Shown: one piece after another, positions 1 through 64,000 of the stretch
Layout: each line of letters opens with the position of its first letter
How positions within the stretch are numbered: position 1 is the stretch's first letter
Source of the DNA: a virus
Lineage: Duplodnaviria; Heunggongvirae; Uroviricota; Caudoviricetes
Length of the DNA stretch: 64,000 bases
Virus record (IMG/VR): IMGVR_UViG_3300029571_000006
Reading direction: 5' to 3' (one strand)
Translations under genes and position numbers: made by a program
The notes under the pieces: generated by a model
What the model was told of the DNA's origin: nothing
The model's database searches: none
What the model saw: only the letters and a program-made list of their open reading frames with translations

Positions 1-1805
1 ATATAGTTCTTATCAGTAATTCCTTCGATCACACCAAATCGTGATTGCAGGCATTTTGCAAACTTATATGTAGTCGATTCGATTGGCGTACCATACAGTG
101 AATAGTCAATATTCTCAGCTGCTTTCCACTCAGCACACTTATCATTCATCTTCTGCATGATTGCTAATGCGAAAGGCTTCGCCTCATCGTCTGTATGGCT
201 CTTTCCTGTCATTGCTTTGACACATTCATATAAACCTGCGTATCCAAGTGACAATGTGGAGTATCCGCCGTACAGAAGCTTGTCAATGGTTTCTCCTTTC
301 TTTAATCTTGCAAGACCACCATTCTGCCAATGGATTGGAGATGCATCAGAAAGTGTTCCAAGCAATCTCTCATGTCGTAAGCGAAGTGCTCTATGGCAAA
401 GCTCAAGTCTTTCCTCAAAGATTGTCCAGAAGATTTCTTCTTTGCGTTTCTGATACTGCTCGTCATCGATGTATGTGATTCCTTCCATCTGCTTCACAGC
501 CGACAACCCTACGTCAGGAAGATTGATTGTAACAACACCCTGATTAAATCTGCCGTAGTATTTTGGATTTCCGCCCTCATCAAGATACGGTGTAAGGAAA
601 CTTCTGCATCCCATGCAAGGATAACAATGTCCATCTCCGTTTACATCAACCTTATTCTGGAGCATCATTTTCTCTGAGATATAATCAGGAACTAATCTCT
701 TTACAGAGCATTCAGCACAAAGCTTTGTCAGATACCAGTATTTACTATCCTCATGAATATTATCTTCCTCAAGAACGTAAATCAGCTTCGGAAATGCCGG
801 AGTAATCCATGCTCCATTTTCATTTTTTACACCCTGAATTCTCTGACGAACAACCTCTTCAATAATCATTGCGAGGTCTTCTTTGGTGCGTTCGTCTTTA
901 GCTTCGCCGAGATACATGAATACAGTAATAAATGGTGTCTGACCATTTGTGGTCATCAGAGTGAGTACCTGATACTGGATTGTCTGTACGCCACGCTTAA
1001 TCTCGTCTCTCAGTCTCTTTTCAACGATGCTATCAATGCTATTGATGTCACCGTTACAAGCGGAAATCTCTTCTTCAACATCTTTCCGTATTTTCTGTCT
1101 ACTTACATCAACGAATGGTGCAAGATGTGTAAGAGAAATACTCTGACCACCATACTGATTGGATGCAATCTGCGCAACAGCTTGTGTTGTTACATTACAA
1201 GCTGTAGAAAAGCTGTGTGGTTTTTCAATCAGCGTATCCGATATTACCGTTCCATTTTGTAGCATATCTTCGATGTTTACCAAACAGCAGTTTGGCATTC
1301 TCTGAACAAAGTAATCGGAATCATGAAAATGAATCAGTCCTTTTTCGTGTGCATTCAAAATATCTTTTGGGAGTAATGTATTATTTGTGATTTCCCTGCT
1401 GACTTCTCCTGCCATATAGTCCCTCTGCGTAGATAAGATAGTAGGATTCTTATTGGAATTTTCCTGAATCACTTCCTCATTTACTCCATCTACGATTGTA
1501 AGTATCTTTCTTTCAATACTGCTTCCATTTCTGTTGATCTCATGCTGATATCTGTATCTAACATATGCTTTAGCAATATCGAAAGCCTGTTCTTTCATAA
1601 GCTCTGTTTCGATATCATCCTGTATCTCTTCTACCGAAATTGCACGTTTTCTTTTACGATATCTTGAGTCGAGACGATTTGTGATAACGGTAGCAAGGGA
1701 GTTATCCCTTGCACCGTTTGTTACTTCTGCAATAGCCTTGCTAATAGCTGTATGTATTTTTGTTTTTGTATACTGGTCTTCACGACCATCTCTTTTCATT
1801 ACGAT
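1..1805 (-). CDS. nrdD: Anaerobic ribonucleoside-triphosphate reductase NrdD, N-terminal ~600 codons. The C-terminus with the glycyl-radical region lies beyond the window start.
   Basis: Minus-strand frame is open from RBS GGAGGT + ATG (~1805) to coordinate 1, so it is absent from the track. Translation starts MIVMKRDGREDQYTKTKIHTAISKA (ATP-cone-like) and contains NGDGHCYPCMGCRSFLTPY and GGYSTLSLGYAGLYE stretches typical of class III RNR. Confidence 0.75.
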   Translation of the reverse strand, partial: MVMKRDGREDQYTKTKIHTAISKAIAEVTNGARDNSLATVITNRLDSRYRKRKRAISVEEIQDDIETELMKEQAFDIAKAYVRYRYQHEINRNGSSIERKILTIVDGVNEEVIQENSNKNPTILSTQRDYMAGEVSREITNNTLLPKDILNAHEKGLIHFHDSDYFVQRMPNCCLVNIEDMLQNGTVISDTLIEKPHSFSTACNVTTQAVAQIASNQYGGQSISLTHLAPFVDVSRQKIRKDVEEEISACNGDINSIDSIVEKRLRDEIKRGVQTIQYQVLTLMTTNGQTPFITVFMYLGEAKDERTKEDLAMIIEEVVRQRIQGVKNENGAWITPAFPKLIYVLEEDNIHEDSKYWYLTKLCAECSVKRLVPDYISEKMMLQNKVDVNGDGHCYPCMGCRSFLTPYLDEGGNPKYYGRFNQGVVTINLPDVGLSAVKQMEGITYIDDEQYQKRKEEIFWTIFEERLELCHRALRLRHERLLGTLSDASPIHWQNGGLARLKKGETIDKLLYGGYSTLSLGYAGLYECVKAMTGKSHTDDEAKPFALAIMQKMNDKCAEWKAAENIDYSLYGTPIESTTYKFAKCLQSRFGVIEGITDKNY

Positions 1806-1819
1806 CATCTAGTTACCTC

Positions 1820-2650
1820 CTAATCAAGCAAATCTGCCATAGCCGCTGTTTCGCTACGCTCTGTTTTGAGAAGCTTCACATATCCGAATCTTGGATGACC
1901 TTTTAACTTGTCTACAGCAACCATCAGACCACTATTCTGTCTGAATACTTCCGCATCACACTGTTTAAAGTCTCCATTGATCCATAATGAGGAACCCTCT
2001 CCGACACGACCGAGAAGCAACTGTATATGTTCTTTAGTCATGTTCTCTGCCTCAGAGCAAATGATGATGGAATTCTTTATGTCACGACCTCTGATAAATC
2101 CAAGATGTACAATCTCAATCTTCCCATGACCAATCATCAGCTCAAGACCATCAACTCCGCCAAGGTGGTCGGCTAACGGCATAGCGAATGGAAGTAACTT
2201 TTCATTGTAAGAGCCTGGAAGATGACCGATAGGCTTTGAGTTTTTAACTTCGATGTTATTTCTAACGTACACAATCTTCTCAAATTTATCATGTTCCAAC
2301 AAATCGATTGCCGCAGAACACATCAGAAAGTCTTTACCTGTTCCAAATTTTCCTGCAATGATTTTTACAGTAGTATCCTCGTCGTAGAGCATATCGATGG
2401 CAAGCTCCTGCTGAGGGTTTCTTGCTTTAACCTTTCCGGCAAATCTGGTATCGATTGCCTTATATGGAATTTTCTCTACTCTATGTCCATCACACTTGAA
2501 CATTCCAATATTATTTCCATTCTCATCGGATGCAATAAGATATTCGTTCTTTAAGCATCCGAAAGTGTTTTCTGATTCAGGGTTGAAGAGGTCATTAACC
2601 TCTTCTCCTGTGACTACGAGTTCCTTGAATCCAAGATATTCATTATCCAT
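1820..2650 (-). CDS. phoH: PhoH-like ATPase
   Basis: P-loop GKFGTGKDF and PhoH-type C-terminal region (LWINGDFKQCD). RBS GGAGG before the internal ATG (MDNEYLG...). Confidence 0.7.
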   Translation of the reverse strand: MDNEYLGFKELVVTGEEVNDLFNPESENTFGCLKNEYLIASDENGNNIGMFKCDGHRVEKIPYKAIDTRFAGKVKARNPQQELAIDMLYDEDTTVKIIAGKFGTGKDFLMCSAAIDLLEHDKFEKIVYVRNNIEVKNSKPIGHLPGSYNEKLLPFAMPLADHLGGVDGLELMIGHGKIEIVHLGFIRGRDIKNSIIICSEAENMTKEHIQLLLGRVGEGSSLWINGDFKQCDAEVFRQNSGLMVAVDKLKGHPRFGYVKLLKTERSETAAMADLLD

Positions 2651-2661
2651 ATGTTTGCCTC

Positions 2662-3303
2662 CTACACAATCTCGTCTAATTCGCAATCCACACCTAAAAT
2701 GTGGTCACAGAATCCTTTCTCCTTTGCCTCATCTGCGAATAGATACCATTCAACACGTAATTTGCTATCGTATTCTTCGCTTGTCACATTGCTACGAGCA
2801 ATTACATACTGCTTGATTCTCTGCTCCACGCGTTTCTGGAACTCCATCTGATCCTGAGCCTTAGCACCAGAATTCCAAATGAGATTTGAACCATCATGCA
2901 TAAGGAATTTTGCATTCTGTGCTGCATATCTCTTATGACCAGCAAGTCCGATAAGAAATCCCATGCTGTACTGATAACCAAGATTGATTGTGTAAACAGG
3001 TGTCTTGCTTGCAAGGATCGTATCGATCAGCTCGAAGCCTGCATCGACATCCCCCCCATTGGATGCTACATACAGAAGAATTGGTTTGCGTTCATCAGTA
3101 GGAATACCTTTATCCTCTGCGTTGTACTGCATGATATGTTTTGTAATATCTCCAATAGAGAACTGATCTATATTTGCTGTTAAGAACAGCTTTCTCTGTT
3201 TGAGGTCTCTGAGGTAGAAGATATCATCCACCATTCCCATTTTTACAAGTGCCTCATCGATATCGATGTCAATGTCGTAATAACCTTTTTCTTTACTCTG
3301 CAT
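2662..3303 (-). CDS. ClpP-like serine protease (S14 family)
   Basis: YVASNGGDVDAGFELIDTI and QYSMGFLIGLAG match the ClpP Ser/His region pattern. Confidence 0.55.
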   Translation of the reverse strand: MQSKEKGYYDIDIDIDEALVKMGMVDDIFYLRDLKQRKLFLTANIDQFSIGDITKHIMQYNAEDKGIPTDERKPILLYVASNGGDVDAGFELIDTILASKTPVYTINLGYQYSMGFLIGLAGHKRYAAQNAKFLMHDGSNLIWNSGAKAQDQMEFQKRVEQRIKQYVIARSNVTSEEYDSKLRVEWYLFADEAKEKGFCDHILGVDCELDEIV

Positions 3304-3829
3304 ATTCTTTCTCCTTTAACCAGTCAGTAACTCGATTGTTTAGTTCCTTTAAATCCCCAGTATTATAAATACAGTAATCTGGAGTTATATCATTAAGAGC
3401 AGTCTCTGACGGATGTGTTTGCTGTTTTTCCGTAAGCTGACTAACAAAGTCAGGTCTGACAACTCTCAAATGAACTGCGTTGAATCCTCTTTCTTTTAAC
3501 CTGTTGAACTCGTTCGGGAACCTTGTGTCTGGAATAATTACATAGTCCCATCGTCCATCAAATAAATTGAGAATATCTGATACGAAATCCACCCAGTAGT
3601 CCGGGTTCTTGGCTCTTACAACGTCTGTACCAACATACTGAAGCAAAGAGCGTCCTTTCTCATCTTTTCTTCCATCCCACTCGAAGAATGTTTTACATAT
3701 GTATTTCAACAAATCTGCGTAGTGGGTTATCAAAACTGTGTACCCATCTTCCCGGAGCTGCTTCTGCAGCATTTGAGCTACCGTATCTTTACCATTCCTT
3801 GCATGTCCAGAAATAGCGATAACTTTCAT
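3293..3829 (-). CDS. Deoxynucleoside monophosphate kinase (T4 gp1-like)
   Basis: N-terminal P-loop ISGHARNGKDT. Size and pattern resemble phage dNMP kinases. Confidence 0.5.
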   Translation of the reverse strand: MKVIAISGHARNGKDTVAQMLQKQLREDGYTVLITHYADLLKYICKTFFEWDGRKDEKGRSLLQYVGTDVVRAKNPDYWVDFVSDILNLFDGRWDYVIIPDTRFPNEFNRLKERGFNAVHLRVVRPDFVSQLTEKQQTHPSETALNDITPDYCIYNTGDLKELNNRVTDWLKEKEYAE

Positions 3830-4257
3830 TCCTTAGCCTCCTCCTCTTCTTTGTGTAAGACAATATTTGAATATTTTTGAAAACAATCAATCGCTTCCCT
3901 GACTTTGATTTCTCTATCTGGAGTGCGCCATCGTTTCTCATCGCCATAGTAAATCTCTCTGACGTTGCACCACGCCATAACAACTGGCTTGTTTGGATTC
4001 TTGACCGTATGAGAACATATAAGCACGATTGCCTGTTTACCGGATTTAGTGAAGTCGTCTACCATTCTTTGAAGTGCCAATCTCTGACCGATTGGAATCT
4101 CTGAATCTCCATACTTCACCTCGAAAATTATGTATTTTGAGTCTTTGTACTCAATCACACCGTCTATATCTGTTGGATACATACCGCCATCTACAGCGCA
4201 TCCCTTGAAGTCTATAAGCTGTTTCATCTTGCGCTTGTTATGGATTCTGCTTTCCAT
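3826..4257 (-). CDS. VRR-NUC domain nuclease
   Basis: PTDIDGVIEY...YIIFEVKYGDSEIPIGQRLALQRM fits the VRR-NUC PD..(D/E)VK pattern. ATG after RBS GAGAGGTGAG (the track start is a GTG). Confidence 0.4.
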   Translation of the reverse strand: MESRIHNKRKMKQLIDFKGCAVDGGMYPTDIDGVIEYKDSKYIIFEVKYGDSEIPIGQRLALQRMVDDFTKSGKQAIVLICSHTVKNPNKPVVMAWCNVREIYYGDEKRWRTPDREIKVREAIDCFQKYSNIVLHKEEEEAKE

Positions 4258-4270
4258 TGAACTCACCTCT

Positions 4271-4807
4271 CTATTCGTTAGAAAGCAAGTATTTCTGATT
4301 CAATCCACAACAGTTGAATTCCTCACAAATACCGCCACGGTATTGGCAATTCGGAACGAGAAGTTCTTTAAATTCTGGATTAACCTTGATGACCTCATCG
4401 CAAATCATTTGAACAATTTCTCTCGTTTCTTTTGAAGCCTGCATACACAGACGTTTATGCGCAATCGTAATCAGTTCTTCTGCATTCATATACCAGCACA
4501 TTGTCACCAGAGCATCCTGTCTTGCAGCTCCTCTCTCATATTTCTTCTGTCTGTCATCTCTCTGAGTAGATACAAACGGTGTTGCATGAACATGTCGTAC
4601 AAGATGTACGGATACCCAGTATGGAATATCTGTCAGTCTAAAGCAGAACTGCAATGTTCTAATTGGAGAATGATTTGCTTTAAGAAGTCTCGTCTTCCAT
4701 GCATCCGTAGGAGCCTTAACAGGTTTCTTCCATACAGTGACTAATGTACATGTCTGGCATAAATTCCAGTCTTCTTCTGTTGGGTGCTTTAAAATCTCTA
4801 CTTTCAT
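4271..4807 (-). CDS. ThyX-like (flavin-dependent thymidylate synthase-like), divergent
   Basis: VRHVHATPFVSTQRD aligns to the ThyX RHR-x7-S-x-R signature but has V in place of the third R. A YMNAEEL...HKR motif lies downstream. Nucleotide-metabolism neighbourhood. Confidence 0.35.
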   Translation of the reverse strand: MKVEILKHPTEEDWNLCQTCTLVTVWKKPVKAPTDAWKTRLLKANHSPIRTLQFCFRLTDIPYWVSVHLVRHVHATPFVSTQRDDRQKKYERGAARQDALVTMCWYMNAEELITIAHKRLCMQASKETREIVQMICDEVIKVNPEFKELLVPNCQYRGGICEEFNCCGLNQKYLLSNE

Positions 4808-4819
4808 TTCCTACTCCTT

Positions 4820-4842
4820 GTAAATTATTTTATTAGCATGAT
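4820..4842. promoter_or_regulatory. 23-bp AT-rich motif GTAAATTATTTTATTAGCATGAT (copy 1), just upstream of the ThyX-like gene RBS
   Basis: Read in gene direction: ATCATGCTAATAAAATAATTTAC, with TAAAAT as -10-like and TTAAAT 17 nt upstream. Confidence 0.4.
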
Positions 4843-4851
4843 AATGCGTAT

Positions 4852-5505
4852 TTAATTTTCGTATGGGCTTTCCAATGAGTAATCCCATATGCTGTATTCA
4901 CCATCAAATCCATTTCGGAAGTAATTATGACCACATCGTCCTGCAAAATATGTATATTCCTTTGGAAGAACTCTGCCGACTTCTGTCTCCCCATTCTTCT
5001 CACTATTCCATCTCCATAAAACGTCAGACGCTAAATTGAGTAAGCTGTCATCTACTGTCGTATTCTCATTGAATGCGAATTGATTTTTCGCTCTGATTAC
5101 TTCTGAAATACTCAAGCCATGATTGTCAGCTCTGTTCAAGATTGTCCACGCCACACATGCCTGCTCTGTCTTACTTTCGACGCCTCTACATTCGTTATAT
5201 AATACCTTGGCTATATCAATTACATCTTGCTCTGTATAATATATCGTAATATATGGTTCTTCCTCTGTTTCAACAGTCACTTCTTCTGGCTCATCTACTT
5301 CTACTGTTTCTGTTACTGTATCTTGTGGCTCCACACTCTTTTCTACTGTCTCAATCACCAGAGGTTGTACAGATGCGTTTGGAGTATCTGCTTTTACAAC
5401 CTCTTCTTCTGAACTTGATACTGAAATTCCGAACATCAAGGTTATTGCTATGATTGCTGACGCAGAAACAACACGAATTATTCTTTTTCTTAATGTATTC
5501 TTCAA
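4852..5505 (-). CDS. SleB/CwlJ-type cell-wall hydrolase with N-terminal TM/signal anchor and acidic linker
   Basis: LYNECRGVES...ACVAWTILNR matches the Hydrolase_2 (SleB) motif. The N-terminus is hydrophobic. Confidence 0.6.
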   Translation of the reverse strand: MKNTLRKRIIRVVSASAIIAITLMFGISVSSSEEEVVKADTPNASVQPLVIETVEKSVEPQDTVTETVEVDEPEEVTVETEEEPYITIYYTEQDVIDIAKVLYNECRGVESKTEQACVAWTILNRADNHGLSISEVIRAKNQFAFNENTTVDDSLLNLASDVLWRWNSEKNGETEVGRVLPKEYTYFAGRCGHNYFRNGFDGEYSIWDYSLESPYEN

Positions 5506-5729
5506 TGCATAACTCCTTTATGTCTTCTGCAATACGCCTTGATCTTTTTAACACACTTATCACAAACTCTTACGTCGTAGTTTCTCTCATACCTTACCAC
5601 ATCACCTAGGTCTTCAGCACAAATGAACCCGCATCCTTTATTGTCCGAGCATCTAAGCGTAATTCCATCAGACATATCGACTTTCTTATCACAGATGTCA
5701 CATACTTCTATTACTGCCACACCTATCAC
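5502..5729 (-). CDS. Small Cys-rich protein (zinc-ribbon-like)
   Basis: CDICDKK...CGFIC...CDKC pairs. Tight coupling to neighbouring genes. Confidence 0.3.
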   Translation of the reverse strand: MIGVAVIEVCDICDKKVDMSDGITLRCSDNKGCGFICAEDLGDVVRYERNYDVRVCDKCVKKIKAYCRRHKGVMH

Positions 5730-5748
5730 TTCCTTACTTTTGGATTTA

Positions 5749-5961
5749 TTATGTATTATCGATTACAGGAGAAATCTTACAACTATCTACAAGTTCTTCC
5801 ATGCAATCACAACACAGGTCTAATTCTATTGTTGACCCGTCATATTTTGTTCCATACCCACATTTTGTATGGATTGAAAATTCTTCCTGTCTGTCCCAGA
5901 AGTCCATTTCTTTTCCGCATTTGTTGCAATATACTTTTTTAGCCATCTTCATCACCTCCAA
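5749..5961 (-). CDS. Small Cys-rich zinc-ribbon protein
   Basis: CNKCGK...CGYG...CCDC motifs. Confidence 0.3.
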   Translation of the reverse strand: MEVMKMAKKVYCNKCGKEMDFWDRQEEFSIHTKCGYGTKYDGSTIELDLCCDCMEELVDSCKISPVIDNT

Positions 5962-6120
5962 TCCGTATATAAAACTATTATTTTATATCCTAATTAGACA
6001 TGCAAACATGCCAGAGCCAGCATATAATAGTGAAGACAAACCAACCATTCGCACTGAAATAATGCGATCCGGTCAATTCTCCGACAACCATTAACATCCA
6101 TAACAACATCTGTACCACCT

Positions 6121-6540
6121 CTATTCTTTAATTGTGAACTCATCAAGGAAATTCGTCAGTGCTGTATCAGATGTCTTCGTGGTCATTTCTTCCACATTTT
6201 GTGTGCTCATGTATTTAACTAACGACTGACCATATATGTATACGACCACATCATCCGCTCCACAAGCTCCATCGAGTAGCATACTGTTAAATTCCATTCC
6301 TCGTATCTTTTCCTCAAAGTTCCTATTGATGGTAAATGTGTAAATGTGGCTGTTGTTATTTTTGCACTTTATCCGTCCGAGCCTTACATTTATTGTCCAG
6401 TCATTTCCTAACGATTTAATTTCGTTGAGGAATTCAGCTTCTCTGTCACGACTCTCGAATAAGATTGCACCAATATAATTTTCGTATTTAGCACACTCCG
6501 CAAGTAATTTACTGAGTGTAGCATCTGTTAATATCTCCAT
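6121..6540 (-). CDS. Hypothetical protein
   Basis: 139-codon ORF packed between neighbours on the same strand. Confidence 0.4.
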   Translation of the reverse strand: MEILTDATLSKLLAECAKYENYIGAILFESRDREAEFLNEIKSLGNDWTINVRLGRIKCKNNNSHIYTFTINRNFEEKIRGMEFNSMLLDGACGADDVVVYIYGQSLVKYMSTQNVEEMTTKTSDTALTNFLDEFTIKE

Positions 6541-6549
6541 GCGTGCCTC

Positions 6550-9500
6550 CTAATAAAGTATCTTTTCAAACCTTGTCAGTCTGAAATATTGACCATTTCT
6601 TTCCCATCCTTTGCAGTAGATGATGTCGCCTTTCTGTATTGGGTCTACATTGTATACACTATTTACAACTGTAAATCTGCTCTCAACTCCGCTTCCGATA
6701 GACTTTGTAATGATTGAATATCCGAACTGTTTATTGTCTTTCCGTCGTACAAGCTCGTATACATCAGAGACATACAGCTTTTTCCTGTCTTCTTCTCTAC
6801 CTGATACGTATCCAACATATCCCATGACTTCTGCAAAGTTTCTGACCTTGACTACAATACTAAGGTCATCCATATGTAACTCTTTGACTGCATCTTCCGC
6901 CTCATGCATAATAGACATCACATCAAGCAGTGTATAGCTTTTTGCAATTCCTCCGCTCTTTGTAACACCTACCGCATACTTCTTAACAATGCTTTCGAGT
7001 GGCGTTCCGTCTACTCTTTCCTTTTTAATCTGCTTGGCTTGTCCTTTCTTGAACATGTCATAAAACAGCTCTGTTATTTTCAGCAGTTCTCTCTGATTGC
7101 CAAATTCAGAGAAGAAATCAATTTTGATGAGTATGTCAAGCTGATTCGTCTTCAAGGATGAGTTTGTATTCAGATCACAAAGTAAATCCATGAAGCTTCT
7201 GTATTTCTTTCTATGAGCCATCTCAAACATTTCTTCTGCCAGACCGGAACTCATATATTTAATAGAGCTTAATCCTTTTGCAATAACTTTCTTTTCACTA
7301 TCAAAGAAATACTCACTCTTGGATAATCCCCATTTTGGCATCGTAACCTGTATGCCAATCTTATGTGCATAAGCTGTACCGTTACGGATATCATCCTCAT
7401 TCGCTGCATTATTCAGGAATGATGTGATGAACTCAAGCGGATGGTAATATCTATAGTAAGCACACAGGTATCCAAGTAAGCAGTATGCTATTGAATGGTT
7501 GTACCCGAACTGATAAGAAGCACTGTCCTCAATAATCTGTAGAAACTCTTTCGCTTCCGATTCAGCAACTGCTCTTGGCTGTGGAGACTTCTCACAGTAC
7601 CCCTCTAATATAGATGGCATTGCCGCACCCAGTCTGTCTTTCTGCTTTCTACCGATTGCTCGCCTGATATTATCAGCCTCACTTCCTGATAGACCGCAAA
7701 TCTGCTGCAGGAATTTGATTGTATCCTCTTGGTAAATCAGATATCCAAGATTATCTTTCAGTAGCTCATCAATGATTTCTGATGGGTTGCTATGAGGGTT
7801 CCTCGCAAGTAGTGCATCTCTATATGATGCACCAGATGGTCTGATACATGCCGTTACAATCGACATATCAAAGATACTTTTTGGAGTGAATTTCTTTAAG
7901 CTCTCAAATGCGAATGCCCCCTCAAACTGGAATATTCCTGACGGATTCTTAATCATATCAGCCCATACCTCTTGATCGTCCCAGTCAATTTCATGTGTCT
8001 TTGGATATGGTCTATTAAGGTATCTACATGTGTCTCTGATTACCTGTACAGTTTTTAAAATAAGAAAGTCGTATTTCGCAAGACCTGTATAATCATGGAT
8101 ATTCTCCATATCCAGCATCAGACACATCTCTCCGTCTTTCTCGAATATTCCAAAATTATCATCCAATGTGATCGGGCTAATTACCATTCCTGCCGGATGT
8201 ACTGACTGTGATATCTTCGTATCAAGCAATCCGTCAAAATAGTAGAACAGTTCCTTATGTTTCGCTTTAGCTTTTTCTGGATTAGATGCATACTCTTCTT
8301 TGATTTTGGCTATTGCTGGCAGAGACCACGGATTACTGCCACCATTCGGATGTGACTTATTCCATTTCTGTGCTAAGAATCTTCCCACCTCATCGATAAC
8401 ACCTTTATCCTGTAACGTTCCGAATGAGGCAACTCTCGCTGTCTTATCTGCTCCGAACCTCTGAATGATATATTGGAAAATGGCTGGTCTGTCAGACTCA
8501 ACACAGTCAATATCAATATCACCGATTTCTTCTCTATCTTCATTACAGAATCTGGAGAATACTGTATGCCATGTTTCCGGGTTCAGATCAATTACGTCTG
8601 TTACATATGCTACTCTCGACCCGCCAACTGAACCTCTCGCTGTACCGATTGCCATTCCATGCTCTTTGCACCATGAAATCAGTTCTGACATTGACAGCAT
8701 GAATCCATCCATTTTAAGCTTTCTAAATACTCGAAGTTCCTCTTCGATTGCTTCCCTAAATGCAGCCTCTTGACTTCTAGGTATTACGCCTGATTCGAGT
8801 TTCTCTTCAAGCTTTTTATAAACCGTCTCTGTAAACTTCTGAGAGTCAGCTTCTCGTGACCCATACAGAATTGGATACTTGATTGACGTATCAAGCTCAA
8901 TATCTTCTGTTAAATCATATAACTGATGAGTATTTCTTATCGCCTGCATATACTCATCTTCCGGTAATGCACCCTGTACTCTGAACATCTCTACAAGCTC
9001 ATCATATGTCTTGTATGTTAAATCAAACGCATCCTCATCCCCATACGATTTGCCTTTGGCAGCCATCAGTGCTGCTCTACATTCAGCTTTATACTTTGTA
9101 GAGCTATGCGTATCTGTTCCTGCGATCAGCGGTGTACCGGTCAGTCTTGACAGTGATAGAAGCCTCTTATTGAATGCTATCTGATCCGGATGGTTATGTG
9201 CTTGTACTTCAAAGAAGTCATATTTTCTGGCAAGTTCCATATATCTTGGGTGATCTTGTGGTAACTTATTTAATGGAGATGCCAAGCAAGCGCTTGTTGA
9301 AATGATGTTGTCCGATATATTCAGAAACTCATCGAATGAAATTCTATTAGTGTAGTACGAATGCTCCTTATCACATGATTTTGTAATCAACTCATTCAGT
9401 TCTAATACACCAGCCATATTTCTTGCCATCAGAACGGTATGATAGTTATCTCTCACCTTTGGTTCTAACTGCTCTGTTAAGTATATTTCTACTGAATGTA

Positions 9501-9699
9501 TGTATCTCAGCCCTGCTTTCTTACATGCAGCCCACTTCTCAGTCCAGTTCATCGGCTTACCATGTTCTGAAATAGATAATGCTTTCTGACCATTCTTTAC
9601 AGCCAGATCAACATACTCTTGATATTTTGTACAACTATCCAAGAGACTCAGCTCTGTATGACAGTGGTACATTTCATAATAATCTTCTCTTGTGTCCAA
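6550..9699 (-). CDS. dnaE: DNA polymerase III alpha subunit (DnaE-type, N-terminal PHP domain)
   Basis: PHP motifs (YHCHTELSLLDS, ISEHG), PolIII alpha core motif GDIDIDCVESDRPAIFQYIIQRFG...ASFGT. 1049 aa. Confidence 0.8.
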   Translation of the reverse strand: MDTREDYYEMYHCHTELSLLDSCTKYQEYVDLAVKNGQKALSISEHGKPMNWTEKWAACKKAGLRYIHSVEIYLTEQLEPKVRDNYHTVLMARNMAGVLELNELITKSCDKEHSYYTNRISFDEFLNISDNIISTSACLASPLNKLPQDHPRYMELARKYDFFEVQAHNHPDQIAFNKRLLSLSRLTGTPLIAGTDTHSSTKYKAECRAALMAAKGKSYGDEDAFDLTYKTYDELVEMFRVQGALPEDEYMQAIRNTHQLYDLTEDIELDTSIKYPILYGSREADSQKFTETVYKKLEEKLESGVIPRSQEAAFREAIEEELRVFRKLKMDGFMLSMSELISWCKEHGMAIGTARGSVGGSRVAYVTDVIDLNPETWHTVFSRFCNEDREEIGDIDIDCVESDRPAIFQYIIQRFGADKTARVASFGTLQDKGVIDEVGRFLAQKWNKSHPNGGSNPWSLPAIAKIKEEYASNPEKAKAKHKELFYYFDGLLDTKISQSVHPAGMVISPITLDDNFGIFEKDGEMCLMLDMENIHDYTGLAKYDFLILKTVQVIRDTCRYLNRPYPKTHEIDWDDQEVWADMIKNPSGIFQFEGAFAFESLKKFTPKSIFDMSIVTACIRPSGASYRDALLARNPHSNPSEIIDELLKDNLGYLIYQEDTIKFLQQICGLSGSEADNIRRAIGRKQKDRLGAAMPSILEGYCEKSPQPRAVAESEAKEFLQIIEDSASYQFGYNHSIAYCLLGYLCAYYRYYHPLEFITSFLNNAANEDDIRNGTAYAHKIGIQVTMPKWGLSKSEYFFDSEKKVIAKGLSSIKYMSSGLAEEMFEMAHRKKYRSFMDLLCDLNTNSSLKTNQLDILIKIDFFSEFGNQRELLKITELFYDMFKKGQAKQIKKERVDGTPLESIVKKYAVGVTKSGGIAKSYTLLDVMSIMHEAEDAVKELHMDDLSIVVKVRNFAEVMGYVGYVSGREEDRKKLYVSDVYELVRRKDNKQFGYSIITKSIGSGVESRFTVVNSVYNVDPIQKGDIIYCKGWERNGQYFRLTRFEKILY

Positions 9700-9704
9700 A
9701 TCCT

Positions 9705-10145
9705 TTATCCCTCCTTTACTGCGAATCCTTGGAGGAATGCATCTAACTTCGTATCATCTACTTCCGGCTCAATTAAAACATCAGCCGTAATCTCAGAATG
9801 ATTCATTCCGCTCTCTAAACTCTTTACTACAATCTGATTTATCCGTTCTGCTAAATCAATTAACATTCCGCTTGTATATGGATCATGCGTACTTGTGTAC
9901 TTTTTAATGACATCAAGTACAATGCTCTCTAATGGTCTTGGATTTCCACTGTCAAACTTCATTGGTATTTGAAATAATGCCAAAAGTTTTGATATATCTA
10001 TGAGTTCAATATCGTCATATACAGTGCATCTTGCATTTCTATCTCCCTTTCTCGCGTGCGTTGCACCGATATATCCAGGACGTCTGTAAAATCCACCATC
10101 ATTCGTGCTACTTGAAGCGTAACCTATGTTCGTATACCGAATCAT
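9705..10145 (-). CDS. Hypothetical protein
   Basis: 146-codon ORF, slight overlap with the primase 3' end. Confidence 0.3.
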   Translation of the reverse strand: MIRYTNIGYASSSTNDGGFYRRPGYIGATHARKGDRNARCTVYDDIELIDISKLLALFQIPMKFDSGNPRPLESIVLDVIKKYTSTHDPYTSGMLIDLAERINQIVVKSLESGMNHSEITADVLIEPEVDDTKLDAFLQGFAVKEG

Positions 10146-11109
10146 ATATATTCACCCCCTTATCTACTGGAGAATCTTTCTCTTCTAATAAATTGTCTTT
10201 GTCCCACACATACTCAACATTCACATACTGTTTTAATTTGTTGATGTTATGATCTTTCTTGATATTTACTTCCTTATCTAATGCGAATACGACACGCACT
10301 CCTAGCTTTGCGAGTAGTTTCATCTGCGCCGGATTCAAATGGCTTGTCAGTAATGCCCCGGTGTTATGTATTCCCCATGAATCTGCAATGAGAACTGACT
10401 TACATCCCTCAAATAAAATGATTTCCTTCTTTTCTAAGATGTATTTCATGTTTTCGTATAATCCATAAATCACACTCATCTCTCCCCATCCGGAAAGATA
10501 TGTATACTTTCGCATTCCTTTCTCTTTCCATTCTGGATCTAAGATTCTTCCACCAATATTCACAATATTTCCATCAATGTCGTGTATTGGATACACAAGT
10601 CTATTTGAGAAACTGTCGTAATACACCTGGAACTTATCAAGAGATTCTCTTGAAATCCCCTCTGCTTCCCATACTTGCAGCTTATCTTCTCTTTTTTCAT
10701 ACTTGACCATGCAATCATCTGGAAATTTCTTAATTTTCGACTCCTTACGTCGCGTCTGTTTCTTCATATACTTTCTGCAAGCCATCGTTGCAGCCATTCT
10801 TCTTCTAGGGACAAATTCTGCTCCATCACACCCTGCATATTTCTTTAAAATATCTACAGCTTTACTCGAATCGCATTGATAATAGAACTTCGTGAATGTG
10901 AATACGTTTCCTCCAATTCCACTTGAGAAGCAATAGAAACTATTGCTCTCTCTGCGGACTGAAAACGACGGTGTTTTCTCTTCGGAAAATGGGCTAAGAC
11001 CCCAGTATTCTCCATTCTTTTCTTCGAGTTCTACAAATTGTGATATGTATTCAACGATATCGATTGAATCAATGAGTTCTTCTAAGTCCACACCGACGTC
11101 TCCTTTCAT
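10108..11109 (-). CDS. dnaG: DNA primase (DnaG-like: CHC2 zinc finger + TOPRIM)
   Basis: CHC2 finger region SPFSEEKTPSFSV...FYCFSSGIGGNVFTF and TOPRIM-like LFEGCKSVLIADSWG. The true start may be the GTG after RBS AAAGGAG (VDLEEL...). Confidence 0.7.
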   Translation of the reverse strand: MKGDVGVDLEELIDSIDIVEYISQFVELEEKNGEYWGLSPFSEEKTPSFSVRRESNSFYCFSSGIGGNVFTFTKFYYQCDSSKAVDILKKYAGCDGAEFVPRRRMAATMACRKYMKKQTRRKESKIKKFPDDCMVKYEKREDKLQVWEAEGISRESLDKFQVYYDSFSNRLVYPIHDIDGNIVNIGGRILDPEWKEKGMRKYTYLSGWGEMSVIYGLYENMKYILEKKEIILFEGCKSVLIADSWGIHNTGALLTSHLNPAQMKLLAKLGVRVVFALDKEVNIKKDHNINKLKQYVNVEYVWDKDNLLEEKDSPVDKGVNIYDSVYEHRLRFK

Positions 11110-11132
11110 GTAAATTATTTTATTAGCTTGAT
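11110..11132. promoter_or_regulatory. 23-bp AT-rich motif copy 2 (1 mismatch), between dnaB and the primase gene
   Basis: gtaaattattttattagcttgat. Confidence 0.4.
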
Positions 11133-11135
11133 GCT

Positions 11136-12467
11136 TTAATAAGGGGTGCTTGGTATATGCTGTTTAGCCTGTTCATATGAAATTAAGTTTCCATTGAACT
11201 GTAAATCTATGTATTCACCGGATGCATGTTGCATACCGTTTCGATTAAGGATAACCCTTAGCTTTTTATTGCCACATTCTGCACCATCAGCTTCAACTTC
11301 TTCCGCTGTCTTATCCTGTATAATTGCAATCGTACTTGCATTTCGTCCAATCTTAGCTGAATCTGCAACTTTACCTGTCGTAGTCGCTTGCGCGGCTCCT
11401 ATTCCACAGATACCCATATCTCCACAAATTTTGTTTTTGACCATATCCACGAAACGTCCAAGTTCCTGATAGCTGTCAAAAGCATCACCGTCCCCTGAAC
11501 CTTTAAAATAATCCACAATCAAAACATCAAGTCCCATCGTATGTTGAACTCTCTTCACAGCAGTGAAGATTGTCTGCTGATCGAACATTGGTATGTATAA
11601 ATGTGTGAATTTTCTTGTTTTCAACCATTTTCTAGCCTCGTCAATTCTTGCTGCTTCTTCTTCGTTGTAATTTCCGGACGTAAGTCTTTTGTATTCGACT
11701 TTTGCTATGTGAGCTAATATTCTGGCTGTGAACATTCTCGTGTTTAACTCACTGTCCAGATATAGAACAGCAAGATTTTTCTTCATAAGGTCAACAGCGC
11801 AATTCAAAAGCATCATTGACTTTCCTTGCTTTGCTTCTGCTGCAAAAATGAATAATTCTCCTGGCTCAATCGTTGCGTATTCATTCAGTGCTGGAAACTT
11901 AAACTGAATTCCGGCATACCCATCTCCCTGCCGTGATTGAATCTCATCCCAGCAGTCATCAACAACGTCTTTGAACATTGGTACATCATTTGCTGTTGAA
12001 AATTCTGTCATCACATCATCAATAATGGAATATATCTTTTCTTCCACGTTGGTTTCAGCCCTGTTGTAGCACAACGCCTGACACTCTTTTAATCTTTGGA
12101 ATGTGTCTCTTCTGAATGCTGCGTCCATAACATTGTCCACAAGCATCTTATATTCTTCCGGTGTGTGTCTCGCAAGAACATCGCTCATCTCCATCAGCTC
12201 ATTCAACTTTTCTACAGATAATTCATCTGCGTACTTCCTCGTCGCTTCTGATGCATTAAGGCTTTCGATGATATTGTATGGGTCAACTGTCGTAATACCT
12301 CTACTAACAAGGTCTCCTATAGCTGTGTACACACATCTGTTTTCTTTATTTGTAAAATGATTGGGTAATAAATATTCGGAATAGAATATGAAATCCGGTT
12401 TATGTATCAATGATGCAATAATACCGGCTTCACTCTCAAGACTATTGATATCGTCTACGCTAGTCAT
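11136..12467 (-). CDS. dnaB: Replicative DNA helicase (DnaB-like)
   Basis: Walker A FIFAAEAKQGKSMMLLN, RecA-like C-terminal domain, DnaB-type N-terminal region. Confidence 0.7.
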   Translation of the reverse strand: MTSVDDINSLESEAGIIASLIHKPDFIFYSEYLLPNHFTNKENRCVYTAIGDLVSRGITTVDPYNIIESLNASEATRKYADELSVEKLNELMEMSDVLARHTPEEYKMLVDNVMDAAFRRDTFQRLKECQALCYNRAETNVEEKIYSIIDDVMTEFSTANDVPMFKDVVDDCWDEIQSRQGDGYAGIQFKFPALNEYATIEPGELFIFAAEAKQGKSMMLLNCAVDLMKKNLAVLYLDSELNTRMFTARILAHIAKVEYKRLTSGNYNEEEAARIDEARKWLKTRKFTHLYIPMFDQQTIFTAVKRVQHTMGLDVLIVDYFKGSGDGDAFDSYQELGRFVDMVKNKICGDMGICGIGAAQATTTGKVADSAKIGRNASTIAIIQDKTAEEVEADGAECGNKKLRVILNRNGMQHASGEYIDLQFNGNLISYEQAKQHIPSTPY

Positions 12468-13273
12468 GATCTAGTCCTCCTCTCGGCTCGTGCTTCTCTA
12501 TCGTAGCAGCAATGATTGCTCAATCCGCAAAGATAGTAGCATGAGAAAAATTCCCGATTAGGATAGAATTCATCTGCGCCTGATATTTCTTCGACTTTAC
12601 TCTGCGCCCATGATAAGGCTTCGTGATATGCGTCTTCGTTAAACGGTTCTTCGATAAACACTCCTGTCCTAAAACAGTTAAAACATAATAATTTCGGCAA
12701 TCTACCATACTTCTGACGTACTGCTTCTGCATATATGTACAGCTGTCGTAGCATCGAATCAAGTTCCTTATCTTTTAATGTAGGTTTTTCTCTCTTACTC
12801 CTCTGCTTTAAGTCTCTTGATTTGTTGTCTACGATAACCAGATCTCCATCTTCCTCTCCCAAGTAATCAATTCTTCCGGTAAAGTTAAGTCCGCCGATCT
12901 TAAAATCTATCTTCTCCTCAACCGAAATCATTTTGAATCTCATAGGTTCTAAAGATTTGATAAACTCTATACCTGACTGAAAATACTTCTGAACCGTTGC
13001 TGACTTTGGTCTGCCAGTCCCCTTAGTACGCTCTTTGAATTGCGTGAGAAACATTATCAGTATTTCTTCTTTAGAATTTTCACCTCTATAATATTTCTCA
13101 AGCAAGTCATGCATGAACAGTCCATAAGCTGCGTAGAATTTATCTTCTTTTTTTAATTTTGGAGTATGTATATATGTCAGGAACCACCTGTAAGGACAGT
13201 CGTCAAATATTTCAAGTCTGCTATAGCTCCAGGTCATCGCCTCAATTAAAGGTCGATAACTTATTTCTCCCAT
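12464..13273 (-). CDS. Cas4/RecB-like PD-(D/E)XK exonuclease with Fe-S cysteine cluster
   Basis: N-terminal Cys (DDCPYRW), GRIDYL...DLVIVDNKS core, QLYIYA, and a C-terminal CYYLCGLSNHCC cluster typical of Cas4-type nucleases. RBS GAGGTGA. Confidence 0.6.
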   Translation of the reverse strand: MGEISYRPLIEAMTWSYSRLEIFDDCPYRWFLTYIHTPKLKKEDKFYAAYGLFMHDLLEKYYRGENSKEEILIMFLTQFKERTKGTGRPKSATVQKYFQSGIEFIKSLEPMRFKMISVEEKIDFKIGGLNFTGRIDYLGEEDGDLVIVDNKSRDLKQRSKREKPTLKDKELDSMLRQLYIYAEAVRQKYGRLPKLLCFNCFRTGVFIEEPFNEDAYHEALSWAQSKVEEISGADEFYPNREFFSCYYLCGLSNHCCYDREARAERRTRS

Positions 13274-13282
13274 CTTTCACCT

Positions 13283-13672
13283 CTAAAATGGAAGCTGTGA
13301 GTCATCAATCTCGCCACTATCTACAGATTTCTGTGGTTCTGTGCTATACCCGGAATTTCCACTTCCACCGCTATTGATTTCTGCCTGTGTCTCAAAGCTG
13401 AAAATCTTGAAATTGGTATATGTCTTCCCTGTCTCTTTGCTGTAGTTGTTTGTGACATCAACATCTCCGAGCTTAATTCTGTCTTTTTCTTTCAGAGACA
13501 GAGCTTTTCTAGCTGCAGCAGTTCCAATGAAATCTACAAACCCGGAAAAATCTGTGTCGTATTCTCCTGTCTGCTTATTCTTTCTGCTGATAGAAATTCT
13601 TGCTTTTGTTCGAGTGTCTGATGCACTTTCTACTGTCCAAATTGTTGCATAGCTTCCTGTTCTAAATCCCAT
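13283..13672 (-). CDS. ssb: Single-stranded DNA-binding protein
   Basis: OB-fold-like N-terminal region, Gly/Ser-rich tail and acidic C-terminus IDDSQLPF (canonical SSB DDDIPF-type tail). Confidence 0.7.
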   Translation of the reverse strand: MGFRTGSYATIWTVESASDTRTKARISISRKNKQTGEYDTDFSGFVDFIGTAAARKALSLKEKDRIKLGDVDVTNNYSKETGKTYTNFKIFSFETQAEINSGGSGNSGYSTEPQKSVDSGEIDDSQLPF

Positions 13673-13698
13673 GTGTGGTTCCGCCTTTCTTATATGTA

Positions 13699-14391
13699 TT
13701 ATTTTGTAATGAATTTCTCATTGAATTTTGCGAGCAAGTCTGCTGCTAATGCAGGCTCTTTAATTGCGAGATAGTTTCCACTCTTAACATATCTCTTAAC
13801 AAATGTTTTTACTTCATCTGATTTTCCAGGATTATCCGCAAGGAATGTTCTTACTTGAGCATCGAACTGAGAAATAATCTCCTCTGCAATCGCTCTATCT
13901 TCTGAAGACTCCGCTTCTTTCTGCTTGCTTCTGTATGCATCTACATCCGAATCAGCCTGTGCGATCTGGAAATAATTGCAAAGGAAGTATCTTGTGCAAT
14001 ATGTAAGACCTGATCCAAGTGCTTGTGACGGGTCACCCTGCGATCCTGTGACAAACCACGGAACCTCGATATAGTCCTCTGGGTCTTCGTCGTTTACCCA
14101 TTTGAAAATCATGTCGGCAGTTACAAGCATCTCCGTTGTCTTTGCTTCATATGCCTCTCCTGTTTTTGTAAATTTCGTTGTTGAAGATACGGACTGTTCT
14201 ACATTTGCGGTTCCTGGAACAATCTGTGGAATCAGCGATACGCCATACTTCTTCATACCTGCTGTAATCTTAGCCAAAATTGTTGTGATATCCGCATAGC
14301 TGTAATTGTATCCACGTTTTTCCTTTGCTACTACATCAGAAATTGCACGAATTTTTGCAAGTTTCTGAATCAGATTTAATGTTTCTGCCAT
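13699..14391 (-). CDS. ERF-family single-strand annealing protein (recombinase)
   Basis: N-terminal pattern LIQKLAKIRAIS...GYNYSYADITTILAKI resembles ERF proteins. Sits in an SSB/exonuclease recombination module. Confidence 0.45.
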   Translation of the reverse strand: MAETLNLIQKLAKIRAISDVVAKEKRGYNYSYADITTILAKITAGMKKYGVSLIPQIVPGTANVEQSVSSTTKFTKTGEAYEAKTTEMLVTADMIFKWVNDEDPEDYIEVPWFVTGSQGDPSQALGSGLTYCTRYFLCNYFQIAQADSDVDAYRSKQKEAESSEDRAIAEEIISQFDAQVRTFLADNPGKSDEVKTFVKRYVKSGNYLAIKEPALAADLLAKFNEKFITK

Positions 14392-14403
14392 AGTTCCTCC
14401 TTG

Positions 14404-14682
14404 TTATACCTCAATAAGCGCACTGAAATTTTTAATGATCTGTTCATTCTTTAATCTTGTATCATCAAGACCATTTCTGGTTCTTGCCAGTTCTGTCTGA
14501 TACTCCTCAATTTCCTTGATTTTCTCACTGATATTCTCATTGATTTCTTTGAGATTATTGATTGTGCCTGTTACAACAGCTACAGCACTATCGTATCTTT
14601 CAACAAACTGTTTGAGTTCCTCATTCTTTTTCTGGAGTACATCGATCTCTACTGTCTCCTTTCCTACATTGCGTCTTCGCAT
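14404..14682 (-). CDS. Hypothetical coiled-coil protein
   Basis: ATG after RBS GGAGGGAG (MRRRNVG...). The upstream part of the track ORF overlaps the HD gene. Confidence 0.3.
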   Translation of the reverse strand: MRRRNVGKETVEIDVLQKKNEELKQFVERYDSAVAVVTGTINNLKEINENISEKIKEIEEYQTELARTRNGLDDTRLKNEQIIKNFSALIEV

Positions 14683-14684
14683 CC

Positions 14685-15263
14685 TTATTCTCCCTCCCTG
14701 ATATATGTAGCACTTTCGTCTGCGACATGTAAAAGCCATGCAAACCAACATTTTTCATATGCCCGTCCAACATCTTTATTGCCGTCCCATACGCTCATAT
14801 GGCAGTTAATAGCCACTGCCTCCGTCGGTGTCAGCTTAATGAAGTTCTGAGCGAGGAACACTGATTTACTTCCGTGACCGCCATAGCAGAATTTTTCTTT
14901 GATTGTAAATGCATCGTAGCTTTCCCACTGATTTGTTTCGCTATTCTTTCGATTTCGCTTTTCAGTAGCATAAAAATTTACTTTGCATAAATCATGAAGC
15001 AGTGCTGCAATAATCACAGATTCCTCTGGCACACTTACTTCCGGATAAGCCTTCAAAAGTCTCTGAGCTTCATCGTAAACATTCAACGAATGCTCACATA
15101 AACCTCCGATGTATGAACCGTGGTACGCATGTGATGCTGGAGCATTGAAAAAATCAGATTCTTCAAGCCACTTAAGCAATTCATCAATACCATCTCTGCT
15201 TACCGAGTTGAGAAGTTCCACTACTCTGTCATGGTTTGCAATTCTCTTTGCTTCTGTAATCAT
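14685..15263 (-). CDS. HD-domain phosphohydrolase
   Basis: HAYHGSY...HSL...LLHDLCK motif (H...HD). Confidence 0.6.
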   Translation of the reverse strand: MITEAKRIANHDRVVELLNSVSRDGIDELLKWLEESDFFNAPASHAYHGSYIGGLCEHSLNVYDEAQRLLKAYPEVSVPEESVIIAALLHDLCKVNFYATEKRNRKNSETNQWESYDAFTIKEKFCYGGHGSKSVFLAQNFIKLTPTEAVAINCHMSVWDGNKDVGRAYEKCWFAWLLHVADESATYIREGE

Positions 15264-15306
15264 TTGTTATCTCCTTTCAGTTTTATTGTGGGCTGTTACA
15301 CCCTAG

Positions 15307-15378
15307 CAGGGGTAGTTGGATTTGAACCAACGAATTTAGCAGTCAAAGTGCTATGCCTTACCGCTTGGCGATACCCCC
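15307..15378 (-). tRNA. tRNA-Gln (anticodon UUG)
   Basis: Cloverleaf by eye: acceptor GGGGGTA/TACCCCT, D-arm GCCAAGCGGTAAGGC, anticodon arm TAGCA-CTTTGAC-TGCTA (UUG), T-arm GTTGG-TTCAAAT-CCAAC, discriminator G. Close to E. coli tRNA-Gln. Confidence 0.7.
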
Positions 15379-15383
15379 ATACT

Positions 15384-15406
15384 GTAAATTATTTTATTAG
15401 CATGAT
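15384..15406. promoter_or_regulatory. 23-bp AT-rich motif copy 3 (identical to copy 1), directly upstream of the tRNA-Gln 5' end
   Basis: In gene direction the TAAAAT lies ~12 nt before tRNA position 1; TTCAAT is 17 nt upstream. Confidence 0.4.
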
Positions 15407-15468
15407 ATATGTAATTGAAAGCCCACTCTGTAGCAGGCGATCAATATGGCTATTAGCCTAATATGAAC

Positions 15469-16425
15469 TTATAAAAACCATGCAAGTTTCCATCTTTCAT
15501 AGTCTTCTTCATAATCTCTTACAAGCTGTCTATGTTTCGCTTCTATTGTGTTTCTTCCGCTATCCAGCTTGTATGTCTTCCCCTCCATCTGCTGAGATAC
15601 GATTGCATTAAAATCTGGAGGTACTCCAATGGTTTCTTGCTCGTACATTCTGTAGAAAACTCCAGAAATCCATACTCTAAAGTAACTCAATTTCATCGGC
15701 GTGTTGTCGCTTTTATTCTTCGATCTTCTCGATAGCTCAACTCTCAATGCCTTTATTGTTAAGGCGGATCTTATTCCTCGAATCAATGTATCACCGGCTG
15801 CTCTTTCCTTTCGTATCTCATGTGAATAATTTGGATGTAGGAATGCAAAGCTATCTAATTCAACACAATTATGAAAAGCCTCCAACCCTTCTGGATAGAT
15901 AGGAACAACCGTATATTTCTTATCGTATTTTACCGTGAGAGTTTTAAAATCAACATCTGAGCATTTTACATTTAAGATGTCCTCCTCATCCATTCCAGCG
16001 TATGCCAACCAATAATAACATCTATATATATTATCAGTCGCCTGTCTCTCCGCCGGTTCGCATATTGCATTCAAATAATTCTGCAGATGCTTCGGATTTG
16101 CTATCGTTTGCTGTTTTACTTTATCAAGCCCAACAGTCTTAATCTCTAGCATTCCTGGACTTGCTCCGTCAATCCCCATCTCTATGCACCATTTTACATA
16201 CTCTTTTAATAGAATGAGTTTTGACCACTTGCTTCTTGCTCTAAATCCTGCAAGCTGATTTACCATCGGTTGAAGCTCTTCTGCAGATCTCGTGCATAAA
16301 TCTGCTCCCCATCCTTCTTCAAATTGCTCTGTGCTATTGAATATTGACTCACATAATTTCAATTTGTACGGTGTCGAAGCAACCGTTTCTCTCATAAATC
16401 GATGTTTCACTTCTTCATTATACAT
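15469..16425 (-). CDS. Hypothetical protein (318 aa)
   Basis: Long ORF 9 bp downstream of the MazF-like gene. No motif I can name with confidence. Confidence 0.4.
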   Translation of the reverse strand: MYNEEVKHRFMRETVASTPYKLKLCESIFNSTEQFEEGWGADLCTRSAEELQPMVNQLAGFRARSKWSKLILLKEYVKWCIEMGIDGASPGMLEIKTVGLDKVKQQTIANPKHLQNYLNAICEPAERQATDNIYRCYYWLAYAGMDEEDILNVKCSDVDFKTLTVKYDKKYTVVPIYPEGLEAFHNCVELDSFAFLHPNYSHEIRKERAAGDTLIRGIRSALTIKALRVELSRRSKNKSDNTPMKLSYFRVWISGVFYRMYEQETIGVPPDFNAIVSQQMEGKTYKLDSGRNTIEAKHRQLVRDYEEDYERWKLAWFL

Positions 16426-16434
16426 CTGCTCCTC

Positions 16435-16863
16435 CTAATTAGCTATTGCATTTAATGCTAACGCTTTCTGCCAAACACTCATCAGTAAGTCGGGATCTAT
16501 GAATGATATTGCTGATGAAGATAATATATTTCCAACTGCAACCTGTGCCATATATTCTTCCGGTAATGTTGTAATATATTCTCCCAATTTGTACTTTGAC
16601 ATACATTCTGGATTTTCACATAATACCATACTGTCCTTACGGAGTCCGACCTCCTTTGGTATGAATACATGCGTTGGTTGTGTTGTTTTCTTCAATGCAC
16701 TTGTCAGTGGTAATACAATTAAGTTAGGACTATGCTGATTTCCCACATTATTTTGGAATACTAAGCCAGGTCTATAACCCTTTTGTTCGTTTCCATTTCC
16801 ATTGAAATATACGAGGTATATGTCTCCTATCTTTGGATTTCTGATGTTGTTACTGTTCTTCAA
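16435..16863 (-). CDS. MazF/EndoA (PemK)-family endoribonuclease toxin
   Basis: GDIYLVYF...GNEQKGYRPGLVFQNNVGNQHSPNLIVLPLTSALKKTTQPTHVFIP aligns closely with B. subtilis EndoA/MazF. TTG start after RBS AAAGGAG. Confidence 0.8.
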   Translation of the reverse strand: MKNSNNIRNPKIGDIYLVYFNGNGNEQKGYRPGLVFQNNVGNQHSPNLIVLPLTSALKKTTQPTHVFIPKEVGLRKDSMVLCENPECMSKYKLGEYITTLPEEYMAQVAVGNILSSSAISFIDPDLLMSVWQKALALNAIAN

Positions 16864-16912
16864 AGGCTGCCACTCCTTTCACTGTAATTTGTTTCTGTTG
16901 TTTTACAGTTAA

Positions 16913-16941
16913 AGAATAGCATACTCTCCCCAATATGTCAA
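16913..16941 (-). promoter_or_regulatory. Sigma-A-like promoter upstream of the MazF-like gene (TTGACA-N17-TATTCT) abutting an AT-rich motif copy
   Basis: Minus-strand reading GTAAATTATTTTTTTAGCTTGACATATTGGGGAGAGTATGCTATTCT. Weak -10. Confidence 0.3.
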
Positions 16942-16959
16942 GCTAAAAAAATAATTTAC
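16937..16959. promoter_or_regulatory. 23-bp AT-rich motif copy 4, inverted orientation, upstream of the MazF-like promoter
   Basis: Plus strand gtcaagctaaaaaaataatttac = reverse orientation of the motif. Confidence 0.3.
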
Positions 16960-17321
16960 TTGTTAAAAATCTCAGCAACAACTGTATATGTATGATTATC
17001 AATGTCATTTGATATATTACCGCATACAATTTCCATTAAAATTCCATACTCAAGTTCTTCTATGTACGCATATTTCACTTTTTCGATGACTATATATTGC
17101 CCTTTATCTGGCGAATCGCACCTACTGTGTATGAAAATTTTATTCGGATTAAATAATACATCAAGCTGCTCGAATATCATACTACATCTGAGTGTGTAAT
17201 TGTTAATATTGCTCTGATAATTACTTGAAAAAATATACTTATTATACCTTTCTTTTGAAAGGTAATCTTTTAATTCAACAATCGAAACTTTTTTATGATT
17301 ATTCCCGATTTTCCCATTCAT
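16956..17321 (-). CDS. Hypothetical protein
   Basis: 121-codon ORF. Confidence 0.35.
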   Translation of the reverse strand: MNGKIGNNHKKVSIVELKDYLSKERYNKYIFSSNYQSNINNYTLRCSMIFEQLDVLFNPNKIFIHSRCDSPDKGQYIVIEKVKYAYIEELEYGILMEIVCGNISNDIDNHTYTVVAEIFNK

Positions 17322-17486
17322 TTGCAGTATTCCTCCATTGACTTTTTAGCAGTGGTGTGGCATACTACAATCAGAATATGTGTTCTATAGTGGGCATGTA
17401 TTCATGATCGTAGTGGCTGATTCATGTCGCTCCACTACCGATTCAGAAGCCGTGTGAAAGTGGTTGTTTGCGCGGTCTGATGTTAA

Positions 17487-17524
17487 GTAGCTGTGTTTCG
17501 TGGTTGTTTCACAGCTACTTTTTT
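17487..17524 (+). terminator. Rho-independent terminator on the plus strand (GTAGCTGTG...CACAGCTAC + TTTTTT)
   Basis: 9-bp perfect stem followed by a T6 run. Implies a plus-strand transcript in an otherwise minus-strand region. Confidence 0.45.
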
Positions 17525-17572
17525 ATTGAGAAATGTTCGGTCGTCACACGAACATTCGTTCGGTTTATTGTA

Positions 17573-17601
17573 ATTTTATCATGTATCTTATTGACTGTCA
17601 A
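17573..17601 (-). promoter_or_regulatory. Consensus-like promoter TTGACA-N17-TAAAAT reading toward gene 16956..17321
   Basis: Minus strand TTGACAGTCAATAAGATACATGATAAAAT. The palindrome AATGTTCG-N9-CGAACATT lies immediately downstream of the -10. Confidence 0.45.
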
Positions 17602-17625
17602 TGCATATTTGGCAGCTGGAAGAAA

Positions 17626-18267
17626 TTACCAGAGTTGTCTAATATTGGGATTCCATTTCTTATTTCTTGGTGGGATATTGTGCTCCCAATATAGTTGTCC
17701 ACGACATAAATCATCGTAATACTCGTTCTCCTGCGAACTCGCAATACTGTGACCAGGAACAAACATCATTCGTATCTCCGGATAATACGTTTGGATATTC
17801 TTTTCTATGTGTTTGCATGTTCGGATGGTTTGATCAGTTTTTTCTACGCTTCCAGCAAGAGGATATGCCTTGGAAAACATTCTTGGAATTTTGCCTTTTT
17901 TTGATAAAAGAAGATGATATGCTTTTCCCCATGATGCATATATCGTAGAAATTTCCCACTCAAACTTTGCATCATCCTGGAAGAGCTTTTTCCAACAAAC
18001 GCCATATACATCTTCCAATTCCGTAGAAATCGAGTCCAACGTCTGCCATCTCGTATCCTCGTTTTTTAACAATGATTTAACAAACAGTTCTTCCTCATGT
18101 GTTGCATTTATCTTCTTATTGATTTCTTCCGCATCATTTTCTTTCTTCTGAGCAATCTCTACGTTTGTCTTCTCATCAATATATTTATATCCCCAGTAAA
18201 TTCCACCGACTAAAACGATCACAATACCCCACATAATACCTCCTATGCGGAGGCTTCGACTATACAA
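17626..18267 (-). CDS. Hypothetical membrane-anchored protein
   Basis: N-terminal hydrophobic segment (MWGIVIVLVGGIYWGY). Probable internal start. Confidence 0.35.
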   Translation of the reverse strand: MYSRSLRIGGIMWGIVIVLVGGIYWGYKYIDEKTNVEIAQKKENDAEEINKKINATHEEELFVKSLLKNEDTRWQTLDSISTELEDVYGVCWKKLFQDDAKFEWEISTIYASWGKAYHLLLSKKGKIPRMFSKAYPLAGSVEKTDQTIRTCKHIEKNIQTYYPEIRMMFVPGHSIASSQENEYYDDLCRGQLYWEHNIPPRNKKWNPNIRQLW

Positions 18268-18473
18268 TCTTTTGCGTTATCTATTTGTTCGACAGCCTCC
18301 TCTAATCTCTCTATTGCATCTTCCATTTTCTGACATCTCTCACTATCAAGAAGATTTTCCGGCATATTATCCAAGCAATCCTGCTCTGAATCTAATGCCA
18401 TCTGCACCATCCCGGATGCCTGATCCAGCAGACCTGTTGCATTTTTTAACAGTTCTCGCCTTTTATTATTCAC
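18243..18473 (-). CDS. Hypothetical acidic protein
   Basis: 76-codon ORF. Confidence 0.3.
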   Translation of the reverse strand: MNNKRRELLKNATGLLDQASGMVQMALDSEQDCLDNMPENLLDSERCQKMEDAIERLEEAVEQIDNAKDCIVEASA

Positions 18474-18487
18474 GCAGATACCTCCGC

Positions 18488-18856
18488 CTACATCGCTTTA
18501 TCCCATACACTTGGGAACACGAATTTCACGCACATCGCTTCTCTTTCTTTTGACTTTTCAAATCCAAACTCTATGGCTCTCTCCACGAGCTGATGGAATT
18601 GATGTTCTTTGGATTCGATGGTCAAATCTTCGCACTCAACAGTAATGCAGATTGTCATCTTAATATCATCGATATCAACATCAATAGAATCACCATCAAA
18701 CTCTTTTAAAATCCCGTCGATTGCATCACAATACTCATGCAAAATATCAAGTTTTTCCTGATCGACTTTCCATAATGGTTTGAACTGATTGCTTCCTTCT
18801 TCCACAACCATATTTACCACATCAAAACATTTAATTACTCTTCCCATTGCAATCAT
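18488..18856 (-). CDS. Hypothetical protein
   Basis: 122-codon ORF. Confidence 0.3.
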   Translation of the reverse strand: MIAMGRVIKCFDVVNMVVEEGSNQFKPLWKVDQEKLDILHEYCDAIDGILKEFDGDSIDVDIDDIKMTICITVECEDLTIESKEHQFHQLVERAIEFGFEKSKEREAMCVKFVFPSVWDKAM

Positions 18857-19238
18857 CTCCTCGCTTCTTTCTTAATTTGTGAAACGTGAAGTTGAGCTGA
18901 ACTGTACCATTTGTTTTTGGATATGCCTCAAAATTTGTTGCCAGCATTGCAACAGTTCTGAAAAGCTCACTATCATAGTAGTCGATTTTCTTTCCAACTA
19001 CACTGATATATCCCATATTCTTTGATGGTTTAAACAGCTCATATTTTACCTTTACGTTTCTTCCTTGTGTTATATTGCGTAAAGCCAGATAGCTATAAAG
19101 CATCTGACTAATACGTTCTTTGTCTACACATGAATCATTACGACACAGTTCATCCGCTGTATCCATAATCCATTGTCTATCAGACTGATTTAAAAAACTC
19201 ATATCAACCTGAAGTCCTATTGTATCCATGTAGCACAC
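18831..19238 (-). CDS. Hypothetical protein
   Basis: 135-codon ORF. Confidence 0.3.
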   Translation of the reverse strand: MCYMDTIGLQVDMSFLNQSDRQWIMDTADELCRNDSCVDKERISQMLYSYLALRNITQGRNVKVKYELFKPSKNMGYISVVGKKIDYYDSELFRTVAMLATNFEAYPKTNGTVQLNFTFHKLRKKRGDDCNGKSN

Positions 19239-19260
19239 CTCCTATTTTATCATTAAAACA

Positions 19261-20458
19261 TTAGCGCTGCAATCCAGCCAATGTCTTTACACACGCTGAA
19301 AATATCTCAGCAGCTTCCTCAACTTCAACCGGAGTATTCATTGACGAAAATGAGATTCTCACAGAATCCCTAGCCTCATCATCGGAAAGCCCCATAGATG
19401 TCAACACCCGACTTGGATCGGATTTATGACTGTGACAGGCGGAGCCAGCCGAAATACATACGCCCTTTGCGTCAAGCATAAGCAGCAGAGTCTCACTGTC
19501 AATATCCTCTATTCTTAGATTCAATGTCTTCCCAACATCTCCTACAGAAGCCCCATTCACATGTACTCTTTCATCAATGCCATACTCTTTAAGACCGGAT
19601 ATTACATTTTCATAAAACAATCTCTTGAGTAAAGAAACCGTGACCCTTTGAGCACCGAAGTCTGAACATATTATGTCACAAGCTTTTCCTAAGCCAACGA
19701 TACTTGCGACATTTTCAGTACCTCCACGGAGACCGAACTCTTGGTTTGACCCACCATATATCAGTGACCTCGCCATTGACTTATCCCTGACATATATCGC
19801 ACCGATTCCTTTTGGAGCATATATTTTATGACCCGAAATTGTAGCATAGTCACATCCTATTAAATTCGTATCAATCGCATGACACCCGGCAGCTTGTACG
19901 CAATCGGTATGAAATAAGATTCCACGCTCTTTACACATTTCCCCGATATGGTTGATTGGATTTACAGCCCCTGTTTCATTATTTACATACATCACAGATA
20001 CGAGACCAATGCTTTCATCTGTGTTAAGTAGTTCTTCTAAGTGCTTAACATCTATAGTTCCGTCCTGCTTTGTATGTATAAAGTGTGTATAAAAGTCGTC
20101 TTTTATATTCACTTTTCCTATTGGTGCGAACATATGTGTTGCAGCCTCGTACACAGAATCATGTTCAATCTGAGAAATTACCACATGTTTCTTGCCAGCC
20201 TTTTCAAGCATACATTTCATGCCATATGAAAACACCATATTGTTTCCTTCACTTCCTCCGGACGTAAACACAATCTGCTCCGGAGAAGCGTTAAATAACT
20301 GAGCAACCTGCTCTCTCGCTTTCTGTATTGCTTTTGCAGATTCCCGTCCAATTCTATAAACAGCCCCGGCATTCCCATATCCACCCTTTAAGTATGGCAT
20401 CATAGCATTAAGCACATCCGGGTGAATCGGAGTCGTTGCTGAGTTATCTAAGTATATC
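19261..20458 (-). CDS. Cysteine desulfurase (class V aminotransferase, NifS/IscS-like)
   Basis: PLP-enzyme pattern incl. SGHKIYAPKGIGAIYV (Lys in SGHK) and a C-terminal active-site Cys region. RBS AAGGAGG before MIYLDNSATTP. Confidence 0.7.
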
Positions 20459-20470
20459 ATAAATTCCTCC

Positions 20471-20941
20471 TTATAATACGGAAAGGTATCCATATTTATT
20501 TGTACTAACCTGCACGTAATCAATTACAGGAGCATCCACATGATTGTAAGACAACCTCCATACTTTAGATGTATCTATTGATCTGATATAACCAGCTCCG
20601 GCAAAACCACATCTAAAATCACAGCTTTCTCGTCCTCTGTACACACATTCTCCCCACAGCATAGTCAGGTTCTGCTGACAGAATTGAACAACTCGTGGGT
20701 CAAACATCAAATCAAAGTCATTTGGATAGTCTGGATTTTCATATCCAATACTTTTACAGAATTCGTTTAATTCATCCGGTGCAATGAACCATCTATCGAA
20801 TATGATGGCTATCTTTGTGGTATCATTGTCTGGAACTTCGCCCGTACCATTACATGCAGGACATTTTGTTATACCTCTGATTCCGGCACCAAGACTAATC
20901 ATTCCTTTTCCTTCACATTTCTTGCACTTCATATGTATCAC
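20471..20941 (-). CDS. Hypothetical protein with DnaJ-type CxxCxGxG zinc-finger repeats
   Basis: CKKCEGKG and CPACNGTGEV repeats. Confidence 0.35.
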   Translation of the reverse strand: MIHMKCKKCEGKGMISLGAGIRGITKCPACNGTGEVPDNDTTKIAIIFDRWFIAPDELNEFCKSIGYENPDYPNDFDLMFDPRVVQFCQQNLTMLWGECVYRGRESCDFRCGFAGAGYIRSIDTSKVWRLSYNHVDAPVIDYVQVSTNKYGYLSVL

Positions 20942-21292
20942 CTACTCATCAAACTCAATTTTTCCTAATTCGCCATAAGAAAAATCCTCATAATATTCTT
21001 TGAATGTTTCAATAACGTTCCAATCGTTCGTAACGGCTGTTTCAATAATTCCTTCTGGTTGATCTCCAAAGAAGAAATAATATGATGCACCACCAAACCA
21101 ATTCCCGAGACGCAGATATTTTCCTTTTTCTTCTTCAAACGATCTTATATATCTACAATCAATTCCTGTATGCTTAGCATAATACATTGCGTAATCATAC
21201 TGTTCTTTCGTTAAAACTCTACCTGTTGGGCGCAACTCTAAGAAAGCCCACACTTTTTCTTTTGCCTTATCTTTTGCTTCTGACCATTTCAT
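20942..21292 (-). CDS. Hypothetical protein
   Basis: 116-codon ORF. Confidence 0.3.
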   Translation of the reverse strand: MKWSEAKDKAKEKVWAFLELRPTGRVLTKEQYDYAMYYAKHTGIDCRYIRSFEEEKGKYLRLGNWFGGASYYFFFGDQPEGIIETAVTNDWNVIETFKEYYEDFSYGELGKIEFDE

Positions 21293-21294
21293 TG

Positions 21295-22134
21295 CTATAC
21301 CTCCAATAAAATAAGCTCATCGATATACAGTCTTCCTTCTCCCTTGAATATTGGGATCTCTTTGTCGATAACCCACGCATTCTCTGATTCACTAGAATCT
21401 CTTAATTCGCATGTTTCTGTCCTGTCTGCAGAAATACTCACGATACGACGATTCTTAACACAGCAACTTCCTCTCTTTTGATGGGAAGGTAAATCGTTCC
21501 AGTTGATTTCCTTTTGCGTCATCAACATATCCTGAATCTGATTACATGTTTTGTGCTGTAATTCTTTGTGACTAAAGTAAGCCTGTCCAAGCATCTGTAT
21601 AGAATTTCTACTCGCATCGAGCTGTCTCCAGTAGATATTGTTCGTTACTTCTTCCTTTGGAATATTAAAAACTCTGGCATCAAACATAGCACCTTTGTTA
21701 ATCGCTTTTGCGTAAATTCCAAACTGCTTCGTGATTTCGTCTCCCGAACCACTATTTGCATACTTAACAGCGTACCTCTTCATCTTGCGATTAAATTCAA
21801 GTGTTGCCATACTCGCTACAATACTGCACATTTTCTGTACTTTGTAATCGAACCATGCATCGGATTCAAGCCTCTTATAATCAGTTAAAACCAATGTAAT
21901 TTCATCTGATTGTGTATATCCAAGCACACAGCCTTGAATATTCTCACACAGATATTTCATCGTATCCTGCATAGCAGACATTAAAACTTCGTCAAATGGC
22001 TTTTGAAAACCTTTTGTAAATGTGTGAAACGCCCGACCATCAACTCTGATGATTACGGGCGTTCTTCTCATTAACATATTTTTTGACACTGCTTCATATT
22101 TCTTCATTCGTTTTGCAAGTGCTGATGTATCCAT
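21295..22134 (-). CDS. Thg1-like protein (tRNA-His guanylyltransferase family, 3'-5' nucleotide addition)
   Basis: VIIRVDGRAFHTFT and SDEITLVL match the Thg1/TLP family signature. RBS AAAGGAGG. Confidence 0.55.
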   Translation of the reverse strand: MDTSALAKRMKKYEAVSKNMLMRRTPVIIRVDGRAFHTFTKGFQKPFDEVLMSAMQDTMKYLCENIQGCVLGYTQSDEITLVLTDYKRLESDAWFDYKVQKMCSIVASMATLEFNRKMKRYAVKYANSGSGDEITKQFGIYAKAINKGAMFDARVFNIPKEEVTNNIYWRQLDASRNSIQMLGQAYFSHKELQHKTCNQIQDMLMTQKEINWNDLPSHQKRGSCCVKNRRIVSISADRTETCELRDSSESENAWVIDKEIPIFKGEGRLYIDELILLEV

Positions 22135-22155
22135 AATGTTCCTCCTTTTGAATTT

Positions 22156-23170
22156 TTAAATGTTTTCACATTTTATGCCTGAGATTCCCTGTATTCCATT
22201 AACTCGAACATATCTTTCACCTTCCCACCAGTCGTTAAGAAATTCTACATCGTACATATTGTATGGACTTGCGACTTCGTTTATACGTTCATAGTTCTTT
22301 CCATCCCGTGAAATTTCTATTGACACAATTACATCTTCCGTGCAATGACACTCCCAATATTTTTTGATATATTTAGATACAACATCATATCCTGTCTGCT
22401 TGTTATTCAGCACTTCCGTCTGTGGATTGACCGCATATTCAAACGATGGCATTAACTGGAGTTTGAATAGGTTCTTTTCATGCATAGAATCGATTCTTTC
22501 CTTTGTACGCTTGTCATCAATCTCTCCAGTTCTGATATATCTATCCAGAACATCATATGTAAAGCCAAGATTGTCCTCATCTGTATGACCGCACAGCCCA
22601 TCTGTAGGAACTTTGTCCACAAGTTCTGCTGGAAGATTAAGCTCTCTACCGAGAGCCTTAACTTCTGTGACTGTCAGTTTTGACAGAGGACTGAAATCAC
22701 CTGCTCCATCACCATATCTGGTTGCATATCCTACCCAGTCTTCTGAAAGATTACATGTATTTGCGACTCTGCCTCCGACCGTCTGAGAAACCGCATAGAG
22801 TGTTGCCATTCTAATTCTTGCCGGAAGATTTACAGATGTCTGTACAGACCAGTGGTCTCCGAGCTGCGGTTTAATTTCATGCTTTAATGCTCTAATTGCG
22901 CTATGAATATTGATTGTACAATACTCAATTCCAAGATGATTAACCAGTTTGTATGATGCGTCAATGTCAACCTGCTCACCATTTGGCATAAGCACACCGA
23001 ACACTCTGTCCTTACCAAGAGCCTCTACGCATAATGCAGCTACTACACTTGAATCTTTCCCACCAGAAATTCCAACCACAGCACAGCAATCATTACCGTT
23101 TTCGTTAAACCAATTTCTGATCCACTGAACCACTTCATTCTTTACTTCTTTAGCATCAAACTCACTCATG
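22156..23170 (-). CDS. nadE: NH3-dependent NAD+ synthetase NadE-like (PP-loop ATP pyrophosphatase) with C-terminal extension
   Basis: PP-loop VGISGGKDSSV, ARIRMATLY, GYATRYGDGAGDFSPLSKL...DGLCGHTDEDNLGFTY. Confidence 0.65.
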
Positions 23171-23569
23171 TTTAACATCTCCATTCTCAATCTTTTCTAT
23201 TAGTGTAAGTAATTCATTGTATATTTGGATCAATCCGCCTCTGTCATCAATATAAACATTTGCATATATTTTTCTACCAGAAAAAGCGACAGAAGAATCA
23301 CAATTAACCCCTTTGTACTTAATGTTATTGTCTTTGAGATATTGTTCAATCATTTCGTATTTGTCTTCGCCATTACCGGTAAATATAATCACCTCTGAAT
23401 ACTTCTCCCATCTATGCAAAAGACTGATAACATTTTCATACGTTCTTCCCTTTTTATGAAAGTCATAAATTGTATCATCAAAATCCACGCAGAAGATAAG
23501 CTTGCCGTATTTTTTAAATTCTTCTTCTAATCTATTGTATGAATTATTTGACTGAAGATAAAAATCCAT
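23162..23569 (-). CDS. HAD-superfamily phosphatase-like protein
   Basis: DxDxT motif (CVDFDDTIY). RBS GGAGGA before MDFYLQ. Confidence 0.4.
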   Translation of the reverse strand: MDFYLQSNNSYNRLEEEFKKYGKLIFCVDFDDTIYDFHKKGRTYENVISLLHRWEKYSEVIIFTGNGEDKYEMIEQYLKDNNIKYKGVNCDSSVAFSGRKIYANVYIDDRGGLIQIYNELLTLIEKIENGDVKHE

Positions 23570-23570
23570 A

Positions 23571-25031
23571 TTATTTTCCTCCATACATCCTTTCTCTAAT
23601 ATCCAGGAATGAGTCTTCTCTGACAAATGCTCCGTCTTTGAATACCGTTGTGAGTAAACTATCATCGCTCATTTCCATCAACTGATCTTGACATTTAAGC
23701 TGTCCATCTTCCTCGTAAACTCTGCAGCATCCCTTGTGTGATTTCTTCAAGTGACTTGTATCTGTTTTTGGATCTTTATAAATCATCACTTTTTCGCCAT
23801 TGATGATGCCATATGTTGCTTTCATTGCGATTCCAAATGTATCTCTTGTAGCCACAATGAGTTTTCCGTCCTCTGCAATCGCAGTAAAGCAGAAAGCACC
23901 AACGCCATATGCGATATTGTTCGCCGCAAACCCTCGTTTTTCTAACTCTCTCCAGATAGTATCTACATTTGATAATGTGCATCCATCTCCGTAGATAATA
24001 CCGATGTGTGGATCGAGCACTTTATACCCCTTACTGTTTGTGGTTCCTCCGAAAATCTCCCATAACTTTTCAACAGTTTTCACAGAAATATCCACAATGT
24101 CTCCGCTATCTGGTCTTACTAACAGCTTACCATGATGATTCATAATTTCTTCCTTGCATTGTGGAAGGATATTATTTATCATATTCCAGTAATCGTAGGT
24201 GTCGGATACCATACTAAATGATGTATTTGGATATAATTCAGTGAGTAATCTTTTGACAAAGGTAATTTCATCTCCATCTACAGAGAAGTTTGCACCCATA
24301 ACGCTATGCTCTGTCGATACAGCTCCAATGCCAATGCCTTCTTCTCTGCAATTTGCATTGTAATATTTGTCAATATAAGAAATTGCCGGAATCGTAGAAG
24401 TCTTATCGAATGATAAAAGCCATGATGCCGAGCATCTTACTGCCTCATCCATACAGGACATTCCTCGCATTCCAAAATCAGCGCAAGCAAGTTTACCACT
24501 CATTCCGTCTGTTGTATTATCGTACCAGTAGTCAGCAATATTTCGATACATATTACCAATCGTTGCATGACAGCATGGTTTCCAAAGTTCTACCTGTAAA
24601 ATACATTCAATCCACTGAACAAGCCATGCAAAGTCCTCATGTGTATTTGTGATTTCAATACATGGAATTCCCATTGTAACCATCGTTCCTTCTGGAAGCG
24701 CTCTGATTTCTAATGGTAAATATCCCAATCTGTGCAGTTGCACAATTTTATCAATATCATAATTACCATCGCCGATTTGAATATTCATTGTTTCTTTATA
24801 CTGACTTACCACATCTTCTTCCGTCTTACCAAAGAAATTATCATTGAAATATCCGATAAGATACTCTTTGATAAATGCCTGAAGACCAAAGAATACCATT
24901 TTATCCTGTTGCCTCAACATAGATCTTCTAGGAACCCAATATGACACGAGCTTCGTCAATCCTTTTGGATACATTCTGTCGTGACACTGTTTGTATGTAT
25001 CAGATAATAATAAAGCCATTACATCATTCAT
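23571..25031 (-). CDS. Nicotinamide phosphoribosyltransferase family protein (NAMPT/NadV-like; could be a Namat-type variant)
   Basis: N-terminal LLSDTYKQCH (NAMPT DSYK motif). 486 aa, type II PRTase pattern throughout. Confidence 0.75.
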   Translation of the reverse strand: MNDVMALLLSDTYKQCHDRMYPKGLTKLVSYWVPRRSMLRQQDKMVFFGLQAFIKEYLIGYFNDNFFGKTEEDVVSQYKETMNIQIGDGNYDIDKIVQLHRLGYLPLEIRALPEGTMVTMGIPCIEITNTHEDFAWLVQWIECILQVELWKPCCHATIGNMYRNIADYWYDNTTDGMSGKLACADFGMRGMSCMDEAVRCSASWLLSFDKTSTIPAISYIDKYYNANCREEGIGIGAVSTEHSVMGANFSVDGDEITFVKRLLTELYPNTSFSMVSDTYDYWNMINNILPQCKEEIMNHHGKLLVRPDSGDIVDISVKTVEKLWEIFGGTTNSKGYKVLDPHIGIIYGDGCTLSNVDTIWRELEKRGFAANNIAYGVGAFCFTAIAEDGKLIVATRDTFGIAMKATYGIINGEKVMIYKDPKTDTSHLKKSHKGCCRVYEEDGQLKCQDQLMEMSDDSLLTTVFKDGAFVREDSFLDIRERMYGGK

Positions 25032-25033
25032 TT

Positions 25034-25858
25034 CTACACCTCCAAAACCGTTATCTTCTCATGCTCTCCAGCAAATAAACTGCCTGTTGTAAATAATCTC
25101 TCTACTGTATTATCTTCGAGCGACCTTATCAATGTACCTTTTTCTCTGTCGAGTATTGAGTTTTCTGTATGTGTTGCATACGCATAAATTGTCTTAGCTC
25201 CAATACGTTTTAATTCTTTTGCACTGTAATATAGTGATCCGCCGTATGCAATGATGTCATCAATCATAAGTACTGTCTGACCGCCAAGTCCCATACCATT
25301 TGTTCTTACATCCAAACCAAGGATTTTGCCCGTATCCCAGTCACGTTTCTTTTCTCCATAGCAATATGGCATTCCCTGCAATAATCCTGAATACCTTTTA
25401 GCCGCACCCTCGTCCGGGAAATATAAGATAATTGGATTTTCTCCTATTTGTTTCAAAACTTCCTTAATATATCTTTCCGGTGTATATACAAGCACATTAT
25501 TCAGCAGTGCAGCTCCTACATTACTGTGAACATCAAGAATTCTGACAACATCAAACCGTAACCAGTTAATTGCATCTGCAAATCCCCGAAGCGTGAACAC
25601 CTCTCTTTGATTATGAATACGATCCATTCTTGCATTTGGAAGATACAGTAGATTAAGATAAATTTCCTGTATACACGGCATATTTCTGAGATGTCTAGTC
25701 ACATAGATGAGTGTAGATAGCTCCTCTTCCATTTCAAATTTCCAAGTAATCTCATGCGTATTTCTCCACTCCATCTTCGGGAGATTTTCAAGAACAATTC
25801 TCTGTGTTCCATCTGGGAAATGCTCTACCTTTACTTCTGTCCCATCTAAAATAATCAT
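25034..25858 (-). CDS. Ribose-phosphate pyrophosphokinase family protein (Prs-like; could be an ADP-ribose pyrophosphokinase Adps-type variant)
   Basis: FPDGTQRIVLENLP, VLMIDDIIAYGGSL (PRPP-binding loop) and GAKTIYAYATH. Confidence 0.65.
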   Translation of the reverse strand: MIILDGTEVKVEHFPDGTQRIVLENLPKMEWRNTHEITWKFEMEEELSTLIYVTRHLRNMPCIQEIYLNLLYLPNARMDRIHNQREVFTLRGFADAINWLRFDVVRILDVHSNVGAALLNNVLVYTPERYIKEVLKQIGENPIILYFPDEGAAKRYSGLLQGMPYCYGEKKRDWDTGKILGLDVRTNGMGLGGQTVLMIDDIIAYGGSLYYSAKELKRIGAKTIYAYATHTENSILDREKGTLIRSLEDNTVERLFTTGSLFAGEHEKITVLEV

Positions 25859-25861
25859 TCT

Positions 25862-26407
25862 TTACTCTCCTATCACATTTATCTGACAGCTTTTCATCAC
25901 TTCTAATGCGGCTGTATGTTTATCTGGAGTTGATCCTGCGCAGCAGCTTGCGTCCACAGTAACCTCCACATCTGGGTATGGGTACAAAGTTTTAATAATC
26001 AGTGCATTTGTAATCACACAAATATCTGTATCTAACCCACATAACTCAATGACTCTCGTGCCATCACCTTCAACATATACATACTTATCTAAGATATGTT
26101 GCCAAGAAAAATATCCAAAAGTATCTTTATCTACAACCTCATATGTGCCAGGAATTGTTTCCAGACCAATCTGCCACCCAGTTGTTCCCTTAACGCAATG
26201 TTTAATTGGTAACTTCTTCCCTTCTGCAGATGAAAAATATGTCTCATCTAAGTGAGTATCTCTTGTAAATACAACCGCATCACCCTGCCGGATATATCTC
26301 TCGATCTTTTCCTTTACTTTTGGAAGAATCGCTTTCGCCTCATTGCTTCCTAAAGCACCATCAATAAAATCGTTCTGAACATCTACAACGATCAAAATTC
26401 TATTCAT
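25862..26407 (-). CDS. Isochorismatase-family hydrolase (nicotinamidase PncA-like)
   Basis: ILIVVDVQNDF, conserved Lys and Cys (ELCGLDTDICV). Confidence 0.55.
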   Translation of the reverse strand: MNRILIVVDVQNDFIDGALGSNEAKAILPKVKEKIERYIRQGDAVVFTRDTHLDETYFSSAEGKKLPIKHCVKGTTGWQIGLETIPGTYEVVDKDTFGYFSWQHILDKYVYVEGDGTRVIELCGLDTDICVITNALIIKTLYPYPDVEVTVDASCCAGSTPDKHTAALEVMKSCQINVIGE

Positions 26408-26412
26408 TTATC

Positions 26413-26739
26413 TTATTCTCCTTCTCTTAATTCTCCATTTTCATCAAAGCAACTATCATGTATCTTCGGAACTGTTACAATCAGAACTCCATCGTCTAAC
26501 TTAATTGAGACTTCATTATCTGTATCACACTCATATAACAGCTCTCCGGATTCATCAATAATAGATATGGTATCTATATCTTCTGTGAAATTTCGACGCC
26601 GCTTTGGAATTGTAATATGTACTGGTACAGGCTCTGATTCCTCGCCATTATTCTCGATATCGCTGCCCGTAGGCGTGCATCCCATCATGCCAAATATGAC
26701 CATCAGTGACAGCATAAAGGCATAAAACCACTTTTTCAT
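26413..26739 (-). CDS. Putative lipoprotein
   Basis: Signal peptide with lipobox-like MMGCTPTG. Confidence 0.4.
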   Translation of the reverse strand: MKKWFYAFMLSLMVIFGMMGCTPTGSDIENNGEESEPVPVHITIPKRRRNFTEDIDTISIIDESGELLYECDTDNEVSIKLDDGVLIVTVPKIHDSCFDENGELREGE

Positions 26740-26963
26740 CCACTGTCTCCTTTCTCATATTCATCAAGTTTTGCATCAGCAATTTCCTGCTGCACTTTAG
26801 AAGCGTGTAATCTGTTCTCTTTGCACCAATCGCGATTGCCATGATTTCTGCAAGACGGATCTACAGCTCTTGCTCCTGTGTATTGCTTTCTCTTTTCTTT
26901 TCCATGCTTGATTGCTTTATCTAGTGACATTTCAACCACCTCCTTATGATGAATTTTTGCCAC
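26736..26963 (-). CDS. Hypothetical basic protein
   Basis: 75-codon ORF, coupled. Confidence 0.3.
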   Translation of the reverse strand: MAKIHHKEVVEMSLDKAIKHGKEKRKQYTGARAVDPSCRNHGNRDWCKENRLHASKVQQEIADAKLDEYEKGDSG

Positions 26964-27051
26964 AGACTTAGTTTAATTCCAAAAAATTCTTCCAAAAATT
27001 TATCTGGATATTGTTTGTAATAATCTGTATATAAATTAACCATAGCCACAC

Positions 27052-27867
27052 CTACCCCGCAAAATTCTCGACTTCTACTATGTTACTGTCCATCAGATAA
27101 TTCCTTGTTCTTCCTCCAAGATTCAATTCCTTATACGCAGCTTCGATTTCCTCGGAAGTGATTCCGATGTAATCCAGCGTCTGTGCGGGCGAAGAATGAT
27201 TCAGCATCTTCTGCAAAAGCAAAAGCTTTCTGCTATCATTGTTCGACATCACCATCTGGTGATAGCAAAATGTTTTCCGTAAACTATGTGTAGCAATCCT
27301 TATGTTCAGGTGCAAATCGACCGCAATTCCTTTTAAAATCCGGTCTATTGACTGTTTTGATAATGGCTGATTCGTTGATTTCCCCCTATTGGATTCGCTA
27401 CGAAATAGATAATCACTCAACGTAACGCCTGGCGTATTCTCAAGATATAAAGTTACCGCCTCTATAACGGCGGTATTGATTGTGATATATCTATTCTTTT
27501 TTCTTTTCCTTGTATTTCTTGTTTTCTTTTCAAATACTGGGAAGTTATCACGAAATGTGAAATTATCATTGATAAGATTTGAGAATCTCAGCATCCTTAA
27601 ATCGCTGACTCGAAGTCCAAAGTTGATGCCGACTATGAATAGCATGTTATCTCTGTATCTTTTATTAGAAATGAGAAATTCAGAAATTGCATAGATATCA
27701 TCCAGACTTTTAATTGGCTCCGCAGCATGTTCCGGTGCTAATTCGCAATGGGTTTCCTCTTTCGCAGGAGCAATTAAACCGGCTGCGGACTTAACCTTAC
27801 TTCTCTGTAGTGCCTGTAAATCAATTACCTTATTTTTAGCATCTGCAATATTTACAATTTCACCCAA
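27052..27867 (-). CDS. Tyrosine recombinase / phage integrase family protein
   Basis: Box I GLRVSDL, HxLRxT (ATHSLRKTFCY), C-terminal LNHSSPAQTLDYIGITSEE with the catalytic Tyr. TTG start after GGAGGTG. Confidence 0.7.
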   Translation of the reverse strand: MGEIVNIADAKNKVIDLQALQRSKVKSAAGLIAPAKEETHCELAPEHAAEPIKSLDDIYAISEFLISNKRYRDNMLFIVGINFGLRVSDLRMLRFSNLINDNFTFRDNFPVFEKKTRNTRKRKKNRYITINTAVIEAVTLYLENTPGVTLSDYLFRSESNRGKSTNQPLSKQSIDRILKGIAVDLHLNIRIATHSLRKTFCYHQMVMSNNDSRKLLLLQKMLNHSSPAQTLDYIGITSEEIEAAYKELNLGGRTRNYLMDSNIVEVENFAG

Positions 27868-27879
27868 AGCTTACACCTC

Positions 27880-28908
27880 CTAAATTAGTCCTCTTACAAC
27901 TCTTTCGTTTACGTCCATCACAAATTCCTGTATTGCCTTATAGTCTGGCTTTTCAGGAAGATCTGTATTTTCTTTTGCATACTTCATCTTCTTTTCGTAG
28001 TCATCGACCATTTCAAAGAACTCCGGTATTGGCTGTCTATTACCATCAAGGTATTCACCATTTCTGATTGACATCAGCAGTTCATGTTCTTTCTCTCTGA
28101 ATGTTACAATCTCTTTTCTCTCAAGAATATCAAGGCACATCATATAGAGCCTGATTAGATGCATCATATGCTTTCCTAATTTGTTATGCTCTATCGCATT
28201 CTTATTTCTTTTCCCTACCTTGGCGTAGTCCTTCACCACATTATGCATTTCAGACCACATTGATTTATAATCCCGAAGTGGATATCTTGTTAAATGCACA
28301 TCCATATAAATTTCGGAATCCATATCTTCCCTATCCGACTTATCGATATACAACTTGATCGCGTCATCCGGATATTCAAAATATCTTTCTTTGAAGTCTG
28401 CACCCACGTTACGTATACTGTTTAATATGTGTTGCTCCCGCTGCGCTTGACCGACAAGCCTTGCTGCTTTATTATCAAGTCTTCTAAGCTGAGCCGTAGC
28501 ATATCCACCGAAAGCCTGTGCCGCTTTCTTTGAAAGGAACAAATCCTTATTATGTAATAATTCCTGTCCTACAGGAGACAGAAATAAATAATGCTCAGGC
28601 TTTAACCCAAGCATCTCAATCGTATTTGGATTGCAATTACAAAGCAAACTTATTAACTTATTGAACGCATACACTGTAGTATCCGTTTTCTCATCAACAA
28701 ACTGCTCGTAATGTTGATTTGTAAGAATTTCTTCCTTACTATTCAGAGCGCATCCTCTTACATCAAGGTCAGATGTCTCGTTATTTGTTCCATATGCATG
28801 ACTTCCTCCAAGTCCGATAAGGATGATTCTGTTTCCGAGGTGATCGTTATTTCTAAGGAAATTGTATTCCTCCGACGAGACCATATTTTTAATTGTTTGC
28901 AAATCCAT
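27880..28908 (-). CDS. Nucleotidyltransferase (minimal Pol-beta-fold NTase) with helical C-terminal domain
   Basis: ILIGLGGSHAYGTNNETSDLDVRG = GS...SDxD NTase signature. RBS GGAGGAG before MDLQTIKN. Confidence 0.5.
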   Translation of the reverse strand: MDLQTIKNMVSSEEYNFLRNNDHLGNRIILIGLGGSHAYGTNNETSDLDVRGCALNSKEEILTNQHYEQFVDEKTDTTVYAFNKLISLLCNCNPNTIEMLGLKPEHYLFLSPVGQELLHNKDLFLSKKAAQAFGGYATAQLRRLDNKAARLVGQAQREQHILNSIRNVGADFKERYFEYPDDAIKLYIDKSDREDMDSEIYMDVHLTRYPLRDYKSMWSEMHNVVKDYAKVGKRNKNAIEHNKLGKHMMHLIRLYMMCLDILERKEIVTFREKEHELLMSIRNGEYLDGNRQPIPEFFEMVDDYEKKMKYAKENTDLPEKPDYKAIQEFVMDVNERVVRGLI

Positions 28909-28910
28909 CT

Positions 28911-29154
28911 TACTCCTCCATAATGAATTCATGGATGCTACTCATATAATTCTGAACTTCTTCATCAGAGCATTTCTCAAAGCTTAAACTCAACGGCTTT
29001 GTCAGGTCTAAGCTGAAAATCCCCATAATTGATTTAGCATCAATGATATATCTTCCAGATTGCAGGAACACATCTCCGTCTACTCTGGATGTTTATTTAC
29101 GAACTCCTTAACTTTGTCAATAGAATTTAACATTACTTTACACATGATAATCAT
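28911..29154 (-). pseudogene. HPr-like phosphocarrier-domain gene interrupted by a -1 frameshift near 29080 and lacking the HARPA histidine motif
   Basis: Frame a: MIIMCKVMLNSIDKVKEFVNKHPE*. Frame b: VDGDVFLQSGRYIIDAKSIMGIFSLDLTKPLSLSFEKCSDEEVQNYMSSIHEFIMEE* (KSIMG-type HPr core). Confidence 0.3.
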
Positions 29155-29174
29155 CTCCTCTTCTTTATAATAAA

Positions 29175-29330
29175 GCGGGTGTGGATTCGCACCACACATA
29201 GCCCCTCACTCCCTTCTACCAAATCAGACCCAGTATCGTCAGCTATTTCGCTGTCTAAGATACCGACGGAATTGAACCGCTAGGGGAACCTATCTGTCAT
29301 TAGCGTCTACCTATTCCGCCACCGCATTAT
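29175..29330 (-). other. tRNA-like / degenerate tRNA region. A tRNA-Leu-type D-arm and two T-arm-like hairpins; no clean cloverleaf.
   Basis: Minus strand: AATGCGGTGGCGGAATAGGTAGACGC (Leu-type D-arm), GCGGTTCAATTCCGTC and GTGTGGTGCGAATCCACACCCGC (T-arm-like). Confidence 0.25.
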
Positions 29331-29331
29331 A

Positions 29332-29532
29332 TCAATCGACTATAATTTTATGACCGTCTATTTCAGTTATCTCGTGTACAAAATAATACATTGGACACGG
29401 GAGCTTTGAGAAGATTTCCTCCTCAAACTTCCTTTTTACATCTTCTTCATTATTTGCGACCATTAAGCAAGTCTCATTATCGCAATCATCCATATAATTT
29501 ATTTTATACAACTTCATAGATAAACCCTCCAC
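29332..29532 (-). CDS. Hypothetical small protein
   Basis: 66-codon ORF. Confidence 0.3.
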   Translation of the reverse strand: MEGLSMKLYKINYMDDCDNETCLMVANNEEDVKRKFEEEIFSKLPCPMYYFVHEITEIDGHKIIVD

Positions 29533-29534
29533 TG

Positions 29535-29732
29535 TTAAGCTTTACTTAATTGATAGCATGAGCAAAAGAATCTCGGTAAAGACTCTACACTCCAATCAAA
29601 CATTACTTTATCTTTTGCCTCGCATACATAATAATCTGGAAGTCCAGAGCACTTTGGAGTCCGAAGAGTTTTATGTATGCAATATTTACACCTTTTGTGT
29701 CTTTTTCTATATCTAACTACCTTTTCATCCAT
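29535..29732 (-). CDS. Hypothetical small Cys-rich basic protein
   Basis: 65-codon ORF, CKYC...CSG...C...CSC. Confidence 0.3.
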   Translation of the reverse strand: MDEKVVRYRKRHKRCKYCIHKTLRTPKCSGLPDYYVCEAKDKVMFDWSVESLPRFFCSCYQLSKA

Positions 29733-29761
29733 AATAACTATCAGCCTTTCTTAAATATAAA

Positions 29762-30089
29762 TGGAGCTGAGGGGAGTCGAACCCCTGTCCAAAAATATTA
29801 CTCACTATGAATCTTTACGCTGTTTTGGAATCATGTACTGATTTCTATCCACCACTCTGTTCTTAACTGTCTCAACCAATACAGGTGTTCATTTACAGAG
29901 AACCGTATACAAATTATGCTTGTTTTTGAACCTCAGTATCTACCAGCAATATCTCAATACATTTTGGTGTAGCAACTTAGGCTACTGCTAACATCTGTCT
30001 GTTTGCGTTTGTGTTTAATAGTTGATGATTAAGTCATCACTCTAGCGAATTCATAACTTTCATACCCCTGTCGAAACCTTTACAGCCCC
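29762..30089 (-). ncRNA. ssrA: tmRNA (SsrA), phage-encoded
   Basis: 5' GGGGCTGTAAAGGTTTCGACAGGGG and 3' GGACAGGGGTTCGACTCCCCTCAGCTCCA match tmRNA tRNA-like ends. Acceptor GGGGCTG/CAGCTCC includes the G3-U identity pair. Tag-like reading frame ...GCAAACAGACAGATGTTAGCAGTAGCCTAA (…ANRQMLAVA*). Similar to the B. subtilis tmRNA ends. Confidence 0.75.
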
Positions 30090-30368
30090 CGAAAATCCAT
30101 CCAGCTATCGCCCTGTTTACTGGTGGTAGGAGGCTCGTTTCCTCCTATGTCTGGTCACGCGGTTACGTCGCTTCTGCAGGCTCCAAACTATTCTCCCGTA
30201 ACCCGGATACCGATATCACCTAAGTCGGAAGGGTTCTCTCCTCAAAAACTACCCAAGACTTTGGAGTGTTGCTCGTTATCAACGCACTTATCTGTTTTCA
30301 TGCACTGAATAAATCATATACCGAGCAAAGTCTTCTACAATAGGTGTTACAGATACCGCCTATTGTCT

Positions 30369-30408
30369 GCTGTAGAAAATCAACAGGGCAGATGTGACTC
30401 CACCCTGT
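30369..30408 (-). terminator. Rho-independent terminator after gene 30421..30771
   Basis: Minus-strand hairpin ACAGGG-N14-CCCTGT followed by TGATTTTCT. Confidence 0.45.
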
Positions 30409-30420
30409 CAAACATCAATT

Positions 30421-30771
30421 TTATAAACCAAGTTCCTGAATGACAGGTAAAACCTCGTCTTTTAATTCAGGATAGAACTTGTTGAGCGTCTCTCTCGCAT
30501 TTAATGGTTTGTCTGGCTTTGTATATCTTGCACATTCCCAGTCCACTACCATTTGGACAAAATCACTATGTGTCTTTGCCTTAATAGAATGATGTCTGGA
30601 ATGATTCCTATGCCAGTTATGCACTGATTTATAATCAAAAATCATATACAGAAACACCTTATCCAAATCATGAAGGATTCCTCTCAGGGTGTTATGTCCA
30701 AGCAGTTCTTTCTCTACTCTTCTGAATGCTTTTCTGTGCTTAACCGTATAGATAATTTTGTCTTTCTGCAT
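30421..30771 (-). CDS. Hypothetical protein (His-rich)
   Basis: 116-codon ORF. Confidence 0.4.
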   Translation of the reverse strand: MQKDKIIYTVKHRKAFRRVEKELLGHNTLRGILHDLDKVFLYMIFDYKSVHNWHRNHSRHHSIKAKTHSDFVQMVVDWECARYTKPDKPLNARETLNKFYPELKDEVLPVIQELGL

Positions 30772-30965
30772 CTTTAACTCCTCATATTAAAATCATTCTA
30801 TCTCACTATCGTTAATCATCCCAATCACCTCTAAATGGATTCATCGGACATGTATCACAATTACACACAAGTTCGCCGTGCTCGTCTACGGAGTAATCAT
30901 CTCCGTAGCCTCCGCACTCATAGCAATAGTCAAGCTCATCTTCGTCCATATCGATATTACCTCCG

Positions 30966-31285
30966 TCAGAATTTTAAAACCCTGACAGCGAGATCATACT
31001 CTTTAGCCAGGTCTATCATTGATTTTGTTCCTCTACTTTCTCCGTCCCAAAATGCTACCAAAGCATCGGCGTTTTGAGCCATCTCTTTATTTCTTATATA
31101 TCCAGCCGCTTTACCATACCGCTCCCAGTCTGCCGGGAAGTATGCAACATGGAAACCCATTTCTTTCGCATACTTCTCTCCAAGCCTGTCTGCTCCTCTT
31201 GCGGTTCCGCATACTATGGATATTTCATCACTGATATTCTGCAACAGACGATTCATATTTGCTTTTAACATTTCGTAGTTCGCAA
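30966..31285 (-). CDS. SLOG/DUF2493-like Rossmann-fold protein (YpsA/DprA-related)
   Basis: MFRVIIAGSRSF...SIVCGTARGADRLGEKYA...ADALVAFWDGESRGT pattern. Likely internal start. Confidence 0.4.
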
Positions 31286-31332
31286 ATGATCGGCTACCTG
31301 CAATTATTACTCTGAACATATTATCACCGGAA

Positions 31333-32079
31333 TTACTTTCCTCGCTGTCTCCTTGCCTCTTCGAGAATCTGACGAGCATTTCTTTCTCTCTCAGATGCCT
31401 CAAGTCTTCGATCAGCCGCCTGTGCGCTTGAATCATATGCGATTCGACTACCATCGGCGCGTTCTCTCGTCTTTCTTGCGCCCTCACGAACCCTCTCAAG
31501 CATCCTATCACTCTCGTTGTTCATGCTTAAAGAATCCATGCTCTGATGAAGTTCAATAATCTGACTATCGGCTTCCATCTGGAAAACTACCTGCTCTTTT
31601 TCTTCTTTTAGCTTCTGCAGTTCCTCAGCTGCTTGCTGCATAATCTCTTTCTGATGAGCTTCAACCTCTTTCATCTCATCCACAGTATCTTTTAAAACAT
31701 TGATTTTGCTTTCGAGCGTTGATTTCTTCCGTGCATACTGCATTGCCTCATCTTCTCGATCGCTGTCAATACAAGCATTCATATCGTTTGTAACTTTCAT
31801 AATTTCCTTCCGTGTCTTATGCAGATCATTTTCTGCAGCAGATCTTTTGCCGGAAATTTCAGCAAAACTTGCAGATGCCCTATTGTAAAAATCTTCTTTT
31901 TCTCTAATTGCGGCGTTGTAGTAATCTCTCGCTCCTTCTGGAGTCTGAGCGTCCTGGCGCATCACCTCGTCAGTTCTGCCTTTCATTTTCACACGAAGCT
32001 GTTTTCCAAAGACAGTTCCAAAGAGTATAATCACTGCAAGCACAATTACTACAATCACAATAAACATAAAGTTCGTCAT
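31333..32079 (-). CDS. Membrane-anchored coiled-coil protein (PspA/IM30-like?)
   Basis: N-terminal TM (FMFIVIVVIVLAVIILFG) followed by ~200 aa of heptad-like charged coiled coil. RBS TAGGAGGA. Confidence 0.35.
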   Translation of the reverse strand: MTNFMFIVIVVIVLAVIILFGTVFGKQLRVKMKGRTDEVMRQDAQTPEGARDYYNAAIREKEDFYNRASASFAEISGKRSAAENDLHKTRKEIMKVTNDMNACIDSDREDEAMQYARKKSTLESKINVLKDTVDEMKEVEAHQKEIMQQAAEELQKLKEEKEQVVFQMEADSQIIELHQSMDSLSMNNESDRMLERVREGARKTRERADGSRIAYDSSAQAADRRLEASERERNARQILEEARRQRGK

Positions 32080-32088
32080 GATGTCCTC

Positions 32089-32670
32089 CTACTCTGCGTC
32101 AATTCCGTACTGTCTGCAAAGAGCTGCAAGACCTCCGTTATATCCGCTACCAACTGCTTTAAATTTCCATTCACCGTTGTGTCGGTAAATCTCTGCAACA
32201 ACGATGGCTGTTTCTGTAGAGAAGTCTTCGCTCAGGTCAAATCTCATCAGTTCTTCTCCTGTGTCTGCGTCAACAACTCTTACGTATGCGTTTTCTACCA
32301 TTCCAAAATTCTGGAGTCTGCTTTCTGCATCGTAAATTGTTACAGTTACAGCGATTGATTCGTAATCATCCGGAACCTTGTCAAGTTTGATGTTGATTAC
32401 CTCATCATCTCCCTCTCCTTCGCCTGTTCGATTGTCGCCCATGTGAACTACGCTCTTTGAATTGTGTGCCAGATTTCCATAGAATACAAAGTCTCCATCC
32501 GATCCGACTTTACCATTTTCTTTTGTCATAAACACGGATGCATCTAGGTCAAAATCAGATTCTCCGTCGTAGTGATTGATGTCCCACCCAAGACCTACAA
32601 ATATATTCTTTAAAGAAGGGCGACCTTTCGTAAGGTCTACCCTCTGCCCTTTACTTAATAATACTGACAT
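32089..32670 (-). CDS. TerD-domain protein (tellurium-resistance TerD/TerE/TerZ family) paralogue 1
   Basis: KGQRVDLTKG, GLGWD, DLDASVF, GDNRTGEGEGDDE(V/T)I, EWKF(K/N)A(V/I)G motifs. Confidence 0.8.
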   Translation of the reverse strand: MSVLLSKGQRVDLTKGRPSLKNIFVGLGWDINHYDGESDFDLDASVFMTKENGKVGSDGDFVFYGNLAHNSKSVVHMGDNRTGEGEGDDEVINIKLDKVPDDYESIAVTVTIYDAESRLQNFGMVENAYVRVVDADTGEELMRFDLSEDFSTETAIVVAEIYRHNGEWKFKAVGSGYNGGLAALCRQYGIDAE

Positions 32671-32681
32671 GTGAATCCTCC

Positions 32682-33254
32682 TTATTTATATCTGTTTGCC
32701 AATTCACTGATACTTGTGTCGTTTGTTCCCTGTCCGATTGCATTGAACTTCCACTCTCCGTCTTTCTTATACACTTCTGCAAATACCATAGCAGTTTTTC
32801 CTGCATAATTTTCAGAGAGATTATATTTGCAAATTTCCTTTCTACTTGCGTCATCCACAAGTCTAATAAATGCGTTCTTAATCAGACCAAAGTCCTGTTT
32901 TCTGGATGTACAAGCATAGATATTAACAACGAATACAATCTTTTCGACATCGGATGGCATCTTTTCAAGATTTACTGTAATCTGTTCATCATCACCATCT
33001 CCGTCTCCGGTAAGGTTGTCTCCATGATGATATACACATCCGTCTTCAGCTGATCTGTCTCCGTAATATACAACACCCTTATACTTATTACCTTTACCCA
33101 GGATAATTGCAGACGCATCACAGTCAATGTTTGGCTTATGACCGAACACACCCTGTTTTGCTGCATCCCAGCCGAGACCTACAACCACCTTTTTAAGCCC
33201 TTCTACTTCTTTTGACAGATTGATTTTCTGCCCCTTTACTAAACTTACTGACAT
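32682..33254 (-). CDS. TerD-domain protein paralogue 2
   Basis: Same TerD motifs (KGQKINLSK, GLGWD, GDNLTGDGDGDDEQI, EWKFNAIG). Confidence 0.8.
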   Translation of the reverse strand: MSVSLVKGQKINLSKEVEGLKKVVVGLGWDAAKQGVFGHKPNIDCDASAIILGKGNKYKGVVYYGDRSAEDGCVYHHGDNLTGDGDGDDEQITVNLEKMPSDVEKIVFVVNIYACTSRKQDFGLIKNAFIRLVDDASRKEICKYNLSENYAGKTAMVFAEVYKKDGEWKFNAIGQGTNDTSISELANRYK

Positions 33255-33271
33255 ATGCCAACCCTTCTTTC

Positions 33272-33850
33272 TTATAAATTCAGTCCAAAGTTTCTACCGA
33301 CTGCTGCTAATCCTCCAGTAAATCCAGATCCAACAGCATTGAATTTCCATTCTCCATTTCTGCTGTACAGCTCTCCGGCAACTACGCCTGTCTCCAGTGA
33401 GAAGTCCTCATTCAAATCGTATCTGAAAAGCTCCTCATTTGTATCTGCATCGTATGCACGGATGTATGAATTATCAACCATACCAAAGTTTTGCAGCCTG
33501 TTTTCTGCATCGTAAATTGTTGCAGCGAAACTGATTTTGGAGATATTTGCCGGAATCTTTTCTAACTCGACCGTCATGGTTTCATCATCGCCGCTTCCTT
33601 CTCCTGTTCTGTTATCTCCTGAGTATGTAAGTGCTCCGCTCGGATGCTGTGGCTGTCCGTAGAATACGAAATCCTGCTCTCCTGTGACCTTGCCAGACTC
33701 ATCAGTGAAGAACGCCGACACATCAAGATCGAATTCTTCGTCTCCGTCATATCTGTTTGTGTCCCAGCCAAGAGCAAACACAACCCTCTTCAGCCCAGCA
33801 TTTCCTTTTGTAAGATCAATCTTCTGACCTTTCACTAAACTAATTGACAT
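33272..33850 (-). CDS. TerD-domain protein paralogue 3
   Basis: Same TerD motifs (KGQKIDLTKG, LGWD, GDNRTGEGSGDDETM, EWKFNAVG). Confidence 0.8.
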   Translation of the reverse strand: MSISLVKGQKIDLTKGNAGLKRVVFALGWDTNRYDGDEEFDLDVSAFFTDESGKVTGEQDFVFYGQPQHPSGALTYSGDNRTGEGSGDDETMTVELEKIPANISKISFAATIYDAENRLQNFGMVDNSYIRAYDADTNEELFRYDLNEDFSLETGVVAGELYSRNGEWKFNAVGSGFTGGLAAVGRNFGLNL

Positions 33851-33863
33851 GTTACAAACCTCC

Positions 33864-36455
33864 TTATTTTCTATTATCTACAGCCTTTCTTATAAGATCG
33901 ACTGGGATAACCATAAACGCAAGTGCGATAATTACAAGCCAATGATTTAAGTCAAGCGCTGTTGCCTTAATCAACGTTCCTGCGAAATCACACAGAATTA
34001 CTGTCATCGCACAGATTCCAACTGCAATATATGAGAACAGCTTATTCTTTCCTATACCTTTAAACAGATTCATATGTTCTGTACGGATATTGAATCCGTT
34101 GAATACAGCCATGAAACATAAGAGCGCAAATCTCGCCGTCATAGCCTCCACATCAGTTGCGAACATATTTGATACTGGACTGAATGTGATGATTCCGTAT
34201 AAGGCGATAAACGTAGCTGTACTGATTGCTATACGTTTCTTAGCTCCTCGAATAAATAATCCAGAACCCTTTTTAATAGGTCGCTCAGACATATATTCTT
34301 CCTTCGGCGGCTCACCTCCAAAAGACAGCGAGTTAAGTGAATCCATAATGATATTCACAATCAGAATTTGTACCGAAGCCAGCAGAGCACCGGTTGCAAC
34401 CATAGGATAAATCACACTCAAGATAAGCAATGCGATGTTGATTGGTAACTGGAACTCAAGAAACATCATGATGTTGTGCATGAATGTTCTTCCAAGTTCC
34501 ACAGCTTTTACAACACTTGCAAAGTTATCATCAGTCAGAACAATATCAGATGCCTCTTTTGCTACATCAGACCCGCCCTGCATACCGAATCCTACATCTG
34601 CTCTTTTTAATGCCGGTGAATCATTCACACCGTCTCCGGTCATCGCAACAGACTTTCCAATTTCCTGAGCAAGAGTTACCAGTCTCAGTTTTGTATTAGG
34701 TGAACATCTTGAAATAACTCTCAGTTTTGGAATGATACTTTTTACTTCGTCATCAGACATCGCTTCAAAGTCATCATTTGTAATAGCCAGATCTCCAGCC
34801 ATATAAATTCCACATTCTTCTGCCACGGCTTTTGCTGTCTCAAGGCAATCTCCGGTAATCTCGATTACCTGAATACCTGCTTTATGAGCCATAGCCACTG
34901 CATTTGGAACTTCCTCTCTTACCGGGTCAACAACTCCGATAATTCCTAACAATGTCATGTTATTTGGAAGCTCATTCTCAACAAGTTCTTCCTTTGATTG
35001 CGTAAGAGCAATACATCTCATTGACTTCGTTGTCATCTCTTTAATGTTCTCAAGCAGTCTAATCTTATCGCTGTCTGTAAATGTCTGAATTCCATCTCCG
35101 AGAGCTGTCGTACAGTGCTCAATGAGTTTTTCTGGAGCACCTTTATAATAGGTAACTTCGTTTGAACAACTTACTGCGGAATATTTATTAGAACTATTGA
35201 AGACCTGTTTCGCTTTGACCTGTAAGTCATTCACGATTTTTCCATACTCTTCAGAATCCGTCAGAGTTAATACCGCACGGTCAATGGAATTGCCTCCAGT
35301 AATTTCTCCGTTGCCGTCGAATACTGCGCTATTATTGATACAGATATTATTGACCATAGCTTTCCATAATTCAGACGATTCATCAACTTCATCTACAAAT
35401 GCATCGATGATTTTCTTTGGGGTCATGACTCCGGTTGTAAGCGTACCAGTCTTATCCGTACAAATAATATCCACATAAGCAAGCTCTGGAATTTTGCCTG
35501 GATTCTTCGCCAGAATATTGAACGTCTCCATCGTCCGAACATTTTGCTTTGTTACGAGCTTTACAATCAGTGGAAGCCCCTCCGGAACTGCTGCTACAAT
35601 AATTGTTAATGCGACAGAGAAATTCTGTGCGATTTTCTGGATCACATCTAAAATATTTCCTCCGAAATAGTTGCTGAACCCAACACTCATGATGCCTGTC
35701 ATTGTCAAAACTGCAAATGTTACCACAGCTGCGACGGTTCCCCATTTTGAAATAAAGTCACTTAAATTATCGAGTGCGATATCAAGAGCTGTTTTCGGAG
35801 ATTCCAATGTCTGCATCTTAACCATCGTATCCCCGTTGACTGTATTTACGCCTACATCTGTGACAATCATCTTGCCCTCGCCTGACATAACCGTAGTTCC
35901 TGCAAACAAGCAATTCGGGTTTGTGTATGCAGATGTTGATGTAGTTTTTGCGTGTATGTATCCTTGAATCGGTGTCTTCTTACACTCTTTTGTCTCTCCA
36001 TTGATTGCTGCATTATTCACTGAGATTTTTCCATCTACAATATAACCATCAGCGAAAATCTCCTGTCCCATACCTACACATACTAAATCTCCAACAACCA
36101 ACTCATCCTTGTTGATTGTCTGAACTTTCCCATCACGAATTACATCGCAGTACCTGACCGAAGTCTTTGCTCGCAACTCTGCTGCTGACTTCTGAACACC
36201 AAGTCCAGTCTTTACAGCAATCACTGTCACGATTGCAAGTACCACAAGAATCATGATTGGATCAGAAAGTTCCATCACTCCCATGAATCCGAGGAATAAC
36301 TGCAGAACAGCAATGGCAATCAAAATCATTGTGATTTTTTCACTCAATGCCTCTTTTGCAAAGTCATACCACTTCTTCATCTTCGGTTCTGGAAGTTTAT
36401 TACTGCCATGCATTTCCCTGCTTCGCAGAACCTCACTACTACTTAATCCATTCAT
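33864..36455 (-). CDS. P-type cation-transporting ATPase (Ca2+-type, P2 family)
   Basis: DKTGTLT phosphorylation motif, TGDGVNDSPALKRADVGFGM hinge motif, ten predicted TM segments. Start MNGLSS after RBS GAAAGGAG (the track start lies inside a terminator hairpin). Confidence 0.8.
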   Translation of the reverse strand: MNGLSSSEVLRSREMHGSNKLPEPKMKKWYDFAKEALSEKITMILIAIAVLQLFLGFMGVMELSDPIMILVVLAIVTVIAVKTGLGVQKSAAELRAKTSVRYCDVIRDGKVQTINKDELVVGDLVCVGMGQEIFADGYIVDGKISVNNAAINGETKECKKTPIQGYIHAKTTSTSAYTNPNCLFAGTTVMSGEGKMIVTDVGVNTVNGDTMVKMQTLESPKTALDIALDNLSDFISKWGTVAAVVTFAVLTMTGIMSVGFSNYFGGNILDVIQKIAQNFSVALTIIVAAVPEGLPLIVKLVTKQNVRTMETFNILAKNPGKIPELAYVDIICTDKTGTLTTGVMTPKKIIDAFVDEVDESSELWKAMVNNICINNSAVFDGNGEITGGNSIDRAVLTLTDSEEYGKIVNDLQVKAKQVFNSSNKYSAVSCSNEVTYYKGAPEKLIEHCTTALGDGIQTFTDSDKIRLLENIKEMTTKSMRCIALTQSKEELVENELPNNMTLLGIIGVVDPVREEVPNAVAMAHKAGIQVIEITGDCLETAKAVAEECGIYMAGDLAITNDDFEAMSDDEVKSIIPKLRVISRCSPNTKLRLVTLAQEIGKSVAMTGDGVNDSPALKRADVGFGMQGGSDVAKEASDIVLTDDNFASVVKAVELGRTFMHNIMMFLEFQLPINIALLILSVIYPMVATGALLASVQILIVNIIMDSLNSLSFGGEPPKEEYMSERPIKKGSGLFIRGAKKRIAISTATFIALYGIITFSPVSNMFATDVEAMTARFALLCFMAVFNGFNIRTEHMNLFKGIGKNKLFSYIAVGICAMTVILCDFAGTLIKATALDLNHWLVIIALAFMVIPVDLIRKAVDNRK

Positions 36456-36480
36456 TTCTTTACTCCTTTCGTTTGTTTTG

Positions 36481-36520
36481 TATATATAAATAGCGAGTTG
36501 CATTGCTGCAAGCTCGCTAT
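36481..36520 (-). terminator. Rho-independent terminator between gene 36529..37041 and the ATPase gene
   Basis: Minus-strand near-perfect 14-bp stem ATAGCGAGCTTGCA.../...TGCAACTCGCTAT followed by TTTATATAT. Confidence 0.5.
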
Positions 36521-36528
36521 GTTTCGTG

Positions 36529-37041
36529 TTAGAATCTCTGTCTCAAAAACTGATTTTCCAACCCTGCTGCTGAATGATCCATCATATGTCTTAAACCATA
36601 CATATGATCTGCATAATCATAACCCATCCATCTCCATCTAGCTGCATCTATGTAGTCTGGATAGTCCGGCTTTTCCTGATATATTCTAAGTAATTCATGT
36701 ATAAATTTTCCGAATTCTGTTTGTGTCATGCTTTGTATTGCAATATCATCTGGCACACAAACTACTCTCGTTGTGTTATCTCTAACAGTATCAGACACAT
36801 TTTTTAAAAGCCTATCCATATAATCCAGTGTATACTCTCCAGCTGGATATCTTATTGCAAGGAGCCGATTATGGATTGTAATACAGTCAATCATATTTCC
36901 TTCGACCGATCCGGCGCAGCGATTATACTTGTCCACGATAGTCATCAGAGACATACAATCAACATATCTTGCTCCTAACTTTTTTTGCGCAAATTCGCAC
37001 AATTCTTTTTTAAGCCTATCAACTGCATCCATCAGAATCAC
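36529..37041 (-). CDS. Hypothetical protein
   Basis: 170-codon ORF. Confidence 0.4.
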   Translation of the reverse strand: MILMDAVDRLKKELCEFAQKKLGARYVDCMSLMTIVDKYNRCAGSVEGNMIDCITIHNRLLAIRYPAGEYTLDYMDRLLKNVSDTVRDNTTRVVCVPDDIAIQSMTQTEFGKFIHELLRIYQEKPDYPDYIDAARWRWMGYDYADHMYGLRHMMDHSAAGLENQFLRQRF

Positions 37042-37366
37042 CTTCTTTGCACTTAATCAGGTCTCCCTCCCAGAACAACCATTCCGGACTCTCTTTCAGG
37101 CTAACCAGACCATTGTCTTCAACATGCGCTGTAAATACTTGTCCATCGCACTGATTGATGAATTCTTTGTATCTATCGTGCATAGACTCGTAATTTTTAC
37201 CAGACTTCACACGTTTTACATTGACCACGACTTTCATACCGTCTTCGATTAAGTCACCATCGTTTTTGCTTGCAAGCATTGTCAAATAGGCATCTACATA
37301 CTCTTTTGGGATACCTTTTGCTTTAGCTTCTTTAGCAAACTTCCTTCGTTTTTCACGATTTAACAT
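37019..37366 (-). CDS. Hypothetical protein
   Basis: 115-codon ORF. Confidence 0.35.
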   Translation of the reverse strand: MLNREKRRKFAKEAKAKGIPKEYVDAYLTMLASKNDGDLIEDGMKVVVNVKRVKSGKNYESMHDRYKEFINQCDGQVFTAHVEDNGLVSLKESPEWLFWEGDLIKCKEGDSDGCS

Positions 37367-37377
37367 AACCTCACCTC

Positions 37378-38004
37378 CTAATGTTCATTAAAAACAACCT
37401 GCTCTCCGGACTTTAAAGACCAACATCCTCCGTCTGTAATCGCACATTCTGTACAATTACCAGCACATTCTCTAGCATCCTCTCTTGCGGTCGTAGTACC
37501 ATCACGATACCTCACATGAGCCTCCGGAAGATTGAATGGATTTTGCATTTCTAAGCCAGCCCACCCGCTTAAAATCAGATGCAAATTGCTCGGCACTGGA
37601 TATGAAAGTAGTATTTTATTTACTATTTCAAACTTCTTTGTAAAGCACAGAATCTCACAATGAGGATTCCTCTTTGCAATTTCAAGCATATGTATTAAAT
37701 AATATTCATCCGGTATATCGCCGGATACGTGGAATCTAAAAAATCGAGACATCATAATTGACGCCTCGACCTCTCTCCAATATACATCTGGTTTGTTTTT
37801 TAATAAATCATAGTTGTGTTGATACGCTTCTCTCACTGTCTTTCTAAGTCTTTCAAGTTTCTTTGCATAACACTTCCTACTGCACTCACAATCGCTTCTG
37901 CATGTCGCCCCGGCAGGAAGTGATACACTCGGTATCTTTCCGAGCTTTGAATTTCCACTACTGATTTTAACTTCCATATCACACCACTCTCTCAAAATTG
38001 TCAT
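37378..38004 (-). CDS. Hypothetical Cys-rich protein
   Basis: CRSDCECSRKC and CAGNCTECAITDGGC clusters. Confidence 0.4.
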   Translation of the reverse strand: MTILREWCDMEVKISSGNSKLGKIPSVSLPAGATCRSDCECSRKCYAKKLERLRKTVREAYQHNYDLLKNKPDVYWREVEASIMMSRFFRFHVSGDIPDEYYLIHMLEIAKRNPHCEILCFTKKFEIVNKILLSYPVPSNLHLILSGWAGLEMQNPFNLPEAHVRYRDGTTTAREDARECAGNCTECAITDGGCWSLKSGEQVVFNEH

Positions 38005-38743
38005 ACAGCATTACAAATTTACCCATGATAAGTCTGTCATCGTGGTAATGTCCAAAGTACCATCTGGTAAACTCTGTGCTCTCCATGATCTCATCAAAGT
38101 AATTTGTCAGCACATCGTGCTTGTACATTCCATGAGAAAACATAGCTGCGATTTGCTGTGGGCAGCAATGTGATATAATGTAATCAACCTTATTATCGTT
38201 TTCTTTCAGTGTTTCTTTACCGAAATTCATTTCTTCCTCTGTCGGAAGTTCTCTTTCCCACCATGATACCCCTTTTACACGGAACATCTTTCTCTGTCTA
38301 TCCCATTCATTTGCAACCTTCACAAAGTCATCCCATGTTGCGTAATCATCTGGATCAAGAATGCCATCATCTACATCGTGACTGCTTGCTCCTCCAAACG
38401 CGAAAAATTTCTTTCCACAGAATTCAAATACATATCCTCGTAACAAATGGTATACATTGTCTCGAATTCTCTGAGCTTTACCACCATGAAAATCAACCGT
38501 CTCAAACTCATCGCTGTACAGCCTATCAAAATTCTCATGGTTGCCGGAGACAAATACAACAGTAGGTTTGATTTCTGAAAGTCTATCTAACCCTCGTGTC
38601 TCGTATCCGTTTGTATCATTCCAGATTCCGAAGTCACCGCAAACTATGATGAAATCGTCCTCGGTTAATTCACGGAGAATGCTAAATTGCCTTAGTTTTA
38701 TCCACTCTCCGTGGCAATCTCCTGTTATGTATACGCCCATTAT
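37979..38743 (-). CDS. Calcineurin-like metallophosphoesterase (Ser/Thr phosphatase-like)
   Basis: GDCHG, CGDFG, GNHEN motifs. RBS GAAAGGAG before MGVYITGDCHG. Confidence 0.6.
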   Translation of the reverse strand: MMGVYITGDCHGEWIKLRQFSILRELTEDDFIIVCGDFGIWNDTNGYETRGLDRLSEIKPTVVFVSGNHENFDRLYSDEFETVDFHGGKAQRIRDNVYHLLRGYVFEFCGKKFFAFGGASSHDVDDGILDPDDYATWDDFVKVANEWDRQRKMFRVKGVSWWERELPTEEEMNFGKETLKENDNKVDYIISHCCPQQIAAMFSHGMYKHDVLTNYFDEIMESTEFTRWYFGHYHDDRLIMGKFVMLYDNFERVV

Positions 38744-38915
38744 TGACCATCTCCTTTCTACATCTAGGGAACGGACAATCATCGCAGTTTCCATACTGGC
38801 ATTTAAACTCTGGATGATCTGCTATTGCCATTACAACAGCAACCAGAGATGCTGTCACTACAGCCGCAACTACGACTCCAAAACATGCCTCTAGCATATC
38901 AAAACCTCCTATTTA

Positions 38916-39394
38916 ATATCGGCTCCCTGATTTGAACAGCAACTTATTCAAATATAAATATCAGAAAACGCAAATGCGTCACGCAACTTAGTTGCACCTT
39001 TATCGTCGCCGATCACGACTATTATGACCAGCGTCAATGTGTGTTTTCACCAATTTTACACTTACCATATGTGTCATTAAAACCCAAATATCATTTGAGG
39101 AAGAAGTAGCGTTTGTTGTGATTGACATATTATCATTTTATGTACGCTATAATTTTTGTGTTATATGGATATGGAGCTATCGTGTTATGATGAAGAATGC
39201 TTTGCGAAGTGCTTGTCGAACTTGATAATTTTCGCTAGAAAATTTAATATTCTTCTTTTAGATTTATAATCAATGATTCAAATAATCATCTGTTATAAGA
39301 TTTGACCTTCATCGCTGAAAGCCAACAGTTATGTACTGTCAGACACTGATATTACACTCTCCTAAATTACTGTCCAAATCAGAGAGCCGATAGC
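38916..39394. repeat. 479-bp ORF-free segment bounded by 23-bp imperfect terminal inverted repeats (TATCGGCTCYCTGATTTGRACAG). MITE-like or long-range pairing element.
   Basis: Left arm 38916-38940 atatcggctccctgatttgaacagc. Right arm 39369-39394 is its reverse complement with 2 mismatches. Interior is AT-rich with TTGACA...TATAAT. Confidence 0.4.
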
Positions 39395-39397
39395 TCC

Positions 39398-40033
39398 CTA
39401 CTCTGTTACTTCCTGCATACTCAGGAATGTATTCATTACATCCTCGAATGAATCATTCACATCGAACACAGGTGTATACTCTACCTCAGTATTAACTTTT
39501 GCCGTATCAATTTCTGATGAAATCTTATCAGCTTCAGAGATAATTTCCTTCATTGTTTTCTTGGCAGAATCTCTGTCATACGCCTCTTCACTTGTCACTT
39601 TCACATCGTATTTATAATCCACTGGATCTCCTGCGACATTAAATTTGTGACCAATCTCTGTTTCGATACGATTACATGGCTTGAATCTCATCATCAGTGC
39701 AATGGAACCATTGAGCTTCTGTCTATATTTATTAACAGCTGTCGCTGCATCAATATCCAAATCAATGCTTTTCTTAGCCTTATTGATTGCAATGCTGAGC
39801 TTCTCTTTCTCTCCAATGAGAAATCTCATAGCCCGGATCACATCGTCGTTCTGGAAGAATTCTTCCTCCGTCTTAACTTCTTCTCTAAAATCATCAGCGT
39901 CTGGATTTACCTTGTTACAAAGATGCTCTCTTGTCTGAGTAAGGCAATGGTCTCTAACCTGAATACTTATTGCAGCGGCACCAAATACTCTGTCAAGAAA
40001 ATTCTGGTATCTAAATGCTTCTTTTAAATTCAT
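39398..40033 (-). CDS. Hypothetical protein
   Basis: 211-codon ORF. Confidence 0.4.
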   Translation of the reverse strand: MNLKEAFRYQNFLDRVFGAAAISIQVRDHCLTQTREHLCNKVNPDADDFREEVKTEEEFFQNDDVIRAMRFLIGEKEKLSIAINKAKKSIDLDIDAATAVNKYRQKLNGSIALMMRFKPCNRIETEIGHKFNVAGDPVDYKYDVKVTSEEAYDRDSAKKTMKEIISEADKISSEIDTAKVNTEVEYTPVFDVNDSFEDVMNTFLSMQEVTE

Positions 40034-40045
40034 AGCGTCCTCCTT

Positions 40046-40258
40046 TTATAATTTTACCCCGTCATGTGGGATATTGAATTTCTTTACAAACATATCGAAT
40101 TCTTCATCAGGCATCTGTGATAAGTTATCCCTGCACGCATCAACTGAAAGAATTCCATAATCTGCATAACCGAAGAACTCCTGTATTTCTTCATTGGATG
40201 CATGATTCATAATATAATCTATCATCATTTCTTCAATATCCATATGAATCCTCCTCAA
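40046..40258 (-). CDS. Hypothetical small protein
   Basis: 70-codon ORF. Confidence 0.3.
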   Translation of the reverse strand: MRRIHMDIEEMMIDYIMNHASNEEIQEFFGYADYGILSVDACRDNLSQMPDEEFDMFVKKFNIPHDGVKL

Positions 40259-40584
40259 CTGAATTCTTCTTCAATAGCGGCAATCAACGGATCATAATAC
40301 TTATGCTCCGCTTCGATTCTTGCCTCTACCGCTTCCGCATAGTTGTCAAAACATCCTAAATGCATTTTCTTATAATTAACAGTAATGTATGCCTGGTATA
40401 TATTTCTCTTTGGATCAAGCCACACTCCTGTTCTTCCGGTCTTATTGTTCTTCGCAATATTCCCGTTCTTAATTCGATTAACCTGTGTATGATATTTACG
40501 CATAATCTCATAATGCTTTGCAAACCTCATCCTTGCCGCATCAGCTTTCGACATTCTTCCTGCGCTTGTCATAATTTCATTCAT
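40255..40584 (-). CDS. AP2-domain DNA-binding protein
   Basis: GVWLDPKRNIYQAYITVNYKKMHLGCFDNYAEAVEARIEAEHKYY fits the AP2/ERF-like domain pattern (as found in phage HNH-associated proteins). Confidence 0.4.
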   Translation of the reverse strand: MNEIMTSAGRMSKADAARMRFAKHYEIMRKYHTQVNRIKNGNIAKNNKTGRTGVWLDPKRNIYQAYITVNYKKMHLGCFDNYAEAVEARIEAEHKYYDPLIAAIEEEFS

Positions 40585-40713
40585 ATGTATCGCCTTTCTG
40601 CATCTTGTTTACTCTGTCAATACTCACAAGACACATTGTTACCACGCCGGACATAAGTCCAGCGCAGAAACACACTATTCCAACAATCAGAGTTGTCATT
40701 GCATCATCATCTC

Positions 40714-42930
40714 CTATTCGTCTTTGAATTTCTTACCGGAGTCTGATTCGTAAAACATATCTCGCAATGTGCAGATATTTCTCGGAACACTATCTAAATC
40801 CTCTACATCATGAAGTGTTTTAACCCATGCGTAGAACTGATTTGCAAGAGGTGTTACCAATGCCGCTGTTCTTTTCGGGTCAATATATCCTTTCTTAATG
40901 GCTTCATGCGAAATTGATCTCATGAATTTCCAGAAATTGTAGTACGCCAGTTTCAGCTTAACCATGTATCCGTTTGAATCTTCAATAACGAATCCCTCGA
41001 TGCGTCTTCCGTCATACTTGTAATCTTCATCCATTACCATATTGTACCAATCAAAGAAGTCCTGCCATGTTTCAATCTCATATCCCAATTCTTTATGAGG
41101 AATGTTGAGAGATTCAGCAACAGTACACATCTCCTCAAAACTAAGCTTCTGGAATTTCATATCATTTGATACGATATCCAGCAGAAATACTCTGCTCTCC
41201 GGATACTTAATAATGTGAGGGTCTCTTTCCATGTCTACATTTTCAAATACAAATGATACGTCATGCTCTTTACAATAAGCATTGATCTTATCAAGAGTAT
41301 CGTCACCAAGCTGTGTATGAAGTGCTTCAGCAAACCATTCAGCATATGACCCTTCCGGATTTGACTTAGTAGTCACAAACAGTTTTCCTGTTTCTGGATT
41401 ATTGGATACGATTCCAAGATATCCATTCTCCTTGACGTATGCCCTCACAGGGAATGCCAACTTATCCTGCAGCTTGTCTAATTCTGTCTCTGGTCTTTCG
41501 TTGATGTTAAAGAACTTATCATAAGCTCTGGCAACAATTTTCTGTTTTGGAATATCGATGTATAATCCTCTTGCCTTTGTTGTCTGCTCGTCCCAGATTT
41601 TGTCATAAAACGCTGTTTTGGTGAAGTTAAATGATGAGATATCTCCATACTGCTTTTCCTTGATGTACTTATTTCTTCTAAGCTCAAGAATCCACTCTCC
41701 GACGGAATCCGCACCAGCAGACACCTCTTCCGGTTCTCTAAATACTGTATTCTTTACCTCTACCGTATTGAAAGTACCGTCGTTATCGAGGATAACAGCT
41801 CTCAGGCTTCCACCAAACTCAACTCTTCCTTCAAGATTGAAGGCATGATTGTTGACTTTTACCGGAAGTCCTTTTGTATTTCTATGACCATGAATCTGAT
41901 AACAATTTTCATCCATCTTATCCTCGAATGTTGCATCTACCTGCTCAGCATCGTTGTATCTTCCAACACCCTTAATCATCTGACTGGTAGATACCATTGT
42001 GAGATTATCTGGAATCATACTTAACCCAGCATGTGTGGCAAGGACTGTCTTACCTCTGAATTCGTAATAAGCGCACTGACCCATCCGTCTGTAAAGCTTC
42101 CTGATTGACTTCTTATCAATACCGGCTGCTTCGATTTCTGCTTTTGTATGGAATTCAAACTCTTTAGATGCCGTCACTTTATCATGCGCCCAGTCCCATA
42201 ACCACCGCTCATGATTACCCTCAAGAAGCAGCACATTCGGCTTATCATATGTTGAAAGCAAGAATTTCAAGACATCAGCGTTTTCAATTCCTCGATCTGT
42301 GTAATCACCACAGAAGATGTAGAATTCATCATCTTTAAAACCGCCATTCGCTTCAAAATATGTATTCAATGCTGTATTACATCCATGAATATCTCCAATA
42401 TGATGGATACGTTTGTACTGATCCAGATTGAATTTCTTCATAAACACAGCGTTTAACTCATCTGGCTGAATAACCTTAATGCCTGACGGAATTTTCTGTG
42501 TCTCGAACCTTGCATACATCTTATCGATTACTTCTTCCGGCACTCTTTTCAGTTCCTGTCGTCCTCGATTTCTTTCCTTTGTTACCTCGATTGGAACAGT
42601 CGTCATATCAACGCAGTAGATTCGGTATCTGTACTCATCGCACATCTTCTTATATCTATTCATTTCAGATGTTTTAGAGTTAGTAGCATCAATCACAGTA
42701 AACTCGCCATTCTTCATTCTTGTCTCCAAGATATTGAACAGTGTTTTCCACACAATATTATCATTTGCCTGACTGATTGCGTGTGTTCCGTCCGGCATCA
42801 TCTGCGGACTTGAGCACATCATTCTAATATTATCTGCTGATAATGCATACTGTTTTAATCCGTTCTGCTCAATCCATGTGGATTTCCCACATCCTGCGCT
42901 TCCTCTTAATAACAGTAAAACTCTCATGTT
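40714..42930 (-). CDS. Pnkp-like RNA repair enzyme: polynucleotide 5'-kinase + metallophosphoesterase (3'-phosphatase) + nucleotidyltransferase/ligase domain
   Basis: P-loop LLLRGSAGCGKST, phosphoesterase GDIHGC...GDYTDRG...GNHE, ligase motif I KENGYLGIV. RBS GAGAGGTG before MRVLLLL. Confidence 0.6.
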   Translation of the reverse strand, partial: NMRVLLLLRGSAGCGKSTWIEQNGLKQYALSADNIRMMCSSPQMMPDGTHAISQANDNIVWKTLFNILETRMKNGEFTVIDATNSKTSEMNRYKKMCDEYRYRIYCVDMTTVPIEVTKERNRGRQELKRVPEEVIDKMYARFETQKIPSGIKVIQPDELNAVFMKKFNLDQYKRIHHIGDIHGCNTALNTYFEANGGFKDDEFYIFCGDYTDRGIENADVLKFLLSTYDKPNVLLLEGNHERWLWDWAHDKVTASKEFEFHTKAEIEAAGIDKKSIRKLYRRMGQCAYYEFRGKTVLATHAGLSMIPDNLTMVSTSQMIKGVGRYNDAEQVDATFEDKMDENCYQIHGHRNTKGLPVKVNNHAFNLEGRVEFGGSLRAVILDNDGTFNTVEVKNTVFREPEEVSAGADSVGEWILELRRNKYIKEKQYGDISSFNFTKTAFYDKIWDEQTTKARGLYIDIPKQKIVARAYDKFFNINERPETELDKLQDKLAFPVRAYVKENGYLGIVSNNPETGKLFVTTKSNPEGSYAEWFAEALHTQLGDDTLDKINAYCKEHDVSFVFENVDMERDPHIIKYPESRVFLLDIVSNDMKFQKLSFEEMCTVAESLNIPHKELGYEIETWQDFFDWYNMVMDEDYKYDGRRIEGFVIEDSNGYMVKLKLAYYNFWKFMRSISHEAIKKGYIDPKRTAALVTPLANQFYAWVKTLHDVEDLDSVPRNICTLRDMFYESDSGKKFKDE

Positions 42931-43336
42931 TTCACCTCTCATATATTTCTTAGTTGGTTGCATAAGTAACTCCACTCCAGACCTCACTCATTGCCTTTAC
43001 GCATGACGATATTGCAACCACAATAATGCCTCAAGTGCATTACCGATAGTCTTTTCAGTATACTTATAGGAGCAGGGGTGTTAGTGTTTCCCGTCTCAGT
43101 CTACCAAGGTATTTACGAAGCCAGAAAAGGAATAATCGCTCCGTCCGTTGAGGCTACGCCTTACGCATCGCTGAAAAGCTCATCGTTTCGCTTCGATGGT
43201 GCAACTTCCACCTAACCTCTATTTCTTTTACGCCCAAATATATAAACAAATATATGCCAACCACAACATACTTGTTTATATATCCACCTTGGAACCCGAC
43301 CGCTACTCACAGCCGTGATATGTTATCTCAACCGGG

Positions 43337-43510
43337 CGATTTCTCATGCTATCCGAAACAATTTTCTTGCTTCTTTCTTCAATCTTTTAAGGAAAGATTC
43401 CTCTGTATATCTTCCAGCCGGAATATTTCTTAAAGCCTCCTCGCATACAGGGCAGACCATCATTCCTTCAGGTATCACTTCATTGCAGAAAATACATGTA
43501 TTATCTTTGC
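43337..43510 (-). CDS. Small zinc-ribbon protein (57 aa, below the track threshold)
   Basis: MSKDNTCIFCNEVIPEGMMVCPVCEEALRNIP... with two CxxC pairs. Modest RBS. Confidence 0.3.
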
Positions 43511-43515
43511 TCATC

Positions 43516-43731
43516 CTATCTATCCTCTTTCAACTTACTCAGATATTCACATCCAAGCTTATAAAATTCCCTGTGCATAGCCATGTCTTCATCTGTGACA
43601 TCTCCGAGTCGATCAGTTTCTTTCTTAATCATCTTGTTCTGCCTCACAAGCTGTATTGTATTTTGCGTAACTCTAATTATCTGAGTCGCAACTAATACAG
43701 TTGTCATTACAATCAGGTATTTTTCCGCCAT
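43516..43731 (-). CDS. Small membrane protein
   Basis: TM segment LIVMTTVLVATQII. RBS GGAAAGGAAG. Confidence 0.35.
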   Translation of the reverse strand: MAEKYLIVMTTVLVATQIIRVTQNTIQLVRQNKMIKKETDRLGDVTDEDMAMHREFYKLGCEYLSKLKEDR

Positions 43732-43946
43732 TTCATAACACTTCCTTTCCTGTTTAAACTGTAATCTAAAGTACGGTAGCCCGTGTAATCACGCCCAGTA
43801 GATCTTTGATCTTCAGGTTCCTCCTCTTATGGAGGTATTGATTATCAGTGGGTTATGTATATCCTGAAATTATTTCTGGGTTTACGGCGTGCTCAGCATC
43901 TCGTGCTGCCGCGTCTTCCAGCTGCTTGGTGACGGTTATTTTCCTC

Positions 43947-44003
43947 ATCAAGTTGTCACTTCCGCCGACGGCAAGAAGCACTGCAAAGCAGTAATATCAT
44001 TAC
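43947..44003. repeat. Conserved structured element copy A (34-nt box ATCAAGTTGTCACTTCCGCCGACGGCAAGAAGCA + covarying hairpin + TAATATCATTAC)
   Basis: Identical or near-identical box at 51142, 51402 and 53277. Hairpin sequence differs but the stem is preserved. Confidence 0.6.
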
Positions 44004-44006
44004 GGT

Positions 44007-44306
44007 TTAAAACATAATATCTTCTTTCGTGACTTGATCTTTGGACTTCTTATTTGAGTATTCTACCCATGAAATCCATTTGTGATTTTCCGTGACATCT
44101 CCAGTCACATCGTATACTTTCCCTCCAATTCTTGTTCCGAAACAATTATTTTTTGGATCATACATGATTGCTGCGTTGTTCCGAATAAATCTTCTGAATA
44201 AAATAGAAGCAAACCAGTAGCTGTTTCGACCAGAAAATGATTCAATCACGCCATGATTTGCTCCTCCAGAGGTAATCCGATATATAAATTTCATTGCATC
44301 ATTCAT
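44007..44306 (-). CDS. Hypothetical protein
   Basis: 99-codon ORF. Confidence 0.4.
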   Translation of the reverse strand: MNDAMKFIYRITSGGANHGVIESFSGRNSYWFASILFRRFIRNNAAIMYDPKNNCFGTRIGGKVYDVTGDVTENHKWISWVEYSNKKSKDQVTKEDIMF

Positions 44307-44394
44307 AAATCCACCTCTCTTTAGTTATCGGCTACTAATACTTGCGATTTCTTGAGGAAAATTTTCTATATATAGTAGCCGATATTCTTTTTAA

Positions 44395-45267
44395 TTATTT
44401 ACCGTTCGCATCTACAACCGTTGCATCTGCTCCCTGTACCGTAACCCATCCATGCTTCAGACGAGCTTCTGCCTCTGTCATCTGAATAAGTTCCGGTGTA
44501 AGGCTTGCTGATTTTAACTGATTCGCCTCAGCCTCTGCTTTTGCGGCAGTCACTTTGATATCGGCTTCATTCTGCGCCTTAATAAGTGCTGTCTCAGCCT
44601 GTACTTTTGCAGTCTCCTGTTCAACCTGTGCCTGCTGTTTCTGTTGTAATGCCGTTACCCTGTTGTCAATCGACTCTTTCAGCTTATCATCTGGATGAAC
44701 ATCAATAATACTTGCATCTAATACCTGAATGCCATATTCCTTTTCAAATGCATTATTCAAATATTCTGTAATCTTATTGTTGATTTCACTACGATTGCCG
44801 GAATAGATATCCATCATTGAATAGTCTGTTGTAATCTCAGACACCTTTGACTTCAGAACAGTTTTTACTCTGCTATTTACAATAGCCTCTCCGTCCATAC
44901 CTTTGAACTTCTTATATGTATCCACGAGTGTATCCGGATTGAATCTGTAAGACATCTGGAAACTAATTGCGAGCATAGCATCATCAGATGTTGACACTTT
45001 GAATGAATCGTCTCCTTCGCTACCCTCACGACTATCTTTACTCAGGATAATCTGCTCATTACTGATCGTGAAATTCTTTACTTTCTTAGTCGGAGATACT
45101 ATGTTCCAGCCTGTGCTGAGAGTCTCACCGGATACGCCGCCGTTAATGTTGTACACAACACCCTCATATCCCACCGGAATCTTTTCAACGCACATAATTA
45201 CTCCTACAACCACCGTAATCATAACGATAGCTGTAACAATAGCTCCGATTAAACCTTTTTTCTTCAT
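44395..45267 (-). CDS. SPFH/Band-7 (stomatin/prohibitin/HflK-like) membrane protein
   Basis: N-terminal TM, SPFH core (ISFQMSYRFNP...), C-terminal coiled coil. Confidence 0.6.
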   Translation of the reverse strand: MKKKGLIGAIVTAIVMITVVVGVIMCVEKIPVGYEGVVYNINGGVSGETLSTGWNIVSPTKKVKNFTISNEQIILSKDSREGSEGDDSFKVSTSDDAMLAISFQMSYRFNPDTLVDTYKKFKGMDGEAIVNSRVKTVLKSKVSEITTDYSMMDIYSGNRSEINNKITEYLNNAFEKEYGIQVLDASIIDVHPDDKLKESIDNRVTALQQKQQAQVEQETAKVQAETALIKAQNEADIKVTAAKAEAEANQLKSASLTPELIQMTEAEARLKHGWVTVQGADATVVDANGK

Positions 45268-45433
45268 TCTTCTTTCTCCTTTGACTCTGATTCTTTTTCC
45301 TCATAATTGATAATATTAAAAATTCTCTTCATCATTTTCAGGAGAATACCTCCTAAAGGAATAAAGATGAAGGAAATCGCAAGCCATAAACAAAAGGCAG
45401 CAACAATTATCAAAAACCAAAATACTGGATTCA

Positions 45434-45673
45434 TTAGCTTCTACCTCCGTTTTCATTATCCTTTGCATCGAAACCGAATTCGTTGAAAATACCACCATAA
45501 GGCTGGTCTGCATTTATCGTCTTCTCAACTCGATCAAGTCTCTTTTTAATTTCGTTGAATCTTGGGTATGACAAATCGTCTTGCTCATCCAAATACTTCC
45601 ACCCTAATACACATATGACCACCGCAACACATACAATAAATGTACAGATAACAATGCCAATCATAGACACCAC
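45434..45673 (-). CDS. Small membrane protein
   Basis: TM segment IGIVICTFIVCVAVVICVLGW. Confidence 0.35.
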   Translation of the reverse strand: MVSMIGIVICTFIVCVAVVICVLGWKYLDEQDDLSYPRFNEIKKRLDRVEKTINADQPYGGIFNEFGFDAKDNENGGRS

Positions 45674-45778
45674 CTCCTCTTACTCTTCTGCTTTATGATG
45701 TTTTCTACTGCTTTTACATATTCCTCATTATTTGGAGACTTAATTTTAACGACTCTATCAGCGTAATCCTTTCTCCCT

Positions 45779-46237
45779 TTATGATTTATCTGCACGATTC
45801 ATCGCCTTTCCGATTAACTCTAAACCATGTTTGATGCGATCTGCATATTCCTCATCATCTTCAAGGTACTGATATAAAGCATCCTCGTCTTCTTCTCCAT
45901 GTAAGTGACATTCATGAATCCAACTTGTGCCACTCATCTGCATTGGAGGAAATTTCTTTTCATCCGGATGAGTAAACGACTGCCAATAATCATTCTCCCA
46001 ACCGTTAGTGTCTACATCTCCCTCTTCGTATCCTAAATCCTGCAGCACATTAGATACCACATATGGATTGATTGGTGGCATATTGGAGAAATCAACACCA
46101 TAATCATACCGGCTACCGTCAGATTCATTCGGATTGAACTTTGTCACTTCGTTGATTGCCACAAGAATCATATCCATTAAATCTGACTTCTCATCATCGC
46201 TAAGATGATATAGCGACTTTTGCTTATGCAATAACAT
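45779..46237 (-). CDS. Hypothetical acidic protein
   Basis: 152-codon ORF. Confidence 0.35.
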   Translation of the reverse strand: MLLHKQKSLYHLSDDEKSDLMDMILVAINEVTKFNPNESDGSRYDYGVDFSNMPPINPYVVSNVLQDLGYEEGDVDTNGWENDYWQSFTHPDEKKFPPMQMSGTSWIHECHLHGEEDEDALYQYLEDDEEYADRIKHGLELIGKAMNRADKS

Positions 46238-46249
46238 GCAATTTACCTC

Positions 46250-47536
46250 CTAACTGTAGCTCACTTCTGTTTTATCTGTTCTGATTCCGACAAATACCGG
46301 GAACTGTAAACTCTCAAGCCCTGTAACTTTGTCCTGAGATATTTCTTTGTATTTCACTTCACAAAGCAATCCTTCCATATCATCACGGTTATTCCAGAAC
46401 TGTTCTCTCTGTTCGTCCGTGAAGCCAGATCCTACTTTTACCTCATTTTCTTTGTACTTCAGAACAAACGCTCCCAATGTACCGGATAATCTACCAGTCC
46501 CTTCTTCACAACGGATAATCGGCAAATCCATCGTATAGAATCTCTTTACTTTCAGAATTCCCTTATGCCTTGTTCTTCGATATGGAACATCTGTGTTAAT
46601 CATCAATCCTTCCTTGTCCTCTCGAACCATCTGTTCTAATAGCTCTTCGATTTTGGACTGATCTGTACCATGATACAGAACTGGTAGAACATTTACAGCA
46701 CCGTCTGTGTCTGCAACTCTCTCTGCAAACTGATTGAGAATATCCCTACGATATCTGTACGTAACTTGTGGCTTTAATGCATCGAAGTCTTTTACCGGAA
46801 TCATGTCAAAAATCGTATAGCAAATCACCGTTTTATTAACATTATCGGAGTTCAGTATTCCAGTAGAAACTCTGAATGCTTCATTGTCACTCAGGTCTCC
46901 TTTATCTTTCAGTGTCAATTCTCCGTCTGCAACAAACCCTGCGACTCTCAACCACGACAATGCATCAGTTATATGTTCCAGTCCTTTATATGGCATACCA
47001 CTTCTTGCAAGCAGCTGCCCTTCATACAGAGTTGCTCTTGCTCCATTAAGCTTTTGTGTAAGCCAGAATTCCGTTCCTTCTTTCAACGGATACTTCTCAA
47101 CGGTATAAGCTTGCTGCACTTCCCATTCCGGGATAAGATTCGGAATAATCTTATTGATTGTCTTAGCCGCAATTCCGAGACGAACTTTCTTTGAAAGCAA
47201 CTGTATATACAACTCTCTCTCATCCATTTCCGGATACTTCACATTTAGAAGCATCTTTACCTGTCTTAATGTTGCATCATCCATACCTCTGAGCCTCGAC
47301 AAATGCTCACAACATTCAAAAATGTCATTAAAAAAGATAAGCTTTTGACCGTCGAAATTTTCTTCAGCCATCAGCTTATCTGTTGATTTTTTCGATATAT
47401 TGTATGTAAGCATTGGGTTAAGTGCAAAATATAGAAATCTTTTAAAGTATGTATCATCGCGATGTGCTTTAATGAGCTCACACTTTGCATTTGCACCGGC
47501 AATGGATTGCAACTTGTAGATATCTTTATAACCCAT
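46250..47536 (-). CDS. ATP-dependent DNA ligase
   Basis: Motif I KLNGARATLY (KxNGxR), motif III FVADGELT, motif IV EGLMINT, motif V LKVKRF. Confidence 0.6.
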   Translation of the reverse strand: MGYKDIYKLQSIAGANAKCELIKAHRDDTYFKRFLYFALNPMLTYNISKKSTDKLMAEENFDGQKLIFFNDIFECCEHLSRLRGMDDATLRQVKMLLNVKYPEMDERELYIQLLSKKVRLGIAAKTINKIIPNLIPEWEVQQAYTVEKYPLKEGTEFWLTQKLNGARATLYEGQLLARSGMPYKGLEHITDALSWLRVAGFVADGELTLKDKGDLSDNEAFRVSTGILNSDNVNKTVICYTIFDMIPVKDFDALKPQVTYRYRRDILNQFAERVADTDGAVNVLPVLYHGTDQSKIEELLEQMVREDKEGLMINTDVPYRRTRHKGILKVKRFYTMDLPIIRCEEGTGRLSGTLGAFVLKYKENEVKVGSGFTDEQREQFWNNRDDMEGLLCEVKYKEISQDKVTGLESLQFPVFVGIRTDKTEVSYS

Positions 47537-47547
47537 CTTTTACCACC

Positions 47548-48669
47548 TTAAACATTGTAATGAATATTTCTTGATACCTTTCTATTGATTACAAGGCATT
47601 CCACTCCTGCGTCTTTTAATGCAGTTTCCATAGCCTTTTCATCCTCACTGTCTCCAAAATAATACTCAACTTTAATCGCATCAGCAGGTATTACATGTGC
47701 GAACTTTCCTGTATCATAGACTGCATTGCAAGGATTGAACGTAATGTCTACATTGTTTCGACCTTTATTATCGTACATATACACATTTTTATCACCATCG
47801 TCACCAAACATATCCATACTGATATCCTTCGCTTTGAAGCTGACTCCATTCTTAAATCTCAGCATAAGGTTATATGACTGCTGCTCTGTGTTTACGATAT
47901 TCAGATCCTTAATCGCATCACAGAATGTCAATCCGGTATTCAGCTCAGTTGCGATAGCGCGCAAGCAGTCATAGTTTAAGCTGATTTTATTTGAGAAAGA
48001 AATAACATTATCAATTTCTTTCTGGTATTCTTGCTGCAATTTATCTGTCAGATATTCTCGGATCTCATTTGCAGACGGATACTCAAATCTAAAATGATAA
48101 TGGAACCGCCCCGGTCTGTTAATCAGATACTCATTCAGTTTATACAGCTCATTGCAAGTCACGACAAACAGTTTCTTGCCTGACGATAACCCGTCAAATA
48201 AAGATAATAGATTTGTTTGTGGCGACGCTTCTCCTGCTTTTGACTTAACTTCTCCGAATGTTTTATCGAATTCATCAAACAGAACCATGACTTCCTGTTC
48301 GATGTCTTCTATATAAGAAGCAATACCAGGAATATATCTGTCAACCACAATCATTGGAATTCCTCTTTCAATCGCAGCATTTGACAGCATCTTTGCAAAC
48401 AGAGATTTCCCGATTCCTTTGTCTCCGCTAAGGATGACTCCGAGATTTCTATCCTGCCTTTCAAACATATTCATTACTTTGTTTACTTTTTCTGTATGCA
48501 CACCATAAACTTTTGGCTCCTTGATTTCCATATCATTATATTTCTCCAAAAAGAAGCCTCTGATTTCTGAAAATCTTACGACATATGACTGAGCAGGTAA
48601 CTTTTCAAACACTTGCATTGTGTCATCAAAAATATCGTATGTGTTGTCGCCACGGTTAATTGCTTTCAT
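47548..48669 (-). CDS. AAA+ ATPase
   Basis: Walker A GVILSGDKGIGKS, Walker B VMVLFDEFDK, sensor-2-like NRPGRFHYHF. Confidence 0.6.
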   Translation of the reverse strand: MKAINRGDNTYDIFDDTMQVFEKLPAQSYVVRFSEIRGFFLEKYNDMEIKEPKVYGVHTEKVNKVMNMFERQDRNLGVILSGDKGIGKSLFAKMLSNAAIERGIPMIVVDRYIPGIASYIEDIEQEVMVLFDEFDKTFGEVKSKAGEASPQTNLLSLFDGLSSGKKLFVVTCNELYKLNEYLINRPGRFHYHFRFEYPSANEIREYLTDKLQQEYQKEIDNVISFSNKISLNYDCLRAIATELNTGLTFCDAIKDLNIVNTEQQSYNLMLRFKNGVSFKAKDISMDMFGDDGDKNVYMYDNKGRNNVDITFNPCNAVYDTGKFAHVIPADAIKVEYYFGDSEDEKAMETALKDAGVECLVINRKVSRNIHYNV

Positions 48670-48993
48670 TGTATTAAATTCCTCCTTTTTTTATTTTACT
48701 CACAATCCGTATGCGTAATCTCTGGTTCTCTAATGTCGAACCAAAGAGATTAGCATATGCAGGTTATTCGTATGCCATCGTAAAAACTTTTGCTGTTTTC
48801 AAAATTTGATCTTTAACGTAGTTAAATGATCTTATTTTGGAAACGTAAAAGTTTTGAGATGCAAGAACCATTGTCGAACTCTCGCTGACAGCAGGAGTGA
48901 TTGCAAATATGTATCGCTGTCGTATTAAATACTTTCGCTAAAAACAATCCATTTTCATTGTGAGTATACTAATGCATTATGTGCAGTAATACC

Positions 48994-49404
48994 TTATCCC
49001 CAAAGTAGTTCATCAAGAGCTTTGTCTATAGTATCAAAAATTCCATCAACGTATTCATATTTTGCCGTCTCTGGATTCATTTCTGATATAATATCCTCTC
49101 CATCATTCTTTAATTGATGTACTATTGCCCCTTCAAAATCATTCTTCTTGATTTCTACTCTGATACCATACATTGCATAATCAGAAAATGTCAGAACAAA
49201 CAAATCCTGACCATTCTCTATATGTTTCCTTACAACTTTTCTTACATTATTATATAAAGCTCTCGGGTGTCGTAAAAGCATCGAATTTTCTGGAAATACC
49301 ATTTTAGGAGCATATTGATATACATATCCGTTTTCAGATATGACTTTCTCAAACAGTGATTCCACATCCGCCCCTTCTTGTCCAGAAACTATAATAAGTT
49401 TCAT
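48994..49404 (-). CDS. Hypothetical protein
   Basis: 136-codon ORF. Confidence 0.35.
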   Translation of the reverse strand: MKLIIVSGQEGADVESLFEKVISENGYVYQYAPKMVFPENSMLLRHPRALYNNVRKVVRKHIENGQDLFVLTFSDYAMYGIRVEIKKNDFEGAIVHQLKNDGEDIISEMNPETAKYEYVDGIFDTIDKALDELLWG

Positions 49405-49413
49405 ACCTTTCTC

Positions 49414-49722
49414 CTAACTATTGATCTTAATTCCACTTAAGAAATCATCAAGCTCGGCTCCATCAATTTCATCTTCAGGAACAGGTTCTACCATATCGAT
49501 TGATATTGATATCGCTCCCATAGTATAGCCAAGCAATCTCTGTCCTTCAATGCCAGTAATCATGAATTCATCACCGCACATATTACGCATAAAGTCAGTA
49601 AAACTGTACTTACACGGAATATTTCCATCCTCATCAACACCAAACTCTGCTTCCATGTCCTCCCACGATCGGATTCTAACAACGTCTCCGACCTTTGGAT
49701 TGAAGTTACTCCTGTCCATCAT
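49414..49722 (-). CDS. Hypothetical protein
   Basis: 102-codon ORF. Confidence 0.35.
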   Translation of the reverse strand: MMDRSNFNPKVGDVVRIRSWEDMEAEFGVDEDGNIPCKYSFTDFMRNMCGDEFMITGIEGQRLLGYTMGAISISIDMVEPVPEDEIDGAELDDFLSGIKINS

Positions 49723-50269
49723 TATCTCCTTTCCACCTCAGTATCTCGCTTAATGTTCTCGGCATGTAGTTCATGTACTCTACCATACATCCAACATTAA
49801 ACATCCTCATTGGAATATCCTGAAGCTGTCTTAATTCTTTCTCAATATTCAGACAGTAATTGTACTGACTTGATGTATGAACATGACCATACAGGTGTAT
49901 TGTATTCCTGTGCTGTCCATTCCAAAATGGTATCGGATAATGAGATAGTATAACCTTCTCATCTCCGTCTTTAATTTCTGCATACTCGCAGATTCTGTCA
50001 AAATTTCTTGCAACTTTTGGAGAAATATGGTCATGATTTCCTTTTACCAGAACTTTATGCCCCTTTAAACATCCGAGAATAAAGGCTGTTTTATCTTCTT
50101 TGTACCAGCTAAAATCTCCTAGGATATATACTATATCGTCACTACCGACAGTCTCATTCCACAGCTGGATCAACGCTTTATCCATTTCCTCCACTGAGCC
50201 AAACGGTCTATTATCATACCGGATGATATTCTTGTGACCAAAATGCATATCTGCTATATAAAAATTCAT
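49706..50269 (-). CDS. Calcineurin-like metallophosphoesterase
   Basis: DMHFGH, GDFS, GNHDH, GHVH motifs. Confidence 0.6.
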   Translation of the reverse strand: MNFYIADMHFGHKNIIRYDNRPFGSVEEMDKALIQLWNETVGSDDIVYILGDFSWYKEDKTAFILGCLKGHKVLVKGNHDHISPKVARNFDRICEYAEIKDGDEKVILSHYPIPFWNGQHRNTIHLYGHVHTSSQYNYCLNIEKELRQLQDIPMRMFNVGCMVEYMNYMPRTLSEILRWKGDNDGQE

Positions 50270-50466
50270 TACTTTTCCCTTTCTTTAGTGTGATGAAGAC
50301 AATTTCCACAAATATAAGCCTTATCAATACTAAATGTTTTATACTTATCAGATTCTTTGTTCATGCAAACACATGCTGTATGTATTCGCATGTCTTCTTC
50401 GGACAGAAAGTCTCTTTTATCCAAATAAATACATCTCATGCTTTTACTCCGGCAGGCACTTAACAA
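50269..50466 (-). CDS. Hypothetical small Cys-rich protein
   Basis: 65-codon ORF. Confidence 0.25.
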   Translation of the reverse strand: MLSACRSKSMRCIYLDKRDFLSEEDMRIHTACVCMNKESDKYKTFSIDKAYICGNCLHHTKEREK

Positions 50467-50902
50467 CTCTTTTTGTATGCCCTATCGTCTTCAACTTAGA
50501 CCGCGTGATCTTCTCAATCTTTGTGACTTTGACTTCTACGTCACCAAAAATCGTTCTGACTATTGCATGAGACCCAATTTTAAGATTCTCTGAGCCTTCT
50601 GTATCGTCTACCATCTTCCAGCGATATTCCTTGTCAACACCAGGATGCACTCCATAAACCAATGTGACCTGCCTTGTATTTGTCTGCTTAACGCATACAA
50701 CCTTGGCTTTATTTTCAATAAGGACAAGATATCCGATATATCCGTCTTTAAGTACCATATTTTCATCAACTACAATATCCCTGTCAAGACGATGGTTTGT
50801 CCGGTAGAACTCTCTGCAAGCCTCCATTTTGTCTTCGTTTGGTCTTGAATGGCTAAATCTATTTGGGACTTTTATCAAATTGATGCTAGTGTTAAAATGC
50901 AT
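50444..50902 (-). CDS. Hypothetical protein
   Basis: 152-codon ORF. Confidence 0.35.
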   Translation of the reverse strand: MHFNTSINLIKVPNRFSHSRPNEDKMEACREFYRTNHRLDRDIVVDENMVLKDGYIGYLVLIENKAKVVCVKQTNTRQVTLVYGVHPGVDKEYRWKMVDDTEGSENLKIGSHAIVRTIFGDVEVKVTKIEKITRSKLKTIGHTKRVVKCLPE

Positions 50903-51141
50903 ATTCTTCCTCCTTAAATTTGTTTAAATGTACAATCTAATATGTATAGATGAGCTTATCCAGGATCTAATTTATGTATGCCGGTGCTGCGATGATTTGG
51001 ATTTCAAGAGTCCTTGATTCTATGTTTCATTGAATTTCAATTAGTTATCCTGTTGACAGTTTGTATTTGTTATGTTATGAGGTTCCTGATGAGTTTGTAC
51101 TCAGCTCCTCCTCTGGCGCTCTCGGGTAGGTTCTCTGCCCT

Positions 51142-51200
51142 ATCAAGTTGTCACTTCCGCCGACGGCAAGAAGCATATCCAATGGATATAATTTCATTGT
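51142..51200. repeat. Conserved structured element copy B
   Basis: Box identical to copy A over 34 nt. Hairpin TATCCA-A-TGGATA, then TAATTTCATTGT. Confidence 0.6.
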
Positions 51201-51401
51201 ACATTTATGATTTGCTATGCAATCTAGTGCATGTTTACCTGTATATCGCTTCCTGAAAGTTCTTTCTGGAGCTAACTTTCTGGATTTGATTCTGGTATAA
51301 GTTCCTGATTATCAATATTGCTTTTTCTTGAGTCTTCAGTTCCTGGATGGTGATCCGGAAGGAGGCACCCGTCGTCTGCAGGATGGTATGTTTCTTTCCT
51401 G

Positions 51402-51460
51402 ATCGAGTTGTTACTTTCGCTGACAGCAAAAAGCACTGTAAAACAGTAATTTCATTGCAT
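51402..51460. repeat. Conserved structured element copy C (diverged, with compensatory changes)
   Basis: ATCGAGTTGTTACTTTCGCTGACAGCAAAAAGCA: the internal palindrome GCCG-A-CGGC becomes GCTG-A-CAGC. Hairpin CTGT-AAA-ACAG, then TAATTTCATTGCAT. Confidence 0.6.
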
Positions 51461-51477
51461 AGCTTATTATTTGTCAC

Positions 51478-51873
51478 TTAGTGGTTCTGTACGAATTTCC
51501 CATCTTCTGTAATCCACATTACTCTAATGATAATGTCTCCGTTTTGATCCATTTTCTCTAACATGACTACATCTTCTATATCCCAGTTTATCGGGTATGC
51601 TCCAGGATATTCGATTGCACACTCTATTGGAGTTGATGAATCGGTCTCTATCCAATCTCTGTCTAAATTGAACGATCCAGGAATGGTATCAACTTTCATG
51701 TGCTTGATTCCGTATTTATCCAGCATCGCACACACTTCTTTGATATATTCATTCTCATACAGCATCTCCTCAAGTTTTGGAACGGTTATATCGAACATGC
51801 ATTTTGCGATTTCATTATCTTTAACTCTATTACCAATCCACATTGACAAGATTTTCTTTCGTTCTTCCATCAT
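51478..51873 (-). CDS. Hypothetical protein immediately downstream of the RT
   Basis: 131-codon ORF. Confidence 0.4.
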   Translation of the reverse strand: MMEERKKILSMWIGNRVKDNEIAKCMFDITVPKLEEMLYENEYIKEVCAMLDKYGIKHMKVDTIPGSFNLDRDWIETDSSTPIECAIEYPGAYPINWDIEDVVMLEKMDQNGDIIIRVMWITEDGKFVQNH

Positions 51874-51917
51874 TTGCTACCTTTTAAAACCTTTCTATAC
51901 CTTTGAAGACCTACAGC

Positions 51918-53057
51918 CTAAGCTGTGAGGTCTTCTTTAATTGATTTCACGATATCCACACCAAATTTCTCGCTGAGATGTTTAACGATTCCGTCAATCT
52001 TTTCTCCCTCAACCATCCGGTAATAGTTTCTATACCCGTCCATCGTTTGAATATCACTTTTATCCCAGGCGATTCCATTCTTTCTATCCATAGCATACGA
52101 TGAAAGCATTGCCTGGAATTGTCTTTTCTTTTTGTGACCTATCGTGATTTCATTATCTTTGTTGAGCATCAATCCAAGATTCCAGTTCTGACCCGCTGAC
52201 GATCCATATCTCGTCTTCTCTTTCTTGATTGTAAACGGCGCTCCGAAATCATTCAGTATTGATACGATTACATTCTGGATTTCCATAAAGCTAAACCCAT
52301 ATTTAGATGAAATCTGGAAATCATCAGCATATCTTGTATATACAAACCTCTGGTGATTGTATTCTCTGAGTGTTCTTGCAACTTCAAAATCAACCGGAAT
52401 CATCATAATGTTTGTAATGGTTGGAGACAACGGAGTTCCCTGTGGAAGTCCCCCATCCAAGAATCCAAGCTCAAGAGCCTTTGCAAGTGCTTCTTTTCCT
52501 TTGTCATCTTTCATTACTTCCGAGAATGGGAACACCATCGAAAACATATGCAGCACCCATTCCATTGTTGTGCTTCCAAAGAAATTGGATAAGTCTAACT
52601 TCTCAAACCACTTACTTTCATTCGCCTGATGCCTTTTCAAAAGATCTAACGTACTTCTACCTTGTATATATGCGAATGCTGATGTGTGATAAAGCGCTTT
52701 GAAATCAACCTCAAATATATTTTTCAGAGTGCGTAATGCTTCTTTGAGTTCCGGTTCCGGAGCGTCAATCTTTCTAAGTCCGCCACTCTTTTTCGGAATA
52801 TGGAACTCATAGTACCATTCATGCCGTGGCTTCTCTCTTAAATATTCTGTTCTTTCGTTGAACCATTCGAGTTTTGCAATAAGCTTGTCAATATCAACAA
52901 GCTGAAGAAATCGATCACTAACTTCTTCAACCTCATACGTCCTTGTATTCGTTAAATTTGCATTTATTAACTGTGCGCCAGAACCAGATCCAAATAGGAA
53001 CTCTTCCAGAGTCATCTGGTGGTATGATGGTGGCTGTTTTACTGTTATGTAATACAT
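51918..53057 (-). CDS. Retron-type reverse transcriptase
   Basis: YYEFHIPKKSGGLRKIDAPEPELKEALRTL (retron RT motif 1/2 with LK), SAFAY...GRS, DLSNFF, GLPQGTPLSPTITNIMM, YTRYADDFQISS, KEKT...NLGLML. Aligns motif-by-motif with retron Ec86 RT. ATG after RBS AAAGGAG (the track start is a TTG). Confidence 0.7.
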   Translation of the reverse strand: MYYITVKQPPSYHQMTLEEFLFGSGSGAQLINANLTNTRTYEVEEVSDRFLQLVDIDKLIAKLEWFNERTEYLREKPRHEWYYEFHIPKKSGGLRKIDAPEPELKEALRTLKNIFEVDFKALYHTSAFAYIQGRSTLDLLKRHQANESKWFEKLDLSNFFGSTTMEWVLHMFSMVFPFSEVMKDDKGKEALAKALELGFLDGGLPQGTPLSPTITNIMMIPVDFEVARTLREYNHQRFVYTRYADDFQISSKYGFSFMEIQNVIVSILNDFGAPFTIKKEKTRYGSSAGQNWNLGLMLNKDNEITIGHKKKRQFQAMLSSYAMDRKNGIAWDKSDIQTMDGYRNYYRMVEGEKIDGIVKHLSEKFGVDIVKSIKEDLTA

Positions 53058-53276
53058 ATTTTCTCCTTTCAAGAACTGCAATCTAATGTATGTCTTAGTT
53101 GTATCCGTGCTGCATGATCCTGATCTTGATCATGTCTCTGCTTGGTATAATCCATTGATTATCATGTACTTATGACCTATCTGTTCCGGGATTCATCCTC
53201 TTCGGAACCTTTGCTGGAATTTCATGAAACTCTCGCATCCTCCGTTGCCTTCTATCCCGGCGGGGTTGCATTCCCT

Positions 53277-53337
53277 ATCAAGTTGCTACTTCCGCCAACG
53301 GCTGAAAGCTATCTCAAAGAGATAAATATCATTGCAT
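53277..53337. repeat. Conserved structured element copy D, inside the 300-bp ORF-free leader of the RT gene
   Basis: ATCAAGTTGCTACTTCCGCCAACGGCTGAAAGC + hairpin TATCTC-AAA-GAGATA + AATATCATTGCAT. Confidence 0.6.
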
Positions 53338-53343
53338 GTTCTT

Positions 53344-53370
53344 TATAAAAACCGCCACGCAACGTGGCGG
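53344..53370 (-). terminator. Rho-independent terminator ending the E1/JAB operon, upstream of the RT leader
   Basis: Minus-strand stem CCGCCACG-TTG-CGTGGCGG followed by TTTTT. Confidence 0.55.
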
Positions 53371-53384
53371 TTCATTCACTTCTA

Positions 53385-53582
53385 CTACACATTCTTGCTA
53401 ATCTTATCGACATATGCTTGGAAGCTACGAATCAGTTCTGTATCTTCTATATAAAATGGATCAGAGTTATACTCGTCGTGAAAGAAGTTATACATTAGCT
53501 GACCGAATCTCATGTCTGGTACTCTTTTCCACGCAGTCGATAAAATTTCGCAGAATAGGTCGATTCTTTGCTTATCCCTCAT
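53385..53582 (-). CDS. Hypothetical small protein (last gene of the operon)
   Basis: 65-codon ORF, 3-bp spacing to the upstream gene. Confidence 0.35.
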   Translation of the reverse strand: MRDKQRIDLFCEILSTAWKRVPDMRFGQLMYNFFHDEYNSDPFYIEDTELIRSFQAYVDKISKNV

Positions 53583-53584
53583 GG

Positions 53585-54256
53585 CTAAAACGCCAACAGG
53601 TCAAATTTGAACCCGTCCATAATAATCATTTTCTTGATTCCATCGCCTTTTACGAAATTGATGTAGTTGTTCACACCGAGAGCTGAAATCAATCTTACTG
53701 TTGTCGCTACACCAAGTGTAACACCACAAGCGGATATTGGTGTCTCATCCTTAGCTTCATCATGTGAGAACTGCATCGAGTTCAATAAATCTTCCTTCAT
53801 TTTGGAATCAGACCAGTCAGCTGCATAATGCTGCGCACTTTCAAGCAATGTTCGGAAATCAAATACCGCTTTTACATATGGACTGTCAAAATGTTTTTCA
53901 ACAATCTCTCTTCTCAGTTCAATGCTGTCTACACACAGGAAGATATATCCCGACATCAGCTTTCCCTGCCATCCTTCCGGTTTGATTTCAATCTGATCAG
54001 AAATTTCTGGATTGATATCTGTCAGAATATCTTTTAATGCTTCGACCTTGAGTTTACCAACATCGTTCTGGTCGAACATCTGATTTACAATGTTATGTGG
54101 TTCAACTTTATCGAAATCCCATAAAGTCATCTTTGTTACACCACATCTTGCAAGGTTCTCTGCTACTGTAGAACCGACAGATCCACATCCTACAATGTGG
54201 ATTCTTGCCTGATCTTTTTCTGGCTGGAAAAATTCATAACTCTTACTTAAATCCAT
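53585..54256 (-). CDS. E1-like (ThiF/MoeB/HesA-family) adenylyltransferase domain protein
   Basis: Rossmann motif IVGCGSVGSTVAENLARCGV followed by LWDFDKVEPHNIVNQ (E1 nucleotide-binding signature). RBS GTAGGAGGA. Confidence 0.6.
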   Translation of the reverse strand: MDLSKSYEFFQPEKDQARIHIVGCGSVGSTVAENLARCGVTKMTLWDFDKVEPHNIVNQMFDQNDVGKLKVEALKDILTDINPEISDQIEIKPEGWQGKLMSGYIFLCVDSIELRREIVEKHFDSPYVKAVFDFRTLLESAQHYAADWSDSKMKEDLLNSMQFSHDEAKDETPISACGVTLGVATTVRLISALGVNNYINFVKGDGIKKMIIMDGFKFDLLAF

Positions 54257-54265
54257 AATATCCTC

Positions 54266-54745
54266 CTACACGTTGTAAATTCCTCTGCTTCCGTTTTGTG
54301 GTACAGTAAATAACTCTGCGATAGACATTTCTTCATTTCCCACTTCATATCTATCGTCTGGATCTTCTTCTACGAATGGCTCCGGCTCTTCTTCGTCATC
54401 GTAGTCTTCTTCATCTTCATCGCAATCGTCAAATACTTCCTCATAATCAGCCCACTCAAGCACCTCATCCTTTAAATCATCAAAATCACTTTCGTCTGCT
54501 TCTGAAAAATCTCCATCATCATCTCTAATATAATAAGATGCTCCTGTCGGAATATCTTCCAAGGATTCTAAAAGATCACTCCAATCACTTGCATCTCTCG
54601 CCATATCGACAAGCCGCTCGTTAAAATAGTCATCTAATTCATCCTGTGAATATACTTCGCTACAAACCGAACACTCATAGTCGTAGCAGAAGCTTCTCAA
54701 TTCACTCCATGTTGTCACATTCTGAATGAATTCATCTCTGGTCAT
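54266..54745 (-). CDS. Highly acidic hypothetical protein with N-terminal CxxC pair
   Basis: 159 codons, D/E-rich (DDCDEDEEDYDDEEEPEP). Confidence 0.4.
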   Translation of the reverse strand: MTRDEFIQNVTTWSELRSFCYDYECSVCSEVYSQDELDDYFNERLVDMARDASDWSDLLESLEDIPTGASYYIRDDDGDFSEADESDFDDLKDEVLEWADYEEVFDDCDEDEEDYDDEEEPEPFVEEDPDDRYEVGNEEMSIAELFTVPQNGSRGIYNV

Positions 54746-54761
54746 TTATCTCATCTCCTTA

Positions 54762-55715
54762 TTATTCAAATCCGTATTTCTGTCTCCAATACTCATCCTG
54801 GAATTCACTGTATCCACCGTATACATCATCGTCGTCATCTAAATAGCCAGGGTATCCGTAATCTGACATGCTCATCTGTTTACAAGAAGATTTATTTCCT
54901 TTCTTACGTTTCCCCTTGCGCTTCTTGCCGCTTTTATTTCCCTGCACAAGGGGACTGGTTTTTCCCAGGCTAGAGTTCTCCTTTTTCGGTTCTTCCTTTT
55001 TCTGCGCTGAATATCCGCCGTAGCTTGGATATCCAGGATAAGAGTTTCCATAAGTTCTAGCCCCAGTGCCGTAATTGTATGTTTTTGTAACAACCAGTTC
55101 TTTTGCTTCCTCAAGGAATCCTGTCAAATCTCCGACTTCTTTGACGGCGACTGTAACATCTGCCGTTTCAAAAAGAATGTTCTCTCTCAGATCATATAAT
55201 TTTACTGTTTTCTCCCCTCGCTTGTTGTATATCATAAAGATATAAAACATATCGCTGTCCAGCTGGCTAAGAATTCCATCATAAAGATTCAAATCCACAC
55301 TTGATGGACTTGTTGACATATTTACATGCGAATGTCCCTGCATTCTAATGTTGTTGAATACGTCATCTTCCTGCTTCATCAACCACATCTCATACTCATT
55401 CTGATCTGTTGTTACGGTTGAACCTGTAACTTCCTGCGGATAAACCAATATATCCGAAATCAGATATGTATCTTTTTCTTCGCATCGTTCTGCAACACCA
55501 TGCCATGCAACTTCTTTATCAAATTCTCTAATAAGAGTCTGCATTTTCTGCCATGCCATTTCAGTAAAAAGGACTGTTGCTTTTCTATCAACAGTCCCTA
55601 ATGTCTTTGTGAAATTTATTTTTCCATCAGAAAACTTTCCAGTACGAAGAGTTTCATAAAATTCCTGTGTGTACTGGTTAAGGATTTCCTGTGGTAATGT
55701 TATCATTTTACTCAT
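54762..55715 (-). CDS. JAB/MPN+ (JAMM) metalloprotease-domain protein with Gly/Tyr/Lys-rich low-complexity C-terminus
   Basis: Upstream Glu (AWHGVAERCEE) plus GHSHVNMSTSPSSVD = E...HxH-x7-S-x2-D JAMM motif. RBS AAGGAG before MSKMITL. Confidence 0.6.
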   Translation of the reverse strand: MSKMITLPQEILNQYTQEFYETLRTGKFSDGKINFTKTLGTVDRKATVLFTEMAWQKMQTLIREFDKEVAWHGVAERCEEKDTYLISDILVYPQEVTGSTVTTDQNEYEMWLMKQEDDVFNNIRMQGHSHVNMSTSPSSVDLNLYDGILSQLDSDMFYIFMIYNKRGEKTVKLYDLRENILFETADVTVAVKEVGDLTGFLEEAKELVVTKTYNYGTGARTYGNSYPGYPSYGGYSAQKKEEPKKENSSLGKTSPLVQGNKSGKKRKGKRKKGNKSSCKQMSMSDYGYPGYLDDDDDVYGGYSEFQDEYWRQKYGFE

Positions 55716-55727
55716 ATTTCGCACTCC

Positions 55728-57317
55728 TTAGAATAAATCGTCTTCTTCAAGGAAATCATCCTCTGTTTCAGTTTCTTCTGTATCTACTGCTTCTGCACCT
55801 GTCTCTTCATCTGTTACAGTATCTGCGTTAGCAGTTGTCTCAGTTGATTCGGTCTGCTCAGATTCCTTAGCCTGCTCTGCCGCTTCCTGTTCTTTCATCC
55901 ACTTGATAGCCCCTCGCATATCAACGATGCTGCCATCTGGAAGCTCGATACATTTGTTATGTCTGTATCCATTTCTTCCACACATGCGTTCCATAAATAC
56001 TTCCATAACTGTACTGTCAGCAAAATTCAAGCTCTTACATGATGAGATACACTGCTCGATGGCTCCGATCGCATCATTATCAGCCAGTCTCTCATTCATC
56101 GTTCTTTCGTAATTTCCAAGACAGCTGTATCTGTCAATATGCGGGTTTGGAATATATGTTTCGTAGCTCTCGTTGTAATTATAATTCCGTAAGCCCTCCA
56201 CTCTTTCTCCAAGCCTGATACGGTATGCGCAGCAGAATCTTAATTTCAATACCTGGTCGATGAAGATCGCATACATCAGCTTCTCGACATCATCCTTTTC
56301 CATAGAATCTCCGATGTATCTATAGATATAGCTTCTTCTGTTATCTATAACTGTCTTTGCCATATCCTCATCAAAGTACATCAGATAATCTTTAACAACA
56401 AAAGTCATCTCTGATCCTCTGACACACTCAAGATCCAGTTTCTGATTGCACAGGAAGTATTCCATGATTTCGGAATCCTCTCCTTCCATCTGAGCAATCT
56501 TTGTCTTGAGACCTAGCAGTCTAATCTCAGCATCTCTCTTCCTGTTCAATGCGGTTGAGATACTATTGTTATATCCTCTAATCTGGTCTACGTAATCGCT
56601 GATATTTTCCTGTACAATCCTAACCTGTTGTTCTTCGTATGCGGTTTCAAACCCTTTCAACTGCTGTCTGATAAACATTCCTCTGAAATCATATCCAGAA
56701 GCAATCTTTGAAATTGCATTCATATACCGCTCTGGAGTTGTTTCTCTCAGAGACTGGATCAATTCCATTTCATCTTCCGTTACTCCAGCCTCCGGGTTAA
56801 AATACCAAGGTAAGAATGCAAATATTGAACACTGTAAATAGTGCATTCTACGAATATTGAGATTATCTACAAATATGACAACCTTTTTATTTGTAGGATT
56901 TACATAACACAAAGCATAAAAAGTTTTCTTGAAAAACTCTGTTACTTTGACAATTCGTTCATAACGAGAATTGTTTGTTGTGAACGCTTTTTCAATCAAT
57001 CTCAGACATGCAAGATTTCCCTGTGCATTTCCAGACAGATTATGAATGACGATAGACCCATCTTCATATTGTCTTGAATTATACATAGCGTCAAGAACAG
57101 CTCCATCCGGATTCCTTTCTACAGTTTCTTTATCGAATGATGTACCTCTAAAATACAAGGACACCGATTCCCCGTCTGAAATTCTTGGACTTACTAATGC
57201 TCTTAATGTTGAGATAAATGTAACATCATGGTTGAAGTTTTCTCCTCTGATATTCGCAAAGTATGTATTTGCTGTCTGTGTGACCAATGGTGTGGTTGTA
57301 ATAGTTGGTCTAAACAT
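55728..57317 (-). CDS. Hypothetical large protein (529 aa), first gene of the E1/JAB operon
   Basis: No family I can name. Acidic C-terminal tail. Contains NPHIDRYSCLGN, reminiscent of but not matching the UBC HPN...C motif. Confidence 0.4.
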   Translation of the reverse strand: MFRPTITTTPLVTQTANTYFANIRGENFNHDVTFISTLRALVSPRISDGESVSLYFRGTSFDKETVERNPDGAVLDAMYNSRQYEDGSIVIHNLSGNAQGNLACLRLIEKAFTTNNSRYERIVKVTEFFKKTFYALCYVNPTNKKVVIFVDNLNIRRMHYLQCSIFAFLPWYFNPEAGVTEDEMELIQSLRETTPERYMNAISKIASGYDFRGMFIRQQLKGFETAYEEQQVRIVQENISDYVDQIRGYNNSISTALNRKRDAEIRLLGLKTKIAQMEGEDSEIMEYFLCNQKLDLECVRGSEMTFVVKDYLMYFDEDMAKTVIDNRRSYIYRYIGDSMEKDDVEKLMYAIFIDQVLKLRFCCAYRIRLGERVEGLRNYNYNESYETYIPNPHIDRYSCLGNYERTMNERLADNDAIGAIEQCISSCKSLNFADSTVMEVFMERMCGRNGYRHNKCIELPDGSIVDMRGAIKWMKEQEAAEQAKESEQTESTETTANADTVTDEETGAEAVDTEETETEDDFLEEDDLF

Positions 57318-57344
57318 TTTGATTCCTCCTTTTCTAATGTTTAA

Positions 57345-57418
57345 TGGATCGTATCCGACTCGAACGGATGACCGGTCGGTTATGAGCCGACTGCTCTAAC
57401 CCACTGAGCTAACGATCC
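57345..57418 (-). tRNA. tRNA-Met (anticodon CAU; could also be initiator or lysidine-Ile type)
   Basis: GGATCGT-TA-GCTC-AGTGGGTTA-GAGC-A-GTCGG-CTCATAA-CCGAC-CGGTC-ATCCG-TTCGAGT-CGGAT-ACGATCC-A. Clean cloverleaf. Confidence 0.75.
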
Positions 57419-57514
57419 GTGTCGTGGATTTTCAGCATATTTGTACCGGCAATCCACAAGCCGACTGATTCTTACATCTTGGACAGCATCCTCATATCTC
57501 ATTTCTCTTTATGA

Positions 57515-57543
57515 GATAAAGGGAAACCGGGAGTTGAACCCGG
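57515..57543 (-). terminator. Rho-independent terminator after the RNase H gene
   Basis: Minus-strand stem CCGGG-TTCAACT-CCCGG followed by TTTCCCTTT. Confidence 0.45.
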
Positions 57544-57552
57544 TATCAGCGT

Positions 57553-58203
57553 TTAACGCACCTCATTCCCTATTTTGTTTTCCTTGCAGAAATTACTAAC
57601 CGCATACTTTGCAAGCTTGTCTACCATTTCGTTGTACTTTTCACCTGTATGAGCAGCTACTTTTTGAAACGATATTGCGATCTCATCCTGCCATTCCTTC
57701 ATTGACGTTGAGTATTTTAATGTCAAATCGTTATTTGCTTTCCATGCTCCGATAGCCCACATTTCAATACCGCTATAGTCATAGCAAATATTTACAGATT
57801 TACATCCGCTTCTGATTGCATATCTTACAGCACTCATAGCTGCGAGCATTTCCCCCGCAACATTCCTCAGCAACACACATTCCGGATTGTTTCCTGCCCC
57901 ATAATACTGTTCAATCGAACCGTCCTTTTTAATTACAACACAGCCGTATCCGTAAACATTTGTTGCCACATCAAAGCTTCCATCTACATAAATGGTAATG
58001 TCCGCCTCCTTGCTCTTATCGCTCTCTATGACAGGTTCGACATTTCCACTCAAGTAAATCTCAGCCTCTTTGCGGGTTGAGAATCCTTTGTATAAAGCGC
58101 CACTGAAGCCTTCAACCTGCGCCTTGCACTCATCCCATGTTTTATATATCCCTGGATTCTTTCCTTGTTTCACCGCATAAAAGTTGTTTTTCTTCTTTGC
58201 CAT
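57553..58203 (-). CDS. rnhA: Ribonuclease H1 with N-terminal hybrid-binding domain
   Basis: N-terminal FYAVKQGKNPGIYKTWDECKAQVEGFSGALYKGFSTRKEAEIYL (HBD). RNase H core ITIYVDGS...GYGCVV...E...D. Confidence 0.7.
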   Translation of the reverse strand: MAKKKNNFYAVKQGKNPGIYKTWDECKAQVEGFSGALYKGFSTRKEAEIYLSGNVEPVIESDKSKEADITIYVDGSFDVATNVYGYGCVVIKKDGSIEQYYGAGNNPECVLLRNVAGEMLAAMSAVRYAIRSGCKSVNICYDYSGIEMWAIGAWKANNDLTLKYSTSMKEWQDEIAISFQKVAAHTGEKYNEMVDKLAKYAVSNFCKENKIGNEVR

Positions 58204-58248
58204 CGTGACGCCTCCGTTATTTACTTTTAAAACCGGGGAGAATTAACT

Positions 58249-58305
58249 CCCCGGAAGCCGAGCATGAGTAAGCATACCGACGATAGTTCGTCGGCTTGAG
58301 TTATT
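58249..58305. repeat. 57-bp duplicated element, copy 1 (hairpin-containing; starts inside the stop codon of gene 58305..58532)
   Basis: cccggaagccgagcatgagtaagcataccgacgatagttcgtcggcttgagttattt, identical at 59088-59144. Contains the CCGACGA/TCGTCGG stem. An extra hairpin + T-tract (58225-58254) follows on the minus strand. Confidence 0.6.
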
Positions 58306-58532
58306 TACGCATTGTCAGCTTTTACTACATTCAGCAGGAAGCATTTGTCTTTGATTCCCATCTCCTCGAATGATTTGTCCATATCACCAGGCTGCAGTGT
58401 AGAACCATCCAGATGCATTGTTCCTCTTGTGTAGTCAATGTCGTTTTCCTCAAGAACTGATCTCAGTGTTACTGCCTCATCTACGATTACGCTATTTCTT
58501 TTTACGTTGTTTCCTACTGTAACTTTAATCAT
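58305..58532 (-). CDS. Small protein with possible beta-grasp/ubiquitin-like fold
   Basis: MIKVTVGNNVKRNSVIVDEAVTLRSVLEEN...HLDGSTLQPGDMDKSFEEMGIKDKCFLLNVV follows the ubiquitin-like hydrophobic pattern but has no C-terminal Gly-Gly. Confidence 0.3.
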   Translation of the reverse strand: MIKVTVGNNVKRNSVIVDEAVTLRSVLEENDIDYTRGTMHLDGSTLQPGDMDKSFEEMGIKDKCFLLNVVKADNA

Positions 58533-58627
58533 GGTTAAATCTCCTTTTCTTCTTATATAATATGTATTTGTTCCATATTCAGTTTTAAAAAGGCTACCGC
58601 TTAATTGCGGTAGCCAAAGTTGCTGGA

Positions 58628-59017
58628 TTAGGCAACTGTGATGCCATCCATGATAGCTGTTCTTTCCTTGTCAATAGAATCGATAACAGCCGGGATAGTT
58701 TTTTCCAGTTTTCCAAGGTTTGTCAGAGCTGCGCCCAGTTCATCAGCGATGAATCCTTTAATGTCATCTCCGTCATAGTTTGTTGTCATTGTGATGGTAG
58801 CCAGCTTCTCATCATCACGGGTTGCCTCGCCGAAGCTTGCTCCGTATGTATTGATCTTTCCAGCTCCTGTGCCAATTCTGAAGATTTCCTCTTTACCATC
58901 TTCGCCACCTTTAAGAACCAGTGCTTCCGGACGATACTTCTCAATCTTCTTGATGTCATCAAGTTTTACCTCAGATACTACTACGATTGCCTGTCCCATT
59001 GTTTTTACTTTTGCCAT
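58628..59017 (-). CDS. Hypothetical protein with strong RBS (likely abundant)
   Basis: RBS AAAAAAGGAGATAAG. 129 codons. Confidence 0.4.
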   Translation of the reverse strand: MAKVKTMGQAIVVVSEVKLDDIKKIEKYRPEALVLKGGEDGKEEIFRIGTGAGKINTYGASFGEATRDDEKLATITMTTNYDGDDIKGFIADELGAALTNLGKLEKTIPAVIDSIDKERTAIMDGITVA

Positions 59018-59087
59018 AATTCTTATCTCCTTTTTTCTCTGATATATTTACTCCGTTAGCGTTATCCGCTTACGCTTGGGTTGGCAT

Positions 59088-59144
59088 CCCGGAAGCCGAG
59101 CATGAGTAAGCATACCGACGATAGTTCGTCGGCTTGAGTTATTT
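59088..59144. repeat. 57-bp duplicated element, copy 2 (overlaps the stop codon of gene 59139..59753)
   Basis: Identical to 58249-58305. Confidence 0.6.
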
Positions 59145-59753
59145 TTTGTCTTTGTCATCAATTTCTGTTTCTGGATCATCTTCATCATCGAAAACCATAT
59201 CTTCATACGGATATTCAGTGAAATATTCCTCGCCTGTATCTACATCCTCAAGATACATCGGACGGTAAATTCCGATTCCCCATGTCTTATGCATATACTC
59301 AAGGAAGTGTTCTTTCAAATCATCAAGCACTTCATCTTTTATGTTGTAGCAACCTGTATCTGAAACAATATTCACGAATTCCATAACGGCTGCATCTAAA
59401 TCATCTTCCCTTTCATTTATGAGAACCTGATTGTCTTCGTCCTCATCATCGACATATACCGTGCCATCATCCTCAGCTTCGGTTACCGTTTCGATCGCTT
59501 TTATACTCAGATACTCTTCATAAATCCTGTCTGCTGTTCTCTTAGCATCCTTTTCATTGAGAATTTCTTCTCGATAAATCTCAATACCATCTGATTCGAC
59601 GATGATCTCCGGAGAACCGCTTATGCATGTTATCCACACCGCCATTCCGTAATCCGGATTTTCTGCAATCATATGCTGCGTTGTAAGGAGTTCGTCCTCA
59701 TTTTCTTCGCAATAATCCCACAGCTCAGAAGAGTCTATCGTTATGTCCTGCAT
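59139..59753 (-). CDS. Hypothetical acidic protein
   Basis: 204-codon ORF, D/E-rich. Confidence 0.4.
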   Translation of the reverse strand: MQDITIDSSELWDYCEENEDELLTTQHMIAENPDYGMAVWITCISGSPEIIVESDGIEIYREEILNEKDAKRTADRIYEEYLSIKAIETVTEAEDDGTVYVDDEDEDNQVLINEREDDLDAAVMEFVNIVSDTGCYNIKDEVLDDLKEHFLEYMHKTWGIGIYRPMYLEDVDTGEEYFTEYPYEDMVFDDEDDPETEIDDKDKK

Positions 59754-59756
59754 AAA

Positions 59757-60044
59757 CTATACCTCCCTGTAACATTTCTTCTTCAAAGCATCGCTGACTT
59801 TGAAATCCGGTTCGATATGTGCCGGAATATGTATTGGCGTTCCTGCTTTAATATTCCGTGCAACCTTCGCCTTTCTCTCTACATTTCGGAATTCTCCGAA
59901 ACCTCTGATGACCACATTATCGCCGTCTACCAATGCTTTTTCGATATTCTCGATAAACGAATTAACAACCGTATCGATTGTCCCTCTACTTACCATTGTG
60001 TCACTCGCAACTTTTGCGAGAAGTTCTTCCTTAATCACATCCAT
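59757..60044 (-). CDS. HU/IHF-family DNA-binding protein
   Basis: VIRGFGEFRNVERKAKVARNIKAGTPIHIPAHIEPDFK matches the HU beta-arm consensus. Confidence 0.7.
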   Translation of the reverse strand: MDVIKEELLAKVASDTMVSRGTIDTVVNSFIENIEKALVDGDNVVIRGFGEFRNVERKAKVARNIKAGTPIHIPAHIEPDFKVSDALKKKCYREV

Positions 60045-60640
60045 ACCTCCTGTTCGTATTCCCTGGATACTACGTAATCATACCGTTCTTCAATTCCGTC
60101 TACAGAATTATCTGTTGTACTGTAAACCATATATGATAAGACCACTGTTCCGTCTGTCACACCATCAATTCCCGCATATGATATGTAGTAATGATCTGGG
60201 TCTGTGTTTAGAATCATTCCGTCGCATGTTTCGGAATCAGTTACGATTCCCACGCATCTCTCTATGATTCTTTTCCCGTTGCGATGTTCTAATATATCAG
60301 CTGTCAAATCTCCGGAATCATAAAGCTCATAATCCGAATATCTTTTCTCGAAATCGTTGAGGAAGAATTCCTCAGCCTCTGTATAATCAACAGTGATTTC
60401 CTGTGTATCAACAATGTAAGTCTTTGCATTTGTCTGCACCGGATTATTTACAAAGTACATAAGGACTACTGCAATCCCAATCGCAGCCACAACCATAAAC
60501 ACCTTTTCTTGTAAAGAAATCTTACTGTCTCTCTTCATTTTCTCTGACATATTCCCATATCTCCTTAATCCCTGAATGTAGGGTAAAATATCAACTGAAC
60601 CTTTCTTGAATGCCTGCAACGATTCACGAAATTCCTGCAA
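60035..60640 (-). CDS. Hypothetical membrane protein
   Basis: TM segment VFMVVAAIGIAVVLMYFV. Confidence 0.35.
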   Translation of the reverse strand: MQEFRESLQAFKKGSVDILPYIQGLRRYGNMSEKMKRDSKISLQEKVFMVVAAIGIAVVLMYFVNNPVQTNAKTYIVDTQEITVDYTEAEEFFLNDFEKRYSDYELYDSGDLTADILEHRNGKRIIERCVGIVTDSETCDGMILNTDPDHYYISYAGIDGVTDGTVVLSYMVYSTTDNSVDGIEERYDYVVSREYEQEVWM

Positions 60641-60764
60641 GCGATATAGCTATCAAAGCGTTTGTCAACTACTACACCTGTTTCTCTTACTAAAAACCTA
60701 ACCGTCAATTCCATAGAAACACCTCCGTTTCCAAAGCTTATCGCCACCATAAATGGTGGCGGGA

Positions 60765-61355
60765 TTACCGATAATTACGGATACGATAAAGCGGACGAAC
60801 ACCAAGAGAACGAGAAGCGTTGTAGTAGTTCGCACCACCGCTGCCGACCACAAAAGCGAAGTGAGTCGCACTCCTAACACGCTTATTCTGTAACCAGTAA
60901 TACTGAAGACTGCCATTTAATCCAGCTAATGCTATTCTTCCTCGGCGTTTCTTCGTATACTCAAACTGTTCTACCCAGTCAGGCTCCTGCTCTCCGTATT
61001 CATTTTCCCCAAAGATTTCATATTCCGTAGGGATTCTGAGTAAATCTCCATTATCGAACGGAATCAAACTGAGCCTCATTGCAGCCGGAAATCTTTCCAG
61101 AATTTCCGTATTCAATTTCTGTCTGAGATACGATTCCTCATATCCGCCTTCATTGGTATCGCGTTCATTCATTGGGTATTCCTTTTTGAGGCAATCCACA
61201 AACATGAATACCATGTACGCATTATTTTGTGCATCAAATTCCTCTTTTACAGCTACTGCTTCAACTTCCTCACCATCTTCCAATGAAAAGCTGACGACAT
61301 CTCCAATCTCATAATGCCCTCCGGCTAACACCTCGGACGTTCTAAATACTTTCAT
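60765..61355 (-). CDS. Hypothetical protein
   Basis: 196-codon ORF. Confidence 0.4.
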   Translation of the reverse strand: MKVFRTSEVLAGGHYEIGDVVSFSLEDGEEVEAVAVKEEFDAQNNAYMVFMFVDCLKKEYPMNERDTNEGGYEESYLRQKLNTEILERFPAAMRLSLIPFDNGDLLRIPTEYEIFGENEYGEQEPDWVEQFEYTKKRRGRIALAGLNGSLQYYWLQNKRVRSATHFAFVVGSGGANYYNASRSLGVRPLYRIRNYR

Positions 61356-61364
61356 AAATGCCTC

Positions 61365-61646
61365 CTATACTATGCAACAGTCTTTCGAGAACAAAAGAAT
61401 CAATCCGAGTGGAACCGTGATGAACAACGGAGTCCCGTCTAAGTCCCCCCGAACCTGAGCATGACTTGCTGCAATGAAAATCAAAATACTCATAAGTAAC
61501 ATTCCAATTCCCAATAGCCTCTGCATAATCATTTTCTTTTGCCGTTCAACCTCGACTTCTCTCTTTTCCAGTTTCTTTTCCTGGCGATATTCGAGCCATT
61601 CTTCACGACTCATATCGTCATATTCCTCATATTCTACGTGATACAT
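61365..61646 (-). CDS. Small membrane protein
   Basis: Two hydrophobic segments. Confidence 0.3.
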   Translation of the reverse strand: MYHVEYEEYDDMSREEWLEYRQEKKLEKREVEVERQKKMIMQRLLGIGMLLMSILIFIAASHAQVRGDLDGTPLFITVPLGLILLFSKDCCIV

Positions 61647-61689
61647 CTTTAACTCCTATCCAATAATCCTTTTGATTTCAGCCACCATG

Positions 61690-62127
61690 CTATAACTCTG
61701 CTACAGCTGCATGACCGGAACCCCATCTAACAGATACCTTTAAACTGCTGGTACTTCCAATAATCCTCGTGCCATCAGAACAGTTTGCGAAATGCCTGCC
61801 GTTTTCCCTATCAGCCCGATAGTTTACAGAAATCCCACCACCTGCTTTCTTGACCATTTCCTCAACCCTGTGGCGAAATACCAAGAAACTCATACCGCCT
61901 TTACTTGCCTTGCGATTCCATAACCATCTCAAAGCCTTGTCAATATCCTCAGTTTCCATCTCGTCACCGAGAGATATTCCGTCATAGTCGCAGATAAATT
62001 CCTGCTCCTTTCCAAATCGTGAAATCATAGCCATATTTCCATCAGCCATGCTCACTCCTACCCAACAATTTCCCTCTGGACGGGTCATGTATACCCGCAT
62101 TTCTTCAAATGTCATAGATTTCCTCAC
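61690..62127 (-). CDS. Hypothetical protein
   Basis: 145-codon ORF. Confidence 0.35.
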   Translation of the reverse strand: MRKSMTFEEMRVYMTRPEGNCWVGVSMADGNMAMISRFGKEQEFICDYDGISLGDEMETEDIDKALRWLWNRKASKGGMSFLVFRHRVEEMVKKAGGGISVNYRADRENGRHFANCSDGTRIIGSTSSLKVSVRWGSGHAAVAEL

Positions 62128-62236
62128 TTTCCGCTTTTGCCATACGGCTTTCGCTATGTGTTTGTAATACCCACAGACCGCCGGATACCCGACGGTTTCG
62201 CCGTTCCCGGCTCATCAGTGTGGGAAATTCCGCAGA

Positions 62237-62986
62237 TTATTTGCGAACCTTTCGGAACTCAATCTTGTATGTTTCGCCCATCACGATACGATGACAAATC
62301 TCAGCCATGTACTGTCTCAGATACTTGTGATTTGCACAGGATACCGTCAGAGCCGCTCTGTTTTTCCGTGAAAATACAGACATCAGGAAGTTCACATCGT
62401 GTGATACCGCCTTATATTCCTCGCCAATCATAGCCTGGACTACAGCGTTGACGGTTTTCAGCAGGTTTGTCTTTGATGTCGGGTTTTTCCCCATATCAAT
62501 CTGCTTTGAAATATCCGCCATAGCGAAAGAGTCATTAACCTCTTTCGGATCAATACCCAAATCCTTGGCTTTCTGTGCAGTCAGCAGGAAGTTTAATTTC
62601 TCCACCTTATAAGCCCAGTTTTTATCCGCTCCGATACCGCCATCAACGGCTTTATGTAATTTCAGCAGGTCGATAGGTTTCTCAATATCCTCAATTACCC
62701 TAACCGGGATTTTCTCATCACCCTGTTTTGTGTCTTTTGCTCGGATAGTCGGGAATGTCAGCTGTTTCACAGCCTCAAGCATAGGATTTTCAGTTGCTTT
62801 GAGTGCATCAAAACACTCTTCACGAGCGATAGATGTATATTCATTCACTGTCTGCTCGATTTCATCGTTCAGCTTGGTTGATTCCTGGAAATTTCCTTCC
62901 TGAATGTTTTCATTGTATTGTTTGCATAATGCCTCAACAGCCTCACGCAATTCGGCTTTCGTTCTTTTTACTTTTGCTTCTGCCAT
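62237..62986 (-). CDS. Hypothetical protein
   Basis: 249-codon ORF. Confidence 0.4.
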   Translation of the reverse strand: MAEAKVKRTKAELREAVEALCKQYNENIQEGNFQESTKLNDEIEQTVNEYTSIAREECFDALKATENPMLEAVKQLTFPTIRAKDTKQGDEKIPVRVIEDIEKPIDLLKLHKAVDGGIGADKNWAYKVEKLNFLLTAQKAKDLGIDPKEVNDSFAMADISKQIDMGKNPTSKTNLLKTVNAVVQAMIGEEYKAVSHDVNFLMSVFSRKNRAALTVSCANHKYLRQYMAEICHRIVMGETYKIEFRKVRK

Positions 62987-64000
62987 AATGATTCTCCTCT
63001 CTGGATGCTCTTTTTAGTTTCAATGGGATAAGCCCATAAGAGAACGCCCGAAACCATGTGATATACACAACCTCGGACGCTCAATATAGGTTTATCAGAA
63101 CCACCGACATATCCGGCATCGTATGGACTTCTGCTGATACGCATTTGTCTGGAACTTTTCGCCAATGCCAGTGGTTCCGTTCAATATTCAGTTTTATTTC
63201 GCTATACTCTGTCTGTATCAAATTTCCTGCGATAGTCCGACATTTAATTCCTTGGAACATAGTCGATGTACCCTCGGGTACTGATACCATCACGATTGGA
63301 AATCCTCAATAGATTTTCAAGCTATCCCTCATGTTGACGCACTCAGGATAATGCGGCATATGTTTCACATCTAACTCTGCCTAACTCTGGGGATTTTCAC
63401 TATCTCGATACCATAAGCCTAACTCTCATGCACCAGCGACGCATCTGATAGCAGATGTACTCCCTCAAATCGGTCAAAGGAATCCACGATGACCGCAGAG
63501 TTTTGCTGATATTCTAAAGCCGTCAGTAGGTCAGCTCTGCCGAAACTCTTTGTATAGCGTCCTTTTGCCGGACTTCCCATATTGAACGCTTCAACTGATA
63601 TAGTTCACTTATTTCCTATCACGCAGGTAGCCCTCACGATACCTCATAAGAGATCCGATATATGCACTTATTACCTGCGAGTAGGTAGACCTCACAGTTG
63701 TATGGACATAAGCCCATAAAGAAAAGCCCCTCAATAGAGAGACTCTTCGTTAAGAACTTATTAGCAAGGATTTTCGTATCAATTAACCAACGGATTTACC
63801 TTTATAGAGCGCCCATGCTCATCCGTTCCGTATCTTGCATTATATGGCGGTTTGTATACTATGTCAGATTATATTTATATACCGCGCATCTGACATAGGC
63901 GAACTCTCTGGATTCTCAGCTTTTTCGCTCTGTCTTTTCGTGTTCCCACACTTACAACCGTAACCCACGGGGAAACCCTGTTGAGTGGTTGCCTGTTGTG

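Follow-up and report, generated by a model that had tools for sequence, protein, structure and literature searches.

A phage gene module with a remodelled Namat-like transferase, a nicotinamidase and an NAD synthetase: a candidate deamidated form of NARP1

Five genes at positions 22156–26407 of the window, that is, of the whole 64,000-nt stretch of DNA of a gut phage (Caudoviricetes) analysed here, are best read as a single operon-like module, which we propose, with a probability of about 0.6, to rebuild NAD+ from its cleavage products via a deamidated version of NARP1. The route probably leads through nicotinic acid, since the Namat-like transferase of the module has lost the residue that recognises nicotinamide, and a nicotinamidase and an NAD synthetase are its constant partners. 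NAD+ depletion is among the commonest anti-phage strategies of bacteria, and NARP1, NARP2 and NARP3 are recent discoveries; the module would serve the phage in countering such depletion. NARP1 itself consists of Adps and Namat and is known from phages Bas63, SPbetaL1, FADO and ICP1 (Osterman et al.). If the proposal is true, it brings a novel enzyme activity into the NAD+ arms race, with NaAD as a further new intermediate, explains why a nicotinamidase lies next to an enzyme that was expected to use nicotinamide, and shows the pathway to be a cellular operon with which gut Clostridia recycle ADPR and which phages have borrowed.

Module layout and gene identities

All five genes lie close together on the minus strand. 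The gaps separating the PncA-like, Adps-like, Namat-like and HAD-like genes are 1–3 nt long (2 nt between Adps and Namat, which share the strand), and the HAD and NadE ORFs overlap by 8 nt. The earlier note had described abutting NAMPT-like and Prs-like genes, and the interval 23571–25858 is indeed formed by exactly two adjoining minus-strand ORFs, the reported motif KTIYAYATH being seen in the Prs-like ORF as AKTIYAYATH. The flanking genes named there, encoding NadE, a HAD phosphatase and a PncA-like protein, are also real, as judged by profile matches and, for HAD, by phrog_1238 and the DxDxT motif. The profile matches of the module genes are far above chance. A scan for promoters and terminators gave no promoter signal over chance inside the module, and a megablast search with the module against GenBank phages gave no matches; hence the context was derived from protein-level searches. 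The neighbours of the module in the phage are RNA-repair genes, of a type common in counter-defence.

The Adps-like Prs homologue (25034–25858, minus strand, 274 aa) matches the PHROG family phrog_619, 'ribose-phosphate pyrophosphokinase' (4e-56). It is 32% identical to the validated Adps of SPbetaL1 (6e-36) and 33% identical to that of FADO (3e-33). An HMM of 72 Adps proteins from ordinary NARP1 loci gives it 212 bits, versus 134 bits for E. coli Prs, whereas on TIGR01251, the curated Prs model with the cut-off of 113, it scores 68 bits, compared to 106 for SPbetaL1 Adps and 423 for E. coli Prs. The matches to Pfam Pribosyltran and Pribosyl_synth are weak, below the cut-off, and two Prs elements, the N-terminal segment of about 20 aa and the C-terminal helices, are missing. 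The equivalents of ICP1 Adps residues R87, H121, D161, K185, R187 and D212/D213 are conserved, and the loop DDIIAYGGS is closer to that of SPbetaL1 Adps (DDLSSFGGT) than to that of Prs (DDMIDTGGT). A search of PDB sequences yielded no Adps structure, the best match being an archaeal Prs (55 bits), and hence the membership was judged against validated sequences derived from genomes. By these comparisons, the protein appears to belong to the Adps clade, apart from canonical Prs.

The PncA-like protein (25862–26407, minus strand, 181 aa; Pfam Isochorismatase, 8.6e-25) has as its best PDB match the pyrazinamidase/nicotinamidase of P. horikoshii, 1ILW (1.5e-15, full length). The Asp of VDxQxDF, the metal-binding motifs RDTH and KHCVxGTxG, and the Cys of GLDTDICV are all in register. 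Although the score on the NCBIfam PncA equivalog model is only 28 bits (cut-off 174), the isochorismatase fold, the Asp-Lys-Cys triad and the Asp/His/His metal site are those expected of a nicotinamidase, and we predict this function. The last gene, nadE (22156–23169, minus strand), encodes an NH3-dependent NAD synthetase of 337 aa, counted from the ATG at 23169 (Pfam NAD_synthase, 2.4e-56; TIGR00552, 191.8 bits, cut-off 63.65). The ATP-PPase motif SGGKDS is present (GISGGKDSS), and the Pfam domain covers residues 18–244, beyond which the protein extends by about 95 aa at its C-terminus. In phages generally NadE is rare, with 51 of 50,697 records matched.

The stretch was earlier said to have no visible NMNAT, and none was found within the 64,000-nt window by Pfam and tblastn, the other ~90 kb of the genome lying outside it. 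In 50 further ORFs of the window (almost all 140 aa or longer), no Pfam family of NMNAT, Nudix or PncB was among the matches listed, and tblastn with one phage representative of each of these three produced no match in the window.

The remaining gene (23162–23569, minus strand) encodes a cap-less HAD-like putative phosphatase of 135 aa with the DxDxT motif (DFDDT) and a match to phrog_1238 (2.6e-23). Its start at 23569 is fixed by homologues and by a GGAGGA site upstream. The protein has no match in Pfam or in PDB sequences and only a weak one, below the cut-off, to the NCBIfam BT0820 family of HAD phosphatases (4.9e-4). Its AF2 model (pLDDT 79.7) resembles in Foldseek, weakly and insignificantly (E of at least 0.019), the cap-less HAD phosphatases SCP3, Pnkp1 and T4 PNKP. 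Hence its substrate is a guess from the gene position. The slot between Namat and NadE is filled, in 77 loci of the window type, by a Macro domain (51 loci) or by HAD (24 loci), never by both, and is empty in two. Macro domains, identified by Pfam PF01661 (27.6 bits for the MT835544 copy, cut-off 22), occur inside the operon in 123 of 173 viral loci whose Namat lacks the amide-binding Asp, and HAD homologues adjoin an Asp-type Namat in the Bacillus phages JackRabbit and Smudge. Macro is the fold of Adpp, the validated ADPR-1''P phosphatase of NARP1-AP (bioRxiv 10.64898/2026.01.28.702374). By analogy, the HAD-like protein, like the Macro that it replaces in sister phages, probably turns phosphorylated ADPR species into ADPR for use by the Adps-like enzyme; the candidate substrates are ADPR-1''-phosphate produced by RES-type NADases and a breakdown product of ADPR-PP. 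The alternation hints at a further, putative counter-defence accessory.

The pyridine pocket of the Namat-like transferase and its neighbours

The Namat-like transferase (23571–25031, minus strand, 486 aa) matches Pfam NAPRTase (1.5e-27), NAMPT_N (2.1e-10) and phrog_448 (7e-164). It scores 395 bits against PDB 9w5x, SPbetaL1 Namat, whose aligned sequence agrees with the one translated from the SPbetaL1 genome, versus 187 bits against human NAMPT, and it is 41–43% identical to the validated Namats of SPbetaL1 and FADO. Along with the Adps HMM scores, this sets the pair in the Adps/Namat lineage of NARP1, as had been suggested, and not with canonical Prs and NAMPT. The NCBIfam label of the protein is 'nicotinate phosphoribosyltransferase', yet validated Namat is hit by this model too (594 bits). 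The Nampt-like catalytic core of Namat (F189, R192, His245, R306, D308, D13', Y15', R399') is matched completely, by F186, R189, the His of TEHS, R306, D308, D11, Y13 and R396, the last one within a conserved T395-R396-D397.

The nicotinamide pocket seen in the crystal structure of SPbetaL1 Namat is formed by F189, R192, D215, A242, R306, D13' and Y15'; D215 makes a hydrogen bond to nicotinamide, and the D215A replacement cuts the NAD+ output about 8-fold (PMC12774641). Five of these seven residues are kept in the window, and exactly two are changed, D215 to Ser212 and A242 to Ser239. A further pocket change is that of Gly to Lys210. This is where the reading of the two genes as exactly the NARP1 pair, making NAD+ from ADPR and nicotinamide, breaks down: in the comparison of lineage and active site that the earlier note had called for, the lineage and the catalytic core agree with Adps/Namat, but the amide-binding Asp and the pocket Ala do not.

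The position of D215 is occupied by Ser in all 80 close relatives of the window Namat and by Ala in the lineages of MT835544 and Phass-1. Two reviews (PMC7096376, PMC4919578) quote Khan 2006 as showing that the equivalent Asp219 of human NAMPT 'defines substrate specificity' and that D219S 'switches the substrate affinity'. This precedent, taken via the reviews, concerns human NAMPT with PRPP. It weighs against the proposal that alanine, which many relatives have here, abolishes the activity of NAMPT (D219A) and reduces that of Namat (D215A). Among the best 150 cluster representatives at 50% identity, Asp at position 215 always goes with Ala at position 242 (96 cases, plus one Asp/Gly pair), while in 51 proteins a residue other than Asp (Ala, Ser or Val) is paired with Ser, Gly or Thr there. 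After these two, the positions that best separate the groups are, in SPbetaL1 numbering, H187, G213, S239, I240 and V304, corresponding to H191, G217, S241, V242 and I309 of human NAMPT, where H191, G217 and A244 (SPbetaL1 A242) are sites of inhibitor resistance. As the discriminating positions sit at the pyridine site, the change is concentrated there. The signature of two residues, 215 and 242, would let annotators tell the Namat subtypes apart.

The adenine clamp is altered as well. The clamp helix of the window Namat has a 9-aa insertion (GAFCFT-AIAEDGKLI-VATRD); the aromatic residue at position 3 is kept (F380), and the equivalent of SPbetaL1 Y396 is Val393, the alignment at this position 7 being not clear-cut. 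In the clamp loop, which is poorly conserved even among Namats and whose third position has a stacking residue (Arg, Lys or Tyr) in NARP1, SPbetaL1 R40 aligns with Met38, with equal loop length and an Arg two residues further on. The motif GS[FY]TYQY[NV]TRD is intact in the Clostridium lineages of the Ala/Ser type and is GAYTYQYVTRD in Phass-1, with Ala for Ser at position 2. Thus, because of the remodelled clamp, the preference for ADPR-PP is less secure for the window Namat than for the Clostridium and Phass-1 lineages.

The nature of the pocket is tightly linked to the gene neighbourhood. Of 305 viral and bacterial loci, those 220 with non-Asp Namats have PncA nearby in 214 cases and NadE in 205, whereas neither gene is found at any of the 85 loci with Asp/Glu-type Namats, as detected by tblastn with few queries in about 7–8 kb, a procedure that very divergent or distant copies escape. 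The viral loci contribute 171/173 (PncA) and 169/173 (NadE) in the non-Asp group and 0/82 for both genes in the Asp/Glu group; in GTDB genomes, PncA is present at 43 and NadE at 36 of 47 non-Asp loci, and the Asp loci have none (0/3). Even within one single-linkage cluster (at least 60% identity), PncA accompanies 15 of 16 members of the Ala/Ser type and none of 78 members of the Asp/Glu type. Some Clostridium loci of the non-Asp type have no NadE nearby. Hence the NAD 'toolkit' proposed earlier is present but is not a loose one: PncA and NadE are near-obligate companions of this Namat subtype and are missing from ordinary NARP1 loci. The whole is best taken as a single pathway of four or five enzymes, set apart from published NARP1 by its proposed pyridine substrate.

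Adps, on the other hand, accompanies both kinds of viral Namats (172/173 non-Asp loci, 78/82 Asp/Glu loci); Osterman et al. found namat immediately beside adps in 97% of the Adps clade. The gene order persists despite strong divergence of the proteins (identities in most relatives of 43–62% for PncA, 54–65% for Adps and 80–88% for Namat), and the gene set is kept in three Namat lineages that are about 33–55% identical, namely those of the window, MT835544 and Phass-1. Neither PncB nor NadD turned up in the window or in the DNA flanking the 220 related loci. In the neighbour-joining tree the non-Asp Namats form one clade with a bootstrap of only 37/100; hence no single origin is claimed, and the association between pocket and neighbours may reflect few evolutionary events. 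We also considered that gut phages have PncA and NadE solely with this module; this was rejected, as there are short gut-phage contigs with PncA beside a PncB-like gene or with NadE alone.

Bacterial counterparts, proposed route and alternatives

NrtR is a family of ADPR-responsive regulators. In Clostridium mobile the genes are arranged as nrtR-adps-pncA-namat-nadE, and the same arrangement is seen on Clostridium chromosomes, whereas Clostridium acetobutylicum has nrtR-pncA-pncB-nadD-nadE. Comparison of these operons places Adps and the altered Namat where PncB and NadD, the enzymes leading from nicotinic acid to NaAD, would be. NrtR lies beside the module at 33 of 51 bacterial loci; among the 33 are the three Asp-type loci, which are from Bacteroidota and have the order NrtR-Adps-Namat with the Asp retained. 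As NrtR also controls classical salvage operons, it does not tell the routes apart. MAG contigs assigned to Roseburia/Lachnospiraceae carry Namats 82–83% identical to that of the window, with NrtR near in three of four checked, and the identities of NrtR-flanked copies from Lachnospiraceae, Ruminococcus and related bacteria range from about 46 to 83%. The phage module was probably captured from Clostridia or Lachnospiraceae, the holders of the NrtR-linked chromosomal operon.

In the databases searched the module occurs frequently, and it may therefore influence the flux of niacin and nicotinamide in the gut. The exact window Namat sequence represents 681 database sequences, and at E of at most 1e-30 there are at least about 8,000 relatives, with mixed subtypes and ordinary Namats included; about 50 of the best 150 clusters at 50% identity have the non-Asp signature.

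Given the observed gene identities, residue changes, co-occurrence and synteny, the following route may be suggested, with every substrate and product predicted from sequence. PncA would convert nicotinamide to nicotinic acid and NH3, and the Adps-like enzyme would make ADPR-PP and AMP from ADPR and ATP. The altered Namat (Ser212, Ser239, Lys210) would then join nicotinic acid and ADPR-PP into NaAD with release of PPi, a hypothetical nicotinate ADP-ribose transferase reaction, and NadE would use ATP and NH3, possibly that released by PncA, to convert NaAD to NAD+. ADPR as the starting compound is favoured by the clamp motif of the Clostridium and Phass-1 lineages, by the Macro domains inside most non-Asp viral operons and by the linkage to an ADPR-responsive regulator family. 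The deamidated route costs more ATP than NARP1, and its selective advantage is conjectural. In the literature searched, which mostly did not cover subscription journals, nothing ties ADPR-PP or NARP1 to nicotinic acid, nicotinamidase or NadE. We see even odds for a more far-reaching proposal: that the altered Namat, as a nicotinate ADP-ribose transferase, carries out an undescribed reaction, and that PncA, Adps, this Namat and NadE make up a fourth, deamidated NAD+ reconstitution pathway. This pathway would be abundant in human-gut phages and would have its home in Clostridia, as an NrtR-linked operon for the recycling of ADPR, and the non-homologous HAD, alternating with Adpp, would widen the range of salvageable ADPR derivatives.

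One alternative is that the phage simply boosts the Preiss-Handler pathway. In this case the Prs-like enzyme would supply PRPP, the NAMPT-like protein would act as a nicotinate phosphoribosyltransferase yielding NaMN, host NadD would convert NaMN to NaAD, and PncA and NadE of the phage would catalyse the outer steps, ADPR not being a substrate. The Ser or Ala in place of Asp and the PncA/NadE partners suit any route via nicotinic acid; moreover, the adenine clamp of the window Namat is altered, SPbetaL1 Namat still accepts PRPP in vitro, and the NCBIfam name fits, though it extends to validated Namat. To our knowledge, NadD is universal and essential in bacteria, so its being missing from the module proves nothing. 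Nevertheless, we consider this explanation unlikely. The Prs-like protein groups with validated Adps and falls below the cut-off of the Prs model; the clamp motif is intact in the non-Asp Clostridium lineages and near-identical in Phass-1; and a phage with the classical route, Sinorhizobium phage Phosso, has PncB, NMNAT and Nudix but no Prs-like gene. Finally, most sister operons contain a Macro domain like that of ADPR-1''P phosphatases, which would be pointless there unless ADPR enters the pathway.

It is still less probable that this is an ordinary NARP1 whose Namat tolerates Ser or Ala at Asp215, PncA and NadE being a separate salvage arm that supplies PncB and NadD of the host, or else serving to remove or detoxify nicotinamide. 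All catalytic residues besides D215 and A242 are conserved, D215A Namat keeps some activity (about 8-fold lower), and adjacency to Adps is typical of NARP1; but the nicotinamidase encoded immediately upstream would destroy the substrate of Namat, the pocket changes and PncA/NadE covary almost perfectly in both directions, and the location of other discriminating positions at the pyridine site is unexpected under neutral tolerance. A similarly low probability is assigned to the view that the genes are a housekeeping operon taken over from a host, which would serve the phage as a general auxiliary metabolic module by increasing the NAD+ supply for replication, with no particular tie to anti-phage NAD+ depletion. 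The NrtR-linked chromosomal versions in free-living Clostridium species agree with it, as do the Roseburia/Lachnospiraceae contigs described above. However, this explanation is about purpose rather than mechanism and is compatible with a deamidated NARP1; further, a route consuming ADPR gives NAD+ only after NAD+ has been cleaved, the Macro/HAD slot parallels the answer of NARP1-AP to aRES defence, and the module lies among RNA-repair genes typical of counter-defence.

Comparison with known systems

NARP2 (Nampt and a bifunctional Nmnat, as in phage KVP40) and NARP3 (PnuC and NadR) are similar to the proposed pathway in that the restoration of NAD+ is encoded by the phage. Both were rejected as descriptions of the module, since no NMNAT, NadR or PnuC was found in the window and its NAMPT homologue is associated with Adps, which is the NARP1 signature. 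A chromosomal pair of Prs-like and NadV-like genes beside NrtR is shared with the bacterial nrtR-prs-nadV operons (Rodionov et al. 2008) and with bacterial NARP1 homologues, such as that of Paenibacillus foliorum (Lan et al. 2026). Those systems are without pncA and nadE and keep the Asp, whereas the versions from Clostridia have added both genes and lost the Asp.

The Preiss-Handler pathway (PncA-PncB-NadD-NadE) likewise has PncA at the beginning, NadE at the end and nicotinic acid as an intermediate (the latter only proposed here), and the bacterial versions of the module share its link to NrtR. The difference is in the middle, where Adps and the altered Namat stand in place of PncB and NadD, so that ADPR, instead of PRPP and ATP, would supply the ribose-adenylate part in finished form.

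The module resembles NARP1-AP in having an accessory gene beside Namat, and sister phages with a Namat 83% identical to that of the window have Macro in this slot; in the window, however, it is taken by the unrelated cap-less HAD-like gene, with no Macro Adpp. A HAD partner of NARP1 is not described in the NARP literature searched. The closest relative is NARP1 itself: the adjacent Prs-like and NAMPT-like genes in the same order, the lineages of both proteins, the catalytic core of Namat, the lack of an NMNAT match in the window and the phage context are all in common. What sets the module apart is Ser for the amide-binding Asp, Ser for Ala242 and the 9-aa insertion in the clamp, the constant presence of PncA and NadE, seen in none of the 85 Asp/Glu-type loci examined, and the predicted product of the transferase, which is NaAD here and not NAD+.

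The NAD module and the identity of its genes

The module is transcribed from the minus strand, as is every ORF of the region, in the order PncA-like isochorismatase-family protein (25862–26407), Prs-like protein (25034–25858), NAMPT-like protein (23571–25031), HAD-like protein of 135 aa (23162–23569) and NadE (22156–23169), followed by a Thg1-like tRNA-His guanylyltransferase (21295–22134), all assigned with Pfam, PHROGs and NCBIfam. The gaps between the module genes are 1–3 nt, the NadE start is overlapped by the HAD stop, and the HAD start is preceded by GGAGGA. The earlier note had marked a NARP1-type pair at 23571–25858, and since these coordinates match exactly the Prs-like and NAMPT-like genes, that observation is confirmed. 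NadE is extended at the C-terminus by about 95 aa (22156–22470), a part with no match in the Pfam search; it is missing in the MT835544 NadE (252 aa) and shorter in the NadE of phage Phass-1 (307 aa).

The NAMPT-like protein scores 395 bits with PDB 9w5x/9w5w, where the aligned sequence is the SPbetaL1 Namat as translated from the SPbetaL1 genome, versus 187 bits with human NAMPT. It is 43% identical to the FADO Namat and 41% identical to the SPbetaL1 Namat, both validated by experiment. The identity of the Prs-like protein to the SPbetaL1 and FADO Adps is 32–33%, and it is as similar to the SPbetaL1 Adps as is the validated Adps of ICP1. With an HMM of Adps from ordinary NARP1 loci (72 sequences), the score is 212 bits for this protein versus 134 for E. 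coli Prs; with TIGR01251, a curated model of Prs whose cut-off is 113 bits, it is 68 bits for this protein, 106 for the SPbetaL1 Adps and 423 for E. coli Prs. As in the published description of Adps, the N-terminal segment of Prs and its C-terminal helices are missing from this protein. The Pfam scan of the window ORFs and tblastn revealed no NMNAT, Nudix or PncB. Thus, given the closeness to validated Adps and Namat and a window with no detected NMNAT, the assignment to these families, and not to canonical Prs and NAMPT, holds.

The window comes from a large uncultured phage and represents its arm for replication and nucleotide metabolism, with genes for Pol III alpha, DnaB, a primase, ERF and ThyX as well as a set for RNA repair. 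The latter surrounds the NAD module (21295–22134, 27880–28932, 40714–42987) and comprises the Thg1-like protein, an RlaP-family nucleotidyltransferase and a Pnkp-like protein of 757 aa, in which a P-loop kinase (AAA_33), a calcineurin-like phosphoesterase and an RNA ligase of the T4 Rnl1 type are fused; this set points to an arm for counter-defence against systems that cleave tRNA. In FADO, a Thg1 gene lies about 2 kb from NARP1. The replication region contains a reverse transcriptase of 387 aa (51918–53081; Pfam RVT_1, 2.9e-20; phrog_2825, 3.4e-42). Three tandem TerD-domain paralogues (32089–33850, best E-value 3.9e-83) adjoin an 879-aa P-type cation ATPase (33864–36503), an unusual phage cargo. 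A SLOG-family protein (30966–31511; Pfam YAcAr, 1.7e-16) is encoded about 5 kb upstream of the module; as the predicted ligands of SLOG domains derive from nucleotides, it could conceivably be connected with ADPR or NAD signalling. Two tyrosine-integrase-like genes (27052–27867 and 15469–16425; Pfam Phage_integrase and MrpR_N_CB; phrog_5830) sit in this replication arm of an apparently large genome of the virulent type.

The pyridine pocket of Namat and the neighbouring genes

The nicotinamide pocket of the SPbetaL1 Namat is formed by F189, R192, D215, A242, R306, D13' and Y15'; D215 forms a hydrogen bond with the nicotinamide amide, and the D215A substitution decreases the activity about 8-fold (PMC12774641). 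The window Namat retains five of these seven residues, the differences being Ser212 in place of D215 and Ser239 in place of A242. The counterpart of D215 in human NAMPT is Asp219, which, according to reviews citing Khan et al. 2006, is said to define substrate specificity, D219S switching substrate affinity. Other than 215 and 242, the positions best separating the Asp and non-Asp groups are H187, G213 (Lys210 in the window), S239, I240 and V304 of SPbetaL1, corresponding to human H191, G217, S241, V242 and I309. As they line the nicotinamide site and tunnel, the divergence is focused on the pyridine site. Among the best 150 representatives of 50%-identity clusters, positions 215 and 242 are occupied by Asp and Ala in 96 cases, by Asp and Gly in one, and by Ala, Ser or Val paired with Ser, Gly or Thr in 51, with no mixed states.

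The state of the pocket is linked to the gene neighbourhood. For 255 viral loci, taken from GenBank phages and from four scans guided by protein sequence, we recorded residues 215 and 242 of Namat and looked for partner genes in the flanks. The loci with Ala or Ser at 215 and Ser at 242 (173 cases) contain PncA in 171, NadE in 169 and Adps in 172 cases, whereas among the 75 loci with Asp and Ala, Adps is present in 71, and PncA and NadE in none. The few non-Asp loci without some partner gene appear to be mostly contigs ending near the module. A third state, Glu215 with Ala242 retained, is seen in seven Adps-associated homologues from IMG/VR: all seven have Adps, none has PncA or NadE, and in four a HAD-like gene separates Namat and Adps.

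In the bacterial scan, with one genome per GTDB species, the non-Asp loci have PncA in 43 and NadE in 36 out of 47 cases, and the Asp loci have neither (0 of 3 for both). A single-linkage cluster at 60% or higher identity is a sharper control on this link: PncA accompanies 15 of its 16 Ala/Ser-type members and none of the 78 Asp/Glu-type ones. In the neighbour-joining tree the non-Asp Namats form one clade, but with bootstrap support of only 37%, so they may have one origin or several.

The HAD-like gene and the distribution of the module

The slot between Namat and NadE in the loci with a window-like Namat is occupied by a Macro domain in 51 cases and by a HAD-like gene in 24, is empty in two, and never holds both. 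Its position makes the HAD-like gene a candidate to stand in, without homology, for Adpp, the Macro-fold phosphatase of ADPR-1''-phosphate with which NARP1 is extended to counter aRES; possible substrates of the HAD-like protein are ADPR-1''P and compounds formed when ADPR-PP breaks down. The protein has the DxDxT motif; its model is cap-less and Rossmann-like (pLDDT 79.7), with weak structural matches to HAD phosphatases. Its homologues form phrog_1238, present in 93 phage records, frequently under the misnomer "phosphoheptose isomerase". They occur also in Lak megaphages and crAss-like phages, and in Bacillus phages JackRabbit and Smudge the homologue directly adjoins an Asp-type Namat.

The window Namat is 99% identical at the protein level to that of one IMG/VR contig, and relatives of roughly 100–180 kb number in the dozens; no nucleotide match was found among GenBank phages. 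Metagenome-assembled contigs assigned to Roseburia and Lachnospiraceae encode Namats 82–83% identical to that of the window, and of four such cases checked, three have NrtR close by. A Clostridium isolate has a HAD homologue with 80% identity, on a contig of 633 kb. Genes have probably passed between the phage and hosts from the Lachnospiraceae or Clostridia. Phage Phass-1 (OQ749652.1, 96860–101298), a complete gut phage genome of the "code 15" clade, carries PncA-Adps-Namat(Ala,Ser)-HAD-NadE within a large tRNA array; its NadE and HAD are annotated as hypothetical proteins. A chromosomal NrtR-Adps-PncA-Namat(Ala,Ser)-NadE operon is present in Clostridium mobile (locus L294, 5709–10280) and about 15 other Clostridium genomes of free-living species; it has no obvious prophage context, the neighbours being SelO, TetR, GNAT and MerR genes. 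In the gut-phage contig MT835572.1 (7013–8236), PncA is directly followed by a PncB-like gene, the two steps with which the classical route begins; hence gut phages have at least two different nicotinic-acid-based arrangements.

The predicted route and its relation to known NAD pathways

We predict, with a probability of about 0.6, that the module is a deamidated version of NARP1 operating through nicotinic acid and NaAD. PncA would convert nicotinamide to nicotinic acid, Adps would convert ADPR to ADPR-PP, the altered Namat would join nicotinic acid and ADPR-PP into NaAD, and NadE would convert NaAD to NAD+. We conjecture that such a route might not need free nicotinamide where the nicotinamidase activity of the host is strong, might gain from an ATP-driven, irreversible final step, and might reuse the ammonia released by PncA. 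In the part of the literature that we covered on NARP1, NARP1-AP, NARP3, Namat and Adps structures, RyDEP, NrtR and NAD genes of gut jumbo phages, neither a Namat using nicotinic acid nor the PncA-Adps-Namat-NadE combination is described.

The main alternative is a PRPP-based route, in which the product would be NaMN and the host NadD would complete the synthesis. The adenine clamp of the window enzyme itself is indeed remodelled: the SPbetaL1 Namat has the uninterrupted motif GSFTYQYNTRD and Arg40, whereas in the window the clamp helix has a 9-residue insertion in this motif and the clamp-loop arginine is replaced by Met38. However, the motif is retained in lineages of the same subtype, as GIGSYTYQYNTRD in at least ten Clostridium species and as the near-identical GAYTYQYVTRD in phage Phass-1. 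Most sister operons have a Macro domain between Namat and NadE or after Namat, sharing the fold with Adpp of NARP1-AP. Weakened by this motif, by the Macro partner and by the Adps-type protein, the PRPP-based route seems improbable, though less so for the window enzyme itself with its remodelled clamp.

For the route through NaAD, ADPR as the second substrate is further suggested by regulation and by the comparison with classical pathways. NrtR, of a Nudix-related regulator family linked to ADPR, flanks the module in 33 of 51 bacterial loci; no viral locus has it there. The gene order in C. mobile is nrtR-adps-pncA-namat-nadE, and in the Preiss-Handler-type operon of Clostridium acetobutylicum it is nrtR-pncA-pncB-nadD-nadE (Rodionov et al.). 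Adps and the altered Namat occupy the place of PncB and NadD, the enzymes that lead from nicotinic acid to NaAD. Sinorhizobium phage Phosso, following the classical route, has PncB, NMNAT and Nudix and no Prs-like gene, whereas the window has the Prs-like gene, with neither PncB nor NMNAT detected.

What the first reader, a model, noticed from the sequence alone, without database searches (positions are those of the whole stretch)
27052..30420. Integrase, nucleotidyltransferase, frameshifted HPr-like gene, tRNA-like debris and tmRNA: an integration/recombination hotspot
A tyrosine integrase (27052-27867) sits in an otherwise lytic-looking replication/metabolism genome. It is followed within 2.2 kb by a degenerate tRNA-like region (29175-29330: Leu-type D-arm and two T-arm-like hairpins but no foldable cloverleaf) and a complete tmRNA (29762-30089). 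tRNA and ssrA 3' ends are classic att sites. The arrangement suggests past site-specific recombination events or a mobile cassette. The 330 bp between the tmRNA 5' end and gene 30421 carry at least three strong hairpins and no ORF.
Basis: partly seen in the sequence, partly recalled or inferred. Interest (0 to 1): 0.55.

Follow-up and report, generated by a model that had tools for sequence, protein, structure and literature searches.

The report
Phage tRNA-like scaffold RNA, not debris
The supposed "tRNA debris" next to a phage integrase and tmRNA is a conserved, folded 158-nt RNA built from two tRNA-like halves with no anticodon. It belongs to a large family of phage tRNA-mimic RNAs that matched no Rfam 15 model and that I did not find described, while the idea that the region is an integration site finds no support.

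Summary
All the listed features are present at the stated coordinates. These are a tyrosine recombinase, an RlaP nucleotidyltransferase, an HPr-like gene with a 1-nt frameshift, a complete tmRNA, and a tRNA-like stretch that no tRNA finder accepts.

The interpretation mostly fails.
- The identical integrase protein is indexed in 1578 blocks of public assemblies. The longest contigs are 207-239 kb and none exceeds 1 Mb, so this is a common gut jumbo phage with no sign of an integrated copy.
- No att-like repeats were found.
- The region is mosaic among relatives, in the usual way of phage accessory regions.

The "debris" (29171-29328, minus strand) is a structured RNA. It has a 7-bp acceptor stem, a Leu-type D-arm and a 6-bp T-arm with an unusual UGCRAAU loop. 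The anticodon arm is replaced by a helix carrying a second, permuted tRNA-like module. Compensatory changes support nearly every helix.

The same scaffold occurs in at least 360 distinct phage sequences and 23 bacterial species genomes. Its cargo ranges from about 0 to 150 nt and is hypervariable. About a quarter of copies lie within 1 kb of a same-strand tRNA, and some sit inside phage tRNA arrays. Rfam 15 has no matching family.

The function is inferred, not shown. I think it most likely acts as a non-decoding tRNA mimic in a phage RNA-repair and anti-defence island.

The parts
29171..29328 (-). tRNA-like scaffold RNA of 158 nt including the discriminator A. It has two tRNA-like halves and no anticodon arm.
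   Evidence: Conserved in 6 relatives with 8 compensatory pairs. The 20-sequence alignment A4 has 93.8% of cells paired against 71% in shuffles, and 33 of 42 pairs show a change on both sides. Not detected by ARAGORN or Rfam. Coordinates checked.
29322..29328 (-). Outer acceptor stem, 5' strand AAUGCGG. It pairs with 29172-29178 (CCGCUUU). U8 and G9 follow.
   Evidence: GCGG/CCGC changes to UCGG/CCGA and GUGG/CCAC in relatives. Family-wide, the 7 pairs are 86-99% paired and use all Watson-Crick pair types.
29303..29319 (-). D-arm 1, Leu-type: GCG-GAAUAGGUAGA-CGC.
   Evidence: Invariant in relatives. The stem pairs are kept in 87-88 of 90 family members.
29294..29302 (-). Single-stranded linker UAAUGACAG, at the position where an anticodon arm would be.
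   Evidence: No pairing partner in my model. The family has a linker of variable length here. A 4-bp mini-hairpin at this position is found in only 66 of 343 members, against about 40 in controls.
29285..29293 (-). Central helix, 5' strand AUA.GGUUCC. It pairs with 29198-29205 (GGGGCUAU).
   Evidence: 7 of 8 pairs show compensatory changes in A4.
29266..29280 (-). T-arm 2 (inner): GCGG-UUCAAUU-CCGU, with a canonical T-loop.
   Evidence: 100% paired, with 3 of 4 pairs covarying.
29231..29265 (-). Inner acceptor-like 7-bp helix CGGUAUC/GAUACUG, closed by the cap hairpin CAGC-GAAAUA-GCUG.
   Evidence: Helix 5 has 7 of 7 pairs covarying and helix 6 has 4 of 4. The order T-arm, closed acceptor-like stem, D-arm matches the YrlA layout described in PMC4201824.
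29212..29228 (-). D-arm 2-like element: UCU-GAUUUGGUAGA-AGG.
   Evidence: Invariant in the close clade. It is the weakest helix across the wider class, with 77.5% of cells paired and missing in several members.
29179..29197 (-). T-arm 1 (outer): a 6-bp stem GUGUGG/CCACAC with the loop UGCGAAU, which has G at position 55.
   Evidence: Pairs covary (GUGUGG, GUAUGG, GCAUGG). Family-wide they are 96-100% paired.
29762..30089 (-). Phage tmRNA (ssrA) with tag ANRQMLAVA*, a G3:U70 pair and no encoded CCA.
   Evidence: ARAGORN. Rfam RF00023 at 91 bits, E=4e-34. Present in L003-L007.
30090..30379 (-). Conserved non-coding stretch upstream of the tmRNA; role unknown (leader, promoter or another RNA).
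   Evidence: Together with the tmRNA it is 95% identical to L005, while the flanks are 72-84% identical. No Rfam match. One compensatory pair in a hairpin.
30380..30411 (-). Terminator-like hairpin after gene 30421-30771.
   Evidence: 13-bp stem followed by TTTTCT.
28910..29154 (-). HPr-like gene, broken here by a 1-nt deletion in an A run (29092-29094).
   Evidence: Alignment with intact relatives L142, L145 and L147. The repaired protein gives a weak PTS-HPr match.
27880..28908 (-). RlaP-family (Pol-beta fold) nucleotidyltransferase.
   Evidence: PF10127, E=7e-16. PHROG 388, E=3e-55. Found in 32 related phage loci.
27052..27867 (-). Short tyrosine recombinase (271 aa). The catalytic domain is complete and there is no recognisable N-terminal core-binding domain.
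   Evidence: PF00589. PHROG 216. Only the C-terminal half of Xer models matches. It is an indel among relatives.
29332..29732 (-). Two small ORFs (66 and 65 aa) of unknown function between the tmRNA and the scaffold RNA.
   Evidence: ORF list. No family match. A homologue of orf65 directly precedes the RNA in L035 and L036.

Best explanation
SHOWN.
- The window comes from a very common gut jumbo phage of about 210-240 kb.
- Coordinates 27-31 kb are an accessory island concerned with RNA, not an integration scar.
- The "tRNA debris" is a 158-nt structured RNA transcribed on the gene strand. It has a tRNA-Leu-like frame: a 7-bp acceptor stem, U8-G9, a Leu-type D-arm, a conserved A-U before the T-stem, and a 6-bp T-stem with a UGCRAAU loop.
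- Its anticodon arm is replaced by a short linker and a helix. That helix carries a second, circularly permuted tRNA-like module: a T-arm, a closed acceptor-like hairpin and a D-arm-like element.
- It belongs to a large phage family in which this frame is constant and the cargo varies from almost nothing to about 150 nt.

INFERRED.
- The RNA lies 4 nt after one cistron and just ahead of the ribosome-binding site of the next. Relatives sit head-to-tail with tRNAs. I therefore expect it to be cut out by the tRNA-processing enzymes (RNase P at the 5' end, RNase Z or exonucleases plus the CCA-adding enzyme at the 3' end) and to accumulate as a stable RNA.
- It cannot decode because it has no anticodon.
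- My preferred mechanism is a tRNA mimic that presents the acceptor end and the elbow (here two elbows) to proteins that recognise tRNAs. It would act as a decoy or adaptor in the conflict over tRNA damage and repair, alongside the phage's RlaP, Thg1-like enzyme, Pnkp-RNA ligase and tmRNA.

Rough odds: functional structured RNA about 0.9; processed like a tRNA about 0.6; decoy or adaptor for tRNA-binding defence or repair proteins about 0.3-0.35.
For: Structure.
- 8 compensatory pairs among 5 close sequences. 96% of cells pair, against 35-46% when the 3' partners are slid by 1-3 columns.
- In 20 diverse class members, 33 of 42 pairs change on both sides, and no shuffle out of 500 reaches the observed values.
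- G-U pairs fit the minus strand only.

Family.
- Pattern scans give 20, at least 120, at least 120, 107 and 28 viral contigs for successive cargo lengths, and 23 bacterial species genomes.
- Among 343 unique sequences the acceptor and T-stem pairs are 86-100% paired with all pair types. The cargo falls into 239 BLAST clusters, 184 of them singletons.
- ARAGORN of 339 and 0 of 20 of these sequences a tRNA. No Rfam family matches.

Processing context.
- Copies abut canonical tRNAs in arrays, for example L138 and L072 with four copies each.
- 23 of 391 copies lie within 30 nt of a same-strand tRNA and 109 within 1 kb.

Island context.
- RlaP, a Thg1-like protein, a fused kinase-phosphatase-RNA ligase, and NAD-salvage genes.

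No integration.
-.
Against: - There is no expression, end-mapping or binding evidence. Everything about processing and function is inferred.
- The discriminator base is not conserved (A 48%, U 33%) and no CCA is encoded, so charging by LeuRS is not a general property.
- No protein is consistently linked to the RNA.
- 271 of 391 copies have no same-strand tRNA in the DNA held for their locus. Many lie near terminase genes, which would also fit a cis-acting role in mRNA.
- The pattern scans fix 26 scaffold bases, so the conservation of those bases is by construction.
- Alignment A4 was fitted to the model, so its pair counts lean towards the structure.
- D-arm 2 is weakly supported outside the close clade.
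- A decoy without an anticodon loop could not absorb anticodon nucleases.
Confidence: 0.55

Rival explanations
1. The tRNA-like stretch and the tmRNA mark att sites or scars of past site-specific recombination by the neighbouring integrase. The region is a mobile cassette and the phage can integrate.
For: - An intact tyrosine recombinase lies 1.3 kb from the RNA.
- The integrase is an indel among relatives, and the tmRNA-RlaP interval is swapped in L005-L007.
- tRNA and ssrA genes are classic attB sites (general knowledge).
Against: - The RNA keeps both halves of every helix through compensatory changes.
- There are no att-like repeats and no second copy of the tmRNA 3' end.
- The identical integrase is indexed in 1578 assembly blocks, and no contig carrying it exceeds 1 Mb.
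- No non-coding DNA flanks the integrase gene.
- The scaffold RNA family occurs in hundreds of unrelated phages, and no integrase is consistently found next to it.
Confidence: 0.07
2. It is a tRNA-Leu gene interrupted by an intron or insertion. After splicing it becomes a decoding tRNA.
For: - It has a Leu-type D-arm, acceptor stem and T-arm.
- Some relatives sit in tRNA arrays.
- At a lowered threshold ARAGORN proposes a 'tRNA-Pro with a 54-nt intron'.
Against: - ARAGORN with introns finds nothing at its default threshold, and the low-threshold model is poor.
- No anticodon stem flanks the insert.
- Members with almost no insert (N=17-46) still lack an anticodon arm, and 0 of 20 are called tRNA.
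- No group I intron or any other Rfam match.
- The insert itself covaries as a folded domain.
Confidence: 0.04
3. It is a Y RNA of the YrlA type, embedded in a tRNA frame. It would work with a Ro60/Rsr-like protein and exonucleases in RNA quality control or repair.
For: - The inner module has the YrlA order: stem, T-arm, closed acceptor-like stem-loop, D-arm (PMC4201824).
- RNA-repair genes lie nearby.
- A weak YrlA match (34.9 bits) occurs in one related tRNA array, at L097:5547-5646.
Against: - The Rfam YrlA model does not match the window RNA even at E<=10.
- The GNCGAA Ro-binding motif is absent from the corresponding position (and the sequence itself).
- No TROVE-domain protein was found among the window ORFs I scanned.
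- Most family members carry other cargo: only 39 of 343 have an inner T-loop.
Confidence: 0.12
4. It is a cis-acting element of the polycistronic mRNA. A tRNA-like fold would direct RNase P or RNase Z cleavage, or block exonucleases, to uncouple or stabilise neighbouring cistrons. The excised RNA itself would have no role.
For: - It lies between cistrons: 4 nt after the orf66 stop codon and about 17 nt before the HPr-like start codon.
- Cargo-free mini forms exist. The one in phiFL2A lies in the gap between the ArpU gene and terS.
- Many copies lie just upstream of terminase genes.
Against: - A processing signal would not need a large, covarying cargo domain.
- It would not need up to four different copies in one tRNA array.
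- The strongly conserved D-arm and the odd T-loop suggest recognition of the elbow, not just of a minihelix.
Confidence: 0.2

Closest known systems
Phage T4 species 1 RNA (rnaC), with species 2 RNA (rnaD)
   Same: - It is a stable small RNA encoded inside a phage tRNA cluster.
- Its ends pair like an acceptor stem, it has a canonical T-arm, and long hairpins stand where the anticodon region would be (NC_000866 70908-71046).
- Its function remains unknown, to my knowledge.
   Different: - Model R1 detects no similarity.
- rnaC has no Leu-type D-arm, a normal UUCGAAU T-loop and no second tRNA-like module.
- It comes from a proteobacterial phage.
Bacterial Y RNA YrlA (Rfam RF02553)
   Same: - It is a tRNA mimic with a T-arm, a D-arm and a closed acceptor-like stem-loop in permuted order, reached through a helix (PMC4201824).
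- It is associated with RNA repair and decay loci.
- The M. smegmatis YrlA is cut by RNase P and receives CCA.
   Different: - In the window RNA this module is only the cargo. The RNA's ends form a second, normally ordered tRNA-like frame.
- There is no Rfam match, no Ro-binding motif and no TROVE gene among the window ORFs scanned.
tmRNA tRNA-like domain
   Same: An acceptor stem and T-arm are kept, and the anticodon arm is replaced by a long helix that leads to a large inserted domain. It is a non-decoding tRNA mimic, and the same phage also encodes one.
   Different: - The window RNA has a true D-arm with a stem.
- It has no G3:U70 pair, no tag reading frame and no pseudoknot ring.
- Its T-loop is UGCRAAU.
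Engineered 'tRNA scaffold' for RNA expression (Ponchon and Dardel), and the MHV68 TMER RNAs
   Same: The design principle is the same: a tRNA frame lets cellular tRNA enzymes process and protect an unrelated RNA domain. In the engineered scaffold the cargo is placed where the anticodon arm was. This comparison rests on my own knowledge; TMERs are mentioned in the preprint 10.1101/2022.05.09.491269 listed.
   Different: One is artificial and the other is from a eukaryotic virus. In TMERs the cargo lies 3' of the tRNA-like part rather than inside it.
Type II tRNA-Leu
   Same: - The D-arm sequence and its 3-bp stem, U8, A14, and a possible A15:U48 pair.
- The helix that ends just before position 48 sits where the long variable arm would be.
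   Different: - There is no anticodon arm.
- The acceptor/T stack is 7/6 rather than 7/5.
- It has G55 in the T-loop, a variable discriminator and no CCA.
- ARAGORN rejects 358 of 359 family sequences.

Membership tests
Canonical tRNA (RF00005) | A cloverleaf with an anticodon stem-loop, detected by tRNA finders | tested here: not met
   ARAGORN finds nothing at 29171-29328. Rfam RF00005 gives no hit there at E<=10. Across the family, 1 of 339 and 0 of 20 sequences are called tRNA.
Canonical tRNA (RF00005) | A 7-bp acceptor stem, a D-arm with G18 and G19, and a T-arm | tested here: met
   Two departures: the T-stem has 6 bp and the T-loop is UGCRAAU.
Intron-containing tRNA | An intron in the anticodon loop, flanked by an anticodon stem; or a group I intron core | tested here: not met
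   ARAGORN -i finds nothing at its default threshold. No group I or group II Rfam hit. There is no flanking anticodon stem.
tmRNA (RF00023), for 29762-30089 | A tRNA-like domain with G3:U70, a tag ORF with a resume codon, and pseudoknots, scoring above the Rfam gathering threshold | tested here: met
   91 bits against a gathering score of 47. ARAGORN reports the tag ANRQMLAVA*. The acceptor GGGGCUG/CAGCUCC gives a G3:U70 pair.
YrlA / bacterial Y RNA (RF02553) | A match to the covariance model | tested here: not met
   No hit at E<=10 in 28800-30500.
YrlA / bacterial Y RNA (RF02553) | Encoded next to a Ro60/TROVE gene, with a GNCGAA(N)G motif near the 5' end | tested here: not met
   No TROVE hit among about 50 window ORFs scanned. 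The motif is not at the corresponding position. The rest of the roughly 220-kb genome was not seen.
YrlA / bacterial Y RNA (RF02553) | A permuted tRNA-like domain in the order T-arm, closed acceptor-like stem, D-arm | tested here: met
   The inner module at 29212-29280. The helices covary, although the D-arm-like part only weakly.
Phage attP / tRNA-fragment att site | A partial tRNA or ssrA 3' segment identical to the host gene, next to an integrase, with integrated copies flanked by repeats | tested here: not met
   Both halves of the RNA are present and covary. No repeats were found. No contig carrying the integrase exceeds 1 Mb among 1578 indexed blocks. Identity to the host gene could not be tested because the host is unknown.
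Tyrosine recombinase / phage integrase (PF00589) | A catalytic domain with the R-K-H-R-H/W-Y residues | tested here: met
   PF00589, E=3.8e-16. The residues are R86, K115, H194, R197, H224 and Y233.
Tyrosine recombinase / phage integrase (PF00589) | An N-terminal core-binding or arm-binding domain, and demonstrated integration | tested here: inconclusive
   Only the C-terminal half of Xer models matches, at 23-53 bits against cut-offs of 220-335. About 55 N-terminal residues remain unassigned. Activity cannot be tested with these tools.
RlaP nucleotidyltransferase (PF10127) | A Pfam match above the cut-off | tested here: met
   59.1 bits against a cut-off of 23.
HPr (PF00381) | A Pfam match above the cut-off and a phosphorylatable His15 region | tested here: inconclusive
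   The repaired protein scores 22.6 bits against a cut-off of 23. NCBIfam scores are far below their cut-offs. The His15 region was not examined.
T4 rnaC-type stable RNA | Sequence and structure homology to T4 species 1 RNA | tested here: not met
   R1 gives no hit on rnaC or rnaD. Only the layout is similar.

The most novel reading that the evidence does not exclude
Phages of Firmicutes and some other bacteria carry a modular RNA platform. It consists of a fixed, anticodon-less tRNA-Leu-like handle that the host tRNA machinery processes and protects, fused to a fast-evolving cargo domain. In this jumbo phage the cargo is a second tRNA mimic. The platform would work as a programmable decoy or adaptor against host factors that recognise or damage tRNAs, such as toxins that modify the acceptor end. 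If so, it is a previously unrecognised class of phage counter-defence RNA, and it would also explain long-mysterious RNAs such as T4 species 1.
Probability: 0.25. Interest if true: 0.85.

Novelty: new variant of a known kind. Interest (0 to 1): 0.68.

Why it matters
tRNA mimics such as tmRNA, Y RNAs and viral tRNA-like structures are few, and each has taught something about how cells recognise tRNAs.

This one is a family of hundreds of phage sequences. It has a strictly kept tRNA frame, no anticodon, and a cargo that differs from phage to phage. It is absent from Rfam 15 and left unannotated in the two isolated phage genomes I examined (phiFL2A and KLEB27-1).

Three things make it worth pursuing:
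- It gives a testable natural counterpart to the engineered tRNA scaffold.
- It offers a possible handle on the unexplained stable RNAs of T4.
- It is a candidate player in the current arms race around tRNA cleavage, tRNA-end modification and RNA repair.

Cultivable carriers exist: Enterococcus phage phiFL2A, Bacillus phage KLEB27-1, and presumed prophages (not verified here) in B. glycinifermentans, Paenibacillus macerans and Clostridium magnum. Experiments are therefore feasible.

The original integration reading, by contrast, is ordinary and mostly unsupported.

Tried and rejected
- **ARAGORN with introns and lowered thresholds.** Only poor models appeared, including a 'tRNA-Pro' with a 54-nt intron and an absurd 810-nt intron. 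Rejected.
- **Rfam at E<=10 on the region, and at E<=0.1 on 17 family loci.** No family covers the element. Weak tmRNA_permuted and SNORD74 hits inside the tmRNA are noise.
- **A hammerhead-like reading of GAAA...CUGACGA.** The spacing is impossible. Rejected by eye.
- **Minimum-free-energy folding of the element alone.** z=-0.1, which is uninformative. The structure came from comparative analysis instead.
- **A search for a protein always linked to the RNA.** None was found. The commonest neighbours are terminase subunits, HNH and MazG genes.
- **HPr-like plus RlaP as a fixed gene pair.** This holds only in L003, L004 and L027.
- **A vestigial anticodon mini-hairpin after the D-arm.** It is only modestly enriched (66 against about 40 of 343), so it is not a family feature.
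- **The Ro-binding GNCGAA motif in the cap loop.** It is in the wrong place compared with YrlA.
- **T4 rnaC as a homologue.** The layout is analogous but no homology is detected.
- **Direct repeats and a second tmRNA 3' end as att evidence.** Nothing was found.
- **Covariation in the 290 nt upstream of the tmRNA.** There is too little variation. Two of the eight rows were mis-registered by my own guessed coordinates and should be ignored.
- **Five literature searches.** No description of this family was found. The library lacks most subscription journals, so prior description cannot be excluded.

Full report
**1. What is in the region**

All genes in the window lie on the minus strand. Reading in the direction of transcription, the order is as follows.
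- A 116-aa ORF (30421-30771).
- A terminator-like hairpin (30380-30411).
- About 290 nt of non-coding DNA.
- A tmRNA (29762-30089). ARAGORN reports the tag ANRQMLAVA*, and Rfam RF00023 scores 91 bits against a gathering score of 47.
- Two small ORFs of 65 and 66 aa.
- The tRNA-like stretch (29171-29328).
- An HPr-like gene (28910-29154).
- An RlaP-family nucleotidyltransferase (27880-28908; PF10127).
- A 271-aa tyrosine recombinase (27052-27867; PF00589, PHROG 216).

The HPr-like gene is frameshifted only in this window. The window has AAA at 29092-29094, whereas three near-identical contigs have AAAA and an intact gene. This is either a private mutation or a homopolymer assembly error.

**2. 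What kind of genome this is, and whether it integrates**

The identical integrase protein is indexed in 1578 blocks of public assemblies. The longest contigs that carry it are 207-239 kb, and no block has a contig above 1 Mb. IMG/VR holds close relatives on contigs of 66-117 kb.

The window also encodes DNA polymerase III alpha, DnaB, DnaG and ERF. It has an NAD-salvage set (NAMPT, a PRPP-synthetase-like protein, nicotinamidase and NAD synthase), three TerD proteins, a P-type ATPase, a Thg1-like enzyme, and a fused polynucleotide kinase-phosphatase-RNA ligase.

This is a large and very common gut phage with a strong investment in RNA repair and counter-defence. I found nothing that indicates lysogeny.
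- No att-like direct repeats occur between 24 and 33 kb.
- The tmRNA 3' end is unique in the window.
- No non-coding DNA flanks the integrase gene.
- The integrase matches only the catalytic half of Xer models, far below their cut-offs, although its catalytic residues are intact.

The integrase gene is present in the five closest relatives and absent at the same junction in L008 and L033. The segment between the tmRNA and RlaP differs in L005-L007. The region is therefore mosaic, as phage accessory regions usually are. That is the only sense in which "recombination hotspot" holds.

**3. The "debris" is a structured RNA**

BLAST found the 160-nt stretch in five other phage contigs at 88-98% identity. 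Almost every difference falls in a stem and keeps the pair.
- The outer stem GCGG/CCGC becomes UCGG/CCGA or GUGG/CCAC.
- The T-stem GUGUGG/CCACAC becomes GUAUGG/CCAUAC or GCAUGG/CCAUGC.

I derived a model by hand and tested it.
- On five sequences, 96% of cells pair and 8 pairs change on both sides. When the 3' partners are slid by 1-3 columns, only 35-46% pair and 0-1 pairs change on both sides.
- A covariance model built from these sequences (R1) found more distant members. On 20 sequences, 93.8% of cells pair, against 71% in shuffles. 33 of 42 pairs show changes on both sides, and none of 500 shuffles reaches the observed values. That alignment was fitted to the model, which inflates the figures somewhat, but the slid controls stay at 35-46%.

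The many G-U pairs fit only the minus strand, which is the gene strand.

**4. Anatomy of the RNA** (coordinates verified)

| Element | Sequence | Coordinates |
|---|---|---|
| Acceptor stem, 5' and 3' strands | AAUGCGG / CCGCUUU | 29322-29328 with 29172-29178 |
| Positions 8-9 | U, G | follow the 5' strand |
| D-arm 1 | GCG-GAAUAGGUAGA-CGC | 29303-29319 |
| Linker | 9 nt | 29294-29302 |
| Central helix | AUA.GGUUCC / GGGGCUAU | 29285-29293 with 29198-29205 |
| Inner T-arm (canonical loop) | GCGG-UUCAAUU-CCGU | 29266-29280 |
| Inner acceptor-like helix with cap hairpin | CGGUAUC/GAUACUG; CAGC-GAAAUA-GCUG | 29231-29265 |
| D-arm-like element | UCU-GAUUUGGUAGA-AGG | 29212-29228 |
| Outer T-arm (6-bp stem) | loop UGCGAAU | 29179-29197 |
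| Discriminator | A | 29171 |

There is no anticodon arm and no encoded CCA.

The molecule is therefore two tRNA-like bodies joined where their anticodon stems would be. The outer body has free ends. The inner one is circularly permuted and closed. The inner order (T-arm, closed acceptor-like stem, D-arm) is that of the bacterial Y RNA YrlA (PMC4201824). However, the Rfam YrlA model does not match, the Ro-binding motif is not in the corresponding place, and no TROVE protein was found among the window ORFs scanned.

D-arm 2 is the weakest part of the model outside the close clade.

Whether the AUA at 29291-29293 pairs with the UAU before the T-stem is open. Alternatively that A-U is free for a Levitt-type A15:U48 contact. 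The A-U is kept in 302 of 343 family members whatever precedes it.

**5. A large family**

R1 also found a weaker hit in L011 with the same outer frame but unrelated cargo. I then ran pattern scans that fix 16 bases of the acceptor and D-arm region and 10 bases of the T-arm. A scan of one genome per species returned 23 bacterial genomes, mostly Clostridia and Bacilli, plus an SR1 genome and MAGs assigned to Fusobacterium, Saprospirales and Desulfatibacillaceae.

In 343 unique sequences:
- The unfixed acceptor and T-stem positions pair in 86-100% of cases and use all Watson-Crick pair types. In the first 90 sequences, 97% of variable cells paired, against 59% after shuffling partners.
- The discriminator varies: A 48%, U 33%.
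- No CCA is encoded.
- The cargo falls into 239 BLAST clusters, 184 of them singletons.
- Only 39 have an inner T-loop like the window's.

ARAGORN of 339 and 0 of 20 of them a tRNA. Even the smallest members lack an anticodon arm, which argues against an intron reading. No Rfam 15 family matches.

Caveat: the 26 fixed bases are conserved by construction, and two scans were capped.

**6. Where the family sits**

Some phages carry several copies interleaved head-to-tail with canonical tRNAs. Examples are four copies each in L138 and L072, some directly abutting tRNA-Leu, tRNA-Thr or tRNA-Ser.
- Of 391 copies, 23 lie within 30 nt of a same-strand tRNA and 109 within 1 kb.
- 271 have no same-strand tRNA in the DNA held for their locus.

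The commonest neighbours are terminase subunits, HNH and MazG genes. No single protein is always linked to the RNA.

Two isolated phages carry unannotated versions.
- Bacillus phage vB_BauS_KLEB27-1 has a short-cargo form followed by a terminator.
- Enterococcus phage phiFL2A has a cargo-free mini form in the gap between the ArpU activator gene and terS.

In the window, the RNA starts 4 nt after the stop codon of the upstream ORF and ends just before the ribosome-binding site of the HPr-like gene.

**7. How it most likely works**

Shown: a conserved non-decoding tRNA-like fold, modular cargo, and for a minority of copies co-location and co-orientation with tRNAs.

Inferred:
- The RNA is released from polycistronic transcripts by RNase P and by RNase Z or the CCA-adding enzyme, like its tRNA neighbours. 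The tRNA frame then stabilises it, which is the same logic as the engineered tRNA scaffold (my own knowledge).
- The 13-bp acceptor/T stack, G55 and the variable discriminator argue against a role in translation.
- This phage also encodes RlaP, a Thg1-like 5'-end repair enzyme, a kinase-phosphatase-ligase and a tmRNA. My preferred reading is therefore a tRNA mimic that presents acceptor ends and elbows to tRNA-recognising proteins, acting as a decoy or adaptor in the conflict over tRNA damage. I put this at roughly 0.3.
- The main rival is a purely cis-acting mRNA processing or stability element (about 0.2). The cargo-free forms near terminase genes favour it. The covarying cargo and the multi-copy arrays count against it.
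- A Ro-dependent Y-RNA role (about 0.12), a scar or att site (about 0.07) and an interrupted true tRNA (about 0.04) follow.

**8. Comparison with what is known**

The nearest known analogue is T4 species 1 RNA (rnaC). It is a stable RNA in the T4 tRNA cluster with acceptor-like ends, a T-arm and long hairpins, and its function is unknown to my knowledge. R1 finds no homology to it. YrlA, the tmRNA tRNA-like domain and type II tRNA-Leu each share some features, as set out in the membership table.

Five full-text searches found no description of this family. The library is incomplete, so prior description cannot be ruled out.

I rate it a new variant of a known kind (tRNA-mimic non-coding RNAs).

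**9. Loose ends**

The 290 nt upstream of the tmRNA, together with the tmRNA, is 95% identical to L005, while the flanking genes are 72-84% identical. This points to constraint or recent exchange. There is no Rfam match and too little variation to test a structure.

**Verdict**

The integration interpretation is only loosely supported. The real interest lies in the tRNA-like scaffold RNA and its family.

Noticed in passing
L041-L457 (viral contigs) and L150-L172 (bacterial genomes); for example L138:2058-3246 and L072:13065-13803: A family of anticodon-less tRNA-Leu-like scaffold RNAs with hypervariable cargo (343 unique sequences, 239 cargo clusters). Some occur as several different copies interleaved with canonical tRNAs in phage tRNA arrays.
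   Followed up: yes
window:57512-57576 (-): A small tRNA-like hairpin set (acceptor-like stem GGGAA/UUCCC, a short hairpin, and a T-arm CCGGG-UUCAACU-CCCGG) about 95 nt from tRNA-Met (57345-57418). It gives a weak R1 hit (15.8 bits, E=0.21). Similar mini forms occur at L013:12630-12698, L028:4025-4092 and L015:12135-12213.
   Followed up: partly
window:30090-30379 (-): The non-coding stretch upstream of the tmRNA is more conserved (95% identical to L005, together with the tmRNA) than the flanking protein genes (72-84%). It has no Rfam match and its role is unknown.
   Followed up: partly
window:63385-63457 (-): A RAGATH-16 RNA motif, matched full-length at 88.9 bits against a gathering score of 65.6.
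   Followed up: no
window:51918-53081 (-): A reverse transcriptase closest to the retron St85 family model (170 bits, below the cut-off of 235), encoded by the phage. No retron ncRNA or DGR parts were looked for.
   Followed up: no
window:40714-42987 (-) and 21295-22134 (-): A fused polynucleotide kinase, metallophosphatase and T4 Rnl1-type RNA ligase (757 aa), and a Thg1-like 3'-5' polymerase. Together with RlaP and the tmRNA they form an extensive RNA and tRNA repair toolkit.
   Followed up: partly
window:22156-26407 (-): An NAD-salvage gene row: NAD synthase, NAMPT, a PRPP-synthetase-like protein and nicotinamidase. It resembles the phage NAD+ reconstitution pathways that counter NAD-depleting defences.
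   Followed up: no
window:15469-16425 (-), next to tRNA-Gln at 15306-15378: A second recombinase-like protein with an MrpR-type N-terminal core-binding domain (E=1.7e-13), directly beside a tRNA gene. The scan reported no catalytic-domain match.
   Followed up: no
window:32089-36503 (-): One confirmed TerD-domain gene (32089-32670) beside two similar-sized ORFs presumed to be TerD, not scanned here, followed by a P-type cation ATPase. An SPFH/Band 7 protein lies at 44395-45267.
   Followed up: no
L097:5547-5646 (-): A weak YrlA (Y RNA-like) match (34.9 bits against a gathering score of 69) in a phage tRNA array that also carries a double tRNA-like scaffold RNA at 4070-4260.
   Followed up: no
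L141 (scaffold element; cargo about 101 nt): One scaffold-like element whose cargo is an uninterrupted 34-codon ORF for a hydrophobic peptide (MGFTDILGWVFLGTVICCIIAGAVIFVKKVKLYP). Its D-arm region is atypical. It may be chance, or an mRNA-like cargo.
   Followed up: no
L175:2409-2547 (-) = phage T4 rnaC: T4 species 1 RNA folds much better than shuffles (z=-4.6) into acceptor-like ends, two long hairpins and a canonical T-arm. The layout is analogous to the scaffold family, but no homology was detected.
   Followed up: partly
L173:2640-2730 (phiFL2A, in the gap between the ArpU gene and terS): A second odd tRNA-like sequence (GGCGUGU...GGGUUCGAAUCC...ACGCCA) lies about 150 nt downstream of the mini scaffold element. 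It is not annotated in the record.
   Followed up: no

Follow-up and report, generated by a model that had tools for sequence, protein, structure and literature searches.

Introduction

Published evidence points to a role of Ter gene clusters in the inhibition of phages and in resistance to colicins; it also identifies TerD as a Ca2+-binding protein and links a Streptomyces TerD-domain gene to Ca homeostasis (PMC8123226). PspA homologues associate with transporters and with Band-7 proteins (PMC11237479). All three kinds of gene involved, TerD, PspA-like and Ca pump, have been described together in the Jug phages, jumbo gut phages of Bacteroides and Phocaeicola (Sci Adv 2026), which carry a Ca-translocating P-type ATPase and three terD genes (PMC12880540). 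The terD operons and the Ca-ATPase of these phages are highly transcribed, and one terD adjoins a pspA-like gene; the ATPase is also noted in huge phages beyond the Jug group and in a small number of 159–197 kb phages, with homologues close to Bacillota, and the same source cites a chlorovirus Ca2+-ATPase as a viral precedent (PMC12880540).

Here we analyse a 64-kb stretch of uncultured phage DNA (hereafter, the window) in which a Ca-type pump, three TerD paralogues and a PspA-like protein form a single predicted transcription unit. These five genes constitute a conserved cassette, an accessory operon maintained in a clade of large phages of gut Clostridia, with Lachnospiraceae, Ruminococcus and Oscillospiraceae as predicted hosts. 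The parts are already known from phages; their fixed linkage is new.

Results

Organization and boundaries of the unit. The genes of the block occupy the positions described in the initial annotation, but all lie on the minus strand, so that the order given there (coiled-coil and SLOG genes first, pump last) is reversed: transcription proceeds from the Ca-type P-type ATPase through TerD1, TerD2 and TerD3 to the membrane-anchored PspA/Vipp1-like gene and the SLOG gene. The genes are real and intact. They are tightly spaced (intergenic gaps of 9–39 nt), each cassette gene is preceded by a ribosome-binding site, none of the ORFs contains an internal stop, and hairpins flank the unit. The stem-loop at 36490..36520 (minus strand; fold energy −17.4 kcal/mol, z = −5.96) lies 35 nt 5′ of the ATPase start, immediately after the stop codon of a 170-aa gene that precedes the block; as a terminator or insulator, it therefore delimits the block on its 5′ side. 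Thus, the terminator formerly placed at 36481–36520 at the end of the operon is a genuine hairpin read with the wrong polarity. The predicted 3′ terminator of the unit is an intrinsic-terminator-like hairpin at 30380..30411 (minus strand; 13-bp stem followed by a T-run; −19.2 kcal/mol, z = −2.9), 3′ of which lies a tmRNA gene. In the close relatives L006, L007 and L062, a different hairpin with a T-run is found at the site equivalent to 36490..36520, while the DNA of L183 matches the window from 30416 onwards, including the terminator-like hairpin. No promoter could be assigned within the window; in locus L060, the ATPase gene has a perfect TTGACA-17-TATAAT promoter upstream.

The pump. The first cassette gene (33864..36455, minus strand) encodes a P2-type, PMCA/LMCA1-like Ca2+-transporting P-type ATPase. 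It starts with the ATG at 36455, preceded by the ribosome-binding site GAAAGGAG, and yields a protein of 863 aa, not 864 (as first reported) or 879; gene callers give the same length in relatives. The Ca-type signature noted previously is present; the protein carries the motifs DKTGT and TGDGVNDSPALK and matches Cation_ATPase_N, E1-E2_ATPase, Hydrolase and Cation_ATPase_C in Pfam. Its score against the PMCA-type model TIGR01517 (502.9 bits) falls about 4 bits short of the curated cut-off of 507. The closest solved structures are ACA8, SPCA1 and LMCA1; because the SPCA1 score nearly equals those of the PMCA and LMCA1 types, Mn2+ is also a possible substrate. DKTGT, PEGLP and the M6 N..D pair are retained in 106–108 of 108 unique homologues, whereas the A-domain carries NGET in place of TGES. 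The pump has the PEGLP glutamate in M4 and Asn/Asp in M6, but lacks a glutamate at the position that we take to align with SERCA E771, which implies a single Ca2+ site. These residues suggest that the pump exports Ca2+ from the cytoplasm, Ca2+ being the presumed ion. Purifying selection on the gene is strong (dN/dS 0.03).

The TerD paralogues. All three TerD proteins match PF02342 over their full length and are intact, with a Ca2+-binding loop present; pseudogenization is not observed. Their mutual similarity, earlier put at 45–60%, was roughly right (identities of 41/57/42% and similarities of 62/73/66%). TerD1 (33272..33850, minus strand; 192 aa; 248.6 bits), a cytosolic, predicted Ca2+-binding protein with the loop GDNRTGEGSGDDE, forms a position-specific orthologue group (dN/dS 0.075). 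TerD2 (32682..33254, minus strand; 190 aa; 235.2 bits; dN/dS 0.054), the most divergent paralogue, clusters with the third member of a bacterial TerD trio, and its loop GDNLTGDGDGDDE(Q) is found in 48 of 51 orthologues. TerD3 (32089..32670, minus strand; 193 aa; 277.9 bits; dN/dS 0.026) is nearest to canonical TerD and aligns over its full length with Klebsiella TerD (2kxt; E = 1.5e-72).

The membrane-anchored protein. The last core gene (31333..32079, minus strand; 248 aa) encodes the transmembrane, coiled-coil protein noted earlier. Hydropathy indicates one N-terminal TM helix (residues ~4–24), a Lys/Arg cluster and then a long helical hairpin whose predicted location is the cytosol. The protein is PspA-like rather than TelA-like, and belongs with the PspA/Vipp1 (ESCRT-III superfamily) proteins. 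The window protein itself scores 26.7 bits against PF04012, under the gathering score of 33.9; 14 of 16 and 33 of 59 family members match this model. The family profile matches Vipp1/PspA structures in register (E = 1e-6), and the top seven Foldseek matches of the AF2 model are all Vipp1/PspA. The family is small, with 237 clusters at 50% identity among 1.84 billion, and in viral contigs the gene is essentially always accompanied by TerD and the pump. Its dN/dS falls within the cassette range.

Conservation of the cassette. The ATPase is found on 146 IMG/VR contigs and the PspA-like gene on 204. Of the 98 non-redundant IMG/VR loci that could be assessed, 96 have the ATPase, TerD(s) and PspA-like gene side by side; the loci lie on phage contigs of 40–250 kb, and some contigs of the clade are larger. 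The order is the same in four architectures: 3×TerD; vWA with 1×TerD; vWA with 3×TerD; and a lineage in which an ATPase only 48% identical to that of the window is followed by 3×TerD. The vWA gene of the variant cassettes, which comes with either one or three TerDs, is vWA-TerF-like (copine-like MIDAS); where the vWA-type cassette has a single TerD, this TerD lacks the canonical Ca loop. Flanks are hypervariable, with few genes common between loci, and recombination breakpoints fall within the cassette and leave it unbroken (L005, L167, L168). Strong purifying selection acts on each of the five core genes (dN/dS 0.026–0.075, dS unsaturated). The combination, initially called uncommon for a phage, is so among cultured phages, since INPHARED contains no near-DNA match and its ATPase matches reach at most 33% identity; within the uncultured clade, it is the rule.

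Later insertions. The cassette transcription unit also includes three later insertions. The Rossmann protein previously likened to DUF2493/SLOG is indeed a SLOG (YAcAr/DUF2493) member (30966..31319, minus strand; PF10686, 60.2 bits; phrog_289), with a gene of 117 aa rather than the 181-aa ORF. It is not part of the module, as had been suggested, but a lineage-specific passenger: it occurs only in L005, L006, L062 and their duplicates, and is missing in L182–L187, where the DNA on either side is 95% identical. A Cys-rich, zinc-ribbon-like ORF of 45 aa (30812..30949, minus strand; seen in translation) is present in 14 of 187 loci. All belong to the closest sub-lineage, in which the ORF comes immediately after the PspA-like gene; in L182–L187, it corresponds to a 46-aa gene call. 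The third insertion (30421..30771, minus strand) encodes a 116-aa H..HD..HH protein without a match in Pfam and PHROG searches. Like the SLOG gene, it is a recent, lineage-specific arrival, missing in the 95%-identical relative L183; elsewhere it travels with RlaP, to which it is adjacent in L169–L181, and its probable affiliation is therefore with RNA repair and not with the cassette.

Genomic context. The phage origin of the window, assumed from the outset, is supported by its phage DNA polymerase, DnaB helicase and primase, and its relatives are IMG/VR contigs. Genes of counter-defence type surround the cassette (a NARP1-like pair, Pnkp-Rnl, RlaP and Thg1). PADLOC defence models gave no match for any cassette protein, and none of these proteins has a known anti-defence activity.

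Discussion

In our opinion, the cassette is best read as a Ca2+-export, Ca2+-sensing and membrane-stabilizing module that works for the phage in a cell it has infected or lysogenized, a reading to which we assign a probability of about 0.6. The trigger would be a breach of the envelope of such a cell, caused by phage entry, superinfection, pore-forming abortive-infection effectors or bacteriocins, through which Ca2+ would leak inward from the millimolar gut lumen. The TerD proteins would sense or buffer the incoming Ca2+, the anchored PspA-like protein would stabilize or reseal the membrane and preserve the proton-motive force, and the pump would bring cytosolic Ca2+ back to a low level, so that the cell would stay productive for the phage. 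What the analysis establishes are the gene identities, the catalytic and Ca-site residues, and the conservation, synteny and selection of the cassette; we infer that the three components act jointly, that the phage is the beneficiary, and that TerD and the PspA-like protein may be coupled. The fixed pump–TerD–PspA linkage is a testable clue to TerD function.

The strongest rival retains the same membrane and Ca protection but has it expressed from a putative prophage as lysogenic conversion or superinfection exclusion, directed against other phages and pore-forming bacteriocins in the manner of plasmid Ter clusters (Phi and PacB phenotypes). The published link of Ter clusters to phage inhibition and colicin resistance (PMC8123226) favours it, as do the moron-like unit with hairpins at both ends, the tyrosine recombinases in the window, the L060 promoter, and relatives in isolate genomes and long bacterial scaffolds (Ruminococcus sp. 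AM36-2AA, on a 499-kb scaffold, and IMG isolate-derived UViGs). However, all genes across the 64-kb window share one orientation, and the cassette sits amid replication and nucleotide-metabolism genes typical of lytic-cycle expression; no repressor-linked context was seen, and PADLOC gave no match. We regard this reading as doubtful, although it deserves more weight than any that follow.

It is improbable that the cassette is a set of unrelated host-derived auxiliary genes lying side by side without joint function, for instance, general stress proteins next to a Ca pump whose role, as suggested for the Jug phages (PMC12880540), is to remodel the metabolism of the host. The Jug ATPase is indeed encoded in a different operon from the terD/pspA-like genes, and the closest bacterial ATPases (67–70% identity) are standalone chromosomal genes. 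Against this stand the order kept in 96 of 98 loci and down to 48% ATPase identity, amid hypervariable flanks and intra-cassette recombination, and the small PspA-like family that in viral contigs hardly ever occurs without TerD and the pump.

The initial annotation envisaged a Ter-like stress system with SLOG as a member and a functional link to PRTase/HAD/Prs-like biosynthetic genes 7 kb away, here read as a nucleoside-like metabolite pathway. TerD and, in relatives, the vWA-TerF-like protein are hallmark Ter components, and SLOG does lie within the cassette transcription unit of the window. This reading is nevertheless largely refuted and now quite unlikely. SLOG is absent from more than 90% of cassettes, including the 95%-identical relatives. 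The PRTases at 22–26 kb are NAMPT-like (NF006629, 458.6 bits) and PRPS-like and stand beside PncA-like isochorismatase and NadE genes; together, they form an NAD salvage/reconstitution set, a NARP1-like pair, which is not syntenic with the cassette in relatives. No homologue of PRTase_2/TRSP, StiP, C-C lyase, YceG, TelA, TerC or TerB was found within the window. A reading of the coiled-coil protein as a lysis component (spanin-, holin- or antiholin-like), with the cassette timing lysis through Ca2+, could cite its single N-terminal TM helix and coiled coil and a weak match to phrog_214, an Rz-like spanin (E = 4.7e-5, with no single stretch that passes by itself), but is hardly credible given the consistent sequence and fold homology to PspA/Vipp1, the lack of an adjacent endolysin or holin, and the predicted Clostridia hosts, a class that is not known to have an outer membrane and in which a spanin would therefore have no role.

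Comparison with known systems

The Jug phages share with this clade the three gene kinds on large gut phages and an ATPase that has DKTGT and Ca-site residues and is related to host homologues. They differ in that their pump is co-transcribed with a 77–91-aa gene away from terD, and their terD regions form separate operons, whereas the clade described here consists of Clostridia phages with pump, TerDs and PspA-like gene in one contiguous unit and with vWA variants. Since the Jug pump does not adjoin TerD–PspA, coupling is not obligatory.

Ter clusters (IncHI2 terZABCDEF; Firmicutes YceG-TelA-TerDx3 with a biosynthetic module, as in locus L002, where PRTase_2/TRSP, StiP, C-C lyase, YceG and TelA are seen) also have tandem TerDs, one of them divergent, and a vWA-TerF-like partner, found here in relatives of the window; the Ca loop of Klebsiella TerD is identical to that of the cassette TerD. 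Their phenotypes concern membrane insults, namely phage, pore-forming colicins and tellurite. Unlike them, the cassette contains no TerC, TerB, TelA, YceG or PRTase_2/StiP/C-C lyase, and its membrane-side positions are held by the P-type pump and the PspA-like protein.

With PspA, LiaH and Vipp1 (IM30), the cassette protein shares profile and fold similarity, in register, across the helical hairpin core; the transporter and Band-7/SPFH contexts of PspA likewise have a counterpart in an SPFH gene near the cassette in relatives (at 44395–45267 in the window). In contrast, it has a true TM helix where those proteins have an N-terminal amphipathic helix, it lacks PspB, PspC, PspF, LiaI and LiaF partners, and its family is small, divergent and mostly under the Pfam threshold. 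The text of the 2024 PSP survey does not mention TerD.

The pump resembles bacterial and plant PMCA-/LMCA1-type Ca2+-ATPases and the chlorovirus Ca2+-ATPase in its P2 architecture, PEGLP Glu, M6 Asn/Asp and lack of a Glu aligned with SERCA E771, but has the NGE(T/S) A-domain motif, sits in a TerD/PspA operon and lacks the calmodulin-binding extension of plant ACA8, the match beginning at ACA8 residue 127. TerD is also paired with a membrane cation exporter in Herelleviridae (Lysinibacillus LysYB1, Bacillus YungSlug), where TerD-TerD-TerC places tandem TerDs, 57–58% identical to TerD3, beside a membrane cation-transport protein; there the membrane partner is TerC instead of a P-type ATPase, and a PspA-like gene is lacking. 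Finally, Ca2+-triggered repair of the eukaryotic plasma membrane uses ALG-2, ALIX and ESCRT-III. The sensors are non-homologous, as TerD is not an EF-hand protein; the logic, in which Ca2+ influx is sensed, ESCRT-III polymerizes at the wound and Ca2+ is then extruded, is the same, and serves us as a working analogy only.

Gene order and boundaries of the block

According to the ORF listing, essentially all genes of the 64-kb window are encoded on the minus strand. The block considered here begins with a P-type ATPase of 863 aa, whose ATG start at 36455 (-) lies behind GAAAGGAG and whose relatives likewise have gene calls of 863 aa. Three TerD genes follow, namely TerD1 (33850..33272, -), TerD2 (33254..32682, -) and TerD3 (32670..32089, -), and then a gene (32079..31333, -) whose 248-aa product combines a single N-terminal TM helix with a long coiled coil. 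Farther 3' lie the genes of a SLOG protein of 117 aa (31319..30966, -), a Cys-rich ORF of 45 aa (30949..30812, -), and a 116-aa protein with an H..HD..HH pattern (30771..30421, -). Gaps between neighbors are 9–39 nt, most genes have a good ribosome-binding site (RBS), and zero internal stops are found. The domain calls made for this block in the initial annotation (P-type ATPase, three TerDs, SLOG) agree with the Pfam scan. Its placement of the operon end at the 36481-36520 hairpin, on the other hand, has to be reversed: since the block is encoded on the minus strand, this hairpin (stem-loop 36520..36490, -; -17.4 kcal/mol, z = -6) is the upstream boundary, and the downstream end of the unit is a terminator-like hairpin at 30411..30380 (-). 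A tmRNA gene (29759-30089, -; Rfam 91 bits; ARAGORN tag ANRQMLAVA*) lies directly 3' of the latter.

A scan of the window for sigma-70-type promoters returned sites no more numerous than in shuffled sequence, and for this reason no promoter is assigned. The search for a riboswitch 5' of the pump, for example of the Mn/Ca-type yybP-ykoY class, gave zero Rfam matches at E <= 1 in the region 30000-37200. In three related contigs (L006, L007 and L062), a canonical hairpin with a T-run terminator is found about 60 to 25 nt 5' of the ATPase start, only ~30 nt ahead of the ATPase RBS. This proximity leaves little space for a promoter; expression of the cassette in these relatives may depend on read-through, on antitermination, or on a promoter that overlaps the hairpin.

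Conservation and exchange of the cassette

The order ATPase, TerD(s), PspA-like gene is contiguous in 96 of the 98 loci that could be assessed after removal of duplicates. In IMG/VR, the ATPase was found on 146 contigs (68-99% identity) and the PspA-like gene on 204. Three architectures can be distinguished. The first, ATPase-TerDx3-PspA, occurs in ~65 loci, the window included; the second, ATPase-vWA-TerF-like-TerD(212 aa)-PspA, in ~27; and the third, ATPase-vWA-TerDx3-PspA, in 4. A further lineage has an ATPase just 48% identical to that of the window. The vWA protein of the second architecture matches PF10138 with 204 bits, has an intact DxSxS motif, and is also matched by the Copine model.

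Within 10 kb on each side of the cassette, few genes are common to the relatives. Two mosaic loci (L167 and L168) have an ATPase and TerD1 that are 88-89% identical to those of the window, while their TerD2, TerD3 and PspA-like proteins are 45-55% identical; L005 is another mosaic cassette. Judged from these identities, recombination breakpoints lie inside the cassette, with parts swapped between lineages and the order retained. In comparison with a 95%-identical relative, the ATPase gene, all three TerD genes and the PspA-like gene have dN/dS values of 0.026-0.075. PHROGs families matching all components already exist (phrog_12316, 5698, 33389 and 5359).

The genes 3' of the core behave differently from it: the SLOG gene, the 45-aa ORF and the 116-aa gene show no conserved co-occurrence with the cassette across relatives. 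The SLOG protein is well recognized (PF10686 60.2 bits vs a gathering score of 28.2; phrog_289 120 bits), and its gene is confined to the nearest sub-lineage. Both the SLOG gene and the 116-aa gene are missing from six contigs (L182-L187) with 95% DNA identity on both sides, where the PspA-like gene is followed by a small Cys-rich ORF and then by the terminator. The gene of the 116-aa protein adjoins RlaP in other lineages.

The pump

In Pfam terms, the ATPase contains the domains Cation_ATPase_N, E1-E2_ATPase, Hydrolase and Cation_ATPase_C. Among 108 unique homologues, TDKTGTLT is present in 106, and TGDG[VTI]ND, the M4 motif AAVPEGLP and the M6 motif VN(I/V)(I/V)MD are present in every one (108/108), with the alignment to Arabidopsis ACA8 in register. 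The Glu of PEGLP and the M6 Asn and Asp are presumably the ligands of Ca2+ site II, equivalent to SERCA E309, N796 and D800. In M5 (FQLPINIALL), the Asn at the position of SERCA N768 is retained and a Leu stands at that of E771. As the latter position is non-acidic, site I is taken to be absent and a single (site II) Ca2+ site is predicted, as in PMCA and LMCA1. Phage and host homologues share an A-domain motif of NGET or NGES, in which the Gly and catalytic Glu of TGES are retained and its Thr is replaced by Asn.

The pump scores 502.9 bits against the PMCA-type model TIGR01517, ~4 below the curated NCBIfam equivalog cut-off of 507.05. The scores for other subtypes are far from their respective cut-offs (PMR1-type 416/798, SERCA-type 333/703, Mg-type 224/611), as are those for the H+- and heavy-metal-type models, so that on model scores PMCA-type is by far the best-fitting subtype. 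The nearest solved structures are those of Arabidopsis ACA8, SPCA1 and Listeria LMCA1 (E = 1e-103 to 1e-92). A signature for another cation is absent from both the motif and the subtype comparison, in keeping with the Ca-type assignment first proposed. Ca2+ export is the predicted function of this P2-type ATPase, with Mn2+ co-specificity possible.

The TerD proteins

TerD1, TerD2 and TerD3 match PF02342 with 248.6, 235.2 and 277.9 bits (gathering score 25.3), covering profile positions 1-187; in pairwise comparison, they share 41-57% identity and 62-73% similarity. TerD3 and Klebsiella TerD (2kxt; E = 1.5e-72) align over their full lengths, and the acidic loop GDNRTGEGDGDDE is identical in the two proteins. 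The loop, GDN(R/L)TG.G.GDDE, is present in all three window TerDs and in nearly all orthologues (~50 per paralogue); its role in Ca2+ binding is attributed to Pan et al. 2011 in a passage of PMC8123226. The acidic loop is missing from the 212-aa TerD found in vWA-type cassettes.

A quick tree resolves three orthologue groups, each tied to a gene position, and groups TerD2 with the third of the TerDs in a bacterial locus of the YceG-TelA-TerDx3 type (L002). Both features suggest that the paralogues are old and non-redundant. Pseudogenization, which had been raised as a sign against the module, was looked for: dN/dS is low and TerD2 is split in only 1 of ~98 loci, so that the three genes are regarded as intact.

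A membrane-tethered PspA/Vipp1-like protein

The coiled-coil protein of the window scores 26.7 bits against PF04012 (PspA_IM30), under the gathering score of 33.9. Its family is recognized more readily: 14 of 16 members in one alignment and 33 of 59 diverse representatives in another match PF04012 (best E = 1e-11), and family profiles align in register with Vipp1/PspA chains (E = 2e-4 and E = 1e-6). The AF2 model (mean pLDDT 77, pTM 0.46; pLDDT > 90 for core residues 51-160) consists of a TM helix at residues 2-21 followed by a long helical hairpin. When it was used to search the PDB with Foldseek, the top seven matches were Vipp1/PspA, with probability 1.0, TM scores of 0.47-0.67, and weak E-values (~1e-2). 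Together, profiles and model point to a membrane-tethered PspA/Vipp1-like protein with the helical-hairpin core fold of ESCRT-III.

The N-terminal TM helix is strongly hydrophobic (mean Kyte-Doolittle 3.1-3.4 over residues 1-24) and is succeeded by a Lys/Arg cluster; both are kept in all lineages and in both cassette types. With this order of elements, the ESCRT-III-like part should face the cytoplasm. The family is small: at 50% identity, it makes up 237 clusters among 1.84 billion.

Other identities were considered for this protein. A spanin was rejected, and so was TelA: none of the 59 family members matches PF05816, to which the true TelA of the bacterial locus L002 scores 340 bits. As a further PspA-like candidate, the ~245-aa membrane protein encoded after the TerDs of Herelleviridae was tried and found to be unrelated to PspA; its copy in Lysinibacillus phage LysYB1 is TerC. 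In that genome (L003, 7356-9371), two TerDs are directly followed by TerC (PF03741, 167 bits), annotated as hypothetical; a membrane protein of 246 aa that resembles it is encoded near the TerDs of Bacillus phage YungSlug (L004).

Phage PspA-like genes also occur in another context. In Bacillus phage G (L188, gp243-gp250) and MT835556 (L189), the order is ABC permease, ABC ATPase, an unknown protein of 191-204 aa, the PspA-like protein (42.4 bits against PF04012 in MT835556), and an OmpA/MotB protein. This arrangement corresponds to the PspA-ABC-OmpA context described in the 2024 PSP survey (PMC11237479); in MT835556, the OmpA/MotB protein carries an extra NMT1/THI5-like domain, probably the survey's PBPB solute-binding domain. 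Band-7 proteins and transporters are known associates of PspA homologues (PMC11237479). An SPFH/Band-7 gene is found in the window at 44395-45267 (-) and, in vWA-type relatives, ~2 kb 3' of the PspA-like gene (e.g., 16721-17686 in L070).

Hosts and origin

The window carries genes for a phage DNA polymerase, DnaB helicase, primase and PhoH. In a megablast comparison with cultured-phage records, the DNA of the block had zero matches. A tblastn search of INPHARED with the ATPase yielded matches of <= 33% identity throughout, most of them to unannotated records named as Listeria, Enterococcus or Escherichia phage that are probably bacterial DNA. TerD itself is common in phages (136 INPHARED records, including the TerD-TerD-TerC arrangement of Herelleviridae).

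In GTDB, the closest ATPases belong to genomes of Lachnospiraceae, Ruminococcus and Oscillospiraceae. Eleven genomes have a standalone ATPase of 67-70% identity. The flanks were read on two long contigs (L093 and L097), where it lies amid ordinary chromosomal genes: leuA, leuC, leuB and ilvA, or a CDF transporter with a TetR regulator. Five other genomes, including that of the isolate Ruminococcus sp. AM36-2AA, have the phage-type cassette. The bacterial standalone ATPases nest inside the phage genes in a quick NJ tree, in which sampling by peptide pattern is biased and transfer may have proceeded in either direction.

Several elements of the window may bear on integration or a phage-plasmid state. 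These are a tRNA-Gln (15306-15378, -) that adjoins an integrase-like gene (15469-16425, -; phrog_5830), a second small tyrosine recombinase of 271 aa (27052-27867, -), and a tRNA-Met (57345-57418, -).

Absence of Ter partners and other genes of the window

No homologue of TerC, TelA, YceG, StiP, PRTase_2/TRSP, the C-C lyase or vWA-TerF was found in the 64-kb window (TerC, TelA and YceG were queried by tblastn at E <= 0.01), and a Pfam scan found no TerB domain among 30 cassette and neighboring proteins. The canonical bacterial locus L002 served as a positive control, and all Ter-specific families were detected there. Comparison with PADLOC-DB 2.0 models gave no significant match to the cassette, the sole hit being a spurious coiled-coil match to JetC (E = 9e-4).

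The PRTase genes at 22-26 kb, which the initial annotation had connected with the biosynthetic module of Ter systems, turn out to belong elsewhere. They encode NAMPT-like and PRPS-like proteins within an NAD block (22156-26407, -) that also includes NadE and a PncA-like isochorismatase; homologues of the Ter module are absent, and the NAD block has no synteny with the cassette across relatives. The NAMPT-like protein (486 aa; NF006629, 458.6 bits) directly adjoins the 274-aa PRPS-like protein, and the pair is placed as in phage NAD+ reconstitution (NARP1: Adps and Namat).

The window also carries an RNA/DNA repair set on the minus strand, comprising a Pnkp-Rnl1 kinase-phosphatase-RNA ligase fusion of 757 aa (40714-42987), an RlaP nucleotidyltransferase (27880-28932), a Thg1-like enzyme (21295-22134), and an ATP-dependent DNA ligase (46250-47536). 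At 51918-53081 and 47548-48669 (-) lie the genes of a reverse transcriptase (RVT_1, 73 bits) and of an AAA/nSTAND3-like ATPase, and a RAGATH-16 RNA motif (88.9 bits vs a gathering score of 65.6) lies at 63385-63457 (-).

Possible function of the cassette

PspA/Vipp1 proteins are stabilizers of stressed membranes. TerD proteins bind Ca2+, a Streptomyces TerD-domain gene influences Ca homeostasis, and Ter clusters have been implicated in phage inhibition and colicin resistance (PMC8123226). Most likely, a cassette combining these proteins with a predicted Ca2+ pump would keep cytosolic Ca2+ low and the membrane sealed upon envelope damage, in an infected or lysogenic cell, and TerD would then be the Ca2+-responsive element between the pump and PspA. 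Because neighbors of the cassette are of counter-defence type (the NARP1-like pair, the Pnkp-Rnl fusion, RlaP and Thg1), a role against membrane-permeabilizing abortive-infection effectors is plausible, if unproven. The main rival explanation is that the cassette shields lysogens, by superinfection exclusion or bacteriocin resistance, which is consistent with the presence of relatives in isolate genomes and with a consensus promoter in one related contig (L060).

More specifically, the cassette may be a self-contained, Ca2+-triggered membrane-repair device, a viral or prokaryotic counterpart of eukaryotic Ca2+/ESCRT-III wound repair that is used as a counter-defence; in our opinion, the chance that this is correct is roughly one in five. 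The TerDs, together with the copine-like vWA protein where present, would sense Ca2+ and bring the membrane-anchored PspA-like polymer to leaks or activate it there; the pump would reset cytosolic Ca2+; and the device would be aimed by the phage at pore-forming abortive-infection effectors.

If the repair-device explanation is true, it would also provide the core function of TerD that has long been sought for Ter clusters. TerD is widespread, and the phenotypes of Ter clusters (resistance to tellurite, phages and pore-forming colicins) are well documented. In ~100 non-redundant phage loci, the place of TerD between a predicted Ca2+ exporter and an ESCRT-III-like protein anchored in the membrane has repeatedly been kept; purifying selection is strong, and the arrangement persists in several gene-content variants. 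The vague label "stress protein" can thus be replaced by a concrete three-component hypothesis on five genes, covering Ca2+ entry, Ca2+ sensing, and membrane stabilization with Ca2+ extrusion. The arrangement points to a strategy, common among large gut phages, of manipulating Ca2+ and membrane integrity, and possibly to a new class of counter-defence.

Comparison with known systems

The components themselves are already known; what is new is that pump, TerD and PspA genes form a fixed operon, that this operon has vWA variants, and that there is a TM-anchored subfamily of PspA. The comparative genomics of Ter was reportedly treated by Anantharaman et al. in 2012. In Ter systems, TerC/TerB or TelA/YceG adjoin the TerDs, whereas the window cassette is without TerC, TelA and YceG; likewise, the biosynthetic module of PRTase_2/TRSP, StiP and C-C-bond lyase is present in the bacterial locus L002 and has no homologue in the window.

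Unlike PspA and Vipp1, which bind membranes peripherally through an N-terminal amphipathic helix and have PspBC/PspF or LiaIF as partners, the window protein has a TM helix, and its partners are TerD and the pump. The text of the 2024 PSP survey makes no mention of TerD, calcium or P-type ATPases.

Phage Ca-ATPases were reported as new in the 2026 paper on Jug phages, jumbo gut phages of Bacteroides/Phocaeicola, where the enzyme was found in a further 81 huge phages and in 4 smaller ones, some homologues being close to Bacillota (PMC12880540). Their range is now extended from Bacteroides jumbo phages to Clostridia phages. In Jug phages, a small unknown gene shares the transcript of the pump, and the terD regions form operons of their own (PMC12880540), whereas here the pump, the TerDs and the PspA-like protein form one contiguous unit.
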